Of a stretch of 64,000 nt of DNA, positions 1 to 64,000 are shown one piece after another. The DNA lies in assembly GCA_903851045.1 (NCBI GenBank), contig CAINNF010000019.1, positions 47,854-111,853 on the forward strand, in the 5' to 3' direction. Position 1 is the stretch's first letter; the number at the start of each line of letters is the position of its first letter. Under the pieces are notes generated by a model. It was not told where the DNA came from, made no database searches, and saw only the letters and a list, made by a program, of their open reading frames with translations. The DNA is from Candidatus Adlerbacteria bacterium. GTDB taxonomy: Bacteria; Patescibacteriota; Minisyncoccia; Phycocordibacterales; SBAW01. Both the position numbers and the translations under genes were made by a program.

Positions 1-90
1 CTCATTTTCTTTTTGAGCTTCAAATATTCCTTTAACCACTGTTTGTGCCCCACCGAGTCCGAGGGAGTCTATGATATGTAATACCTTCAT
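1..90 (-). CDS. Glycosyltransferase family 4, N-terminal fragment (gene continues off the window)
   Basis: Reverse strand from ATG at 88-90 reads MKVLHIIDSLGLGGAQTVVKGIFEAQKENE, the typical GT4 N-terminal Gly-rich motif. Its ATG overlaps the stop of the upstream gene (ATGA). Confidence 0.5.
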   Translation of the reverse strand, partial: MKVLHIIDSLGLGGAQTVVKGIFEAQKENE

Positions 91-1016
91 ACTTTTTTGT
101 GTTGGGACTCAGCTAGCGTATGGAACTCAAATCCTTGCTTTTGAAGATATTGGATCGTTTTTTCTAGCCGCCTCATGAAGAGACGGCTTTCGAACCATGA
201 GCGTACGAACGGTGTCGCCCCTGGTATCACCTCCATGCTGTGGAACATGAGACAAAGGACGACATGGTCTTTGTCCTTGTTCTTTCGCATGAAGTCGTTG
301 ATCAACCTCTTTTGCTCCCAGACGGTCATGTGTGTCGGGCGCAGCCAGCGATAAAAGAGCCATTTGTCGGGGAGAAAGGGAAGTCTCTTTTGCCCGATCG
401 TTATCGGCACCTCCAAGAAACTCGAGTTCTCGTCCTCTTTTGAAAAGTCGGTATGGTCGACCCAATATGGTTGGTCGAGGTATCCTTTAAAGTTAGGGCC
501 ACGCTGGTAGGACCAGTCTATGTTCGGGGTGACGCTGCTGTCGACCGTGTAGCCAAGCTTCATGAGCGAGCGGATCGTGCTGCTGTCTGCACCATAGCGC
601 GCGGCGCGAAAGCTTGTGGGCTTCTTGCCGAATATGTGCGTGAGCCGAGCGTCATAGTTCTTGATCTTTTCGAACTCGACCTCGTCGCTGTAGTCGAAGC
701 AGGCGTAGGCGTTGCTGTCCGAGCCATCGTATACATCGAACTCCTTTTCCGGCTCTACATATTCGCCATGGAGGTGGTTGCCTATCTCGCAACGACCGTC
801 GTCGCTGATCTGCTTTAACACGGCGACTGACTCGGGGTGTTCGGTGACTTCGGGGGAGACGAAGTAGACCGGCCGCACGCCATAGATGTCGAACAATGGT
901 TGCAGGAGCGACTGGACACCCACCGTGACCGAGTTAAACGTGAGCGGGTTGGAGCGAACCCACTTGGTGTCGCAGTCCGGCTCGGTGTCGAGCGTGATTA
1001 TGGCTATCTTCTTCAT
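87..1016 (-). CDS. Polysaccharide deacetylase-like / carbohydrate-esterase-like hypothetical protein
   Basis: 309-aa ORF in an operon of glycosyltransferases. N-terminal ITLDTEPDCD and internal HLHGEY / FHSMEV motifs resemble a deacetylase/glycoside-hydrolase fold, but the family is uncertain. Confidence 0.5.
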   Translation of the reverse strand: MKKIAIITLDTEPDCDTKWVRSNPLTFNSVTVGVQSLLQPLFDIYGVRPVYFVSPEVTEHPESVAVLKQISDDGRCEIGNHLHGEYVEPEKEFDVYDGSDSNAYACFDYSDEVEFEKIKNYDARLTHIFGKKPTSFRAARYGADSSTIRSLMKLGYTVDSSVTPNIDWSYQRGPNFKGYLDQPYWVDHTDFSKEDENSSFLEVPITIGQKRLPFLPDKWLFYRWLRPTHMTVWEQKRLINDFMRKNKDKDHVVLCLMFHSMEVIPGATPFVRSWFESRLFMRRLEKTIQYLQKQGFEFHTLAESQHKKV

Positions 1017-2125
1017 ACAAAATGTCTATACTTTTTTAAAACTTCATCCCACCCATACACCGACCGGACCCGTGCTGCGGCCGCCTCTTGTAGTGTACCT
1101 ACTCTTTCGAGATCTTTCACGAGCGAGTCGAGGGCTGCTTGTAGGCTTTTGCAATCGGCGGGATGAACTAATAGGCCTGCCTCCCCGACGGTTTCGGGAC
1201 AACCGGAGACGTTGGTCGTAACGACTGCACACTCCGCGCACATTGCCTCTAAGAGCGCGATACTTGCGTTCTCTCTCTCGGATGCTAACACATAGATGGC
1301 TGCCTGTTCGAGTAGGTCTTTGTATTCTGTGTCGTTGTTGTCGAGCCAGCCGTGGAAGATGATCTTGGTCTTCGACTGCTTGGCCATCTCCTCGAGCTCG
1401 TGGCGCATGGGGCCGTCACCGGCTATGTGGACCTCCCAGCCGAGGTCTTCGGCCGAGACAGCTTGGATGAGGTATTGGAATCCTTTCATCGGCATCAGCC
1501 GACCAGAGGAGAAGATATAGTTCTTCTTTGGTTGTGGGGTGAACTTGGTGGTGTCTATGCCGTTGGGGATGACGATGATCTTTTGCTCGTCAAAGGTTGG
1601 GTATACCTTGAGTATCTCCGTTTTAAGAAAGTTGGAGGGGGAGATGATGGTGCGCGCATCATTGAGTACCGCCTTCCAATGGCCGACGAGGAGCGGGTAG
1701 AGGTACTTAAAGCGCTTGTTGTAGCCGAGCACATCGCTGCCATGGCTGGTGATGATGTAGTGGAGGCCGAACTCTTTTTTGAGTCGGCGGGCGAGGATGC
1801 CGGTGGGGATGATAAAGTGGGTGTGGCAGAGGTCGAATTTCTCCTTTGTGAGTAGTTGGCGGCACTTGCGGTAGCCCGAGACGAGGTAGGTGAGTTGCTC
1901 CCACGGGTGGGAGAGCTCCTTCTTGCTGCGCCAGGAGCGGACACGGTGGACGCGCAGGTTGGAGTTTATTTCCTCATACCTTGGGAGCCCTTTGTAGTGC
2001 ATCGTCACGACGTCGATGTCGTAGTCGCCCGTCTCGGAGAGCCGCTTGGCCAACTCGTAGCTAACCGGGCTCGCACCGCCGCCGAGCGGTGGGAATTCGT
2101 AGTTGAGGACGAGGAGGCGTTTCAT
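1013..2125 (-). CDS. Glycosyltransferase family 4 (GT-B)
   Basis: 370 aa; N-terminal VLNYEFPPLGGGASPVSYELAKRL and C-terminal E-x7-E region typical of GT4. 4-bp overlaps with both neighbours. Confidence 0.85.
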   Translation of the reverse strand: MKRLLVLNYEFPPLGGGASPVSYELAKRLSETGDYDIDVVTMHYKGLPRYEEINSNLRVHRVRSWRSKKELSHPWEQLTYLVSGYRKCRQLLTKEKFDLCHTHFIIPTGILARRLKKEFGLHYIITSHGSDVLGYNKRFKYLYPLLVGHWKAVLNDARTIISPSNFLKTEILKVYPTFDEQKIIVIPNGIDTTKFTPQPKKNYIFSSGRLMPMKGFQYLIQAVSAEDLGWEVHIAGDGPMRHELEEMAKQSKTKIIFHGWLDNNDTEYKDLLEQAAIYVLASERENASIALLEAMCAECAVVTTNVSGCPETVGEAGLLVHPADCKSLQAALDSLVKDLERVGTLQEAAAARVRSVYGWDEVLKKYRHFV

Positions 2126-3252
2126 TGTGGTTGAGTGGTGGTGAGTAATGTCTCTGGGCGGACGACCTCTGTCTGGGCATCGGGATACAACTTCTTGAAT
2201 TGTTTGAAGGAGACCTCTTCGTTACCCAACTTGCACTCGTATGCACGCAGGTCGCGTGCCCGGTCGAGTATGAAGTCGATCTCAAGTCCCTTCCATGTGC
2301 GCCAAAACTGTATGTTTGGGCCGAATGTCTCTAGGTTCGCTGTCTTGAGTAGTTCGGTAAAGACGAACTGCTCGAACACGAACCCCTTGTCTGTGCGCGT
2401 ATCGACTTGGCTGAGGTCGTTGATGATAGCATTGCGAACTCCACAGTCCAGGAAGAATACTTTAAAGGATCGACGTAGTTCGTTTCGTTTATTGCGTGAA
2501 AAGGAGTGGACACGACGGATCACGTACGCCTGTTCGAGGAGGCGAATATATTTTTCGACCGTGGGGCGGCTGATCGAGAGACTTTGAGCTAGCTCGTTCG
2601 TAGATACTACCGAGCCGACTTGGTGCGCCAGCAACTTGAGCAGAGTCTCAAAGTGGAGCGGGCTTTTTATCTTCTCGAATGTGAATATGTCCTTGTACAG
2701 ATAGCTTGTGGTGATGTTTTTGAGTATCTGCTCCTTTTGTGATACGTCGGACTCGGCGACGACCCCGGGGTATGACCCAAAGCGCATGAGCGTGTGCAGC
2801 ATGTTACGGTCCACTGTTTGGGCAGAACGTATCTCTTCGAGCGAAAGGGGGAGTAGTGTAAAGGCAAACGCTCGACCCGTGAGCGGCTCGTTTATCTTGT
2901 TGGCAAGGTCAAAGGACGAGGAGCCCGTCGCTATGATCTGGATGCCTGGGTAAGTGTCGACAAAAAGCTTGAGGATGGCCCCTATGTTTTCGACCGTTTG
3001 GGCCTCGTCGAGGACGACCAGCTTATGGTCGCCGACGAGTTCTCGCAGCTTCTTTGATACGCCGACGACAAGATGCTCTCGTACCGACATCTCCTCACAG
3101 TTAAAGTAGGCAGCGGGGTTGCCGTGCTTTGCGAGCAGCTTTTTTGCGAGAGTGGTCTTGCCTGCTTGGCGAGGGCCAAAAATGAGCAGTATTTTACCAG
3201 AACCTATATTTTTTGAGATTTGCTCCTCTATTTTACGTTGGAAAATAAGCAT
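2122..3252 (-). CDS. AAA+ ATPase (COG1373/DUF4143-type)
   Basis: Walker A GPRQAGKTTLAKKL and Walker B LVVLDEAQ; the C-terminal region matches the DUF4143-like architecture. Confidence 0.75.
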   Translation of the reverse strand: MLIFQRKIEEQISKNIGSGKILLIFGPRQAGKTTLAKKLLAKHGNPAAYFNCEEMSVREHLVVGVSKKLRELVGDHKLVVLDEAQTVENIGAILKLFVDTYPGIQIIATGSSSFDLANKINEPLTGRAFAFTLLPLSLEEIRSAQTVDRNMLHTLMRFGSYPGVVAESDVSQKEQILKNITTSYLYKDIFTFEKIKSPLHFETLLKLLAHQVGSVVSTNELAQSLSISRPTVEKYIRLLEQAYVIRRVHSFSRNKRNELRRSFKVFFLDCGVRNAIINDLSQVDTRTDKGFVFEQFVFTELLKTANLETFGPNIQFWRTWKGLEIDFILDRARDLRAYECKLGNEEVSFKQFKKLYPDAQTEVVRPETLLTTTQPQ

Positions 3253-3354
3253 ATTTATTAAAAAAGAAGTTTTTGCATTATTTATTGCATTTTCTACTTT
3301 TTTTAACCATATCAGTATATAAGTAGTCGCACAAGATTGTGCTAGGACGACAGA

Positions 3355-4305
3355 TCATCGCTTTATGACCTCCCGGACGTAGTAGCGGCGTTCGTTGGGG
3401 GAGGTGGCGAGTTGGATGCGGATCAGGAGGTCGATGATGATCCCGAAGCTAAAGAGGAGTATGCCCGCGAGGAGGAAGAAGAAGCTGAGGAAGAACCATC
3501 CATTGCGGTTGAGCGAGAGGCCGAGGAATAGTTTGCCATAGAAGGTCCACGCGAAGGAGACGGCGCTCATGGCGTAGGCGACGAAGCTGAGGTAGCCATA
3601 GAGGTGGAGCGGGCGCTGGGAGTACTTGTGGATGAACCAGATATAGACGAGGTCGATAAGGCCGCGCAGCGCCTTAGAGGGGCCGTATTTGCTCACCCCG
3701 TGGACGCGCGCGCGGTCGGTGACGACCAGCTCGCCGATAGTGAAGCCTTTCCACTTTAGGAGCGCGAGGATGTAGCGGTGCATCTCGCCGCCGATGTCGA
3801 GGCTCTGGACGGCGGCGCGGGTGTAGACGCGTAGGGTGCAGCCGGTGTCGTGGACGATGTCGCTGATGAGTAGGCGGCGCAGCATGCGGCCGATGCGGGT
3901 GAGGATGCGCACTTGGGCGTTGTCGCTGCGGGACTTGCGCCAGCCGGCGACGACGTCGAGGTTTTCTGTACGCATCTTGGCAAGCAGGCGGGGGATGTCG
4001 TGGGGGTCGTTTTGGCCGTCGCCGTCTAGCGATATGACGACTGCGCCCGTGGCCGCCTTAAAGCCCGCGTCTAGCGCGACCGCTTGGCCATAGTTGCGAC
4101 TGAGGTTGATGATCGTGACGTTGGTGAGCGCCTTGAGCTCTTGGAGCGAGCCGTCGGTGGAGCCGTCGTTGATGTAAATGACCTCGAAGGGCTGACCCAG
4201 CGAGGCGAGCACCTCTTGGAGTTCGGTATTAAGCCGGGGGATATTACCGGCTTCGTTGTATATCGGCACGACGGCAGAGAGTGACGGGTGTTCGGGGTTT
4301 GTCAT
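3355..4305 (-). CDS. GT2 polyprenol-phosphate glycosyltransferase (DPM1/ArnC/GtrB-like) with C-terminal TM helices
   Basis: SAVVPIYNEAGNI, YINDGSTDGS and DGDGQNDP motifs; hydrophobic C-terminus. Confidence 0.85.
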   Translation of the reverse strand: MTNPEHPSLSAVVPIYNEAGNIPRLNTELQEVLASLGQPFEVIYINDGSTDGSLQELKALTNVTIINLSRNYGQAVALDAGFKAATGAVVISLDGDGQNDPHDIPRLLAKMRTENLDVVAGWRKSRSDNAQVRILTRIGRMLRRLLISDIVHDTGCTLRVYTRAAVQSLDIGGEMHRYILALLKWKGFTIGELVVTDRARVHGVSKYGPSKALRGLIDLVYIWFIHKYSQRPLHLYGYLSFVAYAMSAVSFAWTFYGKLFLGLSLNRNGWFFLSFFFLLAGILLFSFGIIIDLLIRIQLATSPNERRYYVREVIKR

Positions 4306-4351
4306 AGGTATGCGACCATACTACATCATTATATTCAATAAGTAAAGGGGT

Positions 4352-4582
4352 TTGCATAGTTTTTTGCCAATGTGCTACACTTGTTGCATGGCTACGGTTA
4401 CCAAAAGACAAAAGGCTTTGAGTCCCAGCGTCAAGGCTTTTATCGTCGAGGCGGTGTATGAGGCGCTGAACGACCCTGACCGAGGTTTAGACTTGTCCGA
4501 AGAGACGAAGCGAAGGCTTGCTGGCGCGCAGACGAAGCAGGCGAGGGTATCTCTTGCTGACGTTAAGAAGAAACTCTATTAA
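4352..4582 (+). CDS. Putative antitoxin partner of the RelE/ParE toxin (alternative start 4388)
   Basis: Small ORF ending 19 nt upstream of the RelE-like gene; basic/helical C-terminus. Family not recognised. Confidence 0.45.
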   Translation: MHSFLPMCYTCCMATVTKRQKALSPSVKAFIVEAVYEALNDPDRGLDLSEETKRRLAGAQTKQARVSLADVKKKLY

Positions 4583-4600
4583 CACTGAACGACGAGGCGT

Positions 4601-4867
4601 ATGTGGCGAGTGGAGTTAACGTACAAAGCCCAACAGGATCTTGCGAATCTCGACCGTCCTGTGCGTCGTCACATCATAGAGCGGCTCGAGTGGTTCGCAG
4701 AAAACTTTACTTCGACACAGCCGTCTCCTCTGCATGCAGACTGGAAGGGTTTTTATAAGGTGCGTTTTAGCAGTTGGCGAGTGGTCTATAGTTTTAGCAC
4801 AAGAGACAGTTGCATAACAGTTCACTACATCGATCGTCGCGATAAGGTGTACAAACGGCGTCTCTAG
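4601..4867 (+). CDS. RelE/ParE-family type II toxin (plasmid stabilization system protein)
   Basis: 88 aa, MWRVELTYKAQQDLANLDRPVRRHIIERLEW...WRVVY...RRDKVY; classic RelE/StbE pattern. Confidence 0.8.
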   Translation: MWRVELTYKAQQDLANLDRPVRRHIIERLEWFAENFTSTQPSPLHADWKGFYKVRFSSWRVVYSFSTRDSCITVHYIDRRDKVYKRRL

Positions 4868-4875
4868 GAGGGTTG

Positions 4876-4903
4876 TTGCTATATATAAAATACGTGGTAT
4901 AGT
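4876..4903 (+). promoter_or_regulatory. Sigma-70-like promoter, TTGCTA-16-TATAGT
   Basis: -35 TTGCTA at 4876-4881 and -10 TATAGT at 4898-4903, 16-nt spacer, upstream of the 4933 ORF. Confidence 0.4.
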
Positions 4904-4932
4904 GTTACTAGTTTCAAGAAAGGTGTGTGTTC

Positions 4933-5187
4933 ATGGTACCAGTACCGCAGGAGGCCGAGGGTATCGCCCGAGAGATCGGGAGCAACAATCTGGCGGTCGT
5001 GCTCCAGAGGTGTCGCGAGCTTGGACTGGATGGCGAAACGCTGCTGCTTATCCTGTATGGGCGGCTGATGCAGCGTCACCATACTGGCGTGTTGTCGTAT
5101 GACCAGGTACAAGCCTTCGAACAAAGGCTTGGGCTGAGTGCCGACACGTATCATGAGTGGAGACTCCTGGTCAAAGAGGCGCTCTAG
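4933..5187 (+). CDS. Hypothetical protein
   Basis: ATG at 4933 preceded by AAAGGTG; no recognisable domain. Confidence 0.4.
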   Translation: MVPVPQEAEGIAREIGSNNLAVVLQRCRELGLDGETLLLILYGRLMQRHHTGVLSYDQVQAFEQRLGLSADTYHEWRLLVKEAL

Positions 5188-5339
5188 TGGTCCTAACAAG
5201 CGACCAACCCAACACCTAGTGCGACCAACTACCCTAAGGCCGGGACGACTTTTGTCCCGGCTTTTTTCTTTGGTACAAGGGTTGTCCTTGTAGGGACGGG
5301 TTCGTGTGGAAAATTTTGACAATATGCTATACTACTGGC

Positions 5340-5555
5340 ATGAAAACTGCGCACTCATATCGTTTTCCTATCGTGCTCGAAAAAGACGAGCATGGCTACT
5401 TCGTGTCCTGCCCAGCCCTCCAGGGTTGTTATAGCCAGGGCGATACGTACGAAGAGGCGCTCGCCAACATTCAAGACGCTATACGGCTACATGTTGAGGA
5501 TCGCCTCGCCGAAAAGGAGAGGATCGAGGATCCCAAAGTTTTAAAAGTATTTTAG
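5340..5555 (+). CDS. HicB-like antitoxin (UPF0150 family), orphan
   Basis: MKTAHSYRFPIVLEKDEHGYFVSCPALQGCYSQGDTYEEALANIQDAIRLHVE is the typical HicB/UPF0150 N-terminal domain. No HicA gene recognised nearby. Confidence 0.6.
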   Translation: MKTAHSYRFPIVLEKDEHGYFVSCPALQGCYSQGDTYEEALANIQDAIRLHVEDRLAEKERIEDPKVLKVF

Positions 5556-5618
5556 ACGAGACAGGACTTTTCTCAGAAGATTTTATATAGAATCCGTACA
5601 AGGATAAACCTTGTACTA

Positions 5619-7121
5619 CTAGAAGCGGTAGACCCAGATGTGGGAGTAGTCGTTGACTTGGTCGTCGTAGGCGAGTGGGAGCGAGTGGATGTAGGCGAGG
5701 GTGTCGTCGGGGAGGCGGCCGCTTTCGGCCATCGTGTCGAGGACAAGGTAGCCGTGGTGGGTCGCGGTGATAGCTTGGAGGTCGGCGAGGTCGCGCAGCG
5801 TGTCGGCACCGACGTAGAACTCGCGCTCGCCCGCGACCTCTTGGCGCTTGGTGTCGAAGCCAAGGTAGTCGTAGGCGAGCCAGTAGCCTGGTTGCCCGAG
5901 GAAGATGTTGTTGAACTGCGGCTGTGTGGAGATGGTGATGTCGCCGTCTTGTTGGTGGGTTTTGATATAGGCGTAGGCGCCGCTCCAGTTGGGCTGGGGT
6001 GTATAGGCGTAGTAAGGGCGGCCGGGCATCGTGGCGGGGTCGTCGGCCTCCAGTAGATAGAAGTTGCGCGGGACAAGCACACTAAAGCCCAGCCCAAAGA
6101 AGAGCCCCAGGAGCGCGACGACAAGTAGTACCTTTTCATATCGATGGCGCAGGAGTGCGACAACCTCGAGCGCACCCACGGCCGCGAGCAGGTAGAGCGC
6201 GGGCGTCACCTGAAAGAGGTATCGGTACTCCACGACGTTAGTGAGGAAGGCGAGCGGCAGCAAGTACGCAAAGATGATACATAGGAGCAGATAGACCCCT
6301 TTGGTGTTCGCGGTGCGCAATGTCGCGACTATCGCGAGGAGTAGGAAGGGCCAGTAGGTGCGGATATAAAAACTGCTGTAGTAGGGGAGCACGTAGTGCG
6401 GGTGGATCATCCCGAGCAGGCCGAAGAAGAGTCCTGGCAGTAACACCCAAAGGAGTGCGACCGTTGCGATAGGTAGCGTCAGTAGCGCGAGGAGGTCGCC
6501 CCATGAGCGCATTTTTGTACCGAGCCAGTCCGCCACGAGCCACGCGATGAAGATGATCGGCAACAGATACCCCAGCGCGTGTGTGTAGACGGCAAGGAGC
6601 GTCGCGACGACGCTGCCTGCGCCCCAGAGCAGTCGATACCGCTTCGTATAGAGCGTCTGGTAGAAGCACAGCACCGCAAGCCAAAAGAAGACCTCGAAGA
6701 GCGTGTACCACCGCGCCTGGCGCGACCACGCCACCTGCCAGTAGGAGAAGGTGACGAGCCCTGCGGTGACGAGCCCCGTGGTCGTACCGAAGAAGGCGCG
6801 ACCAACAAAAAAGAGAACGAGGATAAGTACCGTGCCCGCGATGACCGACAACAGACGATATGCGAAGGCATTTTCGCCCAGCGCGTGGGCGAGGGAGGCA
6901 GTAGGGTAGCAGTAGAGGGGGCAGGAGTACGTGTGGCCGGAGTTAAGTACCGAGCTGCCGTGGTCGACGATAGCCATCACCGCGTTGACCGTGTAGCCTT
7001 CGTCCATCCAGTAGGACTGGTGGGAGAGTTGGTACACGCGAAGTGTCGCCCCAGACAGCATAAGGGCGCACAGGAGCGCGACCGTCCACCAACGGGTGGG
7101 TACTTGCATTATTTTGCGCAT
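5619..7121 (-). CDS. GT-C membrane glycosyltransferase, PMT/ArnT (GT39/GT83-like) family
   Basis: 500 aa, multi-TM, N-terminal YWMDEGYT loop motif typical of dolichyl/undecaprenyl-phosphate-sugar dependent GT-C enzymes. Confidence 0.7.
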   Translation of the reverse strand: MRKIMQVPTRWWTVALLCALMLSGATLRVYQLSHQSYWMDEGYTVNAVMAIVDHGSSVLNSGHTYSCPLYCYPTASLAHALGENAFAYRLLSVIAGTVLILVLFFVGRAFFGTTTGLVTAGLVTFSYWQVAWSRQARWYTLFEVFFWLAVLCFYQTLYTKRYRLLWGAGSVVATLLAVYTHALGYLLPIIFIAWLVADWLGTKMRSWGDLLALLTLPIATVALLWVLLPGLFFGLLGMIHPHYVLPYYSSFYIRTYWPFLLLAIVATLRTANTKGVYLLLCIIFAYLLPLAFLTNVVEYRYLFQVTPALYLLAAVGALEVVALLRHRYEKVLLVVALLGLFFGLGFSVLVPRNFYLLEADDPATMPGRPYYAYTPQPNWSGAYAYIKTHQQDGDITISTQPQFNNIFLGQPGYWLAYDYLGFDTKRQEVAGEREFYVGADTLRDLADLQAITATHHGYLVLDTMAESGRLPDDTLAYIHSLPLAYDDQVNDYSHIWVYRF

Positions 7122-7144
7122 GATGTAGAGTCTACCCGCATATT

Positions 7145-7603
7145 ATGAAACACGCCACAAACTTTAGAAAGGCCCCCTTTATTATAACAGTGTCCGTTGC
7201 CTTGTTCGCGGTGTCTTTATTTGGTTTTACGACCGCGTACGGCTACGGCAGTAGTGGCAGTTATGGCGGGGGTGGTGGCGGTGGCGTCTTTTCTGGACCA
7301 TACTCGGTCGGGTACCAGGTGACTCCGACGACCCCAACCACCGGTGGCGAGGTGCTTGGCGCTTCGACCTACAACTTTCGCACCAACTTCGGCTACGGAG
7401 CGAACGGTGAGGATGTGGTGCAGCTTCAAACTCTTTTAAAGGCTGAAGGGTTCTTCACGGGTCCTGTCACGGGGCACTTTCGCGGACTGACGTTCGCAGC
7501 GGTCAAGAAGTTCCAGGCGGCGAACCATATCCTCCCTCGCAGCGGCTTTGTCGGACCTCTGACACGCGCGGTACTCAACAAGGGTATCATCTCGACCAAC
7601 TAA
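7145..7603 (+). CDS. Secreted/anchored protein with peptidoglycan-binding domain (PG_binding_1)
   Basis: N-terminal TM segment, Gly-rich linker, C-terminal GEDVVQLQTLLKAEGFFTGPVTGHFRGLTFAAVKKFQAANHI PG-binding motif. Confidence 0.7.
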   Translation: MKHATNFRKAPFIITVSVALFAVSLFGFTTAYGYGSSGSYGGGGGGGVFSGPYSVGYQVTPTTPTTGGEVLGASTYNFRTNFGYGANGEDVVQLQTLLKAEGFFTGPVTGHFRGLTFAAVKKFQAANHILPRSGFVGPLTRAVLNKGIISTN

Positions 7604-7695
7604 CGTTTTACACGCTTCGGCGTGTGACGACACACCAACACCTTGTTGGCTAGTGTTGCATGGAGCATCATATATATAGTACAGTCTATGTATAT

Positions 7696-8538
7696 ATGAA
7701 GAATATTGCTATTGGATTCAGAAAGACTTCTATTATTGTTGCGGCTTCGATAGTGTTGTTCTCGGTCTCTTTGTTCGGGTTCACGACCGCGTACGGCTAT
7801 GGCAGCGGCGGCAAGGTCACGCTCTGCTACCAGGGCAGCACCCGCACCGTGAACGCCAACCAGGCAGACAGACTTATCGCGCTTGGTGCGACGGTGGGCG
7901 CCTGTACGCCCCCGGGCACGCTCGTTATCACCAAGACCTCGGTAAACGGTGACGGGAACTTTAGCTTTTACAGTAACAACGGCAATCTCGCGGACTTTAA
8001 GATCAAGACCAAGAACGGTACCGGCTCGATAACGCTCTCGCTGCCGCACGGCTCCTATAATATCGTCGAGAAGACCCAAAAGGACTGGACCCAGGTGAGT
8101 AACACCTGTGCACAGGTGACGATCGTCTCTGGCCAAACCGCGACCTGTACTATCGTCAACCAAGAGACGCTCCGCCCCGGCTCTATCAGCGGGACGACCT
8201 ACAACGACCTCACCGGTAAGGGGAACACCAACTCCTTTCAGAAGCTCGTCAACGCGCGTGGTGGTGTGACCGTCTACCTCGACACCAACAACAGCGGCAC
8301 GCTCGACGCGGGTGAGCCGACCCAGGTCACGAACACTTTGGGCCAGTACACATTCAGCAATCTCCCGCCGAACGTGACCTACCATGTGCGCGAGGTGGTA
8401 CCGACCGGCTACACCCTGACCTACCCACCTGACCACGTATACAACGAGTTCATCGCCTCGGGACAGAACGAGACCTATGACGACTTCGCGAACTACCTCC
8501 CGTCGCGACAGCACCACTGGTGGGATCGATTCCTCTAA
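7696..8538 (+). CDS. Secreted protein with SdrD-B/Cna-B-like (prealbumin-fold) repeats
   Basis: N-terminus parallels the 7145 gene (…SLFGFTTAYGYGSGG). Contains GQYTFSNLPPNVTYHVREVVPTGYTLTYPP, typical of SdrD B-like domains. Start chosen by parallelism; the ORF extends to 7660. Confidence 0.65.
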   Translation: MKNIAIGFRKTSIIVAASIVLFSVSLFGFTTAYGYGSGGKVTLCYQGSTRTVNANQADRLIALGATVGACTPPGTLVITKTSVNGDGNFSFYSNNGNLADFKIKTKNGTGSITLSLPHGSYNIVEKTQKDWTQVSNTCAQVTIVSGQTATCTIVNQETLRPGSISGTTYNDLTGKGNTNSFQKLVNARGGVTVYLDTNNSGTLDAGEPTQVTNTLGQYTFSNLPPNVTYHVREVVPTGYTLTYPPDHVYNEFIASGQNETYDDFANYLPSRQHHWWDRFL

Positions 8539-8548
8539 TAGCAAGCGT

Positions 8549-8580
8549 TAAAAAACCGGCACTCGCCGGTTTTTTTGTTT
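8549..8580 (+). terminator. Rho-independent terminator
   Basis: aaaaaaCCGGCactcGCCGGttttttt hairpin plus U-tract directly after the 7696-8538 gene. Confidence 0.7.
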
Positions 8581-8661
8581 GTCTCTCGTGTGTGCATTTG
8601 ATACTATCTCTGCAGAGCAAGAATCCTTCTTGCTTGGGTCTTTGTTGCTAGGGAGAGCGAC

Positions 8662-9009
8662 ATGTTCCGTACCTTGAGCGCAGCGCTGGTCATCGTGACC
8701 GCTTTGCTGCTCGGCTCGACGTCCGCGCGTGCAGGTGAGTATGACAACTACGACCGCACCGTCACGTTCCGCAACTTTAGCTATGTCGACATCGTCGCGA
8801 TCTACATCTCGAATGTCGGCAGCAATAGTTGGGGTTCCAATTTGCTCAGACGCAATCAGTATGTGGGTGCGCGAAGCGAGGTGGATGTCGACCTGGATGA
8901 CGGGACGGGCTACTGCCGCTTCGATATCAAGGTGGTGTTTCGAGACGGGACTGTCGCCATTAAACAGGGCATGAATGCTTGCACGGTCGGTGTTTTGAAC
9001 ATCAACTAG
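8662..9009 (+). CDS. Small secreted hypothetical protein
   Basis: Signal peptide MFRTLSAALVIVTALLLGSTSARA; GGGAGAG RBS upstream. Confidence 0.5.
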   Translation: MFRTLSAALVIVTALLLGSTSARAGEYDNYDRTVTFRNFSYVDIVAIYISNVGSNSWGSNLLRRNQYVGARSEVDVDLDDGTGYCRFDIKVVFRDGTVAIKQGMNACTVGVLNIN

Positions 9010-9196
9010 GGTCCACGGTCTTTTGCTCGAGTGCGGCCTCGCCGTTGCTACACCATCTTCACGCTTCGGCGTGCGGATGGTTTTTTTATGCAGCTGTGGA
9101 CAAGGGTATTGACTATGTTATGGAACAGTGATACTAAAAAACAGGAGTGCGGTCTTTGCGGGTGTGCTCCTGTGCATAACAGAAAAGGATACGGTG

Positions 9197-9484
9197 ATGA
9201 TCGATCGTAAGATCCATCAGCTCGGCGCCTTTGGCTTGCCGGAGGTCGAACACGTGCCATACCTGTTGCCGGATGATGAGGGTTCGGGGGTGGCTCTGTG
9301 CGTGCGGCGGAAGGTCTTCTCTCCGCATGGCAGATACACGACGCTCTACTATCACACCGATGGTGTTTGGCGTCCGCATCTGACATCCGAAGGGGGGCTG
9401 ACCGGTGTCTTCTTGAGTTTCGCAGCTGCGGAAGCGGTTCGAGACGAAGAGCGGGCGAAGTTCATACGGTCCTGCGCCGCATAA
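9197..9484 (+). CDS. Hypothetical protein
   Basis: ATG at 9197 with AAAAGGA RBS; no domain recognised. A possible second small ORF 9514-9657 has a strong GGGAGAGGG RBS. Confidence 0.35.
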   Translation: MIDRKIHQLGAFGLPEVEHVPYLLPDDEGSGVALCVRRKVFSPHGRYTTLYYHTDGVWRPHLTSEGGLTGVFLSFAAAEAVRDEERAKFIRSCAA

Positions 9485-9665
9485 GCTCGCAGTACCTTCG
9501 TGGGAGAGGGATAATGGAAGCCATGCGTATCGGCGGGTCCTCAGCGGGGACCATCGTGTACCCCGTATGTACCTTGCGAAATGGGACGAGAATCGCGTTC
9601 TTGAGTCTCCATGCGTTCGTCGAACAAGGGCACACGGTGTCCGTGCTCCAGTTCTGAAGCTTGTG

Positions 9666-9700
9666 CCCTGGGCCCCGTCGACGTCGACGGGGCCTGTTTT
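9666..9700. repeat. Perfect 24-bp palindrome GGCCCCGTCGACGTCGACGGGGCC plus T-tract (terminator-like); copy 1 of 2
   Basis: The 35-nt string ccctgggccccgtcgacgtcgacggggcctgtttt is identical to the copy at 10857-10891. Confidence 0.85.
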
Positions 9701-9804
9701 GTGCTTTACAAATTCGGTCTATAAAGTATGAAAAGGGGTAGACAAAAGTTATAATATATATTACGGTATCTCCTGGTTGCTCTAAGTACATAAGGAACGC
9801 ACAC

Positions 9805-10854
9805 GTGGATATAACTCATATCTGCCATCTTTTGCTCGCGGAGCGTGATGCCTTCCTTGAAGTCATCAGGTCCGCGATCGATAGCACGGTGACTCGACGA
9901 CGCGATATGCAGTCGCAACTTGCCGAGATGCTCACTACCGCTGGTACTAAGATATCCGAAGCCGAGTTTTCTACCATACTCAAGACCCTTCAGACAACAT
10001 CAGGTGACCTCAACGGACTCCTGTGTCAGGCTGGGTTTGGCTCAGAGACCATTTCGGATTGGCTCAACGGAAGGTCGCTACCGTCCGCATCGTTTCGTGC
10101 GCCGCTCTTGCACATGTTCGTCATGGCAGCACTAGACCATTACATGACAGTGAGTCCGTTGCTTGAGTTGCAGCAGATGGTGGGAGAGCGTGGCCGCGAT
10201 GCGTCAAGCCAGTTTGTGCGCCGTGGAGATTCGATTCTCGACCAAAGACTCGATACATTGGACTTCTTGCCGCGTCTAGGCAAATACGCATCCAATTATA
10301 TCGCACGTGAAGAATTTGTGATGCTGGGAGAATTGCTGGCAAAGAGCAAGCAAGAGGTGCTGCGAACCCCAGGTGCCGGAGACGCGACGCTTAACGGCCT
10401 TAACAAGGTACTTATGGAGCGCTTCGGCGTCGTCATCGGTTCTTTGTCTCGCAGTGAAAGCGAGCATTACCAACAGATAACCTATAATCGAAACTGTCTT
10501 CAGGGTGCAGCTGGAAAACCACTGCCGTCTCGCTGGGACAGTGCTGAATTGAAGCCTGAGTTCAAGGGTCTGAACTGGGATGCTCTTCGTCCAAAAGTGA
10601 CCCAAGGTGTCGAGATCTATGTTCAAGTTCATGCTGACCCTGACCTACTGGAAAAACTCGGACAGCTCGGCATCCTCTACAAGACGCAGCTTGCCACGGC
10701 CCCACTAAGTGTGATCGATCGACTCTGCCATGGTCACGAGGGCTGGCGAGAGCAACTCCTCGCGATGCTCAACGGTACGGGTCTTACGTTCGGAACTCAG
10801 GTACCACCATTCATGGATCCTAACGTGGAGGTCTACCAAGAGAGTGGAACCTAG
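9805..10854 (+). CDS. Hypothetical protein (349 aa) bracketed by identical palindromic repeats
   Basis: GTG start with AAGGAA RBS and its own AT-rich upstream region; no recognisable domains. Confidence 0.55.
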   Translation: MDITHICHLLLAERDAFLEVIRSAIDSTVTRRRDMQSQLAEMLTTAGTKISEAEFSTILKTLQTTSGDLNGLLCQAGFGSETISDWLNGRSLPSASFRAPLLHMFVMAALDHYMTVSPLLELQQMVGERGRDASSQFVRRGDSILDQRLDTLDFLPRLGKYASNYIAREEFVMLGELLAKSKQEVLRTPGAGDATLNGLNKVLMERFGVVIGSLSRSESEHYQQITYNRNCLQGAAGKPLPSRWDSAELKPEFKGLNWDALRPKVTQGVEIYVQVHADPDLLEKLGQLGILYKTQLATAPLSVIDRLCHGHEGWREQLLAMLNGTGLTFGTQVPPFMDPNVEVYQESGT

Positions 10855-10856
10855 CA

Positions 10857-10891
10857 CCCTGGGCCCCGTCGACGTCGACGGGGCCTGTTTT
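10857..10891. repeat. Second copy of the GGCCCCGTCGACGTCGACGGGGCC palindrome plus T-tract
   Basis: 35/35 identical to 9666-9700. Confidence 0.85.
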
Positions 10892-10959
10892 TGTATATTT
10901 TATAAGTAAAAAGCCCCTCATCAGCAGTGTGCTAATGAGGGGCCGAGTTGCTTTTTGAA

Positions 10960-12351
10960 CTACGCGTGACCCGCGGTGCTGCTACCGTTCATGCTCCTAC
11001 GCATGGCCGCAGCCGCATCTTCGAACCCAGCGGCGATCGCATGGACTCCGGGATGCTGCTCCGTGGTCGCAGGCTTGATAAGCGCACCTTCGGCCACGAC
11101 TTCGCGGCCGACGGTCTCCAGGTCGTGTGCGCTGATCCGGTCGGATGCTCCGCCGGCGCGGCGCAGCAGTTCGAGCCTTGCACGGCCGATAACCTCGCGC
11201 ACCTTCGCAGGGGTCTGTCCGGCGAGGACGTGCGACACCGAGGAAAGGTCCGCATCGTTCTCGAGCGCGCTACCCGCGAACTTACGGATGATCCGAGCCA
11301 CCGTTTCTGCATCGGGAGGTTGCACCTCGACGACCGCGTCGATCCGGCCAGGCCGCATCATGGCAACATGGATAGCATCCGCGTGGTTGGTGGTCAGAAT
11401 GGTCATGATCCGCGCGACCTTGCCGTCGATACCATCGAGCTGATTGAGCAGATCGTTAACCTCGTCGGTACGTTCCGCGCCAGCCACCCGGTCGACATCT
11501 TCAGCGAAGACGACCACCGGCTGGTACTGCTGGGCATACCGCAACGCATCGGGCAGTTCTTCCGAATCCTTCACGTAGATGAAGGTCCAGCCATTTGCCA
11601 CCGCGACACGAGCGATGTAGCTCGCGAGCAGCGTCTTGCCGACACCATACCCACCCGAGAACAGGATGCCGCGCTTGAGCGATTCTCCCATCGCCAAGAG
11701 TGCGGCAGTGTGCCGAAGGGGAACGAACACGTTCCGTTCGATCCGATGCTCGAGCGCGCTCGTAAAGATCGGTTCGTCGGGGACGAACTGGAAGAACTTC
11801 GGCATCGGCATCGGGATCCGATCACCGTCACTGTCGCGAAAGACGATACTGAAGGCCTTCCCGCGATGCAGGCTCTCCGTGACTGCGAGCGTACGTGCCG
11901 CGTCGAGGACGAGCCGAACCCGCGACTCGTAGCGCCGCTTGCATGAGACGTGGCACACAAAGACGATGCGACCATCCTCGAAGGTCGAGTCCATTTTGCC
12001 CAGATCGACTTCGACGTCGATCTGTTGAGCACCCCGCATGCCCTCCTGCTGAATGACGACGCCGAGGTGCTCCTGAATGGCCTTGATCAGGCCAAGCGCA
12101 CCATCCCATGGCGACGCCGGAATGACCGTGCGGATACGCATCTGCTGCTGTTCACGGCGATGCTGCCGATCCAGAGCACTGATCACGTCCGGAAGATTTG
12201 CACCCTCGGGGACGATGATCTTGTCACCCGAGCGGTCTACGCCCGGCTGGTACACCCTTCCGTTTGTTCCAAGTTCCAGCAGTGCGGCCACCAGTGCGGC
12301 GGGATTGCCCGCAAGCCTTTCCAGTGCGGCACGATCAGAGGTTTGATCCAT
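10960..12351 (-). CDS. Classical-clade AAA+ ATPase with uncharacterised ~230-aa N-terminal domain
   Basis: Walker A GGYGVGKTLL, Walker B VVVFAEDVD, second region of homology MMRPGRID. Start set at the MDQTSDR codon because an AGGAGA RBS lies 7 nt upstream; the ORF extends to 12399. Confidence 0.75.
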   Translation of the reverse strand: MDQTSDRAALERLAGNPAALVAALLELGTNGRVYQPGVDRSGDKIIVPEGANLPDVISALDRQHRREQQQMRIRTVIPASPWDGALGLIKAIQEHLGVVIQQEGMRGAQQIDVEVDLGKMDSTFEDGRIVFVCHVSCKRRYESRVRLVLDAARTLAVTESLHRGKAFSIVFRDSDGDRIPMPMPKFFQFVPDEPIFTSALEHRIERNVFVPLRHTAALLAMGESLKRGILFSGGYGVGKTLLASYIARVAVANGWTFIYVKDSEELPDALRYAQQYQPVVVFAEDVDRVAGAERTDEVNDLLNQLDGIDGKVARIMTILTTNHADAIHVAMMRPGRIDAVVEVQPPDAETVARIIRKFAGSALENDADLSSVSHVLAGQTPAKVREVIGRARLELLRRAGGASDRISAHDLETVGREVVAEGALIKPATTEQHPGVHAIAAGFEDAAAAMRRSMNGSSTAGHA

Positions 12352-12437
12352 GGTAGGTATCTCCTGTTCTGTAGATGTTAAAGACCAACGTTCTAGCACT
12401 CAATTGGGCGTTAATAAAATACACAACACCGAGTTTT

Positions 12438-12461
12438 TTGTCAAGTACACAAGCTTGACAA
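12438..12461. promoter_or_regulatory. Inverted repeat TTGTCAAG-n8-CTTGACAA in the divergent promoter region (candidate operator)
   Basis: 8-bp perfect inverted arms in the AT-rich 258-bp region between the AAA ATPase and the DEAD-box helicase gene; TTGACA-like hexamers and a TATAGT nearby. Confidence 0.35.
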
Positions 12462-12609
12462 GTAATGCCATATAGTATATCCTTTATACATAACACTCTC
12501 TTGGGTTTGGCGTATCTTTTTTAGATATTTCGCTTTTTAAAACTCGCGGGATCCGGGTCATTACTATTTAACACCGGGAGTTATACGCGAGATCCTCGCA
12601 CCCACACAC

Positions 12610-13992
12610 ATGTATCAGTCACACAGTGATTCGGCTCGCCCGAAATTCGCATCCCCGAGCTTTAAGCGCGGGTCTAGTAATAATCGCACCAGCGGTGGCG
12701 CCTCGACAGGCGGCTTTCGACCTGGGCGCTCGGCCTCTGGCTCCTCTGCACCAGGTCGCTCCGGCTCTGGCCGTCCAGGCGGTTTTGGTGGTCGCTCTGG
12801 CGGCTTCGGTCGCTCTTCAGGCGGTCGCCCGTCGTTCGGCGGCGGCTCCCGTGGCGGTCGCGGCGGCGGCAAGGGCAACATGGGTCAATATATCCACCCA
12901 TCCAAATTCGTTAACAAAGCGGTCGTCACGACCGAAGAAGTGGTGCACTATGTGCCCGAGCACAACTTCGCCGACTTCGCCGTCTCTGACGAAGTGAAGC
13001 AGGCGGTCATCGCCAAAGGCTATATCACTCCGACACCTATCCAGGACCGTGCCATACCGCACGTGCTTAAAGGTCAGGACGTGGTCGGCATCGCCAACAC
13101 CGGTACCGGCAAGACGGCTGCCTTCCTCGTGCCGCTGATTGACAAGGTCCGACGCGACACAACTGAGCAGGTCTTGATCATCGTCCCGACGCGCGAACTC
13201 GCGCTCCAGATCGACCAAGAGCTCAAGGGTCTTACCCGCGGCATGAAGATGTTCTCGGTCGTCTGTGTCGGCGGCGCGAACATCCAGCCGCAGATCAGCG
13301 CACTTCGCTACAAGAACAGCTTCGTGATAGGCACCCCAGGGCGCCTCAAGGACCTGATTGAGCGCGGCAAGATCACGCTGTCGAACTACCGCACAATCGT
13401 GCTGGACGAGGCTGACCGCATGCTCGACATGGGCTTTATCAACGACATGCGCTATGTGATGAAGGGGATGGCGAAGAATCGTCAGACGCTCTTCTTCTCC
13501 GCGACACTCTCGAGTGAGATCGAAGGACTCATCAACGAATTCCTGCATGACCCGGTACGTATCAAAGTATCGACCGGCGAGACCGCCGCGAGCGTCGACC
13601 AAGATGTCGTCGTCGTGGGCGGCAAGGATAAGCTCGATGTGCTCCACGACCTCCTGCTCCAGAAGAAGGATTTCCACAAGGTGATCGTCTTCGGCCGCAC
13701 CAAACATGGTGTCGAGAAGCTCGCGAAGTCGCTTGCGCAACGTGGCTTTACCGCGGAGTCGATCCACGGCAACAAGAGCCACTCGCAGCGTCAGCGCTCG
13801 CTCTCCAACTTTAAGGAGAATAAGGCGCAGGTACTCGTCGCGACCGACGTCGCGGCGCGCGGGCTCGATATCGCCAACGTCTCCCACGTCATCAACTATG
13901 ACCTGCCGATGACCTACGAGGACTATGTCCACCGCATCGGCCGCACCGGCCGTGGCGACAAGAAGGGCAAAGCGCTCACTTTCATCGACTAA
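12610..13992 (+). CDS. DEAD-box ATP-dependent RNA helicase with N-terminal RGG/RS-rich low-complexity region
   Basis: Q-motif, GTGKTAAF, DEAD, SAT, HRIGRTGR; the first ~90 aa are Gly/Arg/Ser repeats. Confidence 0.9.
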   Translation: MYQSHSDSARPKFASPSFKRGSSNNRTSGGASTGGFRPGRSASGSSAPGRSGSGRPGGFGGRSGGFGRSSGGRPSFGGGSRGGRGGGKGNMGQYIHPSKFVNKAVVTTEEVVHYVPEHNFADFAVSDEVKQAVIAKGYITPTPIQDRAIPHVLKGQDVVGIANTGTGKTAAFLVPLIDKVRRDTTEQVLIIVPTRELALQIDQELKGLTRGMKMFSVVCVGGANIQPQISALRYKNSFVIGTPGRLKDLIERGKITLSNYRTIVLDEADRMLDMGFINDMRYVMKGMAKNRQTLFFSATLSSEIEGLINEFLHDPVRIKVSTGETAASVDQDVVVVGGKDKLDVLHDLLLQKKDFHKVIVFGRTKHGVEKLAKSLAQRGFTAESIHGNKSHSQRQRSLSNFKENKAQVLVATDVAARGLDIANVSHVINYDLPMTYEDYVHRIGRTGRGDKKGKALTFID

Positions 13993-14013
13993 TAGTTCGG
14001 GTACAATACACTG

Positions 14014-14520
14014 ATGCCGCATCTATGCATCAAAGCAACGAACACCGGCGACGGTGTTTTTGCTTTGTCCGACATACCTCAGGGTACCGTCGTGCGCGTG
14101 ATGAGCGGCGAACGCATGACCGGTGAGGACATCGAGGCCGCTATCGACCGAGGCGAGGTGTGTGCGGACGACCCCTTTCAGATCGACGAGGAGCTGTTCA
14201 TCAAGCTCGACCGCATCCCATACCTCTTCAACCACAGCTGCGACCCCAACACCGGTGTCCGAGATGTCAACCAACTTGTCGCGCTGCGAGACATCGCGCA
14301 CGGGGAGGAGTTGACCTATGACTACTCGACGACCGTCTGTACGCACAGTGTCTGGCGGATGGCGTGCTTGTGCGGGTCGCCCCATTGCCGCCATGTTATA
14401 CAAAATGCCCGATCGATACCGCAACAGCAGCGAGCGCGCTACCGTGCACTACGAGTGATACCTGCGTTCATCGAACGAGAACTCATAAGACGAACGCGCC
14501 GGGGAGCGAACGCTTCTTAA
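14014..14520 (+). CDS. SET-domain protein (putative lysine methyltransferase)
   Basis: NHSCDPN, ELTYDY and post-SET CLCGSPHCRH Cys cluster. Confidence 0.7.
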   Translation: MPHLCIKATNTGDGVFALSDIPQGTVVRVMSGERMTGEDIEAAIDRGEVCADDPFQIDEELFIKLDRIPYLFNHSCDPNTGVRDVNQLVALRDIAHGEELTYDYSTTVCTHSVWRMACLCGSPHCRHVIQNARSIPQQQRARYRALRVIPAFIERELIRRTRRGANAS

Positions 14521-14638
14521 ATGTATAGACACCACGTTTTGTTTTGTGTCATTTTTTAAACCTATGGATAGCCGAGATACGCTTTCATATAAAGATATTT
14601 TTAGGCTTTCGCCGCTAATCGTGTATCCGAGAACGAGC

Positions 14639-14658
14639 TGTGCACATTTATGTGCACA
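14639..14658. promoter_or_regulatory. Tandem self-palindromic boxes TGTGCACA-ttta-TGTGCACA upstream of the large surface-protein gene
   Basis: Two identical 8-bp palindromes 4 nt apart in the AT-rich 180-bp upstream region, about 45 nt before the 14701 start. Confidence 0.35.
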
Positions 14659-14700
14659 TATATTTTACGTACACTCTAACTAAGGCATATAGTTTAGTGT

Positions 14701-17700
14701 ATGGGATCGAGGGCGCTCACCAATCTTTTGAGAGGTTGCTTAGCTTTGTGCGTACTTACGTACACGTCCTTTTTTTGCTTGCCGGTCGCTCAGACATACG
14801 CTGCTGACTGGACATGGACCGAGCATAATTCTCCTGGGCCGAAGAGTTGGCAGTCCATCGCTTCTTCGGCGGATGGCTTGAAGCTTGCTGCCGTTGCGAA
14901 TAGCGATACGGTCAGTTTTCACAATTATATTTACACCTCGACTGACGGGGGTGTCACGTGGACGCAGCGTACTGCTGCGGGTGCGCAGGCGTGGATCTCC
15001 ATAACCTCATCCTCCGACGGTACGAAGCTTGCGGCGGCGGTCAGCACTGGTGATATTTATACGTCGACCGACAGTGGCGCGACATGGGTCGATCAGACAG
15101 CTGCGGGTTCGAATGCGTGGGAAACGATTACGTCCTCTGCGGATGGTACGAAGCTTGCGGCGGCGGTCAGTTATGGTGATATCTATACCTCCTCCGACAG
15201 TGGTGCGACATGGACCGATCAAACAACCTCAGGTGCGCGCGGTTGGCACTCGATCACGTCGTCAGCCGACGGCATCAACCTCGCCGCAGTCGAGTATGGT
15301 GGCGATGTTTACACCTCCTCCGATAGTGGTGCGACATGGACCGATCAAACAGCTGCAGGTTCGGGCACATGGACCTCCATCACATCATCGTCCGATGGCA
15401 TGAACCTTGTGGCGGTTTCCTACTATCCGCAGATGTTCCATCCCACTAACGATATTCATATCTCTACCGATGGCGGGGCAACGTGGACGACACAGACCGT
15501 CTCCGGTTCTCACGACTGGGAGTCTGTCGCCTCCTCGGTCGATGGCACCAAGCTCGCGGCAGTCGCGAACGGAGGCAATCTGTACACCTCTACCGACAGT
15601 GGTGCGACATGGACCGATCACATGAGCGGTGCATCGAAACCGTGGACGGCGATCACTTCGTCCGCAGACGGTTCTCGGCTAGCTGCGGTCGCTACGAATG
15701 ATACCGTCTACACATCTTCTGATAGCGGTACATCATGGGTCGCTCGAACCATTGCAGGTCCAAACAACTGGAACACGATTGCGGTCTCAGCCGATGGTGC
15801 AAAAATAGCGGGAGGAACTTTTTTTGATGACCTATACACCTCTGCTGATGGCGGTGTCACCTGGGTTAACCGAACAACTGCCGGGTCACAGCAGTGGCAG
15901 TCCATCACGTCTTCGTCCGACGGTGCGAAACTCGCAGCGGTGGTGCATGGTGGTTCTATATATACTTCGACCGATGGCGGTGCAACATGGGCCACTCATT
16001 CGGCAGGCTCCAACGCATGGCAGACTATCACTTCCTCTGCCGATGGTACCAAGCTCGCGGCGGCCGAGTATACCGGTGATATCTTTACCTCCACCGACAG
16101 TGGTGCGACATGGACTGACCAGACTGCCGCAGGCACCCGCGACTGGTACGCTATCACATCCTCGGCAGACGGTGTTGACCTCGCCGCAGTAGAGTATGGC
16201 GGCGATATCTACACCTCCACTGACAGTGGTGCAACGTGGACCGACCAGACCACTGCGGGTTCGCGCAGTTGGTACGCTATCACATCCTCGGCAGACGGTG
16301 TTGACCTCGCAGCGGTAGAAAGTGGTGGCGATATCTACACCTCGGTTGACCGTGGTGTGACGTGGACCGACCAGACTGCTGCTGGATCACGCTGGTGGGC
16401 CTCGATTACGTCTTCGAACGATGGAACCAAGCTCGCCGCAGTAGAAAGTGGTGGCGATATCTACACCTCGGTTGACCGTGGTGTGACGTGGACCGACCAA
16501 GTATCGCTCGGTTCTAACGCGTGGAAGTACATAGCGTCTTCGGCCGATGGGTTGAAGCTCGTAGCAGCCGTGAACGGTGGTGATGTATATACAGGGTCTT
16601 TCTCTGGATCTGGTGGCTCCGGTAGTGGAGGCACCCCTACGACAACACCCTCAGGCACGACAACCACACCCTTCGTTGTCACTCTTACCAACCCGCTCGC
16701 CAATGCGGTCGTCTCCGGCACCACCACTGTCGCCGCAACGGTCTCCGACGGTGTCGCGGTCACGGACGTGCAGTTCTTCGTCGATACCACGAGTATCGAC
16801 ACCGCCACGACCTCCTACGCGACGATATGGGATACCACCAGCGTCGCCAATGGCACCCACTCCATCGTTGCGGTCGGCAAGGATACCCTTGGTCGCTTCG
16901 CTACCTCGACCATCACCATCACCGTCGACAACGGCGGTGTCAGTACCACCACCACACCACTCACCATCGCTGTCACTGACCCCTTGGATGGTGCGACGGT
17001 CTCCAGCACCACTGTCCCGCTCGCCGCCGTCGTCTCCGACAGTATCGCGGTCACGGGTGTACAATTCTTTATTGACACCACACCGATCGGTACATTACTC
17101 ACCACCAGCTACACGACGACCTGGGACAGCACGAGCGTCACCAACGGCACCCACACCCTCACGGCGGTCGCTACTGATGCGGCAGATAATCATGCTACTT
17201 CGACCATCACCGTCGATGTGGAGAACACTAGTAGTGGCGGCGGCACCATCGCACCGTTAACTGTCACCATCACCACACCCGTCGATGGCGCTGTTGTTTC
17301 GGGGAGCACACTTGGCATCATTGCAACCACCTCCGACAGTGTGGCGGTCACGAGTGTGCAGTTCAAGATCGACAGTGTCAATGTTGGTACACCGCTCACG
17401 ACCACCTACGCTACGACGTGGGACACCACGAGTGTCGCCAACGGCTCACACACTATCGCTGCCATCGCCCTCGATTCGTTGGGGCGCTACGCCACATCGA
17501 CGGCGACGGTCGATGTGGAGAACGGTACGATCACCAGCTCACTAAGCATTTCCTTCGTGAACCCCAACAACAACGCCACTGTCTCTGGTGCGGCAGTGCC
17601 ACTCGTCGCCGCGGTCACACACACGGCGACCATCGTTGCGGTGCAGTTCCTCTTGGATGACCCAGAACCCCTGGGTATCGGCGTGCCCGTAGTCGACAAC

Positions 17701-18216
17701 TACACCGTCAACCTCGATACGACCGGTATCCCCAACGGTCAGCACGAACTGCTCGCTGTGACACAAGATGTGCTCGGTGAGTGGGCAACCTCAACCATCA
17801 TGGTTGATGTCGAGAACGGACGTGTCTGTATCGGCACCTGTCCGGTCACACCGACTGTCCCGAGCGGTGGTGGGGGTGTCATCAGTGGGCCTTTGTCGGT
17901 AGGGTATACAAACTCAGGAAGTGCTTCCAGCACCGCGAGTTCGTCCACGCCACCTTTGTTGGGAGTTGGCAGCACGACGCCAAGCGAGGTGGTAAGTCCC
18001 GTTGCATCTAGCACCTCCGCCACATCTTCTCTGGCGACGACCACTCCCGCGCCCACGGCCAAAACAGGTACTGTCACGACACCGGGTGCGCCGAACACTG
18101 GTGCGGGAGGAGAAAGGACGGCCAACATGCTTTTTCTCGTTATTTCGATAGTACTCGGGAGCGGTGGCGGAATATACGTAGTGCGCTCCCGCTCTGTGCA
18201 GACAGATCTCGTGTAA
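14701..18216 (+). CDS. Large cell-surface protein: signal peptide, ~20 BNR/Asp-box repeats (beta-propellers), ~7 Ig-like domains, S/T-rich stalk, C-terminal TM anchor
   Basis: Repeated YTSxDxGxTW(T)DQT...W.SITSSADG..LAAV units of ~42 aa; ~97-aa repeats VTxVQFxxDT...; C-terminal APNTGAGG followed by a hydrophobic segment and RSRS tail. Confidence 0.85.
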   Translation: MGSRALTNLLRGCLALCVLTYTSFFCLPVAQTYAADWTWTEHNSPGPKSWQSIASSADGLKLAAVANSDTVSFHNYIYTSTDGGVTWTQRTAAGAQAWISITSSSDGTKLAAAVSTGDIYTSTDSGATWVDQTAAGSNAWETITSSADGTKLAAAVSYGDIYTSSDSGATWTDQTTSGARGWHSITSSADGINLAAVEYGGDVYTSSDSGATWTDQTAAGSGTWTSITSSSDGMNLVAVSYYPQMFHPTNDIHISTDGGATWTTQTVSGSHDWESVASSVDGTKLAAVANGGNLYTSTDSGATWTDHMSGASKPWTAITSSADGSRLAAVATNDTVYTSSDSGTSWVARTIAGPNNWNTIAVSADGAKIAGGTFFDDLYTSADGGVTWVNRTTAGSQQWQSITSSSDGAKLAAVVHGGSIYTSTDGGATWATHSAGSNAWQTITSSADGTKLAAAEYTGDIFTSTDSGATWTDQTAAGTRDWYAITSSADGVDLAAVEYGGDIYTSTDSGATWTDQTTAGSRSWYAITSSADGVDLAAVESGGDIYTSVDRGVTWTDQTAAGSRWWASITSSNDGTKLAAVESGGDIYTSVDRGVTWTDQVSLGSNAWKYIASSADGLKLVAAVNGGDVYTGSFSGSGGSGSGGTPTTTPSGTTTTPFVVTLTNPLANAVVSGTTTVAATVSDGVAVTDVQFFVDTTSIDTATTSYATIWDTTSVANGTHSIVAVGKDTLGRFATSTITITVDNGGVSTTTTPLTIAVTDPLDGATVSSTTVPLAAVVSDSIAVTGVQFFIDTTPIGTLLTTSYTTTWDSTSVTNGTHTLTAVATDAADNHATSTITVDVENTSSGGGTIAPLTVTITTPVDGAVVSGSTLGIIATTSDSVAVTSVQFKIDSVNVGTPLTTTYATTWDTTSVANGSHTIAAIALDSLGRYATSTATVDVENGTITSSLSISFVNPNNNATVSGAAVPLVAAVTHTATIVAVQFLLDDPEPLGIGVPVVDNYTVNLDTTGIPNGQHELLAVTQDVLGEWATSTIMVDVENGRVCIGTCPVTPTVPSGGGGVISGPLSVGYTNSGSASSTASSSTPPLLGVGSTTPSEVVSPVASSTSATSSLATTTPAPTAKTGTVTTPGAPNTGAGGERTANMLFLVISIVLGSGGGIYVVRSRSVQTDLV
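16144..16499 (+). repeat. Near-identical 126-nt intragenic tandem repeats within the surface-protein gene
   Basis: 41-nt and 59-nt blocks identical at a 126-nt (42-codon) period, e.g. 16144/16270 and 16315/16441. Confidence 0.8.
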
Positions 18217-18258
18217 TACGCCTGTGCGTTTTAAGTGAATCTACACACCTACGAACGC

Positions 18259-18297
18259 GCCGGGGAGCCCACTCTTCTTGAAGGAGGGCTCCCCGGC
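18259..18297. repeat. GC-rich hairpin GCCGGGGAGCCC...GGGCTCCCCGGC downstream of the surface-protein gene
   Basis: 12-bp perfect stem with no U-tract; the preceding 18 nt acgaacgcgccggggagc also occur at 14488-14505. Confidence 0.5.
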
Positions 18298-18388
18298 TTG
18301 GTGCAGCAACGGTGTGCGCATATGTGTGTATTGATTAGTTCTTCACCCTTTACAACACGTGCCTGGCCGGACAGGTTACAATGGTGAG

Positions 18389-18796
18389 ATGGAAATTATA
18401 CGAACGGTGCTCATGCTCGGGTGCGTTACGTTCATATTGCATCTTGTGTGGGAGTCCGTGCATCTTTCGCTCTACAAAGGGTACGAAAAACTCGGTACCG
18501 GATGGCGGCTTTCGCTCATGGCGACGCTTGGCGATGTCATGTACGTGCTGCTTGCGGTACTGTTCATGTCACTCGTGAAGGAGAATGTCACATGGCTTAG
18601 CCACCCGACCTTTGTGAACTACGGGAACCTTGCGCTCCTTGGGTTCGCCATAGCGCTGTTCGTCGAATATAAGGCGCTGGCGCTCCGGCGGTGGGGGTAT
18701 GGCGACCGTATGCTACTCGTGTTCGGTGTCGGCCTGTCGCCACTGCTCCAGATGACGATACTCTTGCCCCTGGCCGTCTATATCGCGCACTTATAA
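18389..18796 (+). CDS. Integral membrane protein (4 predicted TM helices), hypothetical
   Basis: Hydrophobic segments; start placed at MEIIRTVLML. Confidence 0.45.
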   Translation: MEIIRTVLMLGCVTFILHLVWESVHLSLYKGYEKLGTGWRLSLMATLGDVMYVLLAVLFMSLVKENVTWLSHPTFVNYGNLALLGFAIALFVEYKALALRRWGYGDRMLLVFGVGLSPLLQMTILLPLAVYIAHL

Positions 18797-18816
18797 AAAT
18801 TTGATATACTCCACGC

Positions 18817-19113
18817 ATGCATATACAAATTCCGCATAAAACAACTCAAAAGGCAGCCGTCGACCGTGTGAAGCAGGGTCTCATACAGGCCCGACCGCAC
18901 ATGCAGGGACAGGTGAAGATCGACAAGGAGGAGTGGAACAACAGCATGCTCACCTTCGCCTTCACGACCCAGGGCAAGCAGGTCACGGGCACCATGCGGA
19001 TCACAGACGAGGAATTCATCGTCGACGCCAAACTACCGCTCCTGTGGCGTATTTTCGAAGGCAAGATAGAGAAGATGGTCGCCGAACAGGCGCAAGGCAT
19101 GCTCGGGAAGTAA
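18817..19113 (+). CDS. Small hypothetical protein (weak resemblance to PHA-system/granule-region family)
   Basis: 98 aa, K/E-rich helical C-terminus; family assignment tentative. Confidence 0.45.
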   Translation: MHIQIPHKTTQKAAVDRVKQGLIQARPHMQGQVKIDKEEWNNSMLTFAFTTQGKQVTGTMRITDEEFIVDAKLPLLWRIFEGKIEKMVAEQAQGMLGK

Positions 19114-19117
19114 GCTC

Positions 19118-19136
19118 AGCAAGGCGACGCCTTGCT
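19118..19136. repeat. REP family A palindrome AGCAAGGCGACGCCTTGCT
   Basis: Perfect 9-1-9 palindrome immediately 3' of RAYT-1; further copies at 19830-19844 (partial) and 19953-19971. Confidence 0.8.
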
Positions 19137-19142
19137 AAAAGC

Positions 19143-19823
19143 TTATCTGGGAAGATTTTGATAGTAGGCTGCAGTATCAACGAGCAAGTCGCTAATGTTT
19201 GATACCTGTGATGCGATCAGATCAAATGCTTCGGTATCTAGGATTGCTCGCTCGGGTCGTTGGTCTCCTATATAGTCAGGAAGACTGCTATATGAATATT
19301 CTCGCAACTGCTGTTCCGTTCGTGTTAAGTCCACGACTGCTCCGGATTTCCATCCTGGCTGGAATAATTCGATCGGATTTAAGTGGATGTATTGAGCGAC
19401 TTGTGTAAAGTAGAGATTTTCGGATACATGTTTCGAACGAAACGGCTTCACAAACAATCCTCCAATTCGCTCATTCTTGATATTGAAGTACATAGTGTAC
19501 GCTGTGCCGACCTTGTGCATAAATTTTGAGATACCTCCTTCTGCCTTTTCTTGCAACAGCAGATGAAAGTGGTTTGGCATACAACAATAGGCGCCAATCG
19601 CAACAAGGCTCGTGGCGCGTTTTGTCTCATACATCTCTGAGTTGGATTTTTGTTTGAAATTGTCTCGACGTACCGGTTCTAGACTATTACAAAGATAGAG
19701 AAGCTGGATAAATCGCTCGTAGTCACGAGGGGCTTCGAAAGTGATACGCTTTTCTACACCACGACTAAAGCAATGATACCACTCACCAGGTGCAAAGGGG
19801 GTACGCCTAAGTGCCATGCCCAT
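19143..19823 (-). CDS. REP-associated tyrosine transposase (RAYT / IS200-like Y1 HUH transposase), copy 1
   Basis: GEWYHCFSRG...CCMPNHFHLLL (HuH motif)...YIHLNP. The longest ORF extends over the upstream REP and translates it as RRRLAKL, so the real start is probably M14 or M16. Confidence 0.7.
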   Translation of the reverse strand: MGMALRRTPFAPGEWYHCFSRGVEKRITFEAPRDYERFIQLLYLCNSLEPVRRDNFKQKSNSEMYETKRATSLVAIGAYCCMPNHFHLLLQEKAEGGISKFMHKVGTAYTMYFNIKNERIGGLFVKPFRSKHVSENLYFTQVAQYIHLNPIELFQPGWKSGAVVDLTRTEQQLREYSYSSLPDYIGDQRPERAILDTEAFDLIASQVSNISDLLVDTAAYYQNLPR

Positions 19824-19829
19824 GAGTTT

Positions 19830-19844
19830 AGCAAGGCGACGCCT
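19830..19844. repeat. REP family A, partial copy (left arm plus centre)
   Basis: agcaaggcgacgcct matches the first 15 nt of the family-A element. Confidence 0.6.
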
Positions 19845-19952
19845 CACTCGTATACTGTACAAATATAGAAAATACTGTGGAAACGATTGTCAAAAGAGTC
19901 CCTGAGTTTATACTCCCCAGAGACTTAGAGTCCAGCGTCTTATAGACATTTT

Positions 19953-19971
19953 AGCAAGGCGACGCCTTGCT
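19953..19971. repeat. REP family A palindrome, full copy
   Basis: agcaaggcgacgccttgct, identical to 19118-19136. Confidence 0.8.
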
Positions 19972-20054
19972 TCGCCTTGTTTGAACTAATTTGACTGGAT
20001 AAATGATATGTGCTATAATTAACCTTAAGCCTTAACCTGAGGGAGCTACATACA

Positions 20055-20264
20055 ATGGCTGCTAATGTTGCCATCATCTTGCAGGGTTTCAATGTTTATG
20101 AGGCCGCGGCTCGGCTTGTACAGACGATCAACAGGCCAGAAGTTCGTTGTGCCACTAGCGAGTATCACGGCACGCTATTAGTTGCGCTTCCGGGAGATAC
20201 CGTGGACAAGATCATTGACCGATACTATGAAGATCTCACCACGCGTCAGCGTGTGCGCAAATAG
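20055..20264 (+). CDS. Small hypothetical protein (69 aa)
   Basis: GAGGGAG RBS 9 nt upstream of ATG; followed by a terminator. Confidence 0.45.
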   Translation: MAANVAIILQGFNVYEAAARLVQTINRPEVRCATSEYHGTLLVALPGDTVDKIIDRYYEDLTTRQRVRK

Positions 20265-20284
20265 CCGCACCAATAGGGAAGCCA

Positions 20285-20327
20285 GCCGCACCGGTTACCC
20301 CTCCGGTGCGGCGCTTTCTTTTTATTG
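20285..20327 (+). terminator. Rho-independent terminator
   Basis: GCCGCACCGGttacccctCCGGTGCGGC followed by gctttcttttt. Confidence 0.7.
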
Positions 20328-20395
20328 AAAACTCTGGTATTATGCGGGTACTGCTCGGGTGGCCCGCGCTTTTTTGTTTGTAACCCGAAAATACT

Positions 20396-22180
20396 ATGGA
20401 AATAAGAAATATAGCGATAATAGCTCACGTGGACCACGGCAAGACGACCTTGACCGATGCTTTGCTGCGTCAAACAGGGGTCGAGGAAGAGGGTGTTTCG
20501 ATGGACTCCAACGACCTGGAGCGCGAACGCGGTATCACCATTTACTCCAAGCCAGCGGCACTCTTCTACAAGGGGACGAAGATCAACATCGTCGACACAC
20601 CTGGCCACGCAGACTTCGGCTCTGAGGTGGAGCGCGTACTTCGTTCGATCGACTCAGTGCTCTTGATCGTCGATGCGCAGGAGGGCCCGATGCCCCAGAC
20701 GCGCTTTGTGCTCAAGAAGTCGCTCGAGTTGGGGCTCCAGCCGATTGTCGTCATCAACAAGATAGACAAGCCCGCGGCCGACCCGCACCGCTGCGAGGAG
20801 CAAGTGCTCGAACTCTTCTTGGAGCTTGGCGCGAACGACGAGCAGGCGAACTTTACGGTTGTTTATGCTATCGGTCGCCAAGGTATCGCAAAAAAACACC
20901 TCACCGACGAGTCGACCGACCTCACACCGCTCTTGGACACCATTCTCGAGCACGTCACCCCGGCCTCTTCGCCGGAGAAGATGGCGATACCACTACGACT
21001 CCAGCCGTTCAATCTTGGCTACGACAACTTCCTCGGACGTCTCGCTATCGCGCGCGTGTACGAGGGTTCGGTCAAGACCGGACAAGCCGTTTTTATAAAA
21101 AAGCCGACCGGCGAGACTCGTAGCGGCAAGGTCATCAAGATGTTCACGTTCAAAGGCTTGCAGAAGGTCGAGACCGAGGAGGTTACCGCGGGCGACATCG
21201 CGATGATCGCAGGACTGACCGACATCTTCATCGGCGAGACGGTCGCGGATAGCGCAGAGGCAGAACCTTTGCCTGCTATCGCTATCGACGAGCCGACCAT
21301 CACGCTCAACTTTTTGGTCAACAATTCGCCGTTCGCGGGACGAGAGGGGAAGTATGTCACGGGCCGCCAGATCCGCGAGCGACTCGAGCGCGAACTCGAG
21401 GTGAACGTCGGACTCAAGGTGGACTTCTCCGATGACACTGGGTACAAGGTCTCGGGCCGTGGCGAGCTCCATATCGCGATCCTGTTGGAGAACATGCGCC
21501 GCGAGGGCTACGAAATGCAGGTCTCGCAGCCGCAGGTCATCTTTCACGACGTGGACGGTAAGCGACAGGAGCCGTTCGAGGAGGTTATCGTCGACACACC
21601 GAGCGTGTTTCAAGGTCCCATCATCGAGCGCCTCGGCTTGCGAAAATTCATCATCAAGGACATGAAGATGCATGGTGACTCGGTGCGCCTCACGTTCGAA
21701 GGCCCGACGCGCGGCCTCCTGGGGTACCGCAGCCAGTTCGTGCTCGACACCAAGGGCGAAGGTATCCTTTCGTCGCGATTCCTCGAATTTCGCCCATACG
21801 CAGGAGAGATAACGAAGCGCGTGGTCGGCTCGATGATATCGATGGCGCCCGGCAAGGCACTCGGCTTTTCGCTCTACAATCTCCAGGACCGTGGCATGCT
21901 CTATATCGGCGCAGGTACCGAGGTCTACGAAGGCATGGTGATCGGCAACACCTCCAAGGGCGAAGAGATGACCGTCAACCCGACCAAGGGCAAACAGCTC
22001 ACCAACATGCGCGCATCCGGCTCTGACGAAGCTATCTCGCTGGTGCCACCATACGAGATCACCATCGAACGCGGCCTCGAGGTCATGACCGACGACGAAT
22101 ACCTCGAGATCACCCCACACTCCGTGCGTCTACGAAAGCAATATTTGACCGAGCAGGCTCGCACGAAGGCGAAGCGCTAG
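20396..22180 (+). CDS. typA: Translational GTPase BipA/TypA
   Basis: IAIIAHVDHGKTTL, DTPGHADF, NKID; EF-G-like domains without domain IV, BipA-specific C-terminal domain; 594 aa. Confidence 0.95.
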   Translation: MEIRNIAIIAHVDHGKTTLTDALLRQTGVEEEGVSMDSNDLERERGITIYSKPAALFYKGTKINIVDTPGHADFGSEVERVLRSIDSVLLIVDAQEGPMPQTRFVLKKSLELGLQPIVVINKIDKPAADPHRCEEQVLELFLELGANDEQANFTVVYAIGRQGIAKKHLTDESTDLTPLLDTILEHVTPASSPEKMAIPLRLQPFNLGYDNFLGRLAIARVYEGSVKTGQAVFIKKPTGETRSGKVIKMFTFKGLQKVETEEVTAGDIAMIAGLTDIFIGETVADSAEAEPLPAIAIDEPTITLNFLVNNSPFAGREGKYVTGRQIRERLERELEVNVGLKVDFSDDTGYKVSGRGELHIAILLENMRREGYEMQVSQPQVIFHDVDGKRQEPFEEVIVDTPSVFQGPIIERLGLRKFIIKDMKMHGDSVRLTFEGPTRGLLGYRSQFVLDTKGEGILSSRFLEFRPYAGEITKRVVGSMISMAPGKALGFSLYNLQDRGMLYIGAGTEVYEGMVIGNTSKGEEMTVNPTKGKQLTNMRASGSDEAISLVPPYEITIERGLEVMTDDEYLEITPHSVRLRKQYLTEQARTKAKR

Positions 22181-22914
22181 ATCACCTCATTACTTGTGAT
22201 GGTTGCGACGAGTGCGCAGTGGTCGCTGATGCCGGTGTGCATGGACACATCGGTTACCTCGTACGCGGGAGATGAGAAGATGCCGTCGACCATGTAGGGG
22301 AGCGGGCCTGCTTTGTGTAGGGTGCCGTCGATGCTGCTCGTGTACTTCGACGGGACGTTGTCACGATACCGGAGCGCGAGCATCGAGAATATCTCGTCGC
22401 CGCGGGGCGCGTTGAAGTCACCCGTGAACACGCACTCGCCCGTTTCGGCAAGGACCGAAAGGAGTTTTCGCATGTCTACGCGCTGAAAGTCGGTCGGTAA
22501 CCCGTCTTTGGTCCAGGGAAAGTGCGTGGTCCCGACACGAAACAGCGTATCCTCTTTTACCACCTCACCGAACGCAATCGAAAATCGTTGGGACCCATGC
22601 TTCGCCACGGGATCAGCACCCCCATAGTGGGGGAGCTCGCCTTTGGGTCCACCATACTGCAACGCCCATGTCTTTTGAAACGGCATCATTGAAAAAAGTG
22701 CGACGCCTTGCACGAACGAGTGTCCCTGTTCCTCGCGGTTGTTCATCGGAACGAAATACGAATGAAACCCGAGCGCTTCGAACTTTGAGATGTCGTGCTC
22801 GCGTATCTCCTGCATACATACCACGTCCGGTCGTTGCTCGGTGAGGAACGGTAGTACGCGCTCAAGATGCTTATCGCGTTCGATATTAAGCTGTATGAGT
22901 GTACATGAAGTCAT
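22177..22914 (-). CDS. Endonuclease/exonuclease/phosphatase (EEP) family protein
   Basis: VVCMQE...GDFNA...SDH motifs. Start placed at MTSCTLIQLN; the ORF extends to 23175. Convergent 4-bp overlap with typA. Confidence 0.65.
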   Translation of the reverse strand: MTSCTLIQLNIERDKHLERVLPFLTEQRPDVVCMQEIREHDISKFEALGFHSYFVPMNNREEQGHSFVQGVALFSMMPFQKTWALQYGGPKGELPHYGGADPVAKHGSQRFSIAFGEVVKEDTLFRVGTTHFPWTKDGLPTDFQRVDMRKLLSVLAETGECVFTGDFNAPRGDEIFSMLALRYRDNVPSKYTSSIDGTLHKAGPLPYMVDGIFSSPAYEVTDVSMHTGISDHCALVATITSNEVI

Positions 22915-23013
22915 AGACAGACTATACGGTGGGATGCTACCTGCCGCAACTAAGGCGTGTGTTAAAACGTATACGGTGAGTATGGTGCATACTGTCCCGC
23001 ATCGGTGTAGAAT

Positions 23014-24240
23014 ATGACCATGCAACTCTCCCGCTACCGCGCAGCGTTCTTTTTGGTAGTGCTTTTTGCCGTGCCGTTGGCACCCGTCCATGCCGCAACA
23101 AAGACGAGCTTCGAGGTCGGCGGGTGGATACCGTACTGGCGCACCGCCACCGGTACCGCCGACGTACTGCCACATTTGAAGAATATGACCGAGGTGAGTC
23201 CGTTCGTGTACACGCTCAAGTCTGACGGATCTTTATATGATGCGGGCAAGCTCGACAGCGAGCCGTGGGTCAGTTTTATAGCCGCCGCGAAAAAGAACAA
23301 GGTTCGCGTTATCCCAACGGTCATGTCTGGTAGTGGTAGCACCATTCACGCCATGCTCAGTAAGACGAAGACGCGCATCGCCCTTGAGGATGCGATCGCC
23401 ACGATGGTGAAGTCGAACAAGTTCGACGGTGTCGACATCGACTTCGAAGCAAAGCTCGCCGAGACGAAGCCTTACTTCTCGCTCTTTCTTAAGGGGCTGT
23501 ATCAGCGACTTGGGACCAAGTGGCTGTACTGCTCTATCGAGTCGCGCACGCCGCTGGATAGCCGTTACGAATCGACACCACCTGCGGACGCGACCCAGTA
23601 TGCCAACGATTATGCGTCGATAGGGAAGTACTGCGACCGTGTCGAGATCATGGCCTATGACCAAGGAGCGATCGACCTGAAACTTAACAAGGCTCGTGCG
23701 GCACCGTACGTGCCCGTCTCAGATCCCGCATGGGTAGAAAAGGTGATGGACGTTGCGGCGGCGCAGATCCCGAAGAAAAAGCTCCTGTTGGGTATCGCCA
23801 CCTACGGGTACGAGTATTCCGTGAAGCCGTTGTCGGTCTCGGGGTATCGCTACGACCTGCAGTGGGCCTTTAACCCACGCTACGCGACCGAGCTCGCGGC
23901 ACAGCTCGGTATCACCCCAGTGCGCAACAGTGCCGACGAGCTGTCCTTTATCTACAAGCCAGCCACTACGTCGGCGACCATCTCGGGCGACACGACCGCA
24001 GCGACAACCGCCCCGGCGGACTCCAACAACGTTACCGTCGCATCGACCGTGTACTCTCAAGCGACGATAGCGGCACAGTATACACCACCGTTCAATATCG
24101 TCTGGTGGAGCGACTCGAAGGCGATCAGCGACAAGGTCGCGCTCGCGAAGAAGCTCGGTATCAAGGGTGTCGCCATCTTCAAGCTCGACGGCGGCGAAGA
24201 CCCGAACATGTGGAGCGTCCTCCCAAAGGTCACACACTAA
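23014..24240 (+). CDS. Secreted glycoside hydrolase family 18-like protein
   Basis: Signal peptide, catalytic DGVDIDFE (DxxDxDxE) motif, TIM-barrel spacing. Confidence 0.7.
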   Translation: MTMQLSRYRAAFFLVVLFAVPLAPVHAATKTSFEVGGWIPYWRTATGTADVLPHLKNMTEVSPFVYTLKSDGSLYDAGKLDSEPWVSFIAAAKKNKVRVIPTVMSGSGSTIHAMLSKTKTRIALEDAIATMVKSNKFDGVDIDFEAKLAETKPYFSLFLKGLYQRLGTKWLYCSIESRTPLDSRYESTPPADATQYANDYASIGKYCDRVEIMAYDQGAIDLKLNKARAAPYVPVSDPAWVEKVMDVAAAQIPKKKLLLGIATYGYEYSVKPLSVSGYRYDLQWAFNPRYATELAAQLGITPVRNSADELSFIYKPATTSATISGDTTAATTAPADSNNVTVASTVYSQATIAAQYTPPFNIVWWSDSKAISDKVALAKKLGIKGVAIFKLDGGEDPNMWSVLPKVTH

Positions 24241-24298
24241 CCAATCAAAAGGTTTTGCCTCGTGCTACAATACCAACATACCAGTAACCTATGTCGTT

Positions 24299-25432
24299 AT
24301 GCCAGTGATGGACATACAACAGCAGTATCCACTTAGTCCGAAAAAATTTTGGAAAAAGCTCCTTCCAGATTTTTTTGGTTCGTTGTTCGTCGCGATCATA
24401 CCGACTATTCCCTACACGGTCGCGGTGTTCTTGTATCAAGCATACCGTATCGCCGTCACGTCCGGAGGGACCTTCGCCGATCTTTCACCTGAAGAGGTGA
24501 TCGTCCGATTTGTAGTCCCGATATTGATCGGCTATCTCTTTTTGTATATCGTGAGCATCCTGCTACATGCGTGGTATATACGAGCATACATACGAAACTA
24601 TCATTACGCGGCGACCGATGACTTTATCACGATCAAGAAGGGTGTATTCGCACCAGCTGAGATCCACGTGCAGTACTCTAAGATACAGGATGTGTACGTC
24701 GATCAGGACCCGTTCGACCGGATCATGGGTCTGTACGATGTGCATCTCGCGACCGCGACCGCGGCGTCCGCCACAGAGGCACATATCGACGGGGTCGACG
24801 GTGCCGCTGCTGAAGGACTGAAGACCGTATTCCTCGAGCGAGTGCGGAGTAGGAACTCAAACGCACCATCATCGCCAGTCGTACCGACGACATCCGAAAC
24901 CCCTACCCTTAACGGATCACAAACCATTTCGAGCAAGGAGTATCCCATACGGCCGCAGTGGATATACGTTCAAATGGGTTATGCGGTAGGGATGTCCGCG
25001 ATCGGAGTCCTGTTCGCCGCATATCTTACCCTAAACGCAATGGGTACGCGTCTCGTGCCGGTGATATCCGTAGCGACGTTCGTGGTCATCTTTATGTGGA
25101 AGGTGACGTATGCCAGTATATGGAAAAAACATTTTCAATTCGCGTTTCTACCCGATTCGATACAGTATTCGACTAAGGTCGTCAGTAAGTCAGAGCAGCA
25201 CATGCTCTATACGACCATCCAAGATGTTATCGTACAGCAAGGGTTCTTGGAACAACTGTTACACCTGTCGACCGTGCGTATCCAAAATGCGGCAGGCTTG
25301 TCGAACCAGGGAAGGGACGGCCAAACATCGGGCATATCCATCCCCGGTCAGACACCGGAGGATGCGAACAAACTTGCCGAGATTATCCGCTCCATAGCTT
25401 TACAAAAAAACACTAATACGACTGGGTTATAA
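24299..25432 (+). CDS. Membrane protein with bacterial PH (bPH_2/YdbT-like) domains
   Basis: TM hairpins followed by ITIKKGVFAPAEIHVQYSKIQDVYVDQDPFDRIMGLYDV-type bPH_2 segments, twice. The longer ORF from 24167 would overlap the GH18 gene. Confidence 0.65.
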   Translation: MPVMDIQQQYPLSPKKFWKKLLPDFFGSLFVAIIPTIPYTVAVFLYQAYRIAVTSGGTFADLSPEEVIVRFVVPILIGYLFLYIVSILLHAWYIRAYIRNYHYAATDDFITIKKGVFAPAEIHVQYSKIQDVYVDQDPFDRIMGLYDVHLATATAASATEAHIDGVDGAAAEGLKTVFLERVRSRNSNAPSSPVVPTTSETPTLNGSQTISSKEYPIRPQWIYVQMGYAVGMSAIGVLFAAYLTLNAMGTRLVPVISVATFVVIFMWKVTYASIWKKHFQFAFLPDSIQYSTKVVSKSEQHMLYTTIQDVIVQQGFLEQLLHLSTVRIQNAAGLSNQGRDGQTSGISIPGQTPEDANKLAEIIRSIALQKNTNTTGL

Positions 25433-25435
25433 CAT

Positions 25436-27124
25436 ATGTCGCTTGGAGAAGAATTAAAGAGAGTCGTTAAGGGAGAAGTTGATACGGGGGCGGAGACGTT
25501 GCAAAAATTCTCTCGCGACGCGAGCTTGTTCATGATCAAGCCAGAGGTGGTCGTGTCGCCTATGGACGCAGAGGATGTCGCGGCGATCGTACAGTTCGTG
25601 AACGTGAGGAAAGAAAAACCCGGGACCCATATCTCTATCACGGCACGCTCCGCAGGGACCGACATGTCGGGCGGCCCGCTCAACGACTCGATCATTTTGG
25701 ATATGACCAAACACTTCTCCAAACTCCTCGAGCTAAGCGAGACGACCGCGCTCGTCGAGCCGGGTATGTATTTTAGAGATTTCGACAAGGAAACGAAGAA
25801 GAAGGACCTGGAGCTGCCAAGCTATACCGCCTCGCGCGAACTAAACACGGTCGGCGGCATGGTCGCGAACAACTCGGGCGGCGAAAAGAACCTGAAATAC
25901 GGCAAGACCGCGCGCTATGTCGAGGAGCTCGGCATGGTGCTTGCCGACGGCCAACAACACCTCCTAAAGAACATGAAAGGGCACGAGCTCGAAGAGAAGC
26001 TCGCAGAACCCGGGTTCGAGGGTGATGTGTATCGCAAGATGTCGGCGCTTGTGCGAAGACACAAGAATATCATCGAAAAGGCCCGCCCACACGTCGAGAA
26101 GAACTCGTCCGGCTATGCGTTGTGGGATATCGGCGACGGAGAAAAGTCGCTCAATCTCGCGCGTTTGATGGTGGGGGCACAGGGGACGCTCGGCATCATC
26201 ACCGAGGTCAAGCTCTCTCTGGTACACCCCAAACCCTTTGCAGCGATGACGGTCATGTTCCTCAACGATCTCGCCGAACTCGGGTCCGTGGTGCCCCAGG
26301 TGCTCCTAAGCAAACCAGACAGCTTCGAGTCGTACGACGACAACACCTTCAAACTTGGCACGAAGTACTTCCTCGAGTTCGCGAGCCAGATGAAGGCCGG
26401 ACTCTTTTCGCTCGGCATCTCGTTCTTGCCGGAGCTGTGGATGCTCATGACCGGCGGCGTACCGAAGCTTATACTCTTGGCGGAGTTTCGTGCGGGTACA
26501 CAGGCCGAGGCGCTCCAAAAGGCGGAGGATCTCGCCGAGGAGATCCGCCAGACACAGCCACACGTTGGCGTTCGTGTAGCCAAAAACGAGGCTGCGGCCC
26601 GAAAGTATTGGGTTATCCGTCGGGAGAGCTTTAACCTCCTGCGCAAGAAGGTCCACAACCGACGCACCGCGCCGTTCATCGACGACTTCGTCGTGCCACC
26701 CAACACGATGCCCGAGTTCCTACCGAAACTTCAGGAGATATTGTCGCACTACGACCTGCAGTATACGGTCGCGGGACACGTCGGCGACGGCAACTTTCAC
26801 ATCATTCCGCTCGTAGACCCGACCGACCCCAAGATGGGGAAGGTGATAGACGAGCTGTCACACAAGGTGTACGACCTCGTGCTGTCCTACCAGGGCTCGA
26901 TCACGGGCGAACACAACGACGGCCTCGTGCGTACGCCGTACGTCGAAAAGATGTTCGGCCGCGACATGTACGGTCTGTTCATGGAGGTGAAGAAGATATT
27001 CGACCCACACAACATCTTCAACCCCGGCAAAAAGGTCGGACTCACCTACAGCGACGCCCTTGCCCACCTCGACCTACCGACCGTTCAATCGACGCCTGAA
27101 ACTAAAATAGAAAAAAAGCAGTGA
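25436..27124 (+). CDS. FAD-binding oxidoreductase (FAD_binding_4; GlcD/D-lactate dehydrogenase-like)
   Basis: SAGTDMSGGP FAD-binding segment and C-terminal GxHxxGDGN...H catalytic region. Confidence 0.8.
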   Translation: MSLGEELKRVVKGEVDTGAETLQKFSRDASLFMIKPEVVVSPMDAEDVAAIVQFVNVRKEKPGTHISITARSAGTDMSGGPLNDSIILDMTKHFSKLLELSETTALVEPGMYFRDFDKETKKKDLELPSYTASRELNTVGGMVANNSGGEKNLKYGKTARYVEELGMVLADGQQHLLKNMKGHELEEKLAEPGFEGDVYRKMSALVRRHKNIIEKARPHVEKNSSGYALWDIGDGEKSLNLARLMVGAQGTLGIITEVKLSLVHPKPFAAMTVMFLNDLAELGSVVPQVLLSKPDSFESYDDNTFKLGTKYFLEFASQMKAGLFSLGISFLPELWMLMTGGVPKLILLAEFRAGTQAEALQKAEDLAEEIRQTQPHVGVRVAKNEAAARKYWVIRRESFNLLRKKVHNRRTAPFIDDFVVPPNTMPEFLPKLQEILSHYDLQYTVAGHVGDGNFHIIPLVDPTDPKMGKVIDELSHKVYDLVLSYQGSITGEHNDGLVRTPYVEKMFGRDMYGLFMEVKKIFDPHNIFNPGKKVGLTYSDALAHLDLPTVQSTPETKIEKKQ

Positions 27125-27530
27125 CAGCGGCGCCGATCCAGGAGACTGCGGAGACTGTCCCGCTCAGCAAAAGCTTCTTTTTGGTCGCATCGTGCAGCTG
27201 CTTGAACGGACTCGTCGTTGCGACATGCATCAGTCGCTCGATGACGAGCGAGTTGATGACCAGCGCGAGCACGAACGCCATTTTTACATAGAACGCAGGA
27301 CTGGCGAGCAGATACTCGCGCATCGGCCAGAACAGTGCGAAGCCGCTCCCGATCATGAGACCAAGGCCTATACCCACCGCCCAATGGAGCTGTGTCAGCT
27401 TGTGGGCCTGCACGGTGGCACGTTTACCGCGCACCCAGTCAAGACCGGTATGGTCTGCGACCGCGATAGCGCATATGGTCAGACCAAGCGATATGATGTG
27501 GACCGCGAATGCAAGTGCTTGAGAAGACAT
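27102..27530 (-). CDS. Integral membrane protein, hypothetical
   Basis: 4 hydrophobic helices. Confidence 0.45.
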   Translation of the reverse strand: MSSQALAFAVHIISLGLTICAIAVADHTGLDWVRGKRATVQAHKLTQLHWAVGIGLGLMIGSGFALFWPMREYLLASPAFYVKMAFVLALVINSLVIERLMHVATTSPFKQLHDATKKKLLLSGTVSAVSWIGAAVTAFFLF

Positions 27531-27531
27531 G

Positions 27532-27918
27532 TTAGTTACTCAGTGTTCCGATAAGGAGGGAGGCGAGTTCTGTCGCCGGACGAGGCTGGCCACCGTGTTT
27601 ACCATTAAACGCGTCCGAACCATCCTTGCCACACAGGCGCAGTATCGCTTGCGGGCCACCGGGGTGCTGGCCGATCCACTTCGTCACGTCATACACGTTG
27701 CCATTGATGGCGGTCCAACAGCTCGCTTGGCTCGAATGCGTCGCGACGTCCGCAAGCGTGTACGTCTTTGCGGTTGTGGTCGCCGCACTGTTGGTCACCT
27801 GTATGTCGTTCGTCGGTTCGGCAGTCGTCGCTGGCGTGGTATTTCCTTGGTTAATGATATAGGTACCGGCTGCGATGATGACGAGCGCTGTGGCGATACC
27901 GATGAGGATCTTTTGCAT
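27532..27918 (-). CDS. Membrane-anchored cytochrome b5-like heme-binding domain protein
   Basis: N-terminal TM; YDVTKWIGQHPGGPQAILRLCGKDGSDAF contains the HPGG heme-ligand motif. Confidence 0.6.
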   Translation of the reverse strand: MQKILIGIATALVIIAAGTYIINQGNTTPATTAEPTNDIQVTNSAATTTAKTYTLADVATHSSQASCWTAINGNVYDVTKWIGQHPGGPQAILRLCGKDGSDAFNGKHGGQPRPATELASLLIGTLSN

Positions 27919-27937
27919 AGGGCGTATAGGTTATATG

Positions 27938-28396
27938 TTAGTTCGTTGGCGCTGCTTCTTGCGGCGGCTTCTGACCGTTCACCGTACCAGGCGCTCCTGC
28001 GGGTCGGACCTGCACCGACTGTGCAGTAACAGAGCCATCGGCGTTACTGGCACCAGTGATAACCACGTTCGTTCCGACCGAAAGATTGCTAATCGAACTG
28101 ACTGCCATCTTCATAACCTGAGTCGCGGTGCTAAACAATACGATCTTAGAACTCCCGTCCGGTGTTTGCACCGTCAACTCGTTCGTCCCCACCGCGATGA
28201 TTTGACCGGTCGTGAATCCGCCACCCATCCCTCGAGTTCCCATATGCGTAGCGCCAAATTGCCCGTTCGCGAATTGTCCTCTTGAGCCAACCGCTGCCGT
28301 CTGCTGACTCCCTTGACCATATACCATACCTGCATAGAACGAAACTCCTCCCACCACCACAACCGCTACTACCGCACCGATAAGTGTCTTATTCAT
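27938..28396 (-). CDS. Secreted/anchored hypothetical protein (DUF5666-like beta domain); paralog of 32180-32632
   Basis: N-terminal TM, G/Q-rich linker, C-terminal beta-rich segment similar to the 32180 gene product. Confidence 0.45.
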   Translation of the reverse strand: MNKTLIGAVVAVVVVGGVSFYAGMVYGQGSQQTAAVGSRGQFANGQFGATHMGTRGMGGGFTTGQIIAVGTNELTVQTPDGSSKIVLFSTATQVMKMAVSSISNLSVGTNVVITGASNADGSVTAQSVQVRPAGAPGTVNGQKPPQEAAPTN

Positions 28397-28454
28397 AGAA
28401 TATGTTCATTGTAATATACCTACTAATACGTTCAAACACAAAGCCCTGGTGCCG

Positions 28455-29678
28455 TTATTCGTACTTGAGCGCCTCGATCGGATTGAGCGTCGCCGCACGG
28501 CGTGCCGGATAGTAACCGAACGAGATGCCGATGAGCGCCGACACGCCGAACGACAGCAGTACCGCTCCGAGCGAAACGTTCGTTTTCACAAGTCCCGAAT
28601 AATTGACCCCGAAGGATATGATGGTGCCAAGCATGATGCCAATGACACCACCGACCACCGTGAGCGCAATCGCTTCGATAAGGAACTGCTTGCTGATATC
28701 CCCCTCGCGCGCACCGATAGCCTTGCGCAACCCGATCTCGCGTGTACGCTCGGTCACGGTCGTAAGCATCATGTTCATGATACCGATACCGCCAACCAAG
28801 AGCGAGATGCCTGCTATCGCACCAAGCAGATAGGTGAGTGTCGCGGTGATGCTTGAGGCGCTCGCAAGTATGTCCGCCTGATTCAAGACGCTAAAGTCGG
28901 CCTGGGTCGAGTCGGATATGTGGTGTCGGGTGAGTAGTAGGGACGTGATGTCTGCCTGCGCCTGGGTCATACTGTCCGCGTTTACCGCCTGCACATCGAT
29001 CGTCGTGAGGTACGTGTTGCCGGAAAGGAACCGCTGTGCGGTCACGACCGGCACATAGATCATGTCATCCTGATTGTTGAATCCGCTGCCGCCCTTGGCG
29101 ACCGTGATGCCAATCACCCTAAATTCGATACCTTTGATACGGATGGTTTGACCGATCGCCTCCGCACCGGTGCCAAAGAGGTCATCACGTGCGGTTGGCC
29201 CCAGCACCGCCACTTTCGAAAGAGACACACTCTGTTCGTCGGAGATAAACGAGCCTTCGCCTATTTGCACGTTACGAATGTCGGCATAGCTCGCACTGAC
29301 ACCGTCGACGGTCGTGTTGGTGTTGGTACCAACGGCGGTCACCTGGTAGCGCCCAGACACCTCCGAAGCCACTTCTTGTATGTTCGTGATGCTTGCAAGA
29401 GCCGCTGCGTCTGCCGGGGTGAGCGTCTTTGCTCCGCCGCGACCGCCGCTCACCCCAAAGCCACCGGGTGTGCGTTGTGCGCCCGGCGTGATGATGAGCA
29501 GGTTCGAACCGAGCGACTGGATACTCGACTGGATAGAGCTCGAGGCGCCCTGCCCGATCGAGACGAGCGCGATGACCGAAGCGATACCGATCACGATACC
29601 GAGCACGGTAAGCCCCGAACGCGTTTTATTCGCCGATAGTGCGATATAGGTCTCCTCTAACGTATCTTTGATCGTCAT
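28455..29678 (-). CDS. ABC transporter permease, MacB/FtsX family
   Basis: N-terminal TM, large periplasmic domain, C-terminal FtsX-type 3-TM bundle. Confidence 0.85.
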   Translation of the reverse strand: MTIKDTLEETYIALSANKTRSGLTVLGIVIGIASVIALVSIGQGASSSIQSSIQSLGSNLLIITPGAQRTPGGFGVSGGRGGAKTLTPADAAALASITNIQEVASEVSGRYQVTAVGTNTNTTVDGVSASYADIRNVQIGEGSFISDEQSVSLSKVAVLGPTARDDLFGTGAEAIGQTIRIKGIEFRVIGITVAKGGSGFNNQDDMIYVPVVTAQRFLSGNTYLTTIDVQAVNADSMTQAQADITSLLLTRHHISDSTQADFSVLNQADILASASSITATLTYLLGAIAGISLLVGGIGIMNMMLTTVTERTREIGLRKAIGAREGDISKQFLIEAIALTVVGGVIGIMLGTIISFGVNYSGLVKTNVSLGAVLLSFGVSALIGISFGYYPARRAATLNPIEALKYE

Positions 29679-30382
29679 ATAGTGTGCGATGCGACGCGCT
29701 GGGTATGCTTCTTATCCGAGACGATCAGACCATCGCGGATGGTGATGATCCTCTTGGCGTGCGCAGCGACATCCGGTTCGTGGGTAATAAGGATGATGGT
29801 ACGACCATGGTCTTGGTTCAGTCTTTGGAACGTGCCAAGGACGATCTCTCCCGTCTTCGTGTCTAGGTTACCGGTCGGTTCGTCCGCGAGCACGAGCGTG
29901 GGATCGTTCACGAGCGCACGTGCGATAGCGACACGCTGGATCTGCCCGCCGGAGAGCTCGTTACTTTTGTGCAGAAAATGCGACTCGGTCATGCCTGCTG
30001 CCATAAGCGACTCTTCGGCGCGCCTTCTGCGCTCTTCTTCAGGGACACCGACGTACATCAGCGGCAACATGACATTGCGCAATACCGTGGTGCGGGGGAG
30101 GAGATTGAACGATTGGAAGACGAATCCGACCTTGTCCCGTCGGATGTCCGCAAGATCCTCATTCGTCATCTTCGACACGTCCTTATGGTCCAGCAAGTAG
30201 GTGCCGGAGGTCGGCGTATCGAGACAACCGAGGATATGCATGAGCGTCGACTTGCCGGAGCCCGACGGACCCATGATAGCCACGAACTCACCGTCCTCGA
30301 TAGCGAAGGATACCCCCTTCAGTGCCTGAAAACTGTTCTCACCGGTGCCGTACGTCTTGGTGATGTCTTTTGTTTCGATCAT
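29675..30382 (-). CDS. ABC transporter ATP-binding protein (MacB/LolD-type)
   Basis: Walker A GPSGSGKST, signature LSGGQIQRVAIARAL, Walker B LVLADEPTGNLD. Confidence 0.9.
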   Translation of the reverse strand: MIETKDITKTYGTGENSFQALKGVSFAIEDGEFVAIMGPSGSGKSTLMHILGCLDTPTSGTYLLDHKDVSKMTNEDLADIRRDKVGFVFQSFNLLPRTTVLRNVMLPLMYVGVPEEERRRRAEESLMAAGMTESHFLHKSNELSGGQIQRVAIARALVNDPTLVLADEPTGNLDTKTGEIVLGTFQRLNQDHGRTIILITHEPDVAAHAKRIITIRDGLIVSDKKHTQRVASHTI

Positions 30383-30385
30383 AGG

Positions 30386-32164
30386 TTAGGGGATCCGGAT
30401 AGCACCTGCGCTCGCTCCGTTCGGACCGCCGAATCCGCCTGTCCTCGTGCTTGCCGAGGACGTGGTCTGCGTTGCGGCGGTACCGGTGAGCGATCGGGTC
30501 ACGATCTGCTGACCCTCCGTCAGACCCGAGAGGATCTCGATGTTCGTGTCATCCGACAGACCAGTGGTGACCGGGACCTGCTGCGGGGCGACACTGGAGA
30601 GCACACCGGTCGAGCCTGCGGTCGCGACCGTCGTCGATGCGATTGGCGGGACGAACGCAAGCACATAGGATTGACCGCTCTGTGTCTTGACCGCCGCGAG
30701 TGGTACGGTCAGAACGTTTTGCGCCACACCGGTCTGTATCGTCGCGTTCACGGTCATGCCGGGTTTGATCTGCGCGTTCTGCGAGTCGAAGCTGATCTTC
30801 ACATCATAACTGACGACACCAGAGGACACCGTGCCGACCGGGTCTATCTCGGCGACCGTGCCGGTAAGCGTGAGGGTCGTAATCGCATCGAACGTAAGCG
30901 TCGCCTTGTCACCCAACTTGATCTTGGCAGCATCGACCTCGTTCAACGACAGCTCCGCCAACTGCTTTTGTGTCACGATGGTCGCGATAGAGGTACCGCC
31001 GCTCGCTTGGTCATACTTGTTCGCCGAGACCGCCGCGATGGTGCCGGAGAACGGTGCGCGTATGTAGTAGTTCGCAAGCGTATCCTGCGCATCCTGCAAG
31101 GAATTCTGGCTCTTGGTGACGTTCAGTTCGGCGCTTTGCAGGTCTAGCGGGTCGGTACCTTGTTGGGTCTGGGCAAGCGTCTGCTGCGCCACGGTAATGC
31201 TATTCTTATTGTTCGTCAGATTGTTCTCGTCCGACAGGAGCGTGGTGATGTGCGTCTGCAACTTCGACTGGTACGTGTTGAGGTTCGCGATCTGTGTCGT
31301 TGCTACGGTACGCGGTGTCAGACCATTCTGCGTCAACTGGTCGCTGTAGAATTGGATAAGGTCGTACGAGCTCTTTGCTGCGGCCGCCATGAGCGCCGTG
31401 GTCGCTCGTGTCTCAGCAAGCATACCTTCGATAGAAGCCTGGCTCGGCGCCGCTCCAAGTGCCTGGAAGTCCGAGAATGTCTGATTGTACGAGTTGCGCG
31501 CCGCGATGTAGTCGCTATATGCGGTATCTCGATAACTGGTCGCCTGCGTATTGAAGCGCAATGCTTGGTCACGGTAGTAGTCGATGTTCCACTGTATACC
31601 AGGCGCTGCCGCCTCGTTACCCAAATTCACGTCTTGGAGAGCGGTGATGATCGCGGGTAAGTCTAGGAACGTCGACGTCATGTCGGTGTAGCTGCTTTGG
31701 TACTGCGTGAGTAGGGTCTGCTTCGCTTGATCGATCGCGTTCTGCTGCTGCGTGATGGTCAGGGTCGTGGCAGCCTCCTGTAGTTTTTGAAGGGAGAGTT
31801 TGGCACTGGTGAGGTTCGCCTGTGCATCACGTACCGCCTTTTGTGCCGTGGTCGGATCGATCTCGGCGATCAAGTCTCCGGTCGCGACCTTCTGACCGGG
31901 AGTCACGCCGATAAAGATGATCTGTCCCGACACTTGTGGCTTGAGGTCGAGCTGTTGGTTCGCCGCCACCTGGCCAGACCCGGTTACGGTCGAAATGATG
32001 GTACCTTGCGAGACCATACCAAGCACGTACCGTGTTTGGCCGGTCGTCGACGTGGCTTTGCTCCATGCCCACCACCCGCCTCCGGCGAGAATGATAATGA
32101 AGAGCGCCGTCCAGAACTTATGACGTGCGAGGAACGAGCTTGATGAGGACAGAGATGCTTTCAT
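30386..32164 (-). CDS. Periplasmic adaptor subunit (HlyD/MacA-like membrane fusion protein) with long coiled-coil and Gly-rich C-terminus
   Basis: N-terminal TM, biotinyl/lipoyl-like hairpin halves, extended Q/A-rich coiled coil, beta-barrel domain. Confidence 0.75.
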   Translation of the reverse strand: MKASLSSSSSFLARHKFWTALFIIILAGGGWWAWSKATSTTGQTRYVLGMVSQGTIISTVTGSGQVAANQQLDLKPQVSGQIIFIGVTPGQKVATGDLIAEIDPTTAQKAVRDAQANLTSAKLSLQKLQEAATTLTITQQQNAIDQAKQTLLTQYQSSYTDMTSTFLDLPAIITALQDVNLGNEAAAPGIQWNIDYYRDQALRFNTQATSYRDTAYSDYIAARNSYNQTFSDFQALGAAPSQASIEGMLAETRATTALMAAAAKSSYDLIQFYSDQLTQNGLTPRTVATTQIANLNTYQSKLQTHITTLLSDENNLTNNKNSITVAQQTLAQTQQGTDPLDLQSAELNVTKSQNSLQDAQDTLANYYIRAPFSGTIAAVSANKYDQASGGTSIATIVTQKQLAELSLNEVDAAKIKLGDKATLTFDAITTLTLTGTVAEIDPVGTVSSGVVSYDVKISFDSQNAQIKPGMTVNATIQTGVAQNVLTVPLAAVKTQSGQSYVLAFVPPIASTTVATAGSTGVLSSVAPQQVPVTTGLSDDTNIEILSGLTEGQQIVTRSLTGTAATQTTSSASTRTGGFGGPNGASAGAIRIP

Positions 32165-32179
32165 ACGTACTATAATCGG

Positions 32180-32632
32180 TTATCGTGCCGGAGAAGGAGC
32201 CGGTGCTATGTTTATAAATCGGGCAGTGAATTCCTCTGCACTGTTCTCCGGATCACCAAGAACCGTCACTTCTTGCCCAACAGTAAGACTGTTCTCGGTC
32301 ACGCCCGGGAAACCACGGATGACGGTGCTCGAACCGACCGTAACGGTCTCCGATTCGCCCTCCCGCGTTGCGACGGTAAAAGTGGGGAGCGAGACCGCGG
32401 TGACCGTGCCGACGACTCCGTGGCCACGAGGGATGAAACTATGACTGAAAAACCCGAACTCCGGTATCGGCCCATGCGACGGATCGTGCATGTCATGGAA
32501 GATGCGCCGCTCACCGAACGCGACACCCGCATGAAAGATAAGCAGGCCGATCACCACCTCTCCAATGATAACGATGACTGCGACTCCTGCTTTGGACGAA
32601 TGTAGACGATGCAGAAGTTCTTTGTGGTTCAT
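32180..32632 (-). CDS. Membrane-anchored hypothetical protein (DUF5666-like)
   Basis: Paralogous to 27938-28396; sits between the anti-sigma-like gene and the MacA-like gene. Confidence 0.45.
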   Translation of the reverse strand: MNHKELLHRLHSSKAGVAVIVIIGEVVIGLLIFHAGVAFGERRIFHDMHDPSHGPIPEFGFFSHSFIPRGHGVVGTVTAVSLPTFTVATREGESETVTVGSSTVIRGFPGVTENSLTVGQEVTVLGDPENSAEEFTARFINIAPAPSPAR

Positions 32633-33042
32633 ACGGTTCGTGTGAGAGGTGTGAACGCGATCTTACTACTGAGCATCACTCGTCTCAGCGACCATACCAG
32701 GACGGCAGTGACCACGCCCGCACCAAGTAGAGCGAGCGACGGAAGCGACTCGACGAGCGAGTACAAAAGCTCCTGGGAGGAGCTGGAGATACTGCCAGAG
32801 TCGGTCGAGAACAGGAGCGACGCGTACTCATAGAACCCGGATGCGTAGAATTCTTGACCGATACTCTGCGCAAGCGGCACGAGCAGCATACCTGAGATGA
32901 AACAGGTACTTGTTTGAAAGAAGAACTGCCATCGCGCCGCACGTCGGCGGGCCTCGGCGATACGCGCCATAATGACACTATACAGCCCAGGAGGAGGCTC
33001 AATTTCGCTCAATATAGTACCAAAATCAGCTGTTTTTGCCAT
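32629..33042 (-). CDS. Putative anti-sigma factor (membrane protein downstream of the ECF sigma)
   Basis: Position and topology (cytoplasmic N-terminus, TM) only. Confidence 0.4.
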   Translation of the reverse strand: MAKTADFGTILSEIEPPPGLYSVIMARIAEARRRAARWQFFFQTSTCFISGMLLVPLAQSIGQEFYASGFYEYASLLFSTDSGSISSSSQELLYSLVESLPSLALLGAGVVTAVLVWSLRRVMLSSKIAFTPLTRTV

Positions 33043-33052
33043 ATGTACTCGT

Positions 33053-33652
33053 TTATACGTCGGTCCCTTCAGGACCGGTGCTTTTTTCGTTTTTTTGGCC
33101 TAATATCTTGCGCAAACTGATGATTGCCCGGTGGTGGCGACTCTTGACCGTGTTCTGGGGCTCTCCCAACATCTCACCGATCTCGAGGAAGGTCAGCTCG
33201 TTCGTATAATGCAACAGGAGTATCTCGCGCGCGTCGGGAGACAACTGGGCGAGCGCTTCTTGGACCACCTCGGCATCTTGTAACTTCGCGAACGCCTCAT
33301 CCGGTAGGGCTTCGGTGTCCGCGACCGTTTCGACGAGCATGTTGTGGCCATCCTCGGTGTCGAATTGTGAGAAGGGAACATACTTGCGTTTTCGCAGATG
33401 ATCGATCGCGGCGTTGCGTGCGATGTGGAGCACCCACGTCTTGAACCTGCTCGCTTCTTCCCGGTATTGCTTCGCGCTTTTCCATGCCTTCACGAACGTC
33501 TCTTGTACGATATCGTCGGCGTCATGCGCGTTACCAACGAAGCGCACGACGAAAGAATAGACGGTCGTCAGATGCCGCTCCACCAAAAGAGAAAAGGCTT
33601 GTTCGTCGCCAGCCACAAAAGCGGCCAGCAACTCCTCGTCCGTGCGATCCAT
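33053..33652 (-). CDS. RNA polymerase sigma-70 factor, ECF subfamily
   Basis: Region 2 (DIVQETFVKAWK) and region 4 HTH (LTFLEIGEMLGEPQNTVKSRHHRA). Confidence 0.85.
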   Translation of the reverse strand: MDRTDEELLAAFVAGDEQAFSLLVERHLTTVYSFVVRFVGNAHDADDIVQETFVKAWKSAKQYREEASRFKTWVLHIARNAAIDHLRKRKYVPFSQFDTEDGHNMLVETVADTEALPDEAFAKLQDAEVVQEALAQLSPDAREILLLHYTNELTFLEIGEMLGEPQNTVKSRHHRAIISLRKILGQKNEKSTGPEGTDV

Positions 33653-33689
33653 ATTGTTAGTATATCGCATAGTGATACACTATCCGAAT

Positions 33690-34028
33690 ATGGAGCCCCA
33701 ACTTGATCGGATAGAAAAGAACCTCGGTGAACTCACAACTGCGGTCACCGGCCTAACCGGGGTAGTTACGGGGCTTGTAAAGACGGTGAACGAACACACG
33801 GTCGGCATCGAGAGTCTTACCAAAAAGGTAGACAGTAATACTCGTAGTATTGACGACCTTACAGAGATTGTTGTTTCTATGAAAGGGTATATGGAGACTG
33901 AACTGGTGACGAAGGAGGAGTTGGGTGGCAAGATGCAGGGTCTCCAACGAGCAATAGACGGCAACTACGAACGCCAAAGTGCCCTCGAATCCCGAATCCT
34001 CAAGGTTGAAACCAAACTACGTGTGTAA
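33690..34028 (+). CDS. Coiled-coil hypothetical protein
   Basis: Heptad-rich 112 aa; start placed at MEPQLDRIEK. Confidence 0.4.
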   Translation: MEPQLDRIEKNLGELTTAVTGLTGVVTGLVKTVNEHTVGIESLTKKVDSNTRSIDDLTEIVVSMKGYMETELVTKEELGGKMQGLQRAIDGNYERQSALESRILKVETKLRV

Positions 34029-34049
34029 ATAATGTGTAAATAAAAAGTG

Positions 34050-34073
34050 CCCGACCGCATACGCGCGGTCGGG
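34050..34073. terminator. Hairpin CCCGACCGC-n6-GCGGTCGGG acting mainly as terminator for the minus-strand 34093 gene
   Basis: 9-bp stem; the T-rich run follows on the minus strand. Confidence 0.5.
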
Positions 34074-34092
34074 ACACTCTGTGGGCACACTG

Positions 34093-35013
34093 TTAGTCGA
34101 TACGCTGGTGCGGTAGCACTGTCAGCTGCGTCAGCAGCAAAAGCGCATCGACGCTCGACCATGGATGCTCCGCACCTTTCCATGTCAAGGTTTTTACGTC
34201 ATCACCCTGGTATACCAAGCTGAAGGTCAGCTCGTTGGGATCAAACCAGAGCTCGCTAGGAGACGAATCGTCAACCGGAAGAATCCTGATTGAGCTATAA
34301 TCTCGATCGTTGGACAGTTCCTCGAGCGAAAATCCCGCTTCTGTAAGCTGTGCCTGCAGTTGGTCGTACAGACCCGCTACGTGGTGTTCAACGTCGATAG
34401 CAAGGCTCGGGTCAGCAATCAGGCGGTCCATGGCGCTGTAGCTCACCGACCAAGTGTCGGCCTTCAGACCGTACCCCGTCACGTCCAGAGTTTGGCCCGA
34501 AAAGATAGAGCGCAGCCGGTCGATTTGCGGGAGGAAGTTTGTCGCGGCGGTAAGCCACACCTGCCGGTCCGTGAGCCATTGCATGGCGTCCTTGGCAGCC
34601 CGCCCACCATCGAAGGCGTCATCGAACTGATTGTCGACATCTCTTCTCGTGGTGAGGTCCACTTCGAGTCGCCACTCCAACGTATTTACCGCTCGGAGCA
34701 GCGTGGCCAATTGCTCGACCGTCGTGTCCCGGTTCGCACGGGTAGCAGCTGTGTTTTGCGTATCAAATTGATTACGCAGTGTGCGCAAACTTGCGATGGT
34801 GTGGCCGAGAATAATCACACCGTCAGCTGTATCGGGGTCGATGTGCAGACCCCACCGCAGACGCAGCGGTTCTTGCGCACGACCAGCAAGATGGTTGCGA
34901 TCATGCGAGCGCACTCGCACCCACACTCCACCCGGAGTGTCGCGAGCGCCGTTGCGATCGACGGCGAAAAGGTTGAAGGAATTCCTCCCGACATCCGCTG
35001 CTGTGATTGGCAT
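34093..35013 (-). CDS. Hypothetical protein
   Basis: 306 aa from MPITAADVG (AAAGGG RBS); no domain recognised. Confidence 0.5.
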   Translation of the reverse strand: MPITAADVGRNSFNLFAVDRNGARDTPGGVWVRVRSHDRNHLAGRAQEPLRLRWGLHIDPDTADGVIILGHTIASLRTLRNQFDTQNTAATRANRDTTVEQLATLLRAVNTLEWRLEVDLTTRRDVDNQFDDAFDGGRAAKDAMQWLTDRQVWLTAATNFLPQIDRLRSIFSGQTLDVTGYGLKADTWSVSYSAMDRLIADPSLAIDVEHHVAGLYDQLQAQLTEAGFSLEELSNDRDYSSIRILPVDDSSPSELWFDPNELTFSLVYQGDDVKTLTWKGAEHPWSSVDALLLLTQLTVLPHQRID

Positions 35014-35120
35014 GGTAGACCCTTTCAGCGGCAGAGCCGCGTTGTTTTTGTCACTTCTGCTCTTGATTGTACTACATATCAATATATATGTCAATAACAC
35101 GCTCGTGCTAGACTTTAGCT

Positions 35121-36281
35121 ATGGAACCCTTGGCGAACAAGATACGGCCAACGACGCTTGATGGGTTCGTGGGCCAAGAACATCTGGTCAAGAAGGGTGA
35201 TACTTCGACGGGGCAGAGGGCGGGCCCCTTGCGCGAGGCGATCGATGGTAAACATCTTTTTTCCTTTATTTTGTGGGGGCCGCCAGGGTGCGGTAAGACG
35301 ACGCTCGCGCGCATATATGCTCACGCACTGGAGGCCGACTTCCATGAACTCTCTGCCGTCGACTCAGGCAAGGATGATATCAAGAAGGTGCTCCAACGGG
35401 GGCAGATACAGTTCTCGAACAAACCGAAAATTCTTTTTATCGACGAGATCCACCGATTCAATAAAGCGCAGCAGGACTTTCTGTTACCGTTCGTCGAGCG
35501 GGGAGAGTTGACGCTCATAGGCGCGACTACCGAGAACCCGTCGTTCGAGGTCATTCCCGCGCTCCTCTCGCGCTGTCGCGTGTTCGTGCTACAGGAGCTC
35601 GCGAGCGAGGATATGGAGCGCATACTCAAGCGTACGAAGATAAAGGTGCCCAAAGATGCGCGCGAATGGTTGATCGAGCTCAGCCAAGGTGATGCGCGAC
35701 AAGCGATTACCGTGCTCGAGAATACCCAAAAGTTGTACGGCAAGGTGACGCTCGAGACGCTCCGGGAGACGATCCAGTCCAAACACCTGCGCTACGACAA
35801 GAAAGGCGAAGAACACTTCAACACCATCTCCGCGTTCATTAAGTCGATGCGTGCGTCCCAAGTCGATGCAGCGCTCTACTACCTCGCGCGCATGGTGGAC
35901 GCGGGCGAGGACCCGCTCTTTATCGCCTGGCGTATGGTGATATTTGCGAGCGAGGATATCGGGCTCGCGGTACCGACCGCGCTCGTCGTCGCCAACGCGG
36001 TCTTTCGCGCATGCGAGACGGTCGGCTACCCAGAGGCACAGATCAATCTCGCGCACGGCGTCGCGTACTTGGCACAGTGCAAGAAGAGTCGTCGCTCGCA
36101 CGACGCCTACTTCGAGGCGCTCGCGGACGTACAAATGTTCGGCAACCTGCCGATTCCCATGAACATCCGCAACGCGCCCACCAAGCTCATGAAGGAACTT
36201 GGATATGGAAAAGGTTACGAACCATACGACACCGGCTCCTACTTGCCTGAAAAGTTGAAAGGGAAGGAGTATCTGCGGTAG
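35121..36281 (+). CDS. rarA: Replication-associated recombination protein A (MgsA/RarA AAA+ ATPase)
   Basis: GPPGCGKTTLARI, FIDEIHRFNK, RarA-specific C-terminal helical domains. Confidence 0.9.
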   Translation: MEPLANKIRPTTLDGFVGQEHLVKKGDTSTGQRAGPLREAIDGKHLFSFILWGPPGCGKTTLARIYAHALEADFHELSAVDSGKDDIKKVLQRGQIQFSNKPKILFIDEIHRFNKAQQDFLLPFVERGELTLIGATTENPSFEVIPALLSRCRVFVLQELASEDMERILKRTKIKVPKDAREWLIELSQGDARQAITVLENTQKLYGKVTLETLRETIQSKHLRYDKKGEEHFNTISAFIKSMRASQVDAALYYLARMVDAGEDPLFIAWRMVIFASEDIGLAVPTALVVANAVFRACETVGYPEAQINLAHGVAYLAQCKKSRRSHDAYFEALADVQMFGNLPIPMNIRNAPTKLMKELGYGKGYEPYDTGSYLPEKLKGKEYLR

Positions 36282-36302
36282 TCTGTTGTACACTAAAACA
36301 GT

Positions 36303-37100
36303 ATGTATAAAAGGGGACACATAGGACTGACCATAGAAACCATTTCAGATCTTGATGATACTCTCGAACAAGAGGTGAAGCGTGTACGGTGGTATCTGAA
36401 CGAGTGGAAAAGATATAAGGAGTTAGGGTACGACAGTGTTATACGCCTGCCTGCTGGCATTGACCCCGAAGATCCAGATGTAACGGACGACGATATACGC
36501 TTTGCGATACAAAAGGAGCTTAGTAGCAATCAAATAGACTACGAAACGTATGCGCGCACCTTCAAAGAGACCTGGGGAGCGATGCGAGAAAACATACTCC
36601 CTGCTATGGCGCACGTATATGGGTTCGAGCCTGTCGGACACTTTACGATCGCACCAACCGCATATGGTACAGGTGGCGGCTCGTTAGAAAAAGGTGGGCC
36701 GGTGTTTTTCCGGCTTCCCAAGTTCCGCCCTCACGCCAACGGCGCACCGATAACTGAAATCGAAGCTATTACGCATGAAATTTTGTGTCATGAATGTACC
36801 GCTAGTCTCCGCGAGGGAACCGCGCTTGACGATTCTCCAATATTCGCCACGCACCAGGATGTGAAGGAACTTCTTATGGACTATCTCGGTAGGACGCTTT
36901 TGGTACGTTCAGGTAGTATGAAACGCGAGGATGTGCGCATGGTTGGTGGGGGTAGTGCGCCGGAAGAAATACATTTTGACTCGCTCTATTATACCGACCC
37001 AAGCGCTCCTGACGAGAACGGTCTGCGCTTCGAAGGCCGGCTCCCCGAACTGGTACAGACAATCGTGGAGAAACTGAAGACGGTATCACCACATGTATGA
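36303..37100 (+). CDS. Hypothetical protein
   Basis: 265 aa; no family recognised. Confidence 0.5.
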   Translation: MYKRGHIGLTIETISDLDDTLEQEVKRVRWYLNEWKRYKELGYDSVIRLPAGIDPEDPDVTDDDIRFAIQKELSSNQIDYETYARTFKETWGAMRENILPAMAHVYGFEPVGHFTIAPTAYGTGGGSLEKGGPVFFRLPKFRPHANGAPITEIEAITHEILCHECTASLREGTALDDSPIFATHQDVKELLMDYLGRTLLVRSGSMKREDVRMVGGGSAPEEIHFDSLYYTDPSAPDENGLRFEGRLPELVQTIVEKLKTVSPHV

Positions 37101-37108
37101 AATAAGAA

Positions 37109-37144
37109 CGGGCCCGTCGAACGCATGTTGCGTTGACGGGCCCG
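37109..37144. repeat. GC-rich near-perfect hairpin CGGGCCCGTCGAACGC/GCGTTGACGGGCCCG between convergent genes
   Basis: 15-bp stem; its sequence resembles the core of the intragenic palindromic element (GCGTCAACAACGGGCCC). Confidence 0.55.
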
Positions 37145-37148
37145 AGGG

Positions 37149-37634
37149 TTACCACTCCTGCACCGATGGTTCGGCCATCTCCGCGCACCACGCGAAGCTG
37201 TAGATCGCCGACTCGATGATAACGCACAGGAGCAGCTCCAGCGACCGGAGCGGGTTCATGGCAAGGAACTCTCGCCGAACCGCCTGCAGCGCCCTCCTGC
37301 GCGACAAATAGTGGACGCGCGAACAGGCGAGCAAGAAATAGGCGGCCCACAGACCGAGCGCCGACTCAGCTACGAGCGCGTGGTCGAGGTCGACCGCACA
37401 CTGTCGTGCTGCGACCACCACGAGCGCTGTCCAAGAAAAGACTAGGGGCCCGGTCCAAAGGAGCATCTTGCTCCTGTGCACCAGATACGCTTGTACCCTG
37501 GCAGGAAGACCGTTGTAGGTCATCCAGAGGAGAATCAAGCCCGCCGCTGAAAGCATAACGATCATAATGATAGGGGTTCGATCCCCAGTCATCAGACCAG
37601 CAAACCCAGAAGTCCAATCCAGAGCGTAAGCCAC
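37149..37634 (-). CDS. Integral membrane protein, hypothetical
   Basis: Hydrophobic helices. Confidence 0.4.
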   Translation of the reverse strand: MAYALDWTSGFAGLMTGDRTPIIMIVMLSAAGLILLWMTYNGLPARVQAYLVHRSKMLLWTGPLVFSWTALVVVAARQCAVDLDHALVAESALGLWAAYFLLACSRVHYLSRRRALQAVRREFLAMNPLRSLELLLCVIIESAIYSFAWCAEMAEPSVQEW

Positions 37635-37758
37635 AGCAGCCTCCGTGTTTGTTGTTTGTTCACATGAACTCTCTGTTATAAATTGTAACAGTTATATTGA
37701 TTTTAGTCAAGTATTGCAACCGCTTTGCAAATCCGGCCTATTTTGGGACAATACGAGT

Positions 37759-38298
37759 ATGGAAACAGAGTCGGTGGTGCTCGGTGGGGGATGCTTTTGG
37801 TGCACAGAGGCCGTGTTCAAAATGCTTAAGGGAATTATCTCGATAGAGCCGGGATATGCGGGGCCTCCGGCTCGATCCGGACAAACAGTCACGTACGAAG
37901 CGGTAAGCACTGGGACAACGCCGTATATCGAAACCATACGTATTATCTACGACCCCTACCAACTTTCGTTCGAAGAGATCCTACATGTCTTCTTCGAGAC
38001 CCACGACCCGACGACGCCAAACCGACAGGGGAATGACGTTGGCCCACAATATCAGTCGGTCATCTTTTATACGACCGAGCGTCAAAAGGAGAAGTCGCAA
38101 CATTACATCGACGTACTCTCCAAAGGAGCGTACGAAAAGCCGCTGATAACCAAGGTGCTACCGCTCGATACGTTCTATGTCGCCGAGGACTACCACCAGA
38201 ACTATTTCGCTCGCAATACGAACGCTGGGTACTGTCAGCTCGTGATAGCCCCAAAGGTCGAGAAGGTCGAACAGAAATTCAAACACCTCTTGCGATAG
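37759..38298 (+). CDS. msrA: Peptide methionine sulfoxide reductase MsrA
   Basis: GGGCFWCTEAVF active-site motif; start placed at METESVV. Confidence 0.9.
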   Translation: METESVVLGGGCFWCTEAVFKMLKGIISIEPGYAGPPARSGQTVTYEAVSTGTTPYIETIRIIYDPYQLSFEEILHVFFETHDPTTPNRQGNDVGPQYQSVIFYTTERQKEKSQHYIDVLSKGAYEKPLITKVLPLDTFYVAEDYHQNYFARNTNAGYCQLVIAPKVEKVEQKFKHLLR

Positions 38299-38317
38299 AT
38301 TGGTGTAGAATGGTCAC

Positions 38318-38752
38318 ATGCATACATCAAAACCACTGTTGACGCCGTTTTGGCTCATCGCGGCCACTTTTATCGGTTTAGGAGACACGTTCTATCTCTC
38401 GTACTATCACCTGCTCGGGATCACGCCTGGCTGTGCGCTCAAGGGCTGTGAGATCGTGCTCAATAGTCCGTACGCGACCCCGCTGGGCGTGCCGATGGCG
38501 TATCTCGGTGTCATCTTTTATGCGTTCGTGTTCTTTCTCGGCATGCTCCTGGCTATCGACCCCAAGTCGCTGGGCCTGCGTCTGGGCGTGCTCGGGTTCA
38601 CGGCGATCGGCCTCGCGAGTTCGATCTGCTTCGAGCTTATCCAGGCGACAATCATCCATGCAATATGCATGTACTGCGCCATCTCGGCGTTCACGACGCT
38701 CGTCTTGTTCTGTATCGCGGTGTGGCACTTTCGCGCGACGCGGCAAATCTAG
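38318..38752 (+). CDS. Vitamin K epoxide reductase (VKOR) family membrane protein
   Basis: 4-5 TM; loop Cys pair (PGCALKGC) and CMYC (CxxC) at the start of the last TM. Confidence 0.65.
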   Translation: MHTSKPLLTPFWLIAATFIGLGDTFYLSYYHLLGITPGCALKGCEIVLNSPYATPLGVPMAYLGVIFYAFVFFLGMLLAIDPKSLGLRLGVLGFTAIGLASSICFELIQATIIHAICMYCAISAFTTLVLFCIAVWHFRATRQI

Positions 38753-39540
38753 CGACCGCGGATCGTCTTATAGATCTTCCATAGTACGAGGAAGAATATC
38801 ACCACAATCGCAGGGTAGAACAGGGCGATGTTGGCAACCACGTACGCAAGCGACGCACACACATAGAGCGCAAGCGTCGACACGATCAGCCACAACGTAT
38901 TGAGTATGCTGCTTGGTGCTGTTGCCGCTTTGGTGATGGCGCTCTTCGACCACTCGGTACCGTGGTCGAGTGCCTGTACGGACCTAGTGCGAAGAGAGTC
39001 GACCGTGTCGAACAGGGGGACCGTGTTGACCGCAACGCCCGGCGCGACCCGCTTAATGGTCTGCACGATCGGCTCAGATGAACCGACCGTCGTCGTCCCG
39101 ATCGTCTTGCTTTGGTCGGTCACCGCGGTCAGAAGTGGTTGTTGCGTCAATTGGTCGGCAACGGGGGGCGCCGGCGTCTTGTCGACGAAGAAGATAGCAT
39201 CCTCACTTTCGGTCACGGTACCATCGTGGGACACGAACGCCGCGGTAACCGTGTGTTGGCCAGCCGTCGGCTTCCAGGGAACCGACACGGTCGATGCTTT
39301 CCCCGGTTGCAGAGTCACGGTAGTACTGCCGATGCCGCCCGTCTCGTCGCTAAAACGCAAGATGCCGACGAACGGCGTGTCCGAATCATCCGTCACAACC
39401 GCGTATATGAACACGGTCTGACCCTCGACGACCGTCGACTGGGACAGAAAGAGTGATTGTTTAGCGAATCCCGCCGCGCGTACCGCAAACGGCATCGACA
39501 CTACGAACAGCAAGATACCCACCATGAAGACGTTCCGCAT
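38749..39540 (-). CDS. Secreted/membrane hypothetical protein
   Basis: Signal peptide and C-terminal TM helices. Confidence 0.45.
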   Translation of the reverse strand: MRNVFMVGILLFVVSMPFAVRAAGFAKQSLFLSQSTVVEGQTVFIYAVVTDDSDTPFVGILRFSDETGGIGSTTVTLQPGKASTVSVPWKPTAGQHTVTAAFVSHDGTVTESEDAIFFVDKTPAPPVADQLTQQPLLTAVTDQSKTIGTTTVGSSEPIVQTIKRVAPGVAVNTVPLFDTVDSLRTRSVQALDHGTEWSKSAITKAATAPSSILNTLWLIVSTLALYVCASLAYVVANIALFYPAIVVIFFLVLWKIYKTIRGR

Positions 39541-39575
39541 ACTTGTAGTATATTCTACGTGCTACCATATCCAAC

Positions 39576-40496
39576 ATGCAATTGTGGAATAAGGTCCGAA
39601 ACCATTGCGTCCCAACGAAGGAGAATGCGTACCGTCCTGGCGCACTCGCCAGAACATCGATCGTTTTTTTTCTCGCGGTAACGCTTGCGGTCGAAGGTTT
39701 CTTGGTCGCAGGACTCGTCGCTCGAGAATCGGATAACTCCTTCCTCTCGGCAGTCATCGCGAGTGACGTCGTTACGCTCACGAACGCACACCGCCATGAC
39801 GCCAGTCTCGGGGGTCTGCAGGAGAATACGCTTCTCGACGACGCCGCGCAGGCGAAGGCGCTCGATATGGCGAGCCGAGGATACTTTTCGCACGTCGCAC
39901 CAGATGGTACGTTACCGTGGACTTGGATCACATCGGCAGGATACGACTACCAATATGCGGGAGAGAATCTCGCCGTGCGCTTTAACGATGCGACGAACGT
40001 CGTCAACGCATGGATGGCATCGCCCACACATCGAGAGAACATCTTGAAACCAGCGTACACACAGATCGGTGTCGGGGTCGCGGACGGCATCTACCAGGGC
40101 CAACCCGCAACGTTCGTAGTACAATTCTTCGCCACACCAAAGCAACCAGTGCCGGGGACGAACCGCGAAAATGCGGCGACTCTCATGCTTGCAGGACCGG
40201 TGCGCTCCCTCGCACTCTTGCTCGACCGGAACATACTTCACCTATTGAGCGACCCGGTACGTTTCGCGAACTGGATACTGGGGAGCGAAGCGATGCTCCT
40301 TGTAGTGCTCGTCGGTGTCGCCTTCTTTGTCCACATAGACATACAACCACGCAACATGATCGTCGGGGGTCTGGTGGTCGCCGCGATCGCGATCGTCTGC
40401 GTGGTGGCGAACGACCGTTTTCTCGGTACCCATACGACACAGACCGCAGAGGTGATCGGGTCTCTCGATGGGGAAGCCGCCACTTACCAGCAGTAG
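39576..40496 (+). CDS. CAP (SCP/PR-1-like) domain protein with C-terminal TM helices
   Basis: YFSHVAPDG...GENLA...AWMASPTHRENIL...YTQIGVG CAP-domain signature. Confidence 0.7.
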   Translation: MQLWNKVRNHCVPTKENAYRPGALARTSIVFFLAVTLAVEGFLVAGLVARESDNSFLSAVIASDVVTLTNAHRHDASLGGLQENTLLDDAAQAKALDMASRGYFSHVAPDGTLPWTWITSAGYDYQYAGENLAVRFNDATNVVNAWMASPTHRENILKPAYTQIGVGVADGIYQGQPATFVVQFFATPKQPVPGTNRENAATLMLAGPVRSLALLLDRNILHLLSDPVRFANWILGSEAMLLVVLVGVAFFVHIDIQPRNMIVGGLVVAAIAIVCVVANDRFLGTHTTQTAEVIGSLDGEAATYQQ

Positions 40497-40545
40497 CGGG
40501 GATACGGCTCTTGCTCGCACACGCACGAAGAGATAGAGTATACCC

Positions 40546-42365
<1,820 letters not shown>

Positions 42366-42430
42366 TTGCACAACACACGAAAGTGTTGTATATGTTTCAT
42401 AGACTTATCCCTAAAAAGTGAGGACGCAAC

Positions 42431-42754
42431 GTGTCTGAGTCCGAATCCTTTCAGATGACATTACTGTCTCCCGAGGCTGATACTGCGCTGAAGGAGCTTT
42501 TAAAGGAGTACCCTGGGGTGCTCTTGCAACACCGGTGTTGCCTGCTTTTTGCAAATGCCGCAGAGCCGGCAAGGATTCTTATGCAAGATCATCCTCCGGA
42601 AGTGCGCGAAGCGATCGATTCTGTCATCGCTATCGCGAAGCGATACGCACGGGCGGTGCGCGAGACTGCCACACTGCCGCCGCAGACGCAAGCGACCATC
42701 TTGGTCGGACTGCTCCTGAATCGTAGCGCACTCATGCTTATCAATGAAGAGTAG
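42431..42754 (+). CDS. Hypothetical protein (107 aa)
   Basis: GTG start with GTGAGGA RBS; followed by a terminator. Confidence 0.45.
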   Translation: MSESESFQMTLLSPEADTALKELLKEYPGVLLQHRCCLLFANAAEPARILMQDHPPEVREAIDSVIAIAKRYARAVRETATLPPQTQATILVGLLLNRSALMLINEE

Positions 42755-42762
42755 AGGCGATG

Positions 42763-42795
42763 GGGCGGCGCGCAGCGATGCAGCCGCCCTTTTTC
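42763..42795 (+). terminator. Rho-independent terminator (GGGCGGC...GCCGCCC plus TTTTT)
   Basis: Its 3' 25 nt gcagccgccctttttcatatttg are repeated exactly at 43923-43947. Confidence 0.7.
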
Positions 42796-42806
42796 ATATT
42801 TGAATA

Positions 42807-42829
42807 CTAACGCAGTCAGACTACGTTAG
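42807..42829. repeat. REP family B, forward copy
   Basis: ctaacgcagtcagactacgttag, identical to 42344-42365. Confidence 0.8.
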
Positions 42830-42845
42830 TTTGAGTAATGACTAG

Positions 42846-42867
42846 CCAACGCAGTCTGACTGCGTTA
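42846..42867. repeat. REP family B variant (perfect palindrome AACGCAGTCTGACTGCGTT), inverted orientation
   Basis: 20 nt downstream of the previous copy, forming a REP doublet upstream of RAYT-2. Confidence 0.7.
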
Positions 42868-42878
42868 TATTTCCGCGC

Positions 42879-43562
42879 ATGAGGGTAGAGCCGTACTCGA
42901 TAGGATCATATTTACATATAGTCAAACGCGGAGCTCGCGGTATGGCTATTGTCGGTAATGATGCGGACCGTTGGCGCTTTTTGAAATTATTGTTGTATAT
43001 GAATGACGTCTATTTGGACGAAAACTGGGAGCAGACGGTCGGCACCATGGGCTTTCTTGAGCGCCCTGATTTTTGGCCCGAGCGCGAACCGTTAGTACAC
43101 ATCCTTGCGTTCACACTTATGACAAACCACTTGCACCTGCTCGTAAAAGAAATTCGGCAAGGGGGAGTCTCTCTTTTTATGAAAAGACTCGGGCAGAGTA
43201 TGACGAACCATCACAATGGAAAGCATAAGCAGAGTGGAAGTTTATTTCAGGGATCGTTTCGTAGCAAGACCATCGATTCGGATGAGTATCTTCGATATGT
43301 AGCTGCATACGTGATGGTAAAAAATACATTCGAATTATTCTCAAACATTGATTTTGCAAAAAATATTTACGATTTCGAATCAGCGTGGGAGTGGGCGACA
43401 ACTTACCCATTTTCGAGCTTAGGAGAGTACGCAAACATACGAACTCATCCAATTGTGGAAAAAGATGTTTTGGGCGAGATTTACACTGACCCAATAATCT
43501 TCAAAAGCTTCTCCAAAGAGGTCCTCCTCGGGGGTGAGTGGAAGCAGTTCGAGTTTGAATAA
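42879..43562 (+). CDS. REP-associated tyrosine transposase (RAYT), copy 2
   Basis: YHIVKRG...AFTLMTNHLHLLV (HuH)...GSLFQGSFRSK...YVAAYVMVKN; paralog of 19143-19823; flanked by inverted REP-B copies. Confidence 0.75.
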   Translation: MRVEPYSIGSYLHIVKRGARGMAIVGNDADRWRFLKLLLYMNDVYLDENWEQTVGTMGFLERPDFWPEREPLVHILAFTLMTNHLHLLVKEIRQGGVSLFMKRLGQSMTNHHNGKHKQSGSLFQGSFRSKTIDSDEYLRYVAAYVMVKNTFELFSNIDFAKNIYDFESAWEWATTYPFSSLGEYANIRTHPIVEKDVLGEIYTDPIIFKSFSKEVLLGGEWKQFEFE

Positions 43563-43585
43563 ACTAACGTAGTCTGACTGCGTTA
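43563..43585. repeat. REP family B, reverse-complement copy immediately after the RAYT-2 stop
   Basis: ctaacgtagtctgactgcgttag is the exact reverse complement of the 42807 copy. Confidence 0.8.
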
Positions 43586-43671
43586 GTGACAAAGACTTGC
43601 GATAATTGTCAAATTGTGAAAACTTATGGCACAGGAGCACGATGGTTGTGTTTGGTGAAAGGGGATAAGAA

Positions 43672-43905
43672 ATGGGTGGCACTCGGACTGGTTCAAGAGG
43701 TCAGCGCCAGGTATTGGTAAACACGACTCCAAGCGGAGAAGGTTATCAAACCCGACCAACAATGAGATGGGTCGATGCAGATGAGGCAGAGGCAGCGGAG
43801 AGGAGTGGTCGTACACCCAGAGGAGTAGAGGATGGATGCTGCAAGACGTGTGGCTGGCATCTAGGCGGAGAAAACTACTGCGAACGTTGCATGGGCGTCG
43901 GATAA
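43672..43905 (+). CDS. Small Cys-rich (zinc-ribbon-like) hypothetical protein
   Basis: CCKTCGWHLGGENYCERC; AAAGGGG RBS. Confidence 0.4.
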   Translation: MGGTRTGSRGQRQVLVNTTPSGEGYQTRPTMRWVDADEAEAAERSGRTPRGVEDGCCKTCGWHLGGENYCERCMGVG

Positions 43906-43910
43906 GTGCG

Positions 43911-43940
43911 GGGGCGGTTGTTACGGCAGCCGCCCTTTTT
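43911..43940 (+). terminator. Rho-independent terminator sharing its 3' 25 nt with the 42763 terminator
   Basis: GGGCGGttgttacggcaGCCGCCC plus TTTTT. Confidence 0.7.
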
Positions 43941-43965
43941 CATATTTGGCCATATCTGGTAGAGT

Positions 43966-46257
43966 GTGTCTATGAAGCTGACTTTAGAGTCGAACTATGC
44001 GCCGGCGGGGGATCAGCCTAAGGCCATTGCCGAGCTTATCGCGGGGATCGAGCGCGGGGAGCGACACCAGACGCTGCTTGGCGTGACCGGGTCGGGCAAG
44101 ACCTTCACGGGTGCTAATGTTATCGCGCATGTCGGCAAGCCGACGCTCGTCATCGCGCACAACAAGACTCTGGCGGCGCAGCTCGCGCAGGAGTATCGCG
44201 AATTCTTTCCCAACAACGCGGTGCATTATTTCGTCTCATACTACGACTACTATCAGCCAGAGGCGTACATCCCGACGTCGGACACCTACATCGAGAAGGA
44301 GGCACAGATCAACGAGGAGATAGACCGACTGCGCCACGCATCGACTCAAGCTCTGTTGTCGCGCGAGGATGTGATCATCGTCGCGTCGGTGTCGTGCATC
44401 TATGCGCTTGGTTCGCCCGAAGAGTATCGCAAGGTACACCTCGAACTACGACCGGGGATGCAGAAGAATCGTGCCGAACTTGTCCGCGAACTGATTAGTG
44501 TCTACTTCGAGCGCACCAACGCGGACCTCACGCCTGGCACCTTTCGTGCGCTCGGGAACGCGGTGGAGATCATGCCGACCGGCGAGCGTATTTTGTATCG
44601 AGTGGAATTTCTTGGTGAGGTTGTCGACCGCGTCCGTGTCATCGACGCGACTACACGTGCAGAAGTTGGAGAGATCGGCGGTGCCGCGACGGCCGGCGGC
44701 GCGTTGGATTTCGCAGCGTCCCCGCGAAGACCTGCAGCGGAGAAATTCAATGCGCCGCCGGCCGCTCCTGATTCCTTGTTTTTGTTCCCTGCAAAGCACT
44801 ATGTGACACCGGAGGATGAGCGCGGGCGGGCGATCGAGGATATCAAGATCGAACTGAAGGAACAGCTCGCACGATTCGAGCGCGCGGGCAAGATGCTCGA
44901 GGCGGAGCGATTGAAACGTCGCACCAACCACGACCTCGCGCTTATCCGCGAGATGGGCTACTGCAGCGGTATCGAGAACTACTCGCGTCACTTCGACGGA
45001 CGCAAGCCAGGACAACCGCCGTTCTCGCTGCTTGAATATTTTCCTCACACGTCGGATGGTAAGCCCGACTTTCTCACCATCATCGACGAGTCTCATGTGA
45101 CGGTGCCGCAGATCGGCGGCATGTACGCAGGCGACCGCGCACGCAAGGAAAATCTTATCGACTTCGGCTTTCGCTTGCCTTCAGCTATCGACAATCGTCC
45201 GCTGAAGTTCGACGAGTTCGAGGCGCGCGTCGGCCAGGTCATCTACACCTCTGCGACGCCGGGCGTCTATGAACGTGAGAAGAGCGGGAAGAATGTCATC
45301 GAACAGATCATCCGCCCGACTGGGTTGGTAGACCCTGAAATTATTGTACGACCAGTCACAGGAGGCACAGTGGCGATAGCTTCTGTAGCGTCAACAACGG
45401 GCCCAGCGGAAGAAGGTGTCGCCACTGTGCCTCCACACAACAAGGCCAGCGAGGAAGTGCTTTCCTCCGCTGCAGGTCATCACGGGGACGCTGCAGAAAG
45501 CACTTACTCGCCGGCCACCACCGGTTTAGGGCAAGTCCAAGATTTTCTCGAAGAAGCAGACAAGGTTATCGCGCATGGTGGCCGAATTTTGGTGACGACA
45601 CTCACCAAGAAGATGGCAGAAGATCTGTCCGAGTATTTGAAGGATCGAAAAATTAAGGCAGCGTATTTGCATAGCGATGTCGAGACCTTGGAGCGCATTA
45701 CGACGCTCACCGAGCTGCGCAAAGGCTCGTTCGATGTGCTCGTGGGCGTCAATCTCCTGCGCGAAGGGCTCGACCTGCCCGAAGTGGAGTTGGTCGCGAT
45801 ACTCGATGCCGACAAAGAGGGCTTCCTCCGCTCCGAGACGTCGCTTATCCAGACGATTGGCCGTGCCGCGCGCAACGTCGACGGACGTGTCATCCTCTAC
45901 GCCGACATACTGACGAACTCGCTTACGAAGGCGATAAGCGAGACCAACCGTCGTCGCGATATCCAACTTGCGTACAACGCCGAGCACGGCATCACGCCAA
46001 TGACGATCAAGAAGAGCATCAAAGATATCACCGAAGACCTGCGAAGCGAGCGCGGCAGGGCGGTCAACTCGCTCCTCCTCGTCGACGCCGACCTGTATCG
46101 CAAGGACCCAAAGAAGTTCATCGCCGAAAAGCGCCAGCAGATGTCGGACGCGGTGCGCGACCTCGACTTCGAGACCGCCGCGCTCATCCGCGACGAGATC
46201 TACACCCTCACCGGCAGCGGCGTGAAGCCCAAGCGCCCCAAAAAGCAGCAACGATAA
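43966..46257 (+). CDS. uvrB: Excinuclease ABC subunit B with two low-complexity insertions
   Basis: N-terminal YAPAGDQPKAI, Walker A GVTGSGKTFT, helicase motifs, C-terminal UVR domain (DFETAALIRDEIYTL). 763 aa versus ~670 typical; insertions at about aa 225-290 and 455-525. Confidence 0.9.
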   Translation: MSMKLTLESNYAPAGDQPKAIAELIAGIERGERHQTLLGVTGSGKTFTGANVIAHVGKPTLVIAHNKTLAAQLAQEYREFFPNNAVHYFVSYYDYYQPEAYIPTSDTYIEKEAQINEEIDRLRHASTQALLSREDVIIVASVSCIYALGSPEEYRKVHLELRPGMQKNRAELVRELISVYFERTNADLTPGTFRALGNAVEIMPTGERILYRVEFLGEVVDRVRVIDATTRAEVGEIGGAATAGGALDFAASPRRPAAEKFNAPPAAPDSLFLFPAKHYVTPEDERGRAIEDIKIELKEQLARFERAGKMLEAERLKRRTNHDLALIREMGYCSGIENYSRHFDGRKPGQPPFSLLEYFPHTSDGKPDFLTIIDESHVTVPQIGGMYAGDRARKENLIDFGFRLPSAIDNRPLKFDEFEARVGQVIYTSATPGVYEREKSGKNVIEQIIRPTGLVDPEIIVRPVTGGTVAIASVASTTGPAEEGVATVPPHNKASEEVLSSAAGHHGDAAESTYSPATTGLGQVQDFLEEADKVIAHGGRILVTTLTKKMAEDLSEYLKDRKIKAAYLHSDVETLERITTLTELRKGSFDVLVGVNLLREGLDLPEVELVAILDADKEGFLRSETSLIQTIGRAARNVDGRVILYADILTNSLTKAISETNRRRDIQLAYNAEHGITPMTIKKSIKDITEDLRSERGRAVNSLLLVDADLYRKDPKKFIAEKRQQMSDAVRDLDFETAALIRDEIYTLTGSGVKPKRPKKQQR
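45366..45429 (+). repeat. Intragenic 64-nt palindromic element inside uvrB (19-nt inverted arms plus the same 26-nt core), plus orientation
   Basis: CACAGTGGCGATAGCTTCT-GTAGCGTCAACAACGGGCCCAGCGGA-AGAAGGTGTCGCCACTGTG; the arms differ from the tgt copy but stay self-complementary. Confidence 0.8.
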
Positions 46258-46302
46258 GATACGGGACGAAGTGGGGTTTTTGTGTTATACTTTCCCTCCA
46301 CT

Positions 46303-48885
46303 ATGGCCGAAGAGTTTATCCACATCAAGGGTGCCAAAACGCACAATCTCAAGAATATCTCGCTGACACTGCCGCGCGGCAAGATGGTGATATTCACAGG
46401 GCTTTCCGGTAGCGGGAAGTCGTCTTTGGCGTTCGACACCATCTTCGCCGAGGGTCAGCGTCGCTACATCGAGTCGCTCTCGGCCTACGCGCGCCAATTC
46501 TTGCGCCAGATGCAGAAGCCGGACGTCGAGGAGATCACTGGTCTTTCGCCCGCCATTTCCATCGACCAAAAGAGCCGCTCCAACAATCCGCGCTCGACGG
46601 TCGCGACCATCACCGAGATCTATGACTACCTACGTATTCTGTATGCGCGCGTCGGCAAACCGCATTGTCTCGAGTGCGGTCGCGAGATTAAGAAGCACAG
46701 CAACGAAGAGATCATTCACAGCATCGTCGAGAGCGTGTCGAAACTCGCTCCGAAGAAGACCCGAACGGTAATGGGTGTCGACATCAACGACGACGTCGTG
46801 CGCATCTACGCCCCGGTCGTCGTGGGCCGCAAAGGGGAGTACTACCAACTCCTGTACGATCTACTCGGAAAAGGGTTCGAAAAAGTGAAGGTGGACGGCA
46901 AGGAGATGAGTCTGCGCGAACAGATCATCCTTTCAAAGAACAAAAAACACACCATCGACGCGCTCGTGGACGAGATCCTGATCGCCGACTTCTCTCGTGC
47001 GAAGCAGGCGGCTATGGAGCGTCTGTCCGAAGCGGTGGAGCGAGCACTGCAGGAGTCCGAAGGTTTGGTGAAGGTCGAAGATCACTCTGGCGAGCGACTC
47101 GTGTCGGCGAAGTTTATGTGTGCGTACGACGGATTCTCCTTCCCTGAGGTCGAGCCACGTCTCTTCTCCTTCAACTCACCCTATGGCGCATGCCCGGCCT
47201 GCAACGGTCTCGGCACCAAACACCTCTTTAGTGATGACCCATGCCCGGTATGCCACGGTGCGCGTCTGCGACCAGAGGCGCTCAGTGTGTATGTTGGAGA
47301 TAAAAAAAATATCGTCGACATAACAAAGCTCTCCATCAAAGAAGCTCACGACTTTTTTACAGCACTCTCGCTTTCGAAAAAAGACCAAGAGATATCCAAG
47401 ACGGTCATCAAGGAGATCACCGCACGCCTAAAGTTCATGCTCGACGTCGGGCTCGACTATCTGACGCTGGAGCGCCGCGCCAACACGCTCTCGGGCGGTG
47501 AGGCACAGCGTATCCGTCTCGCATCACAACTCGGTAGCGGCCTTGTCGGCGCACTCTATGTGCTCGACGAGCCGACCATCGGGCTCCACCAACGCGACAA
47601 CGAGCGACTCATCAAGACGCTCGTGAATTTGCGTGACCTCGGCAACACCATCATCGTCGTCGAACACGACGAGGACACTATCTACGCGGGCGACTACATC
47701 GTCGACATCGGCCCGGGCGCGGGTGTGCATGGCGGTCATATCGTCGTCGCGGATTATCTCGAGAAACTGCTGACCGCGAAAAGGAACGACAGTGGCTCGG
47801 TGACGCTCGCATACTTGCGTGGCGAGAAGGCGGTACCGATCCCCGAGACGCGGCGTAACAAGGACAAGGGTTCGATACAGATTATCGGTGGTCGCGCGTT
47901 CAATATCAAGAATCTCAATGCAGAGGTACCGCTCGGGCGCATGGTGGCTATCACTGGCGTCTCCGGTTCGGGGAAGTCGACCTTTCTCTATGAAATTTTG
48001 TACGAGAATCTACGCGCACGCTTCGACAAACGCTACCGCACGAACGAAATATTTAACGCCACCAAGGTGAGCGGGATGGAGCAGCTCAGCCGTGCCATAC
48101 TCATCGACCAGTCGCCGATCGGTCGTACGCCGCGCTCCAACCCCGCGACCTATACCGGCTCCTTTACGTTCATACGCGACCTCTTCGCCTCGACGACCGA
48201 GGCTCGCGCGCGCGGATGGAAGGCATCACGATTCTCCTTCAACGTACCGCAGACACGCTCGGGCGGGCGCTGTGAGGCGTGCGAGGGCAACGGCGTCATC
48301 GCGGTGGAGATGCACTTCTTGCCGACCGTGTACGTCACCTGCGATATTTGCAATGGCAAGCGATTCATGAAGGAGACGCTCGAAGTGAAGTATAAAAAGA
48401 AAAATATTTATGATGTGCTAGAGATGACGGTCGAGGAGGCACTTGAGTTCTTCCATGATATCCCGGCAATCCACGATCGACTCAAGACCTTGGGCGAAGT
48501 GGGGCTCGGCTACCTGAAACTCGGCCAAAGCGCGACGACGCTCTCGGGCGGCGAGGCACAGCGCACCAAGATCGCCGCCGAACTCTACCGCCCGCACCTC
48601 CAAAAGACGATTTATCTGCTCGACGAACCAACGGTCGGACTCCACTACGAGGACGTGCAGAAGTTGATCGACATCCTCAACCGCCTCGTGGTAGCGGGCA
48701 ACTCAGTTGTACTTATCGAGCACAACATGGACATCATCAAGAGTGCTGACTATATCCTCGACTTCGGCCCCGAGGGGGGTGTTGGCGGCGGCACACTGGT
48801 CGCGAAGGGTACTCCCGAAGAGGTTGCGAACAACAAACATTCTCACACCGGCAAATACCTCAAACGTGTGTTGAAAGGGAAGTAG
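46303..48885 (+). CDS. uvrA: Excinuclease ABC subunit A (compact, ~860 aa)
   Basis: Two ABC modules (GLSGSGKSSLAFDTIFAEGQRRY; GVSGSGKSTFLYE) and Zn-finger Cys clusters; start placed at MAEEFIHIKG. Confidence 0.9.
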   Translation: MAEEFIHIKGAKTHNLKNISLTLPRGKMVIFTGLSGSGKSSLAFDTIFAEGQRRYIESLSAYARQFLRQMQKPDVEEITGLSPAISIDQKSRSNNPRSTVATITEIYDYLRILYARVGKPHCLECGREIKKHSNEEIIHSIVESVSKLAPKKTRTVMGVDINDDVVRIYAPVVVGRKGEYYQLLYDLLGKGFEKVKVDGKEMSLREQIILSKNKKHTIDALVDEILIADFSRAKQAAMERLSEAVERALQESEGLVKVEDHSGERLVSAKFMCAYDGFSFPEVEPRLFSFNSPYGACPACNGLGTKHLFSDDPCPVCHGARLRPEALSVYVGDKKNIVDITKLSIKEAHDFFTALSLSKKDQEISKTVIKEITARLKFMLDVGLDYLTLERRANTLSGGEAQRIRLASQLGSGLVGALYVLDEPTIGLHQRDNERLIKTLVNLRDLGNTIIVVEHDEDTIYAGDYIVDIGPGAGVHGGHIVVADYLEKLLTAKRNDSGSVTLAYLRGEKAVPIPETRRNKDKGSIQIIGGRAFNIKNLNAEVPLGRMVAITGVSGSGKSTFLYEILYENLRARFDKRYRTNEIFNATKVSGMEQLSRAILIDQSPIGRTPRSNPATYTGSFTFIRDLFASTTEARARGWKASRFSFNVPQTRSGGRCEACEGNGVIAVEMHFLPTVYVTCDICNGKRFMKETLEVKYKKKNIYDVLEMTVEEALEFFHDIPAIHDRLKTLGEVGLGYLKLGQSATTLSGGEAQRTKIAAELYRPHLQKTIYLLDEPTVGLHYEDVQKLIDILNRLVVAGNSVVLIEHNMDIIKSADYILDFGPEGGVGGGTLVAKGTPEEVANNKHSHTGKYLKRVLKGK

Positions 48886-48965
48886 CTTTTATTTTTTACG
48901 AATGCTACTATTAGGTCTTAGAAGCTCTCCACTGGAGCTTTGTCTCCAAAACGCAGGAGTTGCTA

Positions 48966-49235
48966 ATGGCAGCTATCCCGCTTGATGATGCTCTTGGGGC
49001 AGTCGCTAGCATTGGCCTTGAGGATTGTGGCTTGCCTGCAACTGACGCTTCAAGTCGCAAATACAATCCACAGATATACGTTGTTCGGCGCGAATGGGCC
49101 TGGAAGAAGCGTCCGGGAGGGTGGCTTGTGACTCCAGGGCCAGAAATTCGTGAACTCGCGCCGATTGGCATGTATCCTCTTGCTGATGTGTTGGCGGCAA
49201 TGCGCGGTCAACCAAAACAGCGTGTGCCCTCCTAG
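48966..49235 (+). CDS. Small hypothetical protein (89 aa) between uvrA and uvrC
   Basis: ATG at 48966 with GGAG RBS 6 nt upstream; the ORF ends inside the hairpin terminator at 49224-49256. Confidence 0.35.
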   Translation: MAAIPLDDALGAVASIGLEDCGLPATDASSRKYNPQIYVVRREWAWKKRPGGWLVTPGPEIRELAPIGMYPLADVLAAMRGQPKQRVPS

Positions 49236-49256
49236 TGGGGGCACCTCTCTTTTTTA
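49224..49256 (+). terminator. Putative intrinsic terminator (GTGCCC-n7-GGGCAC plus CTCTCTTTTTT)
   Basis: Short stem with T-run. Confidence 0.45.
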
Positions 49257-49299
49257 CACATGGTTGATATGCGGCCATGAGTTTGATACCATTGTCAAC

Positions 49300-50661
49300 A
49301 TGTTGCTGGAGGAGTTCAAAAAGAAGATGCCGAAGATCCCGGATACGCCGGGAGTATATTTCTTTCTTCGCCCTGCGAAGCCTCGGCGAAGTGGGGTTGG
49401 TGGTAGAGAGATTCTGTACATCGGCAAAGCGACCTCACTGCGCGACCGGACGCGCTCATATTTTACCCCTGACATCGCGAGCGTGCGCAGCACACTCATC
49501 GCCCAGATGGTCGCGCTCGCTACACGTATCGAATGGCGCCAGACCGACTCTGTGCTCGAAGCGCTCATCCTCGAGGCGAACTTGGTGCGCACGCACAAAC
49601 CGAAATATAATACTGACCTCAAAGACGATAAAAGTTTCAATTACGTCGTCGTCACCAAAGAGCATTTTCCGCAGATACTATTAGTACGAGGGAAAGAACT
49701 AGAACATACAGCACAGGCCGCCGCCGGCAAAGTCGACTTCTCCGCTGGGACCGTTCTTTACGCTGCGAAGTCGACTTTGCCGGCGGCTTACACGTTTGGG
49801 CCGTTTCCGCATGGCGCACAGCTTAAGGAGGCGCTACGTATCATTCGCAAGATCTTCCCCTATCGCGACCACAAGTGCATTCCTGCAGAGACGATGCTCA
49901 AGGCGAGTAAGAGACCAAAAGCCTGTTTTAATCGTCACATCGGTTTGTGTCCTGGCGTATGCACCGGCGAGATCTCGAAGGTGGAATATGCGAAGATCGT
50001 GCGTCGCATTGTGCTGCTCTTTCAAGGCAAGAAGAGTATGCTCTTGAAGGGTCTCGAGCGAGATATGAAGCAGGCCGCCAAGGACGAGGATTTTGATCAG
50101 GCTATTACTCTTAGAAAGCAGATTTTCGCGTTTAACCACATTCAGGATGTGTCGCTGATCAAGAATGAGTATCGTTCGACCTTCCTCGACCCCGCTCAGA
50201 GCAAGTCGCTCACCGCAAGTCGCATCGAGGCGTACGACGTGGCGCATCTCCAGGGGAGCGCGGCGGTCGGGGTCATGACGGTCGTGCAAGATGGCCTCGC
50301 GCTGAAGTCCGACTACCGAAAGTTCAAGATACAGGTCGCGAAAGCGGGCGACGACCCCGGAGCGCTCAAAGAGATCCTATCGCGTCGTCTTGGTCACAGC
50401 GAGTGGCCGATGCCTCGACTTATCGTGGTCGACGGCGCGACCGCCCAGATAAACGCAGCCCATAAAGTACTGCACGACCTCGGCATCAGTATCCCTATTG
50501 TCGGTGTCGTGAAGGATGAGAAGCATCGTCCACGCGAGATCAGAGGGGACAAAAAACATATTGCTGGTGTCGAGCGGGACATCCTGCTTGCCAACGCCGA
50601 GGCACACCGCTTTGCAATCGGCTACCATCGCTCCAAGAGCCGCAAGGAACTTCTGTCATAA
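49300..50661 (+). CDS. uvrC: Excinuclease ABC subunit C (lacks C-terminal HhH2)
   Basis: GIY-YIG (PGVYFF...YIGKATSLRDRTRSYF), UVR domain (DFDQAITLRKQIFAF), endonuclease domain; 453 aa from MLLEEF. Confidence 0.85.
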   Translation: MLLEEFKKKMPKIPDTPGVYFFLRPAKPRRSGVGGREILYIGKATSLRDRTRSYFTPDIASVRSTLIAQMVALATRIEWRQTDSVLEALILEANLVRTHKPKYNTDLKDDKSFNYVVVTKEHFPQILLVRGKELEHTAQAAAGKVDFSAGTVLYAAKSTLPAAYTFGPFPHGAQLKEALRIIRKIFPYRDHKCIPAETMLKASKRPKACFNRHIGLCPGVCTGEISKVEYAKIVRRIVLLFQGKKSMLLKGLERDMKQAAKDEDFDQAITLRKQIFAFNHIQDVSLIKNEYRSTFLDPAQSKSLTASRIEAYDVAHLQGSAAVGVMTVVQDGLALKSDYRKFKIQVAKAGDDPGALKEILSRRLGHSEWPMPRLIVVDGATAQINAAHKVLHDLGISIPIVGVVKDEKHRPREIRGDKKHIAGVERDILLANAEAHRFAIGYHRSKSRKELLS

Positions 50662-50699
50662 GGTTTCTTTTGCTCAAGAGGCTGGGTTATACTAGTGGT

Positions 50700-51677
50700 A
50701 TGAAAACGGTGGTGGGGGTGCTGCGTGGTGGGCCGAGTAACGAATATGAGATCTCGCTCATGTCGGGTGCCAGCGTGCTGAACACGCTCGACCAGGAAAA
50801 GTACGCTGCACGCGACATCTTTATCGACCGCAACGGCAATTGGCACCTCCACGGGGTCGCCGTGCCACCCGAGAAGGCGCTGCGCGGGGTGGATGTGGCG
50901 TTCAACGTGCTCCACGGTGAGTATGGGGAGAGCGGCGAGGTCCAGCGGATACTCGAGTCAATCGGCATGCCATACACCGGCTCTGACGCGTTCTCATCGA
51001 CGCTCGCGTTCAACAAGCACACCACGAAGGAGATCGTCGAGAAGGTCGGCGTAAAAGTGGCGCGAGGCGTCGTGGTCGAGCCAGGGGCCGACATCGAGGC
51101 GACCGCACTTTCGCTCTTTCGAACCTTCCCACACCCCGCTATTGTAAAACCGCTCATCGGCGGTTCGTCGGTCGGGATGACTATCGCTGACAGCTACCAT
51201 GCACTGTTCGATGGCCTGCAGCACGCGCTCTCGGTGTCACCCAGGGTGCTCGTCGAGGAATTCATCAAGGGCAAGGAGGCGACCGTGGGCGTCATCGAAC
51301 ATTTTCGTAACGAACGGCTCTACGCCTTGATGCCGGTTGAGATTGTCCCACAAGCCGAGCATGCGTTCTTTACCTATGACGCGAAATATCACGGCGGGTC
51401 GACCGAGCGGTGCCCCGGCAACTTTACCGAAAAGGAAAAGAAGCAGCTCGAGGAAGCCGCAAAGAAGGTACACGAGGTGATGGGTGCTCGGCACTATTCG
51501 CGCTCGGACTTCATCATCTCCCGGCGGGGTATCTACTTTCTCGAGATCAACAGCGCTGCCGCGGTCGGACTCACGGGAGAGTCGCTCCTCCCGAAGGCGA
51601 TACGGGCCGTCGGCTCGACCATGCCCGGATTCGTCGACCATGTCATTGGGCTTGCTCTTAGTGGAAATAAACGCTAA
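50700..51677 (+). CDS. ddl: D-alanine--D-alanine ligase
   Basis: VLRGGPSNEYEISLMSG N-terminus, ATP-grasp motifs (HGEYGE, GSSVGM), C-terminal ...EINS. Confidence 0.85.
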   Translation: MKTVVGVLRGGPSNEYEISLMSGASVLNTLDQEKYAARDIFIDRNGNWHLHGVAVPPEKALRGVDVAFNVLHGEYGESGEVQRILESIGMPYTGSDAFSSTLAFNKHTTKEIVEKVGVKVARGVVVEPGADIEATALSLFRTFPHPAIVKPLIGGSSVGMTIADSYHALFDGLQHALSVSPRVLVEEFIKGKEATVGVIEHFRNERLYALMPVEIVPQAEHAFFTYDAKYHGGSTERCPGNFTEKEKKQLEEAAKKVHEVMGARHYSRSDFIISRRGIYFLEINSAAAVGLTGESLLPKAIRAVGSTMPGFVDHVIGLALSGNKR

Positions 51678-51689
51678 TCTAGTTTGTGT

Positions 51690-52023
51690 GAACGATGTGT
51701 TCGGCACAAAGCACTGCGTACCATGCGAAGGTGGGGTAGAGGCCTACACGCCGGACATCGCACAAGAGATGATGCGGCACCTCTCGCCGGAGTGGATGCT
51801 CATCGATAACGCGAACCTGCTCGTGCGGGAGTATCGGTTCAAGGATTTCGCCGAGTCGATGGCGTTCGCCAACAAGGTGGCAGCGATAGCTGAGGACGAG
51901 CACCACCACCCGGACCTCGCGATCGGCTACGGGAGCGTCTCGATAGAACTCTCGACGCACGCCGCGAGCGGACTCACCGAGAACGACTTCATCCTCGCCA
52001 CGAAGATAGACAAGATCCAATAG
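51690..52023 (+). CDS. Pterin-4a-carbinolamine dehydratase (PCD/DCoH-like)
   Basis: EDEHHHPD...GLTENDF signature; GTG start about 12 nt after the ddl stop. Confidence 0.7.
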
Positions 52024-52034
52024 TGCGCACACAA

Positions 52035-52107
52035 GGGCCCTTAGCTCATTTGGTAGAGCGCCTCATTTGCAATGAGGAGGTGACCGGTTCGATCCCGGTA
52101 GGGTCCA
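52035..52107 (+). tRNA. tRNA-Ala (anticodon UGC)
   Basis: Cloverleaf: acceptor GGGCCCT/AGGGTCC with G3:U70, D-arm GCTC..GAGC, anticodon stem CCTCA/TGAGG with loop TTTGCAA, T-arm GGTTCGATCCC. 73 nt, no encoded CCA. Confidence 0.9.
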
Positions 52108-53686
52108 CATCGTCGGAGTTTTGTTCGCAAAACTCCTCAAATAGCCTTGTACTGCTTAACGAATTAGCGGTTCGAAAGCCATCGCATTTAGTGTATGGAA
52201 GTCGTTCGTCAAAAAGGAAGAAATAAAGACGTTGTTTTTCTTGCGGACCTGCTTTTTGCCAGATCATTACTGGGTTTTTCAGCATTCCCGTAGACTTTGC
52301 TAGTGCGGTTCGATAAGGCACAGCGAGGTCTCGTTTAGACCCACTCGGCGAGCCCTGCTCGATCTCTTTCGCTGTTGCTTCAATCTGCTCCTCATACGCC
52401 CTCCTGACGGCGTCGGAGCGCGTGGTGCGTGCAAGTTCGGTGAGCTCACGCAACTTATCTTGCAGCTGTTCCTGTCGCCGAGCATTGAGGTTCTCTTGCT
52501 GTTTTAAGCCCACGACCTCTTGCTTCCATACTCGTTCAAATGTGAGTTGTACAAGCTCGTCCGTTTCCGCCTTGAGGCGGTTACGTCTAAGTAGCGTATC
52601 AAAGTCGCTCTCGAGGTCTGCTTTGCTTAGCATTTTTGAACGTAAGGCACAGCCTTTTGTCATGCAGTAGTAATACGGATAAGTCTTACTGCGTCCTTTG
52701 CAAAACGCACCGGTTAACTTTTGCTTGCACTCAGGGCACAACACCAAACCGCGCAGAGAAAAGTCAGATGAGACATCTCGTCGAATGCGCGTACCCGACA
52801 CCTCCTTTCTCAAACGTTTTTGGATAAGCTCAAAGGTCTCAACCGAGATTATACCTCTATGGCGTCCCTTACGACGTGCGATGCCCCAAGGTGCGTATTC
52901 GACATCTCCGCAATGAACCACGTCTTGCAACATGGCACTCACCTCATCGAGGTAATGTTCCGCGGTTCTCTTTGAGTTTTTCCAGTACTTGCGCTTAAAA
53001 AGAAACCGAGCGACGTCCACTTTGCGAATGAGGTTGCCTGACGCAAAAGCTTCGAGAGCTTCCTTCAAAATGCGACCGTCTTTGTTTGGGACAAGCAACT
53101 TACCGTGGAGTGGGTCTTTGATCATGTCGTAACCCCTTTTACCTCCAAATGACCAGTAGCCGAGCTCAAGACGCGCTTTCATTTTTTGAATAACTTGGCG
53201 GCGGTTTTGTTTGCGTTCTAGTTGCGCTTGACCTGCGAAGATGAGCTCGACAAACTCGCCCTCCTCACTCTCGTCAAAGTTGTAATTTGGACACCTCAAC
53301 TTAATATCTCTTATTTTAAAGGCAGCACGTAGTTTGAAGTGTGCATTTACATCACGCGCAAGGCGCTTTAGGTCATCAAGATCGACAACAAACTTCTTGT
53401 GTGGATGTGCATCTATGTACGCAAGCATCGCTCGCATTGCAGGGCGGAGCATAAAGTCGCCGGCACCGGTAAAAGTATCTGGAAATGTCTTTACAAAAGG
53501 TACTCCGATCGATCGTAAGTCCTGTTTACAGCGCTCCTCTTGGCTTTCGCGTCCGTGCCCCTCTTTCTCTTGGCGCTTGCTTGAGACGCGCACGTACACA
53601 AGACCCTCTCTACCAGCGTAGGGGTTAGCGTCCTCCACTATTTGCTGGAACTCTTTTCTAACTTTTTGTATTGACATAGTTTTCAA
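52046..53686 (-). CDS. Large serine recombinase (resolvase/invertase N-domain, recombinase domain, Zn-ribbon); the ORF reads antisense through the tRNA-Ala 3' end
   Basis: LVYVRVSSKRQ (catalytic Ser), recombinase-domain motifs, CPECKQ...YYYC...C zinc ribbon, C-terminal coiled coil. The last ~20 codons are antisense tRNA, so the real C-terminus may be shorter. Confidence 0.8.
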   Translation of the reverse strand: MKTMSIQKVRKEFQQIVEDANPYAGREGLVYVRVSSKRQEKEGHGRESQEERCKQDLRSIGVPFVKTFPDTFTGAGDFMLRPAMRAMLAYIDAHPHKKFVVDLDDLKRLARDVNAHFKLRAAFKIRDIKLRCPNYNFDESEEGEFVELIFAGQAQLERKQNRRQVIQKMKARLELGYWSFGGKRGYDMIKDPLHGKLLVPNKDGRILKEALEAFASGNLIRKVDVARFLFKRKYWKNSKRTAEHYLDEVSAMLQDVVHCGDVEYAPWGIARRKGRHRGIISVETFELIQKRLRKEVSGTRIRRDVSSDFSLRGLVLCPECKQKLTGAFCKGRSKTYPYYYCMTKGCALRSKMLSKADLESDFDTLLRRNRLKAETDELVQLTFERVWKQEVVGLKQQENLNARRQEQLQDKLRELTELARTTRSDAVRRAYEEQIEATAKEIEQGSPSGSKRDLAVPYRTALAKSTGMLKNPVMIWQKAGPQEKQRLYFFLFDERLPYTKCDGFRTANSLSSTRLFEEFCEQNSDDVDPTGIEPVTSSLQMRRSTK

Positions 53687-53906
53687 GTTCGTCCCGTATC
53701 ACATTCCGACAAAGTGCTTCGAGGTAACGCAGCCGATCGAGTATCTGTTCATCCGTGCTCTTGTTGTCCTTGAGCATTTTTCGATACTCGGCAATGGATA
53801 CTACCGTGGGGCAAGTATCATCATCTCTAGCTTGCGCACGAATAGCAACGACGTTTTTCTCGTCGAGTGTATTGCGTCTTTTGTTTTTGTTTGTGTCGGA
53901 CTTCAT
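53658..53906 (-). CDS. Small charged hypothetical protein upstream of the recombinase (possible regulator/RDF)
   Basis: 82 aa; overlaps the recombinase start by ~29 nt. Confidence 0.35.
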   Translation of the reverse strand: MKSDTNKNKRRNTLDEKNVVAIRAQARDDDTCPTVVSIAEYRKMLKDNKSTDEQILDRLRYLEALCRNVIRDELENYVNTKS

Positions 53907-54290
53907 GAGAAGCCCGTTCCTTCCTTGGCAGGTTCCTGACGCTATAAATAGCGACCCGCCAAAGAAGCAAAGGGCTTCCTCGGTTGGTAGTGGCGTCAGG
54001 ATTACCGCTACATCAAAAAGACCCCGACACTTGTGTGTCAGGGCCCAACTTTTTTACTTGAGGTTCAAGCGCAAAAGTAGGGCCACCACATTTCCGATAC
54101 GTCGAAAAAGTGTTGGGCCTGCTTTTGTTTTTGAAATGCTCCAAGCAGAGACGGTTCTTGCGAACCTCGGTACCATGCTACCGATAGCGATAAAAGGGTC
54201 TAGTTGTGAAAGAGCGAGCAAGATAATTGTAGCAAGTACGTAGGCCCCGTCAAATAAAGCACCTGTGTATTTCCAGTAACTTTTACAAAA

Positions 54291-54299
54291 TGCTATAAT
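54291..54299 (+). promoter_or_regulatory. Extended -10 promoter element TGcTATAAT
   Basis: tgctataat ~200 nt upstream of the 54500 gene; the leader contains a 12-bp stem-loop (54372-54416). Confidence 0.35.
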
Positions 54300-54499
54300 T
54301 AAACGGTACAACTGAATATGAGCCTAAACCTCTAGCGGTGCTAGGGGCATGGCGATAGTAAAGTCCTGCAAAGACATAAAGAACCCGTCATGGGGTTGTC
54401 TTTGCAGGCCGTATGGGGAAACCTGTACGCTCGGCGCAAGCCGGGGTCCCGTGGCGGGCTCTTTGTGTACCTCACGGGTTTATCCGCTAAGGAAAACCC

Positions 54500-55171
54500 A
54501 TGTCAAACATTTTCATACTTTTGTTCGTAGCCTCCCTCGCCTGTGCAGTGGTTGGTGTGATCCGACCGTCCGCCATTCGTTTTCAATCACGCGTCCGAGC
54601 TCTACTCGTGTTCGGTGGAGCGACCCTCGTATCTCTTATTCTCGTTGGAATAACCTCGAGCTCTAGTCCTGTAGTCCAAGCTCCTGTTCAGACCGTAACG
54701 ACAACAACTGTCAATCAGAACGAAACTCCCGATGGACAGATCAAGCAGATCGTCATGAGCGTGCCGACCAACGGTAAATACCAAGGCTCGGGTACTATCG
54801 GAAAGGTTGATGTGTATCACGTCCCTGATCAAAACGACCCAACAAAGTTTATTGGGTGGGGTGTCGATGTTGATCTCCACATCGAGGGGTCGCGTGCTCT
54901 CATGAACGAGGAAATGGCAGAAGTTTACTACGCTCTATATTCAAACCGCAAAGATATAACCTCGATAGCGGTTTCTGCCTACGAACCAGTCAGCGATAAG
55001 TACGGTAACCAGAAAGACATGGAGGTATATCACACTTTCCTAAAGGCAGACGAGGCGTCAAAGGTTAACTGGTCGCTTGGACACGACGACTTGGTTTACA
55101 CGGTGTTGCCGAAAGTATGGACTGTTAATCTCGACATATCGGCTACTAACCCGGGACTTCTTCAAAGATAG
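54500..55171 (+). CDS. Membrane-anchored hypothetical protein (island cargo)
   Basis: Two N-terminal TM helices then a ~170-aa soluble domain; no family recognised. Confidence 0.5.
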   Translation: MSNIFILLFVASLACAVVGVIRPSAIRFQSRVRALLVFGGATLVSLILVGITSSSSPVVQAPVQTVTTTTVNQNETPDGQIKQIVMSVPTNGKYQGSGTIGKVDVYHVPDQNDPTKFIGWGVDVDLHIEGSRALMNEEMAEVYYALYSNRKDITSIAVSAYEPVSDKYGNQKDMEVYHTFLKADEASKVNWSLGHDDLVYTVLPKVWTVNLDISATNPGLLQR

Positions 55172-55175
55172 ACTT

Positions 55176-57152
55176 TTAGTCCCACAAAAGTTTAATTTTT
55201 GCGTCTATTTCGTTTTCTAACGCTGTTATCTCCTTTGCATGTTTGCGTATTTTCTCGATAAGCAAGTCCATTTTGTTTTGCTCTTTAAGTGACGGCAGAG
55301 GAATACGACTATCCAGAAACAGCTCTACCTTGAGCCTCTTTCGGTTTGTAGTACCTAGACTAGATCGAGCACACAAGTCAGCGAACTTTTTGGACTTTGT
55401 TATCCTCTGTAAATAGTCCTCAGTTATTAGGTTTTTTTGGATTGAAAAAACAGGAAAGTCTTGTGATACAACGCACCCGTCAATATCCTTTGGTATTATT
55501 CCGAACGCTCCGTTTCTAGCATCTATCTTTGAAATGAGAAACTGCCCAGCACGTCCGATAAACTGCCTCTTTGTCTTTATTTTTGATCCAACAACCTCTT
55601 GTCTCAACTCAACTCCTTTCCCGTAAAGTTTGACCGTTGCTTGCTTGTAAAGTTTATCGTTTTCTAACTTAACAATGTCTTTGGATTGAATGAGTAGGTC
55701 ACGTAGAGGAACCATCTTTGATCCATCTTTGCGCGATGTGACGGGTTTGCTTTTCAGATACGCATCAACAGATAATGTTTTTTTATCCGCTGAAAGGACA
55801 TCTTTTCTATCAATCAGTGCGATCTTTTCATTTGTTGAAGTGTAAGTCTTTCCACTTGCAATACTCTTTCTAAAACTGAGTATTGCTTCTTGAATATCTG
55901 GTAGATCATTCTCGTGGATAGGTGTTCGCTGACTTCCTAAGTCATACCCGTCAGCATCAACACGACAAAACATTAAACTGCTATTTTTTTCTGCGATAGA
56001 CTTGTCTAGGAATAAGATCGATGTTGTTACTGTTCCTGAGTAAGGATTGAACGTTCCCGCAGGTAGTGACACCACACACCACAACCCCTTTTCAAGCAGT
56101 AACTCTCTGATCCTGACGTGTGCTTTCGTGTCGCCAAAAATAACTCCTTGAGGGACAACTACACCTAATTTCCCCTTACTAGAAAGATGATCGACCATAA
56201 AGCGCAAGAAAAGGAGTTCGGTAGCTTTGGTTCCCATGCGCAGGTCTTCTGACACACTTTCCTCGTCGATCTTGCCGCTAAACGGGGGGTTGGCGAGTAT
56301 CACGTCGAACTTGTCTTTCATTCCTGTCGTATCAGTAAGTGAGTTTTGTCGATCAAGACGTGACTTTGTTAGGCCGTGGAGATGCAGGTTCATCATGCCG
56401 AACTTGATCATGTCCTCATCGCTGTCGAAACCGGTGAACATATGGTTAAACAAAAACTTTTTCTCGTCTGCAGACAACTTGTCCATTGCGCGAGGACTAC
56501 CGGCTTTCTTTAACTTGTCGCTCGTGTACTCGCCGGCGATGTAGCGGTAAGCGGCGACGAGGAAACCTGCCGTGCCACAAGCTGGGTCGAGTATTGTTTC
56601 GCCTTTCTTTGGATCAACAACCTTAACCATAAAGTCGATAATGTGGCGTGGTGTACGAAACTGGCCATTTGTACCCGCAGACTTTAACTTTTCCAAAAGG
56701 TACTCGTACATGTCACCAAAGACGTCCTTGTTGCCCTCGTGTGCGATAGCGTCGAGCTCTTTTGCAAATGCTTCTATCTCGTGCAAAACGCGGCGCAGTG
56801 TTGGTTTATCAAATATCTTTATGTGTGCGTTACGAAAAAGAAGTTTGACGGTAGGGTTTGTCGACTTCTTTTGCAAAACATCAAACGATGCCTCAAGTGT
56901 TTTAAAGAGGTCTTCTGCGTTGAGTGCCAACAAGTTTTGCCACCGGTATTTTGCAAGATCGCCGGTGAATATCTTTCCACTTTCATCGGTGATGCCGAGC
57001 AACTCAGCTTCGTCATCTTTGATTGAAAGAGCGCGTAGAAAAAGCAGATAGTTTAATTGCTCGATGATCGTCTGCGGATTGGAGACACCGGCACCAAAGA
57101 GGATGTCCATTAGCGCGTCTATTCGGTGCTTGTAAAGTGAAATGGTATCCAT
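55176..57152 (-). CDS. hsdM: Type I-like R-M N6-adenine DNA methyltransferase fused to a single target-recognition domain (HsdM-halfS fusion)
   Basis: HsdM N-terminal helical domain, motif I DPACGTAGFL, motif IV ILANPPFSG; the C-terminal ~230 aa resemble an HsdS TRD plus conserved helix (LPSLKEQNKMDLLIEKI...LENEIDAKIK). Confidence 0.75.
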   Translation of the reverse strand: MDTISLYKHRIDALMDILFGAGVSNPQTIIEQLNYLLFLRALSIKDDEAELLGITDESGKIFTGDLAKYRWQNLLALNAEDLFKTLEASFDVLQKKSTNPTVKLLFRNAHIKIFDKPTLRRVLHEIEAFAKELDAIAHEGNKDVFGDMYEYLLEKLKSAGTNGQFRTPRHIIDFMVKVVDPKKGETILDPACGTAGFLVAAYRYIAGEYTSDKLKKAGSPRAMDKLSADEKKFLFNHMFTGFDSDEDMIKFGMMNLHLHGLTKSRLDRQNSLTDTTGMKDKFDVILANPPFSGKIDEESVSEDLRMGTKATELLFLRFMVDHLSSKGKLGVVVPQGVIFGDTKAHVRIRELLLEKGLWCVVSLPAGTFNPYSGTVTTSILFLDKSIAEKNSSLMFCRVDADGYDLGSQRTPIHENDLPDIQEAILSFRKSIASGKTYTSTNEKIALIDRKDVLSADKKTLSVDAYLKSKPVTSRKDGSKMVPLRDLLIQSKDIVKLENDKLYKQATVKLYGKGVELRQEVVGSKIKTKRQFIGRAGQFLISKIDARNGAFGIIPKDIDGCVVSQDFPVFSIQKNLITEDYLQRITKSKKFADLCARSSLGTTNRKRLKVELFLDSRIPLPSLKEQNKMDLLIEKIRKHAKEITALENEIDAKIKLLWD

Positions 57153-57156
57153 GTTT

Positions 57157-59529
57157 TTACAACGTTAATATCTTTGCGTTTGAAATATCCGACACGAGCT
57201 CAGTAAGCTCCTCTTTCGAGAAAACATCAAGCCACTCGGACACTGAGTATGCCTGTGCGAACTCATCCCAGCGCAAGAAGTCGAGTGTCGGGTTTGCCTG
57301 TACAGTTTGGCGGAACTTATCGTTTGAGATCGCTTGGTCAGCAATAAACTCGACCATGACCGCGCGTTTGAATGAGCTCTCTGGTTTGTCGGATTGAGCA
57401 AACTTATTTACCAGTGCTTCTTTGAACGAAGTGAGCTGCTCGTCACGGGTCGGAAGTGGCTGCTTGCCGATCGCAGACAAGAAAAACTCGCGCACGCCAG
57501 CGACGATGCGATGCGAGACCTGCAAGTTTTCCTCGTTGAAGTACAGCTTTGGTTTGTTGAGGAGTGTTTCGTTGATCTCGGTGATAAGGTCCTCAACTTT
57601 GTCCGGGTCCTCAAGGGCGCCGGACACCATGTCGGTCTTATTGCTCATGAAAGTCTGGACTGCTTTCGTCCACTCGTCACGGTACATATTTCGGTCCACA
57701 GTGTCGCCTTCAGGGAGGGTTATTACGTCCCGGGTCAAAACAACGTCCGGGGTTTGGGAGACACGAGGCTCGGAAAGGCCCTTATCTTGGTCCACGGGGC
57801 CCACATCTCCAGAACCTGCTGTACCGGTCGAACTGGTGGTGAGACCTCCCTCACGGGCCAATTTAGCGGGGGCTTCCCAGTCGTATTTGTCGTCGAAGTA
57901 AGAAACCACCCCACAAAAGTCGAAAACAACGAACTCTTTCTTGCCGATCTCGGGGCACAGGCGGGTACCTCGTCCTTTGATCTGTTGGTACGTGATCGGG
58001 TCGAAGATGGGGCGTGCGAGCAGGATGTTTAATATCTCTGGACAATCAAAACCAGTAGCGAGCATGTCCACAGTCACACCGATGCGCGGTAGTTTGTTTG
58101 TGTCTTTGGCAAAGTCTTTTGCGATGTCGTGTGCGCCGGGAATGCGTGAGGTGATGGTCATTGCAAAGCGACCACCATATTCAGGCTTGAGTTCGTTTAA
58201 TATTTTTTCGAGTGCAAGCGCGTGGTCTTGTGAGACTGCAAAAATAAGCGTCTTGCCGATCTCGCCATCTGGCGTGCGCACTGCATGCTCGAGGAACTCC
58301 TCCATCATGCGGCGGTTGCGCACTGGGAAGTGCACTTTCTTTTCAAGGTCGCGTATCTTGATGCTTTCGCCCTCCTCAAGCTCCACGTCGTTGAGTTCGG
58401 TGATGCCCTCCTCGGAGAGTGCTTGCTGTGTGATCGACGTGTTCATTTTGTGATACTTCGGTGGTATCAAAAACTTTGCAGCCACGCCGTCTTGGAGTGT
58501 GTATCGGTATGTCGCTACACCATCATCGCAACCGAAGTAACGATATGTGTCGCGTTGAACACGACGCTCAAGTTTGCGTGGGTCTTTTTCTGCGAGCTTG
58601 TCGGTATTTATGTTCTTGAGGAAGTCGCGCGGCGTTGCGGTGAGACCGATCTTGGTTGCGCCGACGAAATGGTCGACCGCTGCGCGTGCCTCAGGTGAGT
58701 AAATACTGCGATGTGCCTCGTCATGGATTATGAGATCGAAATATCCGGGTGAAAAGTCACGACCGCCGTGGAGCATGAGCGACTGTATGGTTGCCACGAC
58801 CACGTTTGAACCAGTGAGGTTTTTTCTGTTTGAACCCCAATAAGTACCGACAGCTGAGACACCACGAAGCAACTTCTCAAAAGTATTTTTAGTCTGGATA
58901 GCGAGTGACTTACGATCTACCAAAAAAAGGACGTTCTGCGCATTGTTGGAACGCAAAAAGCGAGAGATGATGAGTGAAGCCAAAACGGTTTTACCAGTAC
59001 CAGTCGCCATTTCCAAAAGAAAAGCATGTTTACCCTTGTCGTAGTTTTCTGCGATCGCGTTCCATGCGTCGATCTGGTACGGACGGAGCGTTACATTGTC
59101 TGCGACATCATTGAAGTAGCTCTCAGTAACCGGCTCCTCGCTAAACTTCTTTGCGAGGTTCATTGAGCGCGAACTTTGGCGGCGCATTAGGTCCTCTTGC
59201 GAGAAAAAAGCTGGCACTACTTGCGCATCACCGCCGTTATCGAGGTCCCACAAGTACACGAGCTTATCGTTAGCAAGGTAAATAAAACGTACTTTTGGGT
59301 ACTGTGCCTGAATGTAGTCGAATGCTTGTTTCTTTGCGCTGTATGGATCGACATCAGGGCGCTTTGCTTCGATGAGCGCGATAGCGTGACCGGAAGTGTC
59401 TTTGAGAACGTAGTCGGCGCGACCAGCATCTCCATGGTCCTCAAAAATAACTTGAGATGAGTTCTCAATGTCCCAGCCCGCTTCGCGGAGTTTTTTATCG
59501 ATAATGACGCGTGAGTATGCCTCGTTCAT
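57157..59529 (-). CDS. hsdR: Type I restriction enzyme R subunit, compact (EcoEI/Type IB-like)
   Basis: N-terminal PD-(D/E)xK (ADYVL...ALIEAKR), SF2 helicase motifs (MATGTGKT, IIHDEAH, helicase-C), C-terminal EcoEI_R_C-like region. Start placed at MNEAYSRV; the ORF extends to 59580. Confidence 0.8.
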   Translation of the reverse strand: MNEAYSRVIIDKKLREAGWDIENSSQVIFEDHGDAGRADYVLKDTSGHAIALIEAKRPDVDPYSAKKQAFDYIQAQYPKVRFIYLANDKLVYLWDLDNGGDAQVVPAFFSQEDLMRRQSSRSMNLAKKFSEEPVTESYFNDVADNVTLRPYQIDAWNAIAENYDKGKHAFLLEMATGTGKTVLASLIISRFLRSNNAQNVLFLVDRKSLAIQTKNTFEKLLRGVSAVGTYWGSNRKNLTGSNVVVATIQSLMLHGGRDFSPGYFDLIIHDEAHRSIYSPEARAAVDHFVGATKIGLTATPRDFLKNINTDKLAEKDPRKLERRVQRDTYRYFGCDDGVATYRYTLQDGVAAKFLIPPKYHKMNTSITQQALSEEGITELNDVELEEGESIKIRDLEKKVHFPVRNRRMMEEFLEHAVRTPDGEIGKTLIFAVSQDHALALEKILNELKPEYGGRFAMTITSRIPGAHDIAKDFAKDTNKLPRIGVTVDMLATGFDCPEILNILLARPIFDPITYQQIKGRGTRLCPEIGKKEFVVFDFCGVVSYFDDKYDWEAPAKLAREGGLTTSSTGTAGSGDVGPVDQDKGLSEPRVSQTPDVVLTRDVITLPEGDTVDRNMYRDEWTKAVQTFMSNKTDMVSGALEDPDKVEDLITEINETLLNKPKLYFNEENLQVSHRIVAGVREFFLSAIGKQPLPTRDEQLTSFKEALVNKFAQSDKPESSFKRAVMVEFIADQAISNDKFRQTVQANPTLDFLRWDEFAQAYSVSEWLDVFSKEELTELVSDISNAKILTL

Positions 59530-59545
59530 AAAATATAAAATATGC

Positions 59546-59728
59546 CTACTTGATCTTTGTCTTAGCCATGAACCGCTCAAACTCGATGCGGTCCACTCTG
59601 AACTCCTTGCCGATCTTGTGGGCAGCGAGCCGCTTTGCCTTGATGTAACGGTAAATAGTCATGACATTCACCGATAATATCTTGGCCACCTCCGTTGCTG
59701 TGTAATACGTTTTTTCGTCTTTATTCAT
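59546..59728 (-). CDS. Excisionase-family helix-turn-helix DNA-binding protein (MerR-like HTH_17)
   Basis: YTATEVAKILSVNVMTIYRYIKAKRLAAHKIGKEFRVDRIEFERFM. Confidence 0.65.
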   Translation of the reverse strand: MNKDEKTYYTATEVAKILSVNVMTIYRYIKAKRLAAHKIGKEFRVDRIEFERFMAKTKIK

Positions 59729-59764
59729 ACCGTTTAGCTACCCTAGAATGATACTTGACTTTTG

Positions 59765-59794
59765 TTGACATTACAATACCTGAGCGAGTACAAT
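59765..59794 (+). promoter_or_regulatory. Sigma-70-like promoter TTGACA-18-TACAAT for the DUF4145 gene
   Basis: -35 at 59765-59770, -10 at 59789-59794, ATG at 59801 (near-leaderless). Confidence 0.45.
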
Positions 59795-59800
59795 ATCCTC

Positions 59801-60481
59801 ATGAAAGCTAAGCTTAGTAACGCAAATGTAAGAGCACGATGTCCTGATTGCGACGGCGCTTTGACAACCTTTGAGAGGGTTTATGGTGGACGTGAGTTGG
59901 GTCACGTACTGATAAATTACTCTCACTACTATGGTCCTAGTATTTATTCACGTATCCTCTACACGCTGTTACGTTGTGCAGGTTGTGGCCGTGGTGGTTT
60001 AGCAAAAATACACGATAATGGTAATGAAAACGATGCGGCGCTCGAGTGGTTTTTCCCCAACTCGCTAGAACTATCGGAGTTACCCGATGCTGTCCCAGCT
60101 GAGATTGAGGCTGACTTTCGTGAAGCTGAGACATGTGCCTCGTTCGGCGCAAAGCGAGGTGCTTCTGCGCTCATCCGATCGGCGCTTGAAAAAGCACTGA
60201 AGGCGAGTGGTTATGTAAAGCGCTCACTCGAAGCTAACATCGACGATGCCGCGAGTGATGGTGTTATCACTGATGCAAGAAAGCAAAAGGCGCACGAAGA
60301 TGTGCGTGTGCTCGGTAACGACGTTTTACATGATGCGTGGAGGGAGGTAACCGATGAGGAAGTGGAGTTGGCTATCCACTACACACAGCGTGTATTGGAA
60401 GACCTTTACGATGACCGTAACTCAGTCGAAAACATCTTACTTGCTAAGAAGCGCTTGCCTGAAAAAAAGACTGAAAACTAA
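59801..60481 (+). CDS. Zn-ribbon + DUF4145 (HEPN-like) domain protein
   Basis: N-terminal CPDCDG...CAGCGRG; C-terminal ASALIRSALEKALKA...VRVLGNDVLHDAW...VLEDLYD matches the DUF4145 consensus (R..GN..aH). Confidence 0.7.
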   Translation: MKAKLSNANVRARCPDCDGALTTFERVYGGRELGHVLINYSHYYGPSIYSRILYTLLRCAGCGRGGLAKIHDNGNENDAALEWFFPNSLELSELPDAVPAEIEADFREAETCASFGAKRGASALIRSALEKALKASGYVKRSLEANIDDAASDGVITDARKQKAHEDVRVLGNDVLHDAWREVTDEEVELAIHYTQRVLEDLYDDRNSVENILLAKKRLPEKKTEN

Positions 60482-60484
60482 AAC

Positions 60485-61366
60485 ATGTCCTCTAAAAAGC
60501 CCTTAAAAGAGAAAACAGTTGCGCAAGAGATCATCGAACGGAGCGGAAACTCCTTTCATTCGCGTGTCGTAAATAAACTGCGCGAGTTGGAGTGGGGCGT
60601 GTTGGTTAGTCCTCATTACAACGATAACTTTACCGACAAACCTCGTGAAATAGACATAATCGCTGAGAAGAAGTTTGACGTGAATGAGTTTATGAACGAC
60701 TGGCTTGGCACTCTCAATGTGCGCCTATTTATCGAGTGTAAGTACATCAACGGCGATACTGTTTTCTGGTTTGAGGCTAAAGATATGGAACGAGCTACCC
60801 ACCGCATAATGCGAGACACGGGGCTCGAAGACCCTCGTCATAATACCGGTATACAAAAACATCATTACTACACTGCTGTGCCTGTCGCAAAGCTCTGGGC
60901 TTCCAACTCAAACAAAAGTGAGGACAATGAGGTAATGAACAAAGCCATCAACCAAGTGCTTAATGGGATGATCTACTACCGAAATGGTGGAGACCTCAAA
61001 ATAGCGTCAAATAAAAACGGGTATATGGACCGAGTGTTGAAACGTACATCGTATCCACTCATTGTTGTTAACTCATTCGAAAACTTTCATGCAACGCCGA
61101 TGAGTGGTGATGGGGAGCCGCAGCCTATAACCGAGCCATTCGCTTTGGAAGTAAACTATGCTTACACCGACAAGGATCACAAAGGGGTCAATGAGTATTT
61201 TCTGATTGACGTCGTGAGCTTGGATAAGCTTCCTGAGTTCCTTACATCAGCCATAGAAAAAGCAGACGTGGCGACCATATCTGAAAAACTGAGGTGGGAC
61301 CAGCGTTCTGCCCGTGCGGCGGAGAGCCGAAGTCAACAGAACCGTGGGATTAGCGACTACATGTAA
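60485..61366 (+). CDS. Hypothetical protein with N-terminal PD-(D/E)xK-like nuclease motif
   Basis: EIDIIAE ... LFIECKY (D ... E-x-K spacing) in the first 95 aa; C-terminal ~190 aa unassigned. Confidence 0.5.
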   Translation: MSSKKPLKEKTVAQEIIERSGNSFHSRVVNKLRELEWGVLVSPHYNDNFTDKPREIDIIAEKKFDVNEFMNDWLGTLNVRLFIECKYINGDTVFWFEAKDMERATHRIMRDTGLEDPRHNTGIQKHHYYTAVPVAKLWASNSNKSEDNEVMNKAINQVLNGMIYYRNGGDLKIASNKNGYMDRVLKRTSYPLIVVNSFENFHATPMSGDGEPQPITEPFALEVNYAYTDKDHKGVNEYFLIDVVSLDKLPEFLTSAIEKADVATISEKLRWDQRSARAAESRSQQNRGISDYM

Positions 61367-61372
61367 AACTTT

Positions 61373-61870
61373 ATGACAATCCTCTACATAGCAGCCGGTA
61401 TCATCATTGCAGCAGCCGTTGTACTTGCTTTTTTACGTGGTGATCTTGGTGGTGCTGATGAGGAGAAGGCAAAGTATGACTACAAACGCAGGAGCTTCTT
61501 TCTCACGCGTGCGGAGCACGAGTGTTACGACGCGCTGGTTGCCGCTGTTGGTAATGAGTATCTCGTCTTTGCTCAAGTGCATCTCCCGACGCTAGTCGAC
61601 AACAAGGTAAAAGGGCAAAACTGGCGTGCTGCATTTCGCCACATCAGCGAGAAGTCAGTCGACTTTGTGTTGTGCGATAAGGCGTACATCTCTGCGAAGC
61701 TCGCCATTGAACTGGACGACAAGACACATGAGCGTCCTGAGCGGCAGGAGCGGGACCGGGAGGTGGAGCGCATCCTGCAGGGCGCCGGTCTGCCTCTCTT
61801 GAGGCTCGAGAACCACGGGAGCTTTAGCCCAGCTGAACTTGCCTCCAAAATAAAAGAAGCTCTCAAGTAA
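61373..61870 (+). CDS. TM-anchored DUF2726 (restriction-endonuclease-like/NERD-related) domain protein
   Basis: N-terminal TM; FLTRAEHECYDALVAAVGNEYLVFAQVHL...SVDFVLCDK...IELDDKTHERPERQERDREVERIL matches the DUF2726 pattern. Confidence 0.65.
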   Translation: MTILYIAAGIIIAAAVVLAFLRGDLGGADEEKAKYDYKRRSFFLTRAEHECYDALVAAVGNEYLVFAQVHLPTLVDNKVKGQNWRAAFRHISEKSVDFVLCDKAYISAKLAIELDDKTHERPERQERDREVERILQGAGLPLLRLENHGSFSPAELASKIKEALK

Positions 61871-62113
61871 GTGCCTAAAGCGAGACTTGCAACTTCAAGC
61901 ATTCGAAGTTGGAATGGCCACATGGTTTTTCCAAACAAACAAAACACCGCCGAGCTCCAGCGGATCATCAAAGAAACAACCGGGCAGGATGTGTCCATCC
62001 GCGAGACCTTTAGGGTTTGGCATTATTTAAACAAGGTGCTCCTTTGCACAAGTCTGTGGAATGATGACGTTGAGCCTCCGCGCGCGAGGGCACAGCAAGC
62101 GCTCTTTGACTGA
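61871..62113 (+). CDS. Small hypothetical ORF (low confidence)
   Basis: GTG start directly after the DUF2726 stop; no RBS. Confidence 0.2.
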   Translation: MPKARLATSSIRSWNGHMVFPNKQNTAELQRIIKETTGQDVSIRETFRVWHYLNKVLLCTSLWNDDVEPPRARAQQALFD

Positions 62114-62943
62114 CAAGCGGAGTGCGTTTAAACCTTACGCGCGAGAAATGTAAGTTGGTTGAAGTGGTTTTTATCTCCACTTTGCTACAAAATGGCTTGG
62201 ATTAAAGGTTTCTTGTTTTTTAACCTCACTTACATCAACTTCAACCACATTAATCGCTTACACTTCGCATTTGGAGCATTCATTTCGCCTTACGCGCGAG
62301 TACTCCAAGTTGCTCACTGTGGTGGTTTGGCTGTTTTTGTTGTATTGCATAGCTTTTTTACGTTATACGCCTGTTGGAGCCTTTGTGGCTATTGGAGCCA
62401 GAATGTGCTCGATCACCTTGGCGTTGAATGCGTTGCCTAAGGCCTTGTAGCGCTGTGTGTTGTTGAGCAACGAGTGATCTTTCGCGCGCGCGCCGCGCGC
62501 GGAGTTGTTGTAGCTATTCTAGTACACAGTTCAATACCCTCATTGTGTACCTACTGAAATGATAAAGACCTTGTGTCCGCTAGGCATTCCTGCAACAACG
62601 GGCTCGTTCGGTAGTAATCCCAGAACCGTTCGAGGCAGCTTTTAAGCTGGTTCGAAGTATTATGGGAGGTGTCCACACGAGGAAGCAGGTTTCAGGTACC
62701 GTATTTTGATGTCTTTAAAAATTAGCATTCTTTCTCACATAAAAGAAAATGCTGAAGATAAAAGCCTACTAGATTTTTGCTCTACAGAAACTATTTTGTT
62801 ATTTTGCAAAAAACTAAAATAAGCAGAGCAGAAAGAGAAATGGGCGTCAGGTAGCGATTTTCTATATATTGAGTGGTGCGTAAAGGGACCACTTCATGTT
62901 TTTTTGGATTTATACTGAGGGTATATTAGTAGCACAAAGTCTT

Positions 62944-64000
62944 TGTGAAAAAAATACTTTTGGTCGCGGTTTTGGTGTGTGCTCCTTCGTTCGCGTTCGC
63001 TTCGTTTGACCAGAATCTCCAGTATGGCTCGCATGGGCTCGCGGTGCGTGACCTGCAGATCTTTCTTGCGTCGCAAGGGTGCTTGACGATGAACCCGACG
63101 GGTAATTTTTTTGGCGTAACACGTCAAAGTGTGAAATGCTTCCAGGGGCAGCACAATGTGCCGACGACAGGGTACTTCGGCCCTATGACACGTGCGCTCG
63201 CGAACTCGCTTGCTGCGTCCAGCACATCCACCCAGTCGCAAGGTACGCAGCCGCAGGGGACTCAAAAGCAGCAGACTTTTCCAGCGACGCCACCGACGCA
63301 AGGACAGGGTCAACAAAATCAACAGCCATCAGCGACCGCGACTAGCTCCGATAGTAGCCAATACTCGCTCGCGCAGGCCATGAGCGACAACGCGCAACTT
63401 TCAACCATCGCTTTTAGTGGGCTGGCGTTCATCACGGGGAGCGCAGGGGCGGACACCTTCTTCCCGCCGGGCAAGGTGGCGGACTTCTTCGGCTTTCAAT
63501 ACATGCGCGATGTGGATACCGCCGGGTATGGGCACAATACGCAGTTCCTTACGCGCGTCGCCAATAATGTACTCTCCATCCTAACCGATGACCAAAAGGC
63601 GAAACTTATCGCGCTCGCCAAGGTGCAGGCGCCCAAGTACACCAACTTCGCGTACAACCGCTTCTTGGTAACCAACGCATTTCGTCGCGACCTAACCGGT
63701 GATATCCCTGCGGGTTCGACGGGTCTTAGTACCTCGTCGATATCGACCTACGTCGGTGATCTCTACAAAACGGATGCGGACCTTAGCTACAACCGCGCGC
63801 TCGTCGTCGGCGCAATCATCAACTCGTTCACCGGCACACAGAAGGCCTATCTTGCGAAGATGCAGTTCAACGACTTCACTACGTGGCCAGACGTGCCCGA
63901 GAACGCGGCTATCAAGCAGGGACTCAGTAATAGCGAATATATCGCGCTCATGACCTACGCGAGCGAACTCTTTTCGTGGTACAAGGGGAGCGTCGTCGCG
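62944..64000 (+). CDS. Secreted protein with N-terminal peptidoglycan-binding domain and Q-rich linker (partial, continues past window end)
   Basis: Not in the ORF track because no stop falls inside the window. GTG start after an in-frame TAG; signal peptide VKKILLVAVLVCAPSFAFA; GSHGLAVRDLQIFLASQGCL...GYFGP PG_binding_1 motif; GC returns to host-like. Confidence 0.6.

Follow-up and report, generated by a model that had tools for sequence, protein, structure and literature searches.

The window, as we call the whole 64,000-nt stretch of DNA analyzed here (Candidatus Adlerbacteria bacterium, contig CAINNF010000019.1), carries a tRNA-Ala(UGC) gene directly 3' of which the GC content drops. On a windowed computation, the host DNA at 1-52034 had a GC fraction of 0.554 (55.4%), each 10.6-kb host window lying within 0.541-0.567, and the island at 52109-62677 fell outside this range with 0.478 (47.8%); the flank at 62678-62908 reached 0.346, followed by 0.553 in the host DNA at 62909-64000. 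The element comprises 10,568 bp when counted from 52103 to 62670. The features at the locus, with the respective evidence in parentheses, are as follows.

52035-52108, plus strand: tRNA-Ala(UGC), the putative integration target (ARAGORN; Rfam RF00005, 65.8 bits)
52046-53686, minus strand: large serine recombinase (LSR), integrated form, 546 aa from TTG or 543 aa from ATG at 53677, P0001 (Pfam, PHROG, profile)
52103-52109: attL identity block, GTCCACA in tRNA sense, TGTGGAC on the LSR strand (attL/attR comparison)
52115-52136: inverted repeat GGAGTTTTG-TTCG-CAAAACTCC, P' arm, directly 3' of the tRNA (sequence)
53658-53906, minus strand: small ORF of 82 aa, overlapping the LSR start (tblastn)
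54321-54445, plus strand: LOOT RNA, Rfam RF03000 (78.1 bits against a gathering score of 46.4)
54500-55171, plus strand: membrane or secreted protein, 223 aa, with an N-terminal hydrophobic segment (ORF, 54 nt downstream of LOOT on the same strand)
55176-57152, minus strand: HsdM-S, type I R-M methyltransferase fused to one specificity (TRD) domain (Pfam, PADLOC)
57157-59580, minus strand: HsdR, type I restriction subunit, EcoAI-like (Pfam ResIII, HSDR_N, Helicase_C)
59546-59728, minus strand: 60-aa excisionase-family HTH protein, head of the R-M operon (TIGR01764, MAD1)
59762-60481, plus strand: DUF4145 protein, PD-T7-4-like (Pfam DUF4145 2e-12; PADLOC PD-T7-4 8e-10; phrog_1305 4e-25)
60485-61366, plus strand: 293-aa protein without family (ORF)
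61373-61870, plus strand: DUF2726 protein, nuclease-related fold family (Pfam DUF2726 3e-29; weak MTES_1575/DUF559)
61871-62550: 680 nt without assignment, holding small ORFs and a 36-nt imperfect repeat (sequence, homology searches)
62551-62676, minus strand: severed LSR C-terminal extension, 41 codons, in the attP P arm, VDTSHNTSNQLKSCLERFWDYYRTSPLLQECLADTRSLSFQ followed by a stop (homology to uninterrupted members)
62671-62677: attR identity block GTCCACA (attL/attR comparison)
62678-62908: AT-rich flank from attR to the next host gene, 34.6% GC (GC computation)

The island, its cargo and its conserved core

An earlier note, made from the sequence alone, had described an inserted low-GC island whose first gene is a large serine recombinase running antisense through the tRNA, with R-M and defense-like cargo and a membrane protein, and these claims held up in our computations and searches. 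Both ends of the island could be delimited. In the relatives L097, L099 and L100, the synteny UvrC-Ddl-PCD-tRNA-Ala is kept, similarity to the window stops at 52108/52109, and unrelated host genes follow the tRNA; the empty site of L097 reads tRNA-Ala, CCA, terminator. The occupied site bears no encoded CCA, and its tRNA-Ala is of host origin to about nt 71-74. By the empty sites of these more distant relatives, which are only ~76% DNA-identical to the window and have different downstream genes in each case, the LSR island appears to be an insertion. On the right side, similarity to the host DNA of the relative L093 restarts at 62909, and the flank at 62678-62908 is presumably the native tRNA trailer (B'). 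Upstream of a close relative of the right-flank gene lie RND efflux genes instead, and the ancestral right junction is therefore not reconstructable.

The element is laid out as a conserved core (small ORF, LSR, LOOT and the membrane-protein gene) plus exchangeable cargo, namely type I R-M and defense-like genes. HsdM-S matched Pfam N6_Mtase (3e-51), HsdM_N and Methylase_S as well as PADLOC MTase_I (5e-110) and Specificity_I (1e-34), while HsdR matched PADLOC REase_I (5e-63) and NCBIfam restrict_EcoAI (6e-79, below the family cutoff). HsdR is 92% identical at the amino acid level to the copy in the element L082, the LSRs of the two being only ~41% identical; the same R-M module behind such a distant LSR constitutes cargo turnover. 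The HTH protein (TIGR01764 excise, 1e-12; MAD1, 8e-7; Pfam HTH_17 in the L003 gene table) also accompanies HsdR/HsdM-S in L082, and hence it probably belongs to the R-M module rather than to the integration module. The 293-aa protein has no family match in Pfam, NCBIfam, PADLOC or PHROG and has a 57%-identical homologue within the L039 element. No homologues were found for the small ORFs of 61871-62550, a region in which the repeat copies lie at 62133-62168 and 62288-62323.

Within the core, tblastn detected the C-terminal ~45 aa of the small ORF in 49 of 80 loci, directly upstream of the LSR, and the circular element L102 described below also has a homologue. This ORF, with no match in Pfam, NCBIfam, PHROG or PADLOC, may be a conserved LSR partner, a candidate regulator or directionality factor. 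The LOOT match is full-length, and a covariance model built in this analysis found it in 46 of the 80 loci at a distance of 0.4-3.3 kb upstream of the LSR, with 97.6% of cells paired and compensatory changes in 30 of 31 pairs. The orphan LOOT RNA is a conserved module of LSR elements. LOOT (RF03000; Weinberg et al. 2017) is classed as a metagenome-based sRNA (Rfam 14, PMC7779021), and the literature searchable here yielded no genomic context or function for it. An N-terminal hydrophobic segment was found in 39 of 48 ORFs downstream of LOOT, against 25% of background ORFs, and in L079 a 40%-identical homologue of the membrane protein comes after LOOT. This placement about 35-70 nt upstream of membrane- or secreted-protein genes suggests that LOOT is a 5' leader and not a free-standing sRNA.

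The split recombinase gene

The LSR matched the Pfam domains Resolvase (4e-16), Zn_ribbon_recom and Recombinase, its closest PHROG is the integrase family phrog_95 (3e-45), and the family profile matched the catalytic domain of TP901-1 integrase (3bvp, 1.2e-11). A 50-sequence alignment shows no variation at R30, S32 and Q36 of the YxRVSSxxQ motif. Among the best 120 of 557 homologues, all source-given names are Patescibacteria/CPR. As LSRs are best known from phages, a prophage or phage satellite with a serine integrase might be considered; we regard this as extremely improbable, given that profile searches of the island ORFs detected no genes for capsid, terminase, portal or replication, that the elements span just 3.3-11 kb, and that no close relative of the LSR family was found either in IMG/VR (best identity 27%) or among GenBank phages (27% or less).

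The LSR ORF ends in 63 nt (52046-52108; 20 codons and the stop) that match the tRNA exactly in antisense, covering it from its 3' end to the D-loop. Among the 120 best homologues, 97 or more end in such tRNA- or tmRNA-antisense tails; the tails vary with the target, and the junction reading frame (DV[DE]) is constant throughout the family. In 47 of 80 GTDB loci, ARAGORN placed a minus-strand tRNA-Ala, tmRNA, tRNA-Leu, tRNA-Arg or tRNA-Ile beneath the 3' end of the LSR, and further tmRNAs that it missed were found with Rfam.

At the far end of the island, the piece at 62551-62676 aligns with the C-termini of the uninterrupted members P0055, P0079 and P0086. Distal pieces of this kind are intact ORFs of 32-47 codons in 34 of 34 elements (the window and 33 others), with the consensus VDxxgktlNrLKxYLsRFWxyYqsSPxLQkaLen, and an HMM recovered the piece in 40 of the 80 GTDB loci. 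At least 31 elements of the Patescibacteria-wide family, which targets tRNA-Ala and tmRNA, share this split design. Identification of the 41-codon ORF as the severed LSR extension places attP within the LSR gene, and integration would then exchange a conserved ~35-aa tail for a tRNA-antisense one, a swap that may itself have a role.

An uninterrupted gene was observed in a circular relative. L102 and L103, from two samples, are each 5,417 nt long with a 30-nt terminal overlap and represent one circle of 5,387 bp, rotated by 109 nt. No tRNA is present on this circle, which has the uninterrupted LSR P0055 and the small ORF along with LOOT; the tRNA-like sequence at its attP is limited to GTGGACCC.

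It could be objected that the tRNA overlap and the extension are meaningless by-products, with a protein that effectively ends before the tRNA and an ORF that just continues to a chance stop. A functional role of the ssrA-antisense part was thought unlikely by McMurdie et al. (PMC3146451), tails vary by target, and the excised LSR tails reconstructed for repeat-type loci are short and unrelated. However, all 34 elements conserve the sequence, length and stop position of the extension with LSRs of only 40-70% identity, circular and tandem forms have it contiguous with the LSR, and the junction frame is fixed; this objection accordingly appears very improbable to us.

Attachment sites, crossover and mobility

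The earlier note had pointed to 62100-62940 as the place to search for the crossover site, and attR was indeed located there, at 62671-62677. Its description of this 840-bp stretch as AT-rich was correct for the right end, but not as wholly non-coding, as the stretch holds the 41-codon LSR piece together with attR. The split recombinase gene, the partly coding right end and the LOOT RNA are additions to that description.

TGTGGAC is the only sequence common to attL and attR of the window, the two 7-nt cores being identical. In 28 of 31 elements, 3.3-11 kb in length, attL and attR have no more than 5-8 nt in common, (T)GTGGA(C); variant acceptor-end targets narrow the common block to GTGG, and both sites of L022 read GTGCAC. 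Of the 31 B arms, 29 have a T[CT][GA]A[AT][CT] motif starting 11 nt from the block, and in 25 of the 31 P arms the motif starts at 16 nt; this 5-bp shift, read from homologous, protein-coding P arms such that the 25 cases are not independent, fits the ZD-motif shift between attP and attB of serine integrases (Rutherford et al. 2013, PMC3783163). The B' half-site is unconserved across elements, which is unusual for an LSR attB, and a terminator-like hairpin was often seen by eye in the attR outer flank (e.g., L005, L019, L041, L065). The positions of the inverted repeat in the P' arm pair in 77% of cells across 49 loci, versus 32-51% with the partner slid.

We consider it very likely that 52103-62677 is a 10.6-kb integrative element, belonging to a large family in Patescibacteria (CPR), which its LSR inserted at the extreme 3' end of tRNA-Ala(UGC) through an attP inside the LSR gene. 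This attP would lie about 35-40 codons ahead of the stop, and crossover is proposed inside CCAC (tRNA nt 71-74), an Ala-type acceptor end also found on tmRNA, and this may include the exact crossover dinucleotide. The whole tRNA body would remain host-derived, with trailer and terminator moved to attR, and the LSR gene would be cut such that the integrated copy ends in 20 tRNA-antisense codons while the extension (...NxLKxYLxRFWxYYxxSPxLQ...) is stranded as an orphan piece at the far end; excision would reunite both pieces. The same T-arm-like motif is present in both the P arm and the B arm (tRNA acceptor and T arm), lying 5 bp farther out in P, and this offset is the presumed means by which serine integrases distinguish attP from attB.

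A crossover in the T loop with repeats of the tDNA 3' end, the geometry inferred for Dehalococcoides ssrA islands (McMurdie et al., PMC3146451), would put both half-sites of attB in conserved tRNA sequence. It would fit the 15-23-nt tDNA 3'-end repeats in L075, L015, L066, L063 and L079 and the LSR of L007, which adjoins a 21-nt tDNA fragment beginning TTCGA. Yet no tDNA repeat of at least 8 nt exists anywhere in the window island, the neighbor of the attR block in 31 elements is the conserved coding P arm and not tRNA, and the attP of the L102 circle is poor in tRNA-like sequence. Furthermore, the 20-nt repeat of L015 lies outside the extension-type attR of its LSR element and can therefore belong to another element. 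We judge this geometry improbable and retain the acceptor-end crossover.

Less readily dismissed, though still unlikely, is that the island integrated as proposed and has since become fixed, with the LSR and its piece as relics or in another role. All contigs with the identical PCD protein, from several samples, carry the island, and neither an excised form nor an empty site of this very element or species was found among them; the reconstituted 564-aa LSR has no entry in the protein collection; the right flank differs from that of the nearest relative; and the extension is partly off consensus (KSCLERFW with C in place of Y; a length of 41 instead of 35 aa). Against this, the LSR ORF is intact with all family-invariant residues kept, the extension ORF is intact and retains RFW, YY, SP and LQ, the two cores are identical, and the GC content is not ameliorated. 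The integrated element may still be mobile.

Comparison with known systems

An island of anti-phage genes in a candidate-phyla-radiation bacterium, with an integrase gene apparently cut by its own insertion, represents a rare design that is common in this group. The closest precedent is the DsiB/ssrA islands of Dehalococcoides, low-GC integrated elements in tandem arrays without transfer genes, in which DsiB, a ~540-aa serine recombinase, is the first gene beside attL and its ORF always crosses attL into the tmRNA gene, with the stop outside the island (McMurdie et al. 2011, PMC3146451). These authors speculated that the DsiB gene may be complete only on the circle. The window island shares the low GC and an LSR as first gene with an ORF across attL into the target RNA gene. 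Its family differs in the repeat of 5-8 nt at nt 70-74, in the lack of DsiA, in the LOOT RNA, in the conserved severed extension and in targeting tRNA-Ala as well as tmRNA; the two LSRs are likened by published description.

With phage LSRs (A118/LI, Bxb1, phiC31, TP901-1), the window LSR shares the Resolvase, Recombinase and zinc ribbon domains, an att identity of a few crossover bases and the motif 5 bp outward in attP (PMC3783163), but identity is at or below the 27% given above. Phage LSRs usually target protein-coding genes or intergenic sites with attP outside the integrase ORF, whereas here one attB half-site is the tRNA acceptor/T arm and the other an unconserved trailer.

Integrases of the archaeal SSV1 type have attP inside the int gene, which is split on integration, and in mycobacteriophage integration-dependent immunity the repressor loses a C-terminal tag; both rely on tyrosine recombinases. 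As in these systems, attP would lie in an element gene and integration would alter its product, but here a serine recombinase is involved and the exchange is limited to its final ~35 codons.

The remark of the earlier note that a serine recombinase is less common at a tRNA gene agrees with the literature, with precedents in DsiB at ssrA (PMC3146451) and in a minority of Prochlorococcus tycheposons, 27 of 937 of which have a large serine recombinase (Hackl et al., bioRxiv 10.1101/2020.12.28.424599). Tycheposons are likewise small cargo elements at tRNA and tmRNA genes but mostly carry a tyrosine recombinase and often replication modules, and a split-integrase feature was not found in the portion of that paper's text covered by our search. 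Classical tRNA/tmRNA islands (Islander, PMC4383910) similarly begin right after the 3' end of an intact tDNA, which their integrase gene adjoins; they employ a tyrosine integrase and an attP with a tDNA fragment, leaving a displaced fragment of tens of nt at the distal end, neither of which holds here.

A large serine recombinase reading antisense through tRNA-Ala

The window holds a single tRNA gene, a tRNA-Ala(UGC) on which ARAGORN and Rfam agree, and its base composition changes directly beyond this gene. GC content was 0.554 for positions 1–52034 and 0.541–0.567 in each 10.6-kb host window, as opposed to 0.478 for 52109–62677; it was 0.346 for 62678–62908 and 0.553 from 62909 on. The earlier note had claimed an island that begins with such a drop after the tRNA and whose first gene, a large serine recombinase (LSR), runs antisense through it. 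Windowed GC and the sequence of the overlap bore out both claims, and that reading holds overall: the finding is real.

Features at the tRNA and in the flanks
Left flank: UvrB-UvrA-UvrC-Ddl-PCD genes (PCD, pterin dehydratase, upstream of the tRNA)
52035–52108, + strand: tRNA-Ala(UGC)
52046–53686, − strand: LSR, 546 aa if started at TTG, 543 aa if started at the ATG (53677), the latter form being database protein P0001
Right flank, start at 62945: peptidoglycan-binding protein gene

The last 20 codons of the LSR (VDPTGIEPVTSSLQMRRSTK) and its stop codon overlap the tRNA by 63 nt, from the tRNA 3′ end as far as the D-loop, and match its complementary strand exactly. The protein has a resolvase catalytic domain with the nucleophilic serine (Pfam Resolvase, 4e-16) and contains YVRVSSKRQ, with R30, S32 and Q36 invariant among 50 homologues. 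A profile of the LSR family matched the catalytic domain of TP901-1 integrase (1.2e-11); a single-sequence PDB search with the LSR gave no match. The zinc ribbon and Recombinase domains were also found, Zn_ribbon_recom at 25.9 bits (cutoff 25.3) and Pfam Recombinase at 20.5 bits, slightly below its cutoff of 21.1, and both are precomputed for many of the homologues. The match to NCBIfam CcrB (3e-14) was far below cutoff. Searches of phages (GenBank), plasmids (PLSDB) and IMG/VR returned distant LSRs only and no close relative of the family, whose members bear Patescibacteria/CPR names wherever the source gives one; by these names, the host is a CPR bacterium.

Tails of the same kind recur throughout the family. 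In at least 97 of the 120 best homologues, the C-terminus is an antisense translation of a tDNA 3′ half, of the type ...DVDPTGIEPVTSSLQMRRSTK for tRNA-Ala and ...DVEMGGIEPPCK for tmRNA. ARAGORN detected a minus-strand RNA gene beneath the LSR 3′ end in 47 of 80 loci, which are GTDB species representatives, and in many of those lacking a tDNA call the contig ends there. These 47 targets comprise 21 tRNA-Ala (UGC, CGC or GGC), 22 tmRNA, two tRNA-Leu, one tRNA-Arg and one tRNA-Ile; further tmRNAs overlooked by ARAGORN were recovered with the Rfam tmRNA model.

The limits of the island were examined in relatives without it, a comparison that the earlier note had recommended and that revealed empty tRNA-Ala sites. 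Distant relatives (PCD 74–80% identical in amino acids, ~76% in nucleotides) retain the order Ddl-PCD-tRNA-Ala, with UvrC also seen for the PCD protein P0242, and in them an encoded CCA, a terminator and unrelated host genes come after the tRNA. On the other side, the right-flank gene has a close relative (95% amino acid, 91% nucleotide identity) that matches the window from 62909 only and is preceded by RND efflux genes. Since homology to these relatives stops at 52108/52109 and resumes at 62909, the comparative limits of the island, as read from the alignments, are 52109 and 62908. The ancestral right-hand neighbour of the tRNA was not recoverable from the relatives compared; those of the right flank have another synteny and no tRNA. 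Every contig with an identical PCD or LSR protein has the same island at the same place, and among contigs with the exact PCD protein, all of them occupied, no empty site of the same species was seen. Upstream of uvrB, an ORF at window ~42879–43562 (+ strand) corresponds to a gene that the tables of L001 and L084 list with a weak match to Y1_Tnp, the IS200/IS605 transposase.

A split integrase gene and its attachment sites

When the right end of the island was compared with the other loci by tblastx, one short segment on the LSR strand (window 62581–62676) was matched in ~35 of them. The segment belongs to a small ORF:

62551–62676, − strand: 41-codon ORF, VDTSHNTSNQLKSCLERFWDYYRTSPLLQECLADTRSLSFQ*, the severed C-terminal extension of the LSR

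The earlier note had described 62100–62940 as an AT-rich non-coding stretch; the right end is indeed AT-rich, but with this ORF it is not wholly non-coding. The 41-codon piece aligns with the C-termini of the rare uninterrupted family members (...VDTSYKTLNRLKTFLRRFWEHYQSSPALRKALS in P0086 and ...VDPAIKTLNSLKTYLSRFWDYYQSSPSLQKALENA in P0055), and 40 of the 80 GTDB loci have it on the LSR strand, at a distance of 1.7–10 kb upstream of the recombinase gene. In each of the 34 copies inspected, the ORF is intact, with 32–47 codons (mostly 35) and the consensus VDxxgktlNrLKxYLsRFWxyYqsSPxLQkaLen, which is kept even though the LSRs are just 40–70% identical. These alignments are most simply read as an attP within the LSR ORF, with integration parting the last ~35 codons from the gene and leaving them at attR, the distal junction. 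After integration, the LSR gene would continue into the tRNA, its extension exchanged for a target-dependent tail. Rejoined, the window LSR measures 564 aa; an exact look-up of this reconstituted protein gave no excised form of the element.

Between the DUF2726 gene and the severed piece, 680 nt (61871–62550) hold several small ORFs without homologues, and a 36-nt imperfect direct repeat (75%) occurs at 62133–62168 and 62288–62323. A supposed C5-methyltransferase remnant at 62363–62470 was rejected, having no Pfam support.

We then compared attL, the junction between LSR and tDNA, with attR, at the start of the severed piece, in 31 elements including that of the window. In 28 of the 31, identity between the two sites was limited to 5–8 nt, (T)GTGGA(C) on the LSR strand or (G)TCCAC(A) in tRNA sense. 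In the window, the search of 62100–62940 for a crossover site, likewise proposed in the earlier note, placed the attR block at 62671–62677: TGTGGAC occurs at 52109–52103 and at 62677–62671, a shared core of 7 nt, as short as expected of LSRs. The element is thus 10,568 bp long, the second largest of the 31 (range 3.3–11.0 kb), and its reconstructed junctions read ...CCGACGATGTGGACACCTCCCATAAT... for attP and ...GGTAGGGTCCACACGAGGAAGC... for attB. Elements with variant targets narrow the shared block, since those at tRNA-Arg and tRNA-Leu have just (A)TGTGG in common with their own attR and L022 has GTGCAC at both sites; on this alignment, the common core is GTGG, that is, CCAC in tRNA sense, nt 71–74. 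A terminator-like hairpin was frequently seen by eye outside attR in several loci (e.g., L005, L019, L041 and L065), which fits a displaced native trailer, as expected.

Both tRNA-Ala and tmRNA are substrates of alanyl-tRNA synthetase and have the G3:U70/A73 acceptor end in common, and this shared alanine acceptor end would account for the dual target range. With the crossover at the extreme end of the gene, the tRNA body stays host DNA and a carried tDNA fragment is unnecessary. As far as the junctions indicate, integration replaces the trailer and any encoded CCA and nothing else of the tRNA gene: the occupied site reads ...TCCAC followed at the junction by ATCG, versus ...TCCACCA in the relative L097, whose site is empty. 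A repeat finder, Smith-Waterman alignment with shuffles and fuzzy matching, applied to the right end of the island, revealed no displaced copy of the tRNA 3′ end above chance. The sequence AAGGGACCAC at 62883 was dropped as a tRNA fragment; it is part of a terminator-like hairpin, and the real attR was located elsewhere.

The two arms of the sites carry one motif at different spacings. T[CT][GA]A[AT][CT], which corresponds to the T-loop/T-stem, starts 11 nt past GTGGA in 29 of 31 B arms (tRNA side) and 16 nt past GTGGA in 25 of 31 P arms (element side), where the 25 cases are not independent, the P arms being homologous and protein-coding. In the window, the B arm is GTGGA-ccctaccggga-TCGAACC and the P arm GTGGA-cacctcccataatact-TCGAACC. 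For LI integrase, the motif of the zinc-ribbon domain occupies positions 16–24 in attP half-sites and 11–19 in attB half-sites, a 5-bp shift that Rutherford et al. proposed as the basis of attP/attB discrimination (PMC3783163). The 5-bp outward shift found here (+16 versus +11) is a striking match to that signature, and we infer that the T-arm motif is the one bound by the zinc-ribbon domain. The B′ half, formed by the native trailer, is not conserved, unlike its counterpart in canonical sites.

Our first inference had been a crossover in the T-loop, based on five loci (L075, L066, L063, L079 and L015, the last at 7337–7356) in which 15–23 nt of the tDNA 3′ end recur as a direct repeat that starts in the T-loop. 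The conserved P-arm peptide and the 5–8-nt cores of the 31 elements demoted this alternative in favour of the acceptor-end crossover. In L015, the repeat lies outside the attR of the LSR element itself, and in L007 (11560–11800) a 21-nt tDNA fragment abuts the LSR, with a full tRNA-Ala and terminator ~120 nt beyond; such loci may be what is left of other elements, or they may reflect an attP of a second design.

One further structured segment lies beside the tRNA:

52115–52136: inverted repeat GGAGTTTTG-TTCG-CAAAACTCC, directly 3′ of the tRNA, within LSR coding sequence (EEFCEQNS)

Its positions are paired in 77% of cells across 49 loci, versus 32–51% in slid controls, and the repeat is maintained in the family partly via synonymous compensatory changes. 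It could stand in for the hairpin at the tRNA 3′ end or belong to the P′ half-site.

Circular and tandem relatives, conserved module and cargo

Two Logan contigs of separate runs, L102 (SRR29078246) and L103 (SRR29078150), encode the uninterrupted P0055 (554 aa; 54% identity with the window LSR). Both measure 5,417 nt, each with termini that overlap by 30 nt, and a 109-nt rotation makes them identical. By their assembled ends, these contigs are a 5,387-bp circle, which supports, in silico, the existence of excised family members. The circle carries the small ORF upstream of the LSR, the LSR itself, an AbiEii-like gene and a LOOT RNA with a small membrane ORF after it, and its attP, inside the LSR, reads GTGGA + 16 nt + TTGAAC; neither a tRNA nor a recognisable replication gene was found on it. 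The extension piece of the tDNA-proximal element is continuous with a second full-length LSR ORF in L020, L034 and L042. From this layout the three loci are tandem arrays, which explains the chromosomal copies of the LSR that appear uninterrupted. For the element of the window itself, the searches gave neither a circle nor an empty site, nor the rejoined protein. Logan contig breaks at 52063/52064 (L087, L090 and L098) were rejected as signs of excision and attributed to assembly, since the tRNA-Ala sequence is common to two species in the same samples and L098 ends there too.

Beside the LSR, the island contains a module that recurs in the family, followed by cargo.

Features of the island interior
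53658–53906, − strand: small ORF, 82 aa, overlapping the LSR start
54321–54445, + strand: LOOT RNA (Rfam RF03000), 78.1 bits versus a gathering threshold of 46.4
54500–55171, + strand: membrane/secreted-type ORF, the window copy of the co-oriented ORF downstream of LOOT
55176–57152, − strand: HsdM fused to one target recognition domain (TRD)
57157–59580, − strand: HsdR
59546–59728, − strand: HTH protein, in operon with the two preceding genes
Other cargo: a DUF4145/PD-T7-4-like protein, an unknown 293-aa protein and a DUF2726 protein

In 49 of 80 loci, as in the circle, a conserved stretch matching the C-terminal ~45 aa of the small ORF (…SIAEYRKMLKDNKSTDEQILDRLRYLEALCRNVIRDELEN) immediately precedes the LSR. 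The small ORF, for which family searches gave nothing, is a candidate recombination directionality factor (RDF) or regulator. The HTH_17/excisionase ORF at 59546–59728 was rejected as RDF: it accompanies the restriction–modification (R–M) genes in another element (L082) and is hence cargo.

LOOT, an orphan RNA family from metagenomes, scored above gathering in 12 of 12 loci tested. With a model built from those copies, it was located in 46 of 80 loci, where it precedes the LSR by 381–3349 nt; among the 63 loci whose flank is long enough, the count is 40. Membership in the family is borne out by structure, with 97.6% of cells paired and compensatory double changes in 30 of 31 pairs. The co-oriented ORF downstream starts mostly 35–70 nt after LOOT, and within 400 nt of it in 48 of 52 cases; 39 of 48 such ORFs have an N-terminal hydrophobic segment, versus 25% of background ORFs. 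Such a placement, ~35–70 nt before same-strand genes that encode membrane or secreted proteins, suggests that LOOT is a 5′ leader and not an independent sRNA. In L053, a SAM riboswitch (RF00162; 6364–6471, + strand) that scores 47.1 bits, slightly over gathering, occurs inside the LSR element, with LOOT on one side of it and the LSR gene on the other.

Family searches confirmed the R–M and defence-like cargo claimed in the earlier note, namely a type I R–M operon and the DUF4145/PD-T7-4-like protein. HsdR, HsdM and HsdS functions are found together, as predicted from sequence: HsdR matches ResIII, HSDR_N and REase_I (5e-63), and HsdM has a fused Methylase_S with a single TRD; NCBIfam scores of the R–M proteins are below equivalog cutoffs. 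The HTH-HsdR-HsdM/S operon (55176–59728) is ~80% identical in DNA to L082 (3098–7520), and HsdR 92% identical in amino acids, while the LSR of that element is merely ~41% identical to that of the window. This disparity implies that cargo has been exchanged between elements, and it indicates that exchange of the R–M cargo between these distantly related elements was recent. Genes for phage structure, replication or conjugation were not found among the island ORFs.

Relation to known islands and a possible directionality switch

The element belongs to a known but rare kind, the tDNA-targeting serine-integrase island. That a serine recombinase at a tRNA gene is less common, as remarked in the earlier note, agrees with the 2014 statement of the Islander authors that serine integrases were not known to target tRNA genes (PMC4383910). 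A minority of tycheposons carry LSRs (bioRxiv 10.1101/2020.12.28.424599). Classical Islander-type traits were absent: the island has neither a Phage_integrase domain nor a displaced tDNA fragment.

The nearest systems described are the DsiB/ssrA islands of Dehalococcoides (PMC3146451), which we compared by their published description. They have a serine integrase of ~540 aa beside attL whose ORF always runs into ssrA, low GC content and tandem arrays; in the window the integrase ORF likewise covers attL and the tDNA 3′ end, over 63 nt, and DsiB is described as distantly CcrB-like, as is the window LSR. They differ in having a 20-bp ssrA repeat with an inferred insertion point in the T-loop, whereas no such repeat longer than 7 nt was found in the window. 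Their integration module comprises six genes, among them a second, small serine recombinase (DsiA); the ORFs of the window island contained no DsiA, RecF-like, ParB or Mom domains, and no conserved severed extension was reported for the DsiB islands (PMC3146451).

Drawing on LSR biochemistry, an LSR dimer bound to attP, within its own gene on the circle, would synapse with a dimer on the tRNA or tmRNA 3′ end, and a 2-bp staggered cut within CCAC would precede strand exchange. Because the tRNA terminator is lost on integration, transcripts started at the tRNA promoter would extend, in antisense, into the 3′ end of the LSR gene. It is speculative that the exchange of tails regulates LSR activity or direction, an idea that McMurdie et al. 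raised for DsiB (PMC3146451).

A wider reading joins three elements: a self-splitting gene acting as directionality switch, recognition of the alanine acceptor end through a T-arm mimic, and LOOT as a leader in cis. Taken together, we regard it as tentative and rather unlikely to hold in full. The circle would encode a full-length LSR with its extension, competent for attP × attB, and the integrated LSR, with a tRNA-antisense tail and opposed by read-through from the tRNA promoter, would be changed in activity or direction, such that gene splitting would control directionality instead of, or besides, a separate RDF. The acceptor end of tRNA-Ala and tmRNA (the G3:U70 to A73 region) would be recognised via the T-arm mimic in attP, and LOOT would act in cis as a leader controlling an element-encoded surface protein.

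In the literature covered, which is incomplete, no published account of these CPR elements or of the LOOT context was found. Four features appear undescribed so far: the split integrase gene with a conserved severed extension, the acceptor-end crossover common to tRNA-Ala and tmRNA, the T-arm mimic at attP spacing, and a conserved structured RNA module in such elements. Serine integrases are major genome-engineering tools, and control of their directionality is an active structural question. An attP inside the integrase ORF would give two C-terminal forms of the enzyme according to integration state, a testable case of self-regulation, and the family offers dozens of natural attP/attB pairs at the universally conserved tRNA-Ala/tmRNA 3′ end, possibly ready-made landing sites. 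For CPR bacteria, these would be apparently undescribed, widespread small integrative elements moving R–M and defence cargo among tiny genomes, and they provide the orphan RNA LOOT with a first genomic context. Island finders relying on tyrosine integrases and displaced tDNA fragments will overlook them.

Judging from one further locus, tDNA-overlapping serine recombinases occur beyond CPR, also in Alphaproteobacteria. In Tritonibacter mobilis p2 (L104; NZ_CP110385.1 770857–777606, unannotated), the C-terminal half of a truncated LSR (ORF 3022–3810), 31% identical to residues 304–543 of the window LSR, runs antisense through tRNA-Thr(GGT) at 3671–3745, beside murA.

Follow-up and report, generated by a model that had tools for sequence, protein, structure and literature searches.

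Three tightly packed genes in a Patescibacteria defence island are probably independently assorting modules, the first of them RAZR-like

Three co-oriented genes that almost touch one another, lying in a low-GC island beside a Type I restriction-modification (R-M) system, raise the question of whether they work as one defence system or have merely been packed into one operon. The sequence-only reading of the window, a stretch of 64,000 nucleotides from a CPR/Patescibacteria genome, had proposed the former, namely one undescribed three-gene system. The comparative analysis reported here argues for the latter: genes 1-3 are probably autonomous modules, assorting independently of one another, that share one operon on a mobile defence island, with gene 1 being RAZR-like. 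The features of the locus are as follows.

59546-59728, minus strand: HTH_17/excisionase-family DNA-binding protein, 60 aa (Pfam HTH_17 4e-14; TIGR01764 1e-12)
59765-59794, plus strand: sigma-70-like promoter TTGACA-18-TACAAT, 11 of 12 positions as in the consensus, which would serve a gene 1-2-3 transcript
59801-60481, plus strand: gene 1, 226 aa, Cys4 zinc ribbon and DUF4145/HEPN domain (Pfam DUF4145 1.8e-12; PADLOC PD-T7-4 7e-10)
60485-61366, plus strand: gene 2, 293 aa, stand-alone PD-(D/E)xK nuclease of an unnamed family
61373-61870, plus strand: gene 3, 165 aa, N-terminal TM helix and DUF2726 (Vsr/DUF559-like) nuclease domain (Pfam DUF2726 3.2e-29; DUF559 2e-5)
61871-62113, plus strand: fourth ORF, 80 aa, GTG start, doubtful
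62305-62330 and 62480-62504, plus strand: two terminator-like hairpins in the low-GC spacer 3' of the operon, consensus matches only

Direct reading of the sequence confirmed the gaps of 3, 6 and 0 nt that had been described between the co-oriented ORFs (59762/59801-60481, 60485-61366, 61373-61870 and 61871-62113 on the plus strand, with 59546-59728 on the minus strand). Given that hundreds of conserved homologues exist for each of them, genes 1-3 are not chance ORFs. The TTGACA-18-TACAAT promoter is likewise present as read, and because promoter-like sites in this region are no more numerous than in shuffled sequence, it is to be taken as a consensus match only. Its position within the TTG-started ORF places the start of gene 1 at the ATG at 59801, giving 226 aa, in agreement with the gene callers and with all homologues. 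The −10 box ends 6 nt before this ATG, a spacing from which the gene 1-2-3 mRNA may be leaderless, and the three genes are probably co-transcribed from one promoter. The fourth ORF had no family match in Pfam, NCBIfam, PADLOC or PHROGs, tblastn found relatives of it solely in contigs that match the window exactly over these genes, and gene calling left it out in L001 and returned only a shorter version in L002. It is probably not a gene.

The surroundings of the operon contain the following features.

52035-52108, plus strand: tRNA-Ala, overlapped by the 3' end of the serine recombinase gene
52046-53686, minus strand: XisF/Ccr-like large serine recombinase, marking the edge of the island (Pfam Resolvase, Recombinase and Zn_ribbon_recom; NCBIfam XisF 3e-22, under the cut-off)
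55176-57152, minus strand: methyltransferase HsdM with one fused target-recognition domain (TRD), 658 aa (PADLOC MTase_I 5e-110 and Specificity_I 1e-34; Pfam N6_Mtase and Methylase_S)
57157-59529, minus strand: HsdR-like Type I restriction subunit, 790 aa from the ATG at 59529 (PADLOC REase_I 5e-63; Pfam ResIII and HSDR_N)

The defence-island setting claimed for the trio held up, with Type I R-M neighbours and a GC content of 0.40-0.51 across 52-63 kb against about 0.55-0.59 elsewhere. The region from 59.5 to 62.1 kb forms the distal end of this island, which is mobile, adjoins tRNA-Ala and encodes the large serine recombinase. Direct repeats of the tRNA-Ala 3' end were sought for the far boundary of the island and gave no convincing att repeat; serine recombinases need no such direct repeats. 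The right-hand boundary is drawn from GC content only. Pfam, PADLOC and NCBIfam agreed with the earlier assignment of the Type I neighbours as HsdR and an HsdM-TRD fusion, the HsdR-like protein matching the NCBIfam EcoAI-family model at 6e-79, under that model's cut-off. The gene divergent to gene 1 does belong to the excisionase-family HTH proteins, and it opens a divergent HTH-HsdR-HsdM operon. A MADS system was considered for the HTH_17 and methyltransferase genes and rejected (MAD1 29 bits against a cut-off of 80, MAD2 110 against 720); they are better explained as an HTH gene with Type I HsdR and HsdM-TRD.

Do the three genes travel together? One new three-component abortive-infection or restriction system, in which a HEPN RNase, a PD-(D/E)xK protein and a membrane nuclease act jointly, would fit the co-orientation, the 3-nt and 6-nt gaps, the one promoter, the nuclease-type folds in all three products and the site in a defence island. 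However, a gene-1 or gene-3 relative stood beside gene-2 relatives at none of 45 species-level GTDB loci, and a gene-2 or gene-3 relative stood beside gene-1 relatives at none of 80 metagenome loci, 48 of which had at least 900 nt of downstream sequence. The full trio was seen only in contigs whose sequence over these genes matches the window exactly and whose gene products are 100% identical; these were taken as the same genome. In the closest relative apart from these (L134), genes 1 and 3 are both present (84% each) while two unrelated ORFs replace gene 2, and at another (L135) gene 2 (84%) is followed by DUF2726 without gene 1. Moreover, the RAZR family, to which gene 1 is related, works alone (PMC13017515). 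The claim of one three-gene system therefore fails on co-occurrence, and joint action of the three genes as a dedicated system is very unlikely. Still, the short gaps (3 and 6 nt) and the one promoter indicate co-expression here, and functional cooperation in this genome is possible as far as comparative data alone can tell.

The nature of gene 1 bears on the same question. A zinc ribbon joined to DUF4145 had been read in its product, and both parts were found: the DUF4145 match is above the Pfam gathering score, and two CxxC pairs (C14-x2-C17 and C59-x2-C62) are invariant. The HEPN-like R..GN..H motif also stood, as R169-VLGN-DVL-H177, so that C14, C17, C59, C62, R169, N173 and H177 are all invariant among 22 homologues. 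By contrast, the statement that no described system was recognisable did not stand, since gene 1 maps to the named single-gene system PD-T7-4, now RAZR. PD-T7-4 was the sole PADLOC match of gene 1 and likewise of all 22 family members, and the only meaningful match in the PDB was RAZR itself (9y9c, E=1.6e-4). PD-T7-4 was described by Vassallo et al. (2022) and has been renamed RAZR, for ring-activated zinc-finger RNase; it is a single-gene abortive-infection protein that is set off by ring-shaped phage proteins and cleaves ssRNA, with an abortive-infection phenotype (Nature 2026, PMC13017515; PDB 9y9c).

Gene 1 and RAZR share an architecture of N-terminal Cys4 zinc ribbon, linker and C-terminal DUF4145/HEPN domain, at 226 and 219 aa, respectively. 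In the alignment, 'RVLGNDVLH' of gene 1 falls on 'RIVGNQAVH' of RAZR, so that the unusual R-x7-H catalytic spacing (R146/H154 in RAZR) is common to both, and D204-D205 of gene 1, invariant or nearly so, fall on the oligomerisation residues D179-D180, the DD motif at the dimer-dimer interface of RAZR. RAZR R184 has no counterpart, the aligned position in gene 1 being V209. Gene 1 also resembles RAZR in having no conserved partner, with no recurrent neighbour family at the 80 loci of gene-1 relatives. The relationship is nevertheless distant, with HMM and PDB E values of about 1e-9 to 1e-4 for a partial match that is confined to the linker and the HEPN part (positions 63-163 of the 211 in the model). 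At about 85 aa against about 65 aa in RAZR, the sensor of gene 1, its zinc ribbon, is some 20 residues longer, and it is unaligned; HMM comparison detected no homology between the two zinc ribbons, and what they share is the motif and its position alone, RAZR carrying CPHC at the same place as a CxxC of gene 1. The hosts differ as well, gene 1 belonging to a CPR bacterium. Gene 1 further matched phrog_1305 over its full length (4e-25); tblastn against phage records returned no matches.

Other defence proteins with a DUF4145/HEPN domain are Ishtar (bioRxiv 10.64898/2026.07.06.735840) and BxaP (PMC10799925). They have the DUF4145 HEPN RNase domain and the defence-island location in common with gene 1, but in both the DUF4145 domain is N-terminal, with a beta/alpha or HEAT-like domain fused behind it, whereas in gene 1 the zinc ribbon comes first, as in RAZR. 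Judged from its sequence, gene 1 is probably a single-gene abortive-infection protein of the RAZR (PD-T7-4) type and a distant relative of RAZR. By homology, its N-terminal Cys4 zinc ribbon would sense phage proteins that form rings, for example the portal; on binding, pre-formed gene-1 oligomers would bend and the C-terminal DUF4145/HEPN RNase (R169/H177) would be switched on, and the RNase would cut tRNA, rRNA and mRNA, stopping translation and aborting the infection. Because the sensor is longer than that of RAZR and unaligned, the trigger may differ.

Gene 2 had been read as nuclease-like from a D...E-x-K pattern, and this was upheld, with D57...E84-C-K86 invariant among 87 homologues. The predicted structure is a confident model, in which the alpha-beta-beta-beta-alpha-beta core together with the D...(D/E)xK triad places the protein in the PD-(D/E)xK superfamily. 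Beyond this core the model has additional beta strands and, at the C terminus, a helix of about 44 residues, for neither of which a structural relative was detectable. The family comprises 859 clusters of uniform size (about 250-295 aa) without fusions. Gene 2 had no match in Pfam, NCBIfam, PADLOC or PHROGs, its profile had none among PDB sequences, and tblastn against phage and plasmid records returned none. Two Pfam families were tried for the gene-2 family and rejected as below threshold, UPF0102 (YraN; best E 0.008, 22 of 87 members) and XisH (best E 0.017, 4 of 87 members). A Foldseek search of the full model against the PDB gave nothing below 1e-3, the best matches being the restriction-like endonucleases of R2 retrotransposons (E about 8e-3). 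The closest known kinds are the stand-alone PD-(D/E)xK nucleases UPF0102/YraN, XisH and Hjc, together with the nuclease domains found in Can2/Card1, Upx, McrC and Shedu SduA. Gene 2 would thus be a stand-alone, Mg-dependent PD-(D/E)xK DNA endonuclease (D57/E84/K86), which probably oligomerises via its long C-terminal helix; its most likely role is that of a solitary nuclease, either restriction-like or triggered. Neighbouring genes vary by locus, including Type III R-M (6-7 loci), Ppl, KAP NTPase, Shedu and integrases.

The XisF-like recombinase at the island edge brings up a role in the mobile element, with gene 2, gene 3 or both serving it, for example as an XisH-like excision or directionality factor. 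The similarity of gene 2 to XisH is no better than that to a dozen other PD-(D/E)xK nucleases, a serine recombinase was detectable within about 6 kb at only 3 distinct gene-2 loci, and many DUF2726 loci have no recombinase. A link between gene 2 and serine recombinases was rejected as a general explanation on the count of those 3 loci, and service to the mobile element is extremely unlikely.

Gene 3 had been read as a membrane-anchored DUF2726 protein, and this reading was supported throughout: the DUF2726 match reaches 101.7 bits against a cut-off of 24.7, and a hydrophobic helix spans residues 3-22. D97, E113-L-D115-D116 and H119 are invariant. Homologues number more than 1200, the best 120 of which are 68-99% identical; there were no matches among PDB sequences, and a scan of viral contigs gave only 3 distant matches (32-34% identity). 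By passing the Pfam DUF2726 model and carrying the D...ExD...H signature, gene 3 joins the DUF2726/DUF559/Vsr group of PD-(D/E)xK nucleases (Steczkiewicz et al. 2012, PMC3424549). Gene 3 would be a Vsr/DUF559-type nuclease (D97/E113/D115/H119) that is tethered to the membrane and probably has its catalytic domain on the cytoplasmic side. The DUF2726 family has a noted association with mobile elements and is abundant on conjugative plasmids; on plasmid Rts1, its neighbours are hypothetical proteins. The CPR subgroup differs in its N-terminal TM anchor, in its conservation (68-99% for the best 120 of more than 1200) and in its fixed last position in varied defence arrays.

That last position was seen in a small sample of about 10 independent contexts on contigs selected by length alone, in every one of which DUF2726 was the last co-directional gene. 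It followed Avs4 (E=0), a Ppl-like gene (1e-39), a Type III REase (6e-240), a Type IIG enzyme (2e-107) and an exonuclease effector, starting 2-51 nt past the preceding ORF in the contexts with recognised defence genes. At one locus it started 22 nt after an HTH_3 gene, and at another, in a serine-recombinase island, 8 nt after two unassigned ORFs. A common small partner ORF ahead of DUF2726 was considered and rejected, the preceding ORFs (48-196 aa) being mutually unrelated. Counting Avs4, Ppl, Type III, Type IIG, RAZR, the gene-2 nuclease and the exonuclease effector, at least 7 system types precede it. In CPR bacteria, gene 3 would therefore be a promiscuous 'tail' gene of many defence arrays without a fixed partner.

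These contexts also bear on whether genes 2 and 3 form a two-gene module of a soluble PD-(D/E)xK protein and a membrane DUF2726 nuclease, with gene 1 as a separate RAZR-like system. The two genes are directly adjacent both in the window (6-nt gap) and at L135/L136 (4-nt overlap; 84% and about 71-82% identity), and at L049 a Type III Res gene stands between gene 2 and DUF2726. Gene 2 is thus succeeded by DUF2726 in two or three independent contexts, depending on whether L049, with its intervening gene, is included, which is more often than it occurs with any other single partner. Yet at about 40 other loci DUF2726 is absent within 6 kb of gene 2, and DUF2726 sits just as tightly behind at least 7 other gene kinds, so that the promiscuity of gene 3 explains the adjacency. 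A dedicated gene 2-3 pair is distinctly unlikely.

Alternatively, gene 3 could be a generic accessory to whatever defence genes precede it, for instance a downstream effector that they share, or a Vsr-like nuclease for repair or clean-up that accompanies methyltransferase systems. Its relatedness to Vsr and DUF559, its invariable position as the last, co-directional gene a very short distance behind defence genes, and its very high conservation (68-99% in the best 120) while partners change are all in keeping with such a role. However, the partners Avs4, Ppl and RAZR have built-in effectors and no methyltransferase, one context consists of just HTH_3 and DUF2726, and no mechanism is known that would let a single nuclease serve systems so unrelated. 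We consider a generic accessory role unlikely. No described defence system in PADLOC 2.0 contains DUF2726, and a bolder proposal is that the CPR TM-DUF2726 is a new, very widespread defence module, a membrane-tethered Vsr-fold DNase that has stayed 68-99% identical among CPR lineages and ends at least 7 unrelated system types, with the gene-2 family as a new single-gene restriction-like system. This proposal is conceivable but tentative, and if it were true, TM-DUF2726 might attack DNA at its entry point or act as a common back-up effector.

Taken together, the locus is an ordinary mosaic defence-island operon, and for annotation it should not be entered as a new three-gene system. It adds two orphan families, an unnamed PD-(D/E)xK nuclease of about 270 aa that often adjoins Type III R-M, and a DUF2726 nuclease with a membrane anchor, found at the tail of CPR defence arrays of many kinds; both are candidate single-gene defence systems. 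Since defence islands are known to abound in orphan nucleases, these families are not surprising in themselves. To our knowledge, the phages of ultra-small episymbiotic CPR bacteria are almost unknown. A distant RAZR-like protein in CPR/Patescibacteria would take an RNase that senses supramolecular phage structures beyond E. coli, to these ultra-small episymbionts.

The ORF scan of the window gives five ORFs across the trio region, which share a low-GC island with a restriction-modification (R-M) operon and a recombinase.

52035-52108 (+), tRNA-Ala(TGC), at the island end opposite the trio
52046-53686 (−), large serine recombinase (HMM matches)
55176-57152 (−), HsdM fused to a single target-recognition domain (HMM matches and gene calls)
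57157-59529 (−), HsdR-like gene (HMM matches and gene calls)
59546-59728 (−), 60-aa ORF of the HTH_17/excisionase family (ORF scan)
59801-60481 (+), gene 1, from ATG 59801, 226 aa (ORF scan)
60485-61366 (+), gene 2, 293 aa (ORF scan)
61373-61870 (+), gene 3, 165 aa (ORF scan)
61871-62113 (+), fourth ORF, following gene 3, 80 aa (ORF scan)

As the sequence-only reading had described, the ORFs, the Type I R-M neighbours and the divergent HTH gene are all present, with gaps of 3, 6 and 0 nt between successive plus-strand ORFs from gene 1 onward (sequence read directly) and a GC content of 0.40-0.51 over 52-63 kb versus ~0.55-0.59 elsewhere in the window. The minus-strand operon divergent from gene 1 (55176-59728) opens with the 60-aa HTH_17/excisionase-family gene, continues with the HsdR-like gene and the HsdM fusion, and is Type I-like without a separate HsdS; a MADS identity was rejected, the MAD1 and MAD2 models scoring far under their cut-offs. 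With its 3' end, the recombinase ORF extends antisense across tRNA-Ala(TGC), so the island borders this tRNA or has integrated there; an att-like direct repeat sought at the island's other end was not found. Also inside the island is a LOOT RNA motif (Rfam RF03000; 54321-54445, plus strand), a full-length match scoring 78.1 bits (gathering score 46.4), and a 223-aa ORF (54500-55171) with only weak PHROG matches starts 55 nt downstream of it. Within an AT-rich non-coding spacer of ~850 nt (62114-62960; GC 0.44), CCTTACGCGCGAG... occurs as a direct repeat at 62133 and 62288, and positions 62480-62504 form a perfect GC hairpin.

Gene 1 had been assigned a promoter of its own. The TTGACA-18-TACAAT element is present at 59765-59794 and matches at 11 of 12 positions; however, promoter-like sites in the region are no more numerous than in shuffled sequence, so that it counts as a consensus match only. 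Because the element falls within the TTG-started ORF of the mechanical scan, gene 1 must start at ATG 59801, the start used by gene callers on contigs that match the window exactly across these genes and the position at which its homologues all begin. The −10 box ends 6 nt ahead of this ATG, which suggests a leaderless gene 1 mRNA. The 72-nt divergent intergenic region (59729-59800), with two copies each of TACAATA (59773 and 59789) and TTGAC, may include an operator at which the HTH protein acts on both sides.

The trio had been proposed to form a single undescribed system. When the four plus-strand ORFs were compared by tblastn with all 148 fetched loci, the full trio was recovered only in loci L001-L004, whose gene products are 100% identical to those of the window and which were therefore taken as the window's own genome assembled from other samples. 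In the island's closest other relative (L134), gene 1 (84%) and DUF2726 (84%) are separated by two unrelated ORFs (128 and 96 aa) in gene 2's place, while two further loci (L135 and L136) are without gene 1 and carry a gene 2 (84%) overlapping DUF2726 by 4 nt. Gene-1 relatives at 51-62% identity come from 80 metagenome loci, 48 of which extend 900 nt or more downstream; none of the 80 has a gene-2 or gene-3 relative, and no neighbour family recurs among them. Homologue source names, among them Candidatus Paceibacterota, Minisyncoccia and Giovannonibacteria, assign the window to a genome of the candidate phyla radiation (CPR), or Patescibacteria. By this comparison the three genes shuffle as separate cassettes within CPR serine-recombinase islands, and a new three-gene system, as first framed, is unsupported. 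The window's trio is very probably co-transcribed and translationally coupled, as is usual where defence islands are compact, and this implies no joint mechanism.

The sequence-only reading had not recognised the trio as a described system. Gene 1 matches Pfam DUF4145 (1.8e-12) and a single PADLOC model, PD-T7-4 (~8e-10), which is also the sole PADLOC model matched by each of the 22 aligned family members; its one meaningful PDB match is 9y9c ('DUF4145 domain-containing protein', 219 aa, 24 chains; E=1.6e-4). PD-T7-4 has been renamed RAZR, ring-activated zinc-finger RNase (Nature 2026, PMC13017515), a single-gene system acting by abortive infection, in which an N-terminal Cys4 zinc-ribbon sensor precedes a C-terminal DUF4145, a divergent HEPN RNase with catalytic R146/H154. 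RAZR is activated as a 24-mer assembled around ring-shaped phage proteins (T7-type portal or Gp77); once active it cuts single-stranded RNA and brings translation to a stop. Mutation of D179-D180 breaks higher-order oligomerisation (PMC13017515). In the 9y9c alignment, gene 1 RVLGNDVLH pairs with RAZR RIVGNQAVH, so that R169/H177 correspond to R146/H154 with a common R-x7-H spacing, and D204-D205 align with D179-D180. Residues C14, C17, C59, C62, R169, N173 and H177 are invariant in 22 homologues. The match is confined to model positions 63-163 of 211, which comprise the linker and the HEPN portion. The zinc-ribbon region, ~20 residues longer than that of RAZR, does not align, which fits a fast-evolving sensor domain, and the trigger may differ. 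By these alignments gene 1 is a RAZR relative, a new but distant member of a described family. By homology, its zinc ribbon would sense a ring-shaped phage protein, upon which the protein would oligomerise and cleave cellular and phage RNA, aborting infection.

The DUF4145 and DUF2726 calls stood. Gene 2 had no match in four HMM libraries; D57, E84 and K86 of its proposed nuclease motif are invariant in the family alignment, as is C85. Invariant polar residues of the C-terminal half include H127, K136, Q157, N160, R166, E222, N224, E237 and D242. The AlphaFold model is confident (pLDDT 91.3, pTM 0.88), and Foldseek returned no significant match to it. Gene 2 has 549 close homologues, and its profile retrieved 859 of 1.84 billion cluster representatives at E<=1e-3 (241 of these at E<=1e-30); the best 150 of the 859 are almost all ~250-295 aa, with a few shorter, probably partial sequences and no fusions. 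We assign gene 2 to a family of stand-alone PD-(D/E)xK nucleases that has no name.

At 45 species-level loci, gene-2 relatives have heterogeneous neighbours, and a gene-1 or gene-3 relative adjoins none of them, with one partial exception (L049, DUF2726 2.7 kb away). The commonest neighbour is Type III R-M (6-7 of ~41 loci), with Mod and Res in L011, L013, L032 and L049. In L032 (4419-9029) the relative is flanked by mod (517 aa) and res (754 aa), and in L011 and L013 it comes 3-4 nt after res; these positions hint that it may be functionally tied to Type III systems in some lineages. Other neighbours are a KAP NTPase, a Shedu protein, a GHKL ATPase, DUF2971 and DUF3800, besides tyrosine integrases and IS200; many relatives from Proteobacteria, Nitrospirota and other phyla stand alone. 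Within another serine-recombinase island (L005, 3508-6594), a relative (61% identity) lies 5 nt after a 1028-aa Ppl-type protein (PADLOC Ppl 8e-26). Fold and context point to a metal-dependent DNA endonuclease that would act alone and, since most relatives have no methyltransferase alongside, may be modification-dependent or triggered.

Gene 3 matches DUF2726 (3.2e-29), with weaker DUF559 and MTES_1575 matches; the DUF2726 group has been classed with Vsr in a PD-(D/E)xK survey (PMC3424549). Its family alignment has an N-terminal hydrophobic helix (residues 3-22) and invariant D97, E113-L-D115-D116 and H119. Because positive charges are found after the helix but not before it, the predicted catalytic domain is probably cytoplasmic by the positive-inside rule. 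The homologue search gave over 1200 sequences, of which the 120 best are 68-99% identical, and no PADLOC 2.0 model matches the family. In seven contexts, six picked for long contigs and one for occurrence on many contigs, DUF2726 is always the last co-directional gene, 2-51 nt behind the preceding ORF.

L145, full-length Avs4 (PADLOC E=0; 2142-6977, 1611 aa; CPR metagenome contig), immediately between a DpnII-type R-M and TM-DUF2726
L149, Type IIG-like methyltransferase and Ppl-like ATPase (1e-39) upstream
L143, Type III Mod/Res (REase_III 6e-240) upstream
L137, PLD-SNF2 protein and Type IIG enzyme (2e-107) upstream
L141, exonuclease 'effector' upstream; serine-recombinase island ending at housekeeping genes
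L144, two unknown ORFs upstream; another serine-recombinase island; caspase-HamB-like helicase downstream
L139, lone HTH_3 gene upstream

The small ORFs often preceding DUF2726 are mutually unrelated. Distant homologues (<60% identity) occur in 2803 plasmid records, 2400 of them conjugative, mostly from Enterobacteriaceae; on plasmid Rts1 (103104-103637) the gene lies among hypothetical genes. Gene 3 is a TM-anchored DUF2726 nuclease tailing many defence arrays in CPR genomes, and fold and context suggest a membrane-tethered Vsr-type DNase that would have no fixed partner.

Sequence or structure comparison establishes the folds, the catalytic residues and the absence of conserved partners for the three proteins. 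We consider it rather unlikely that the CPR TM-DUF2726 gene is a new and widespread module, attached in a systematic way to defence systems of unrelated types, and that the gene-2 family is likewise a new single-gene restriction-like system. Genes 2 and 3 represent families that are uncharacterised, but their kind, nuclease-fold genes in defence islands, is very well known.
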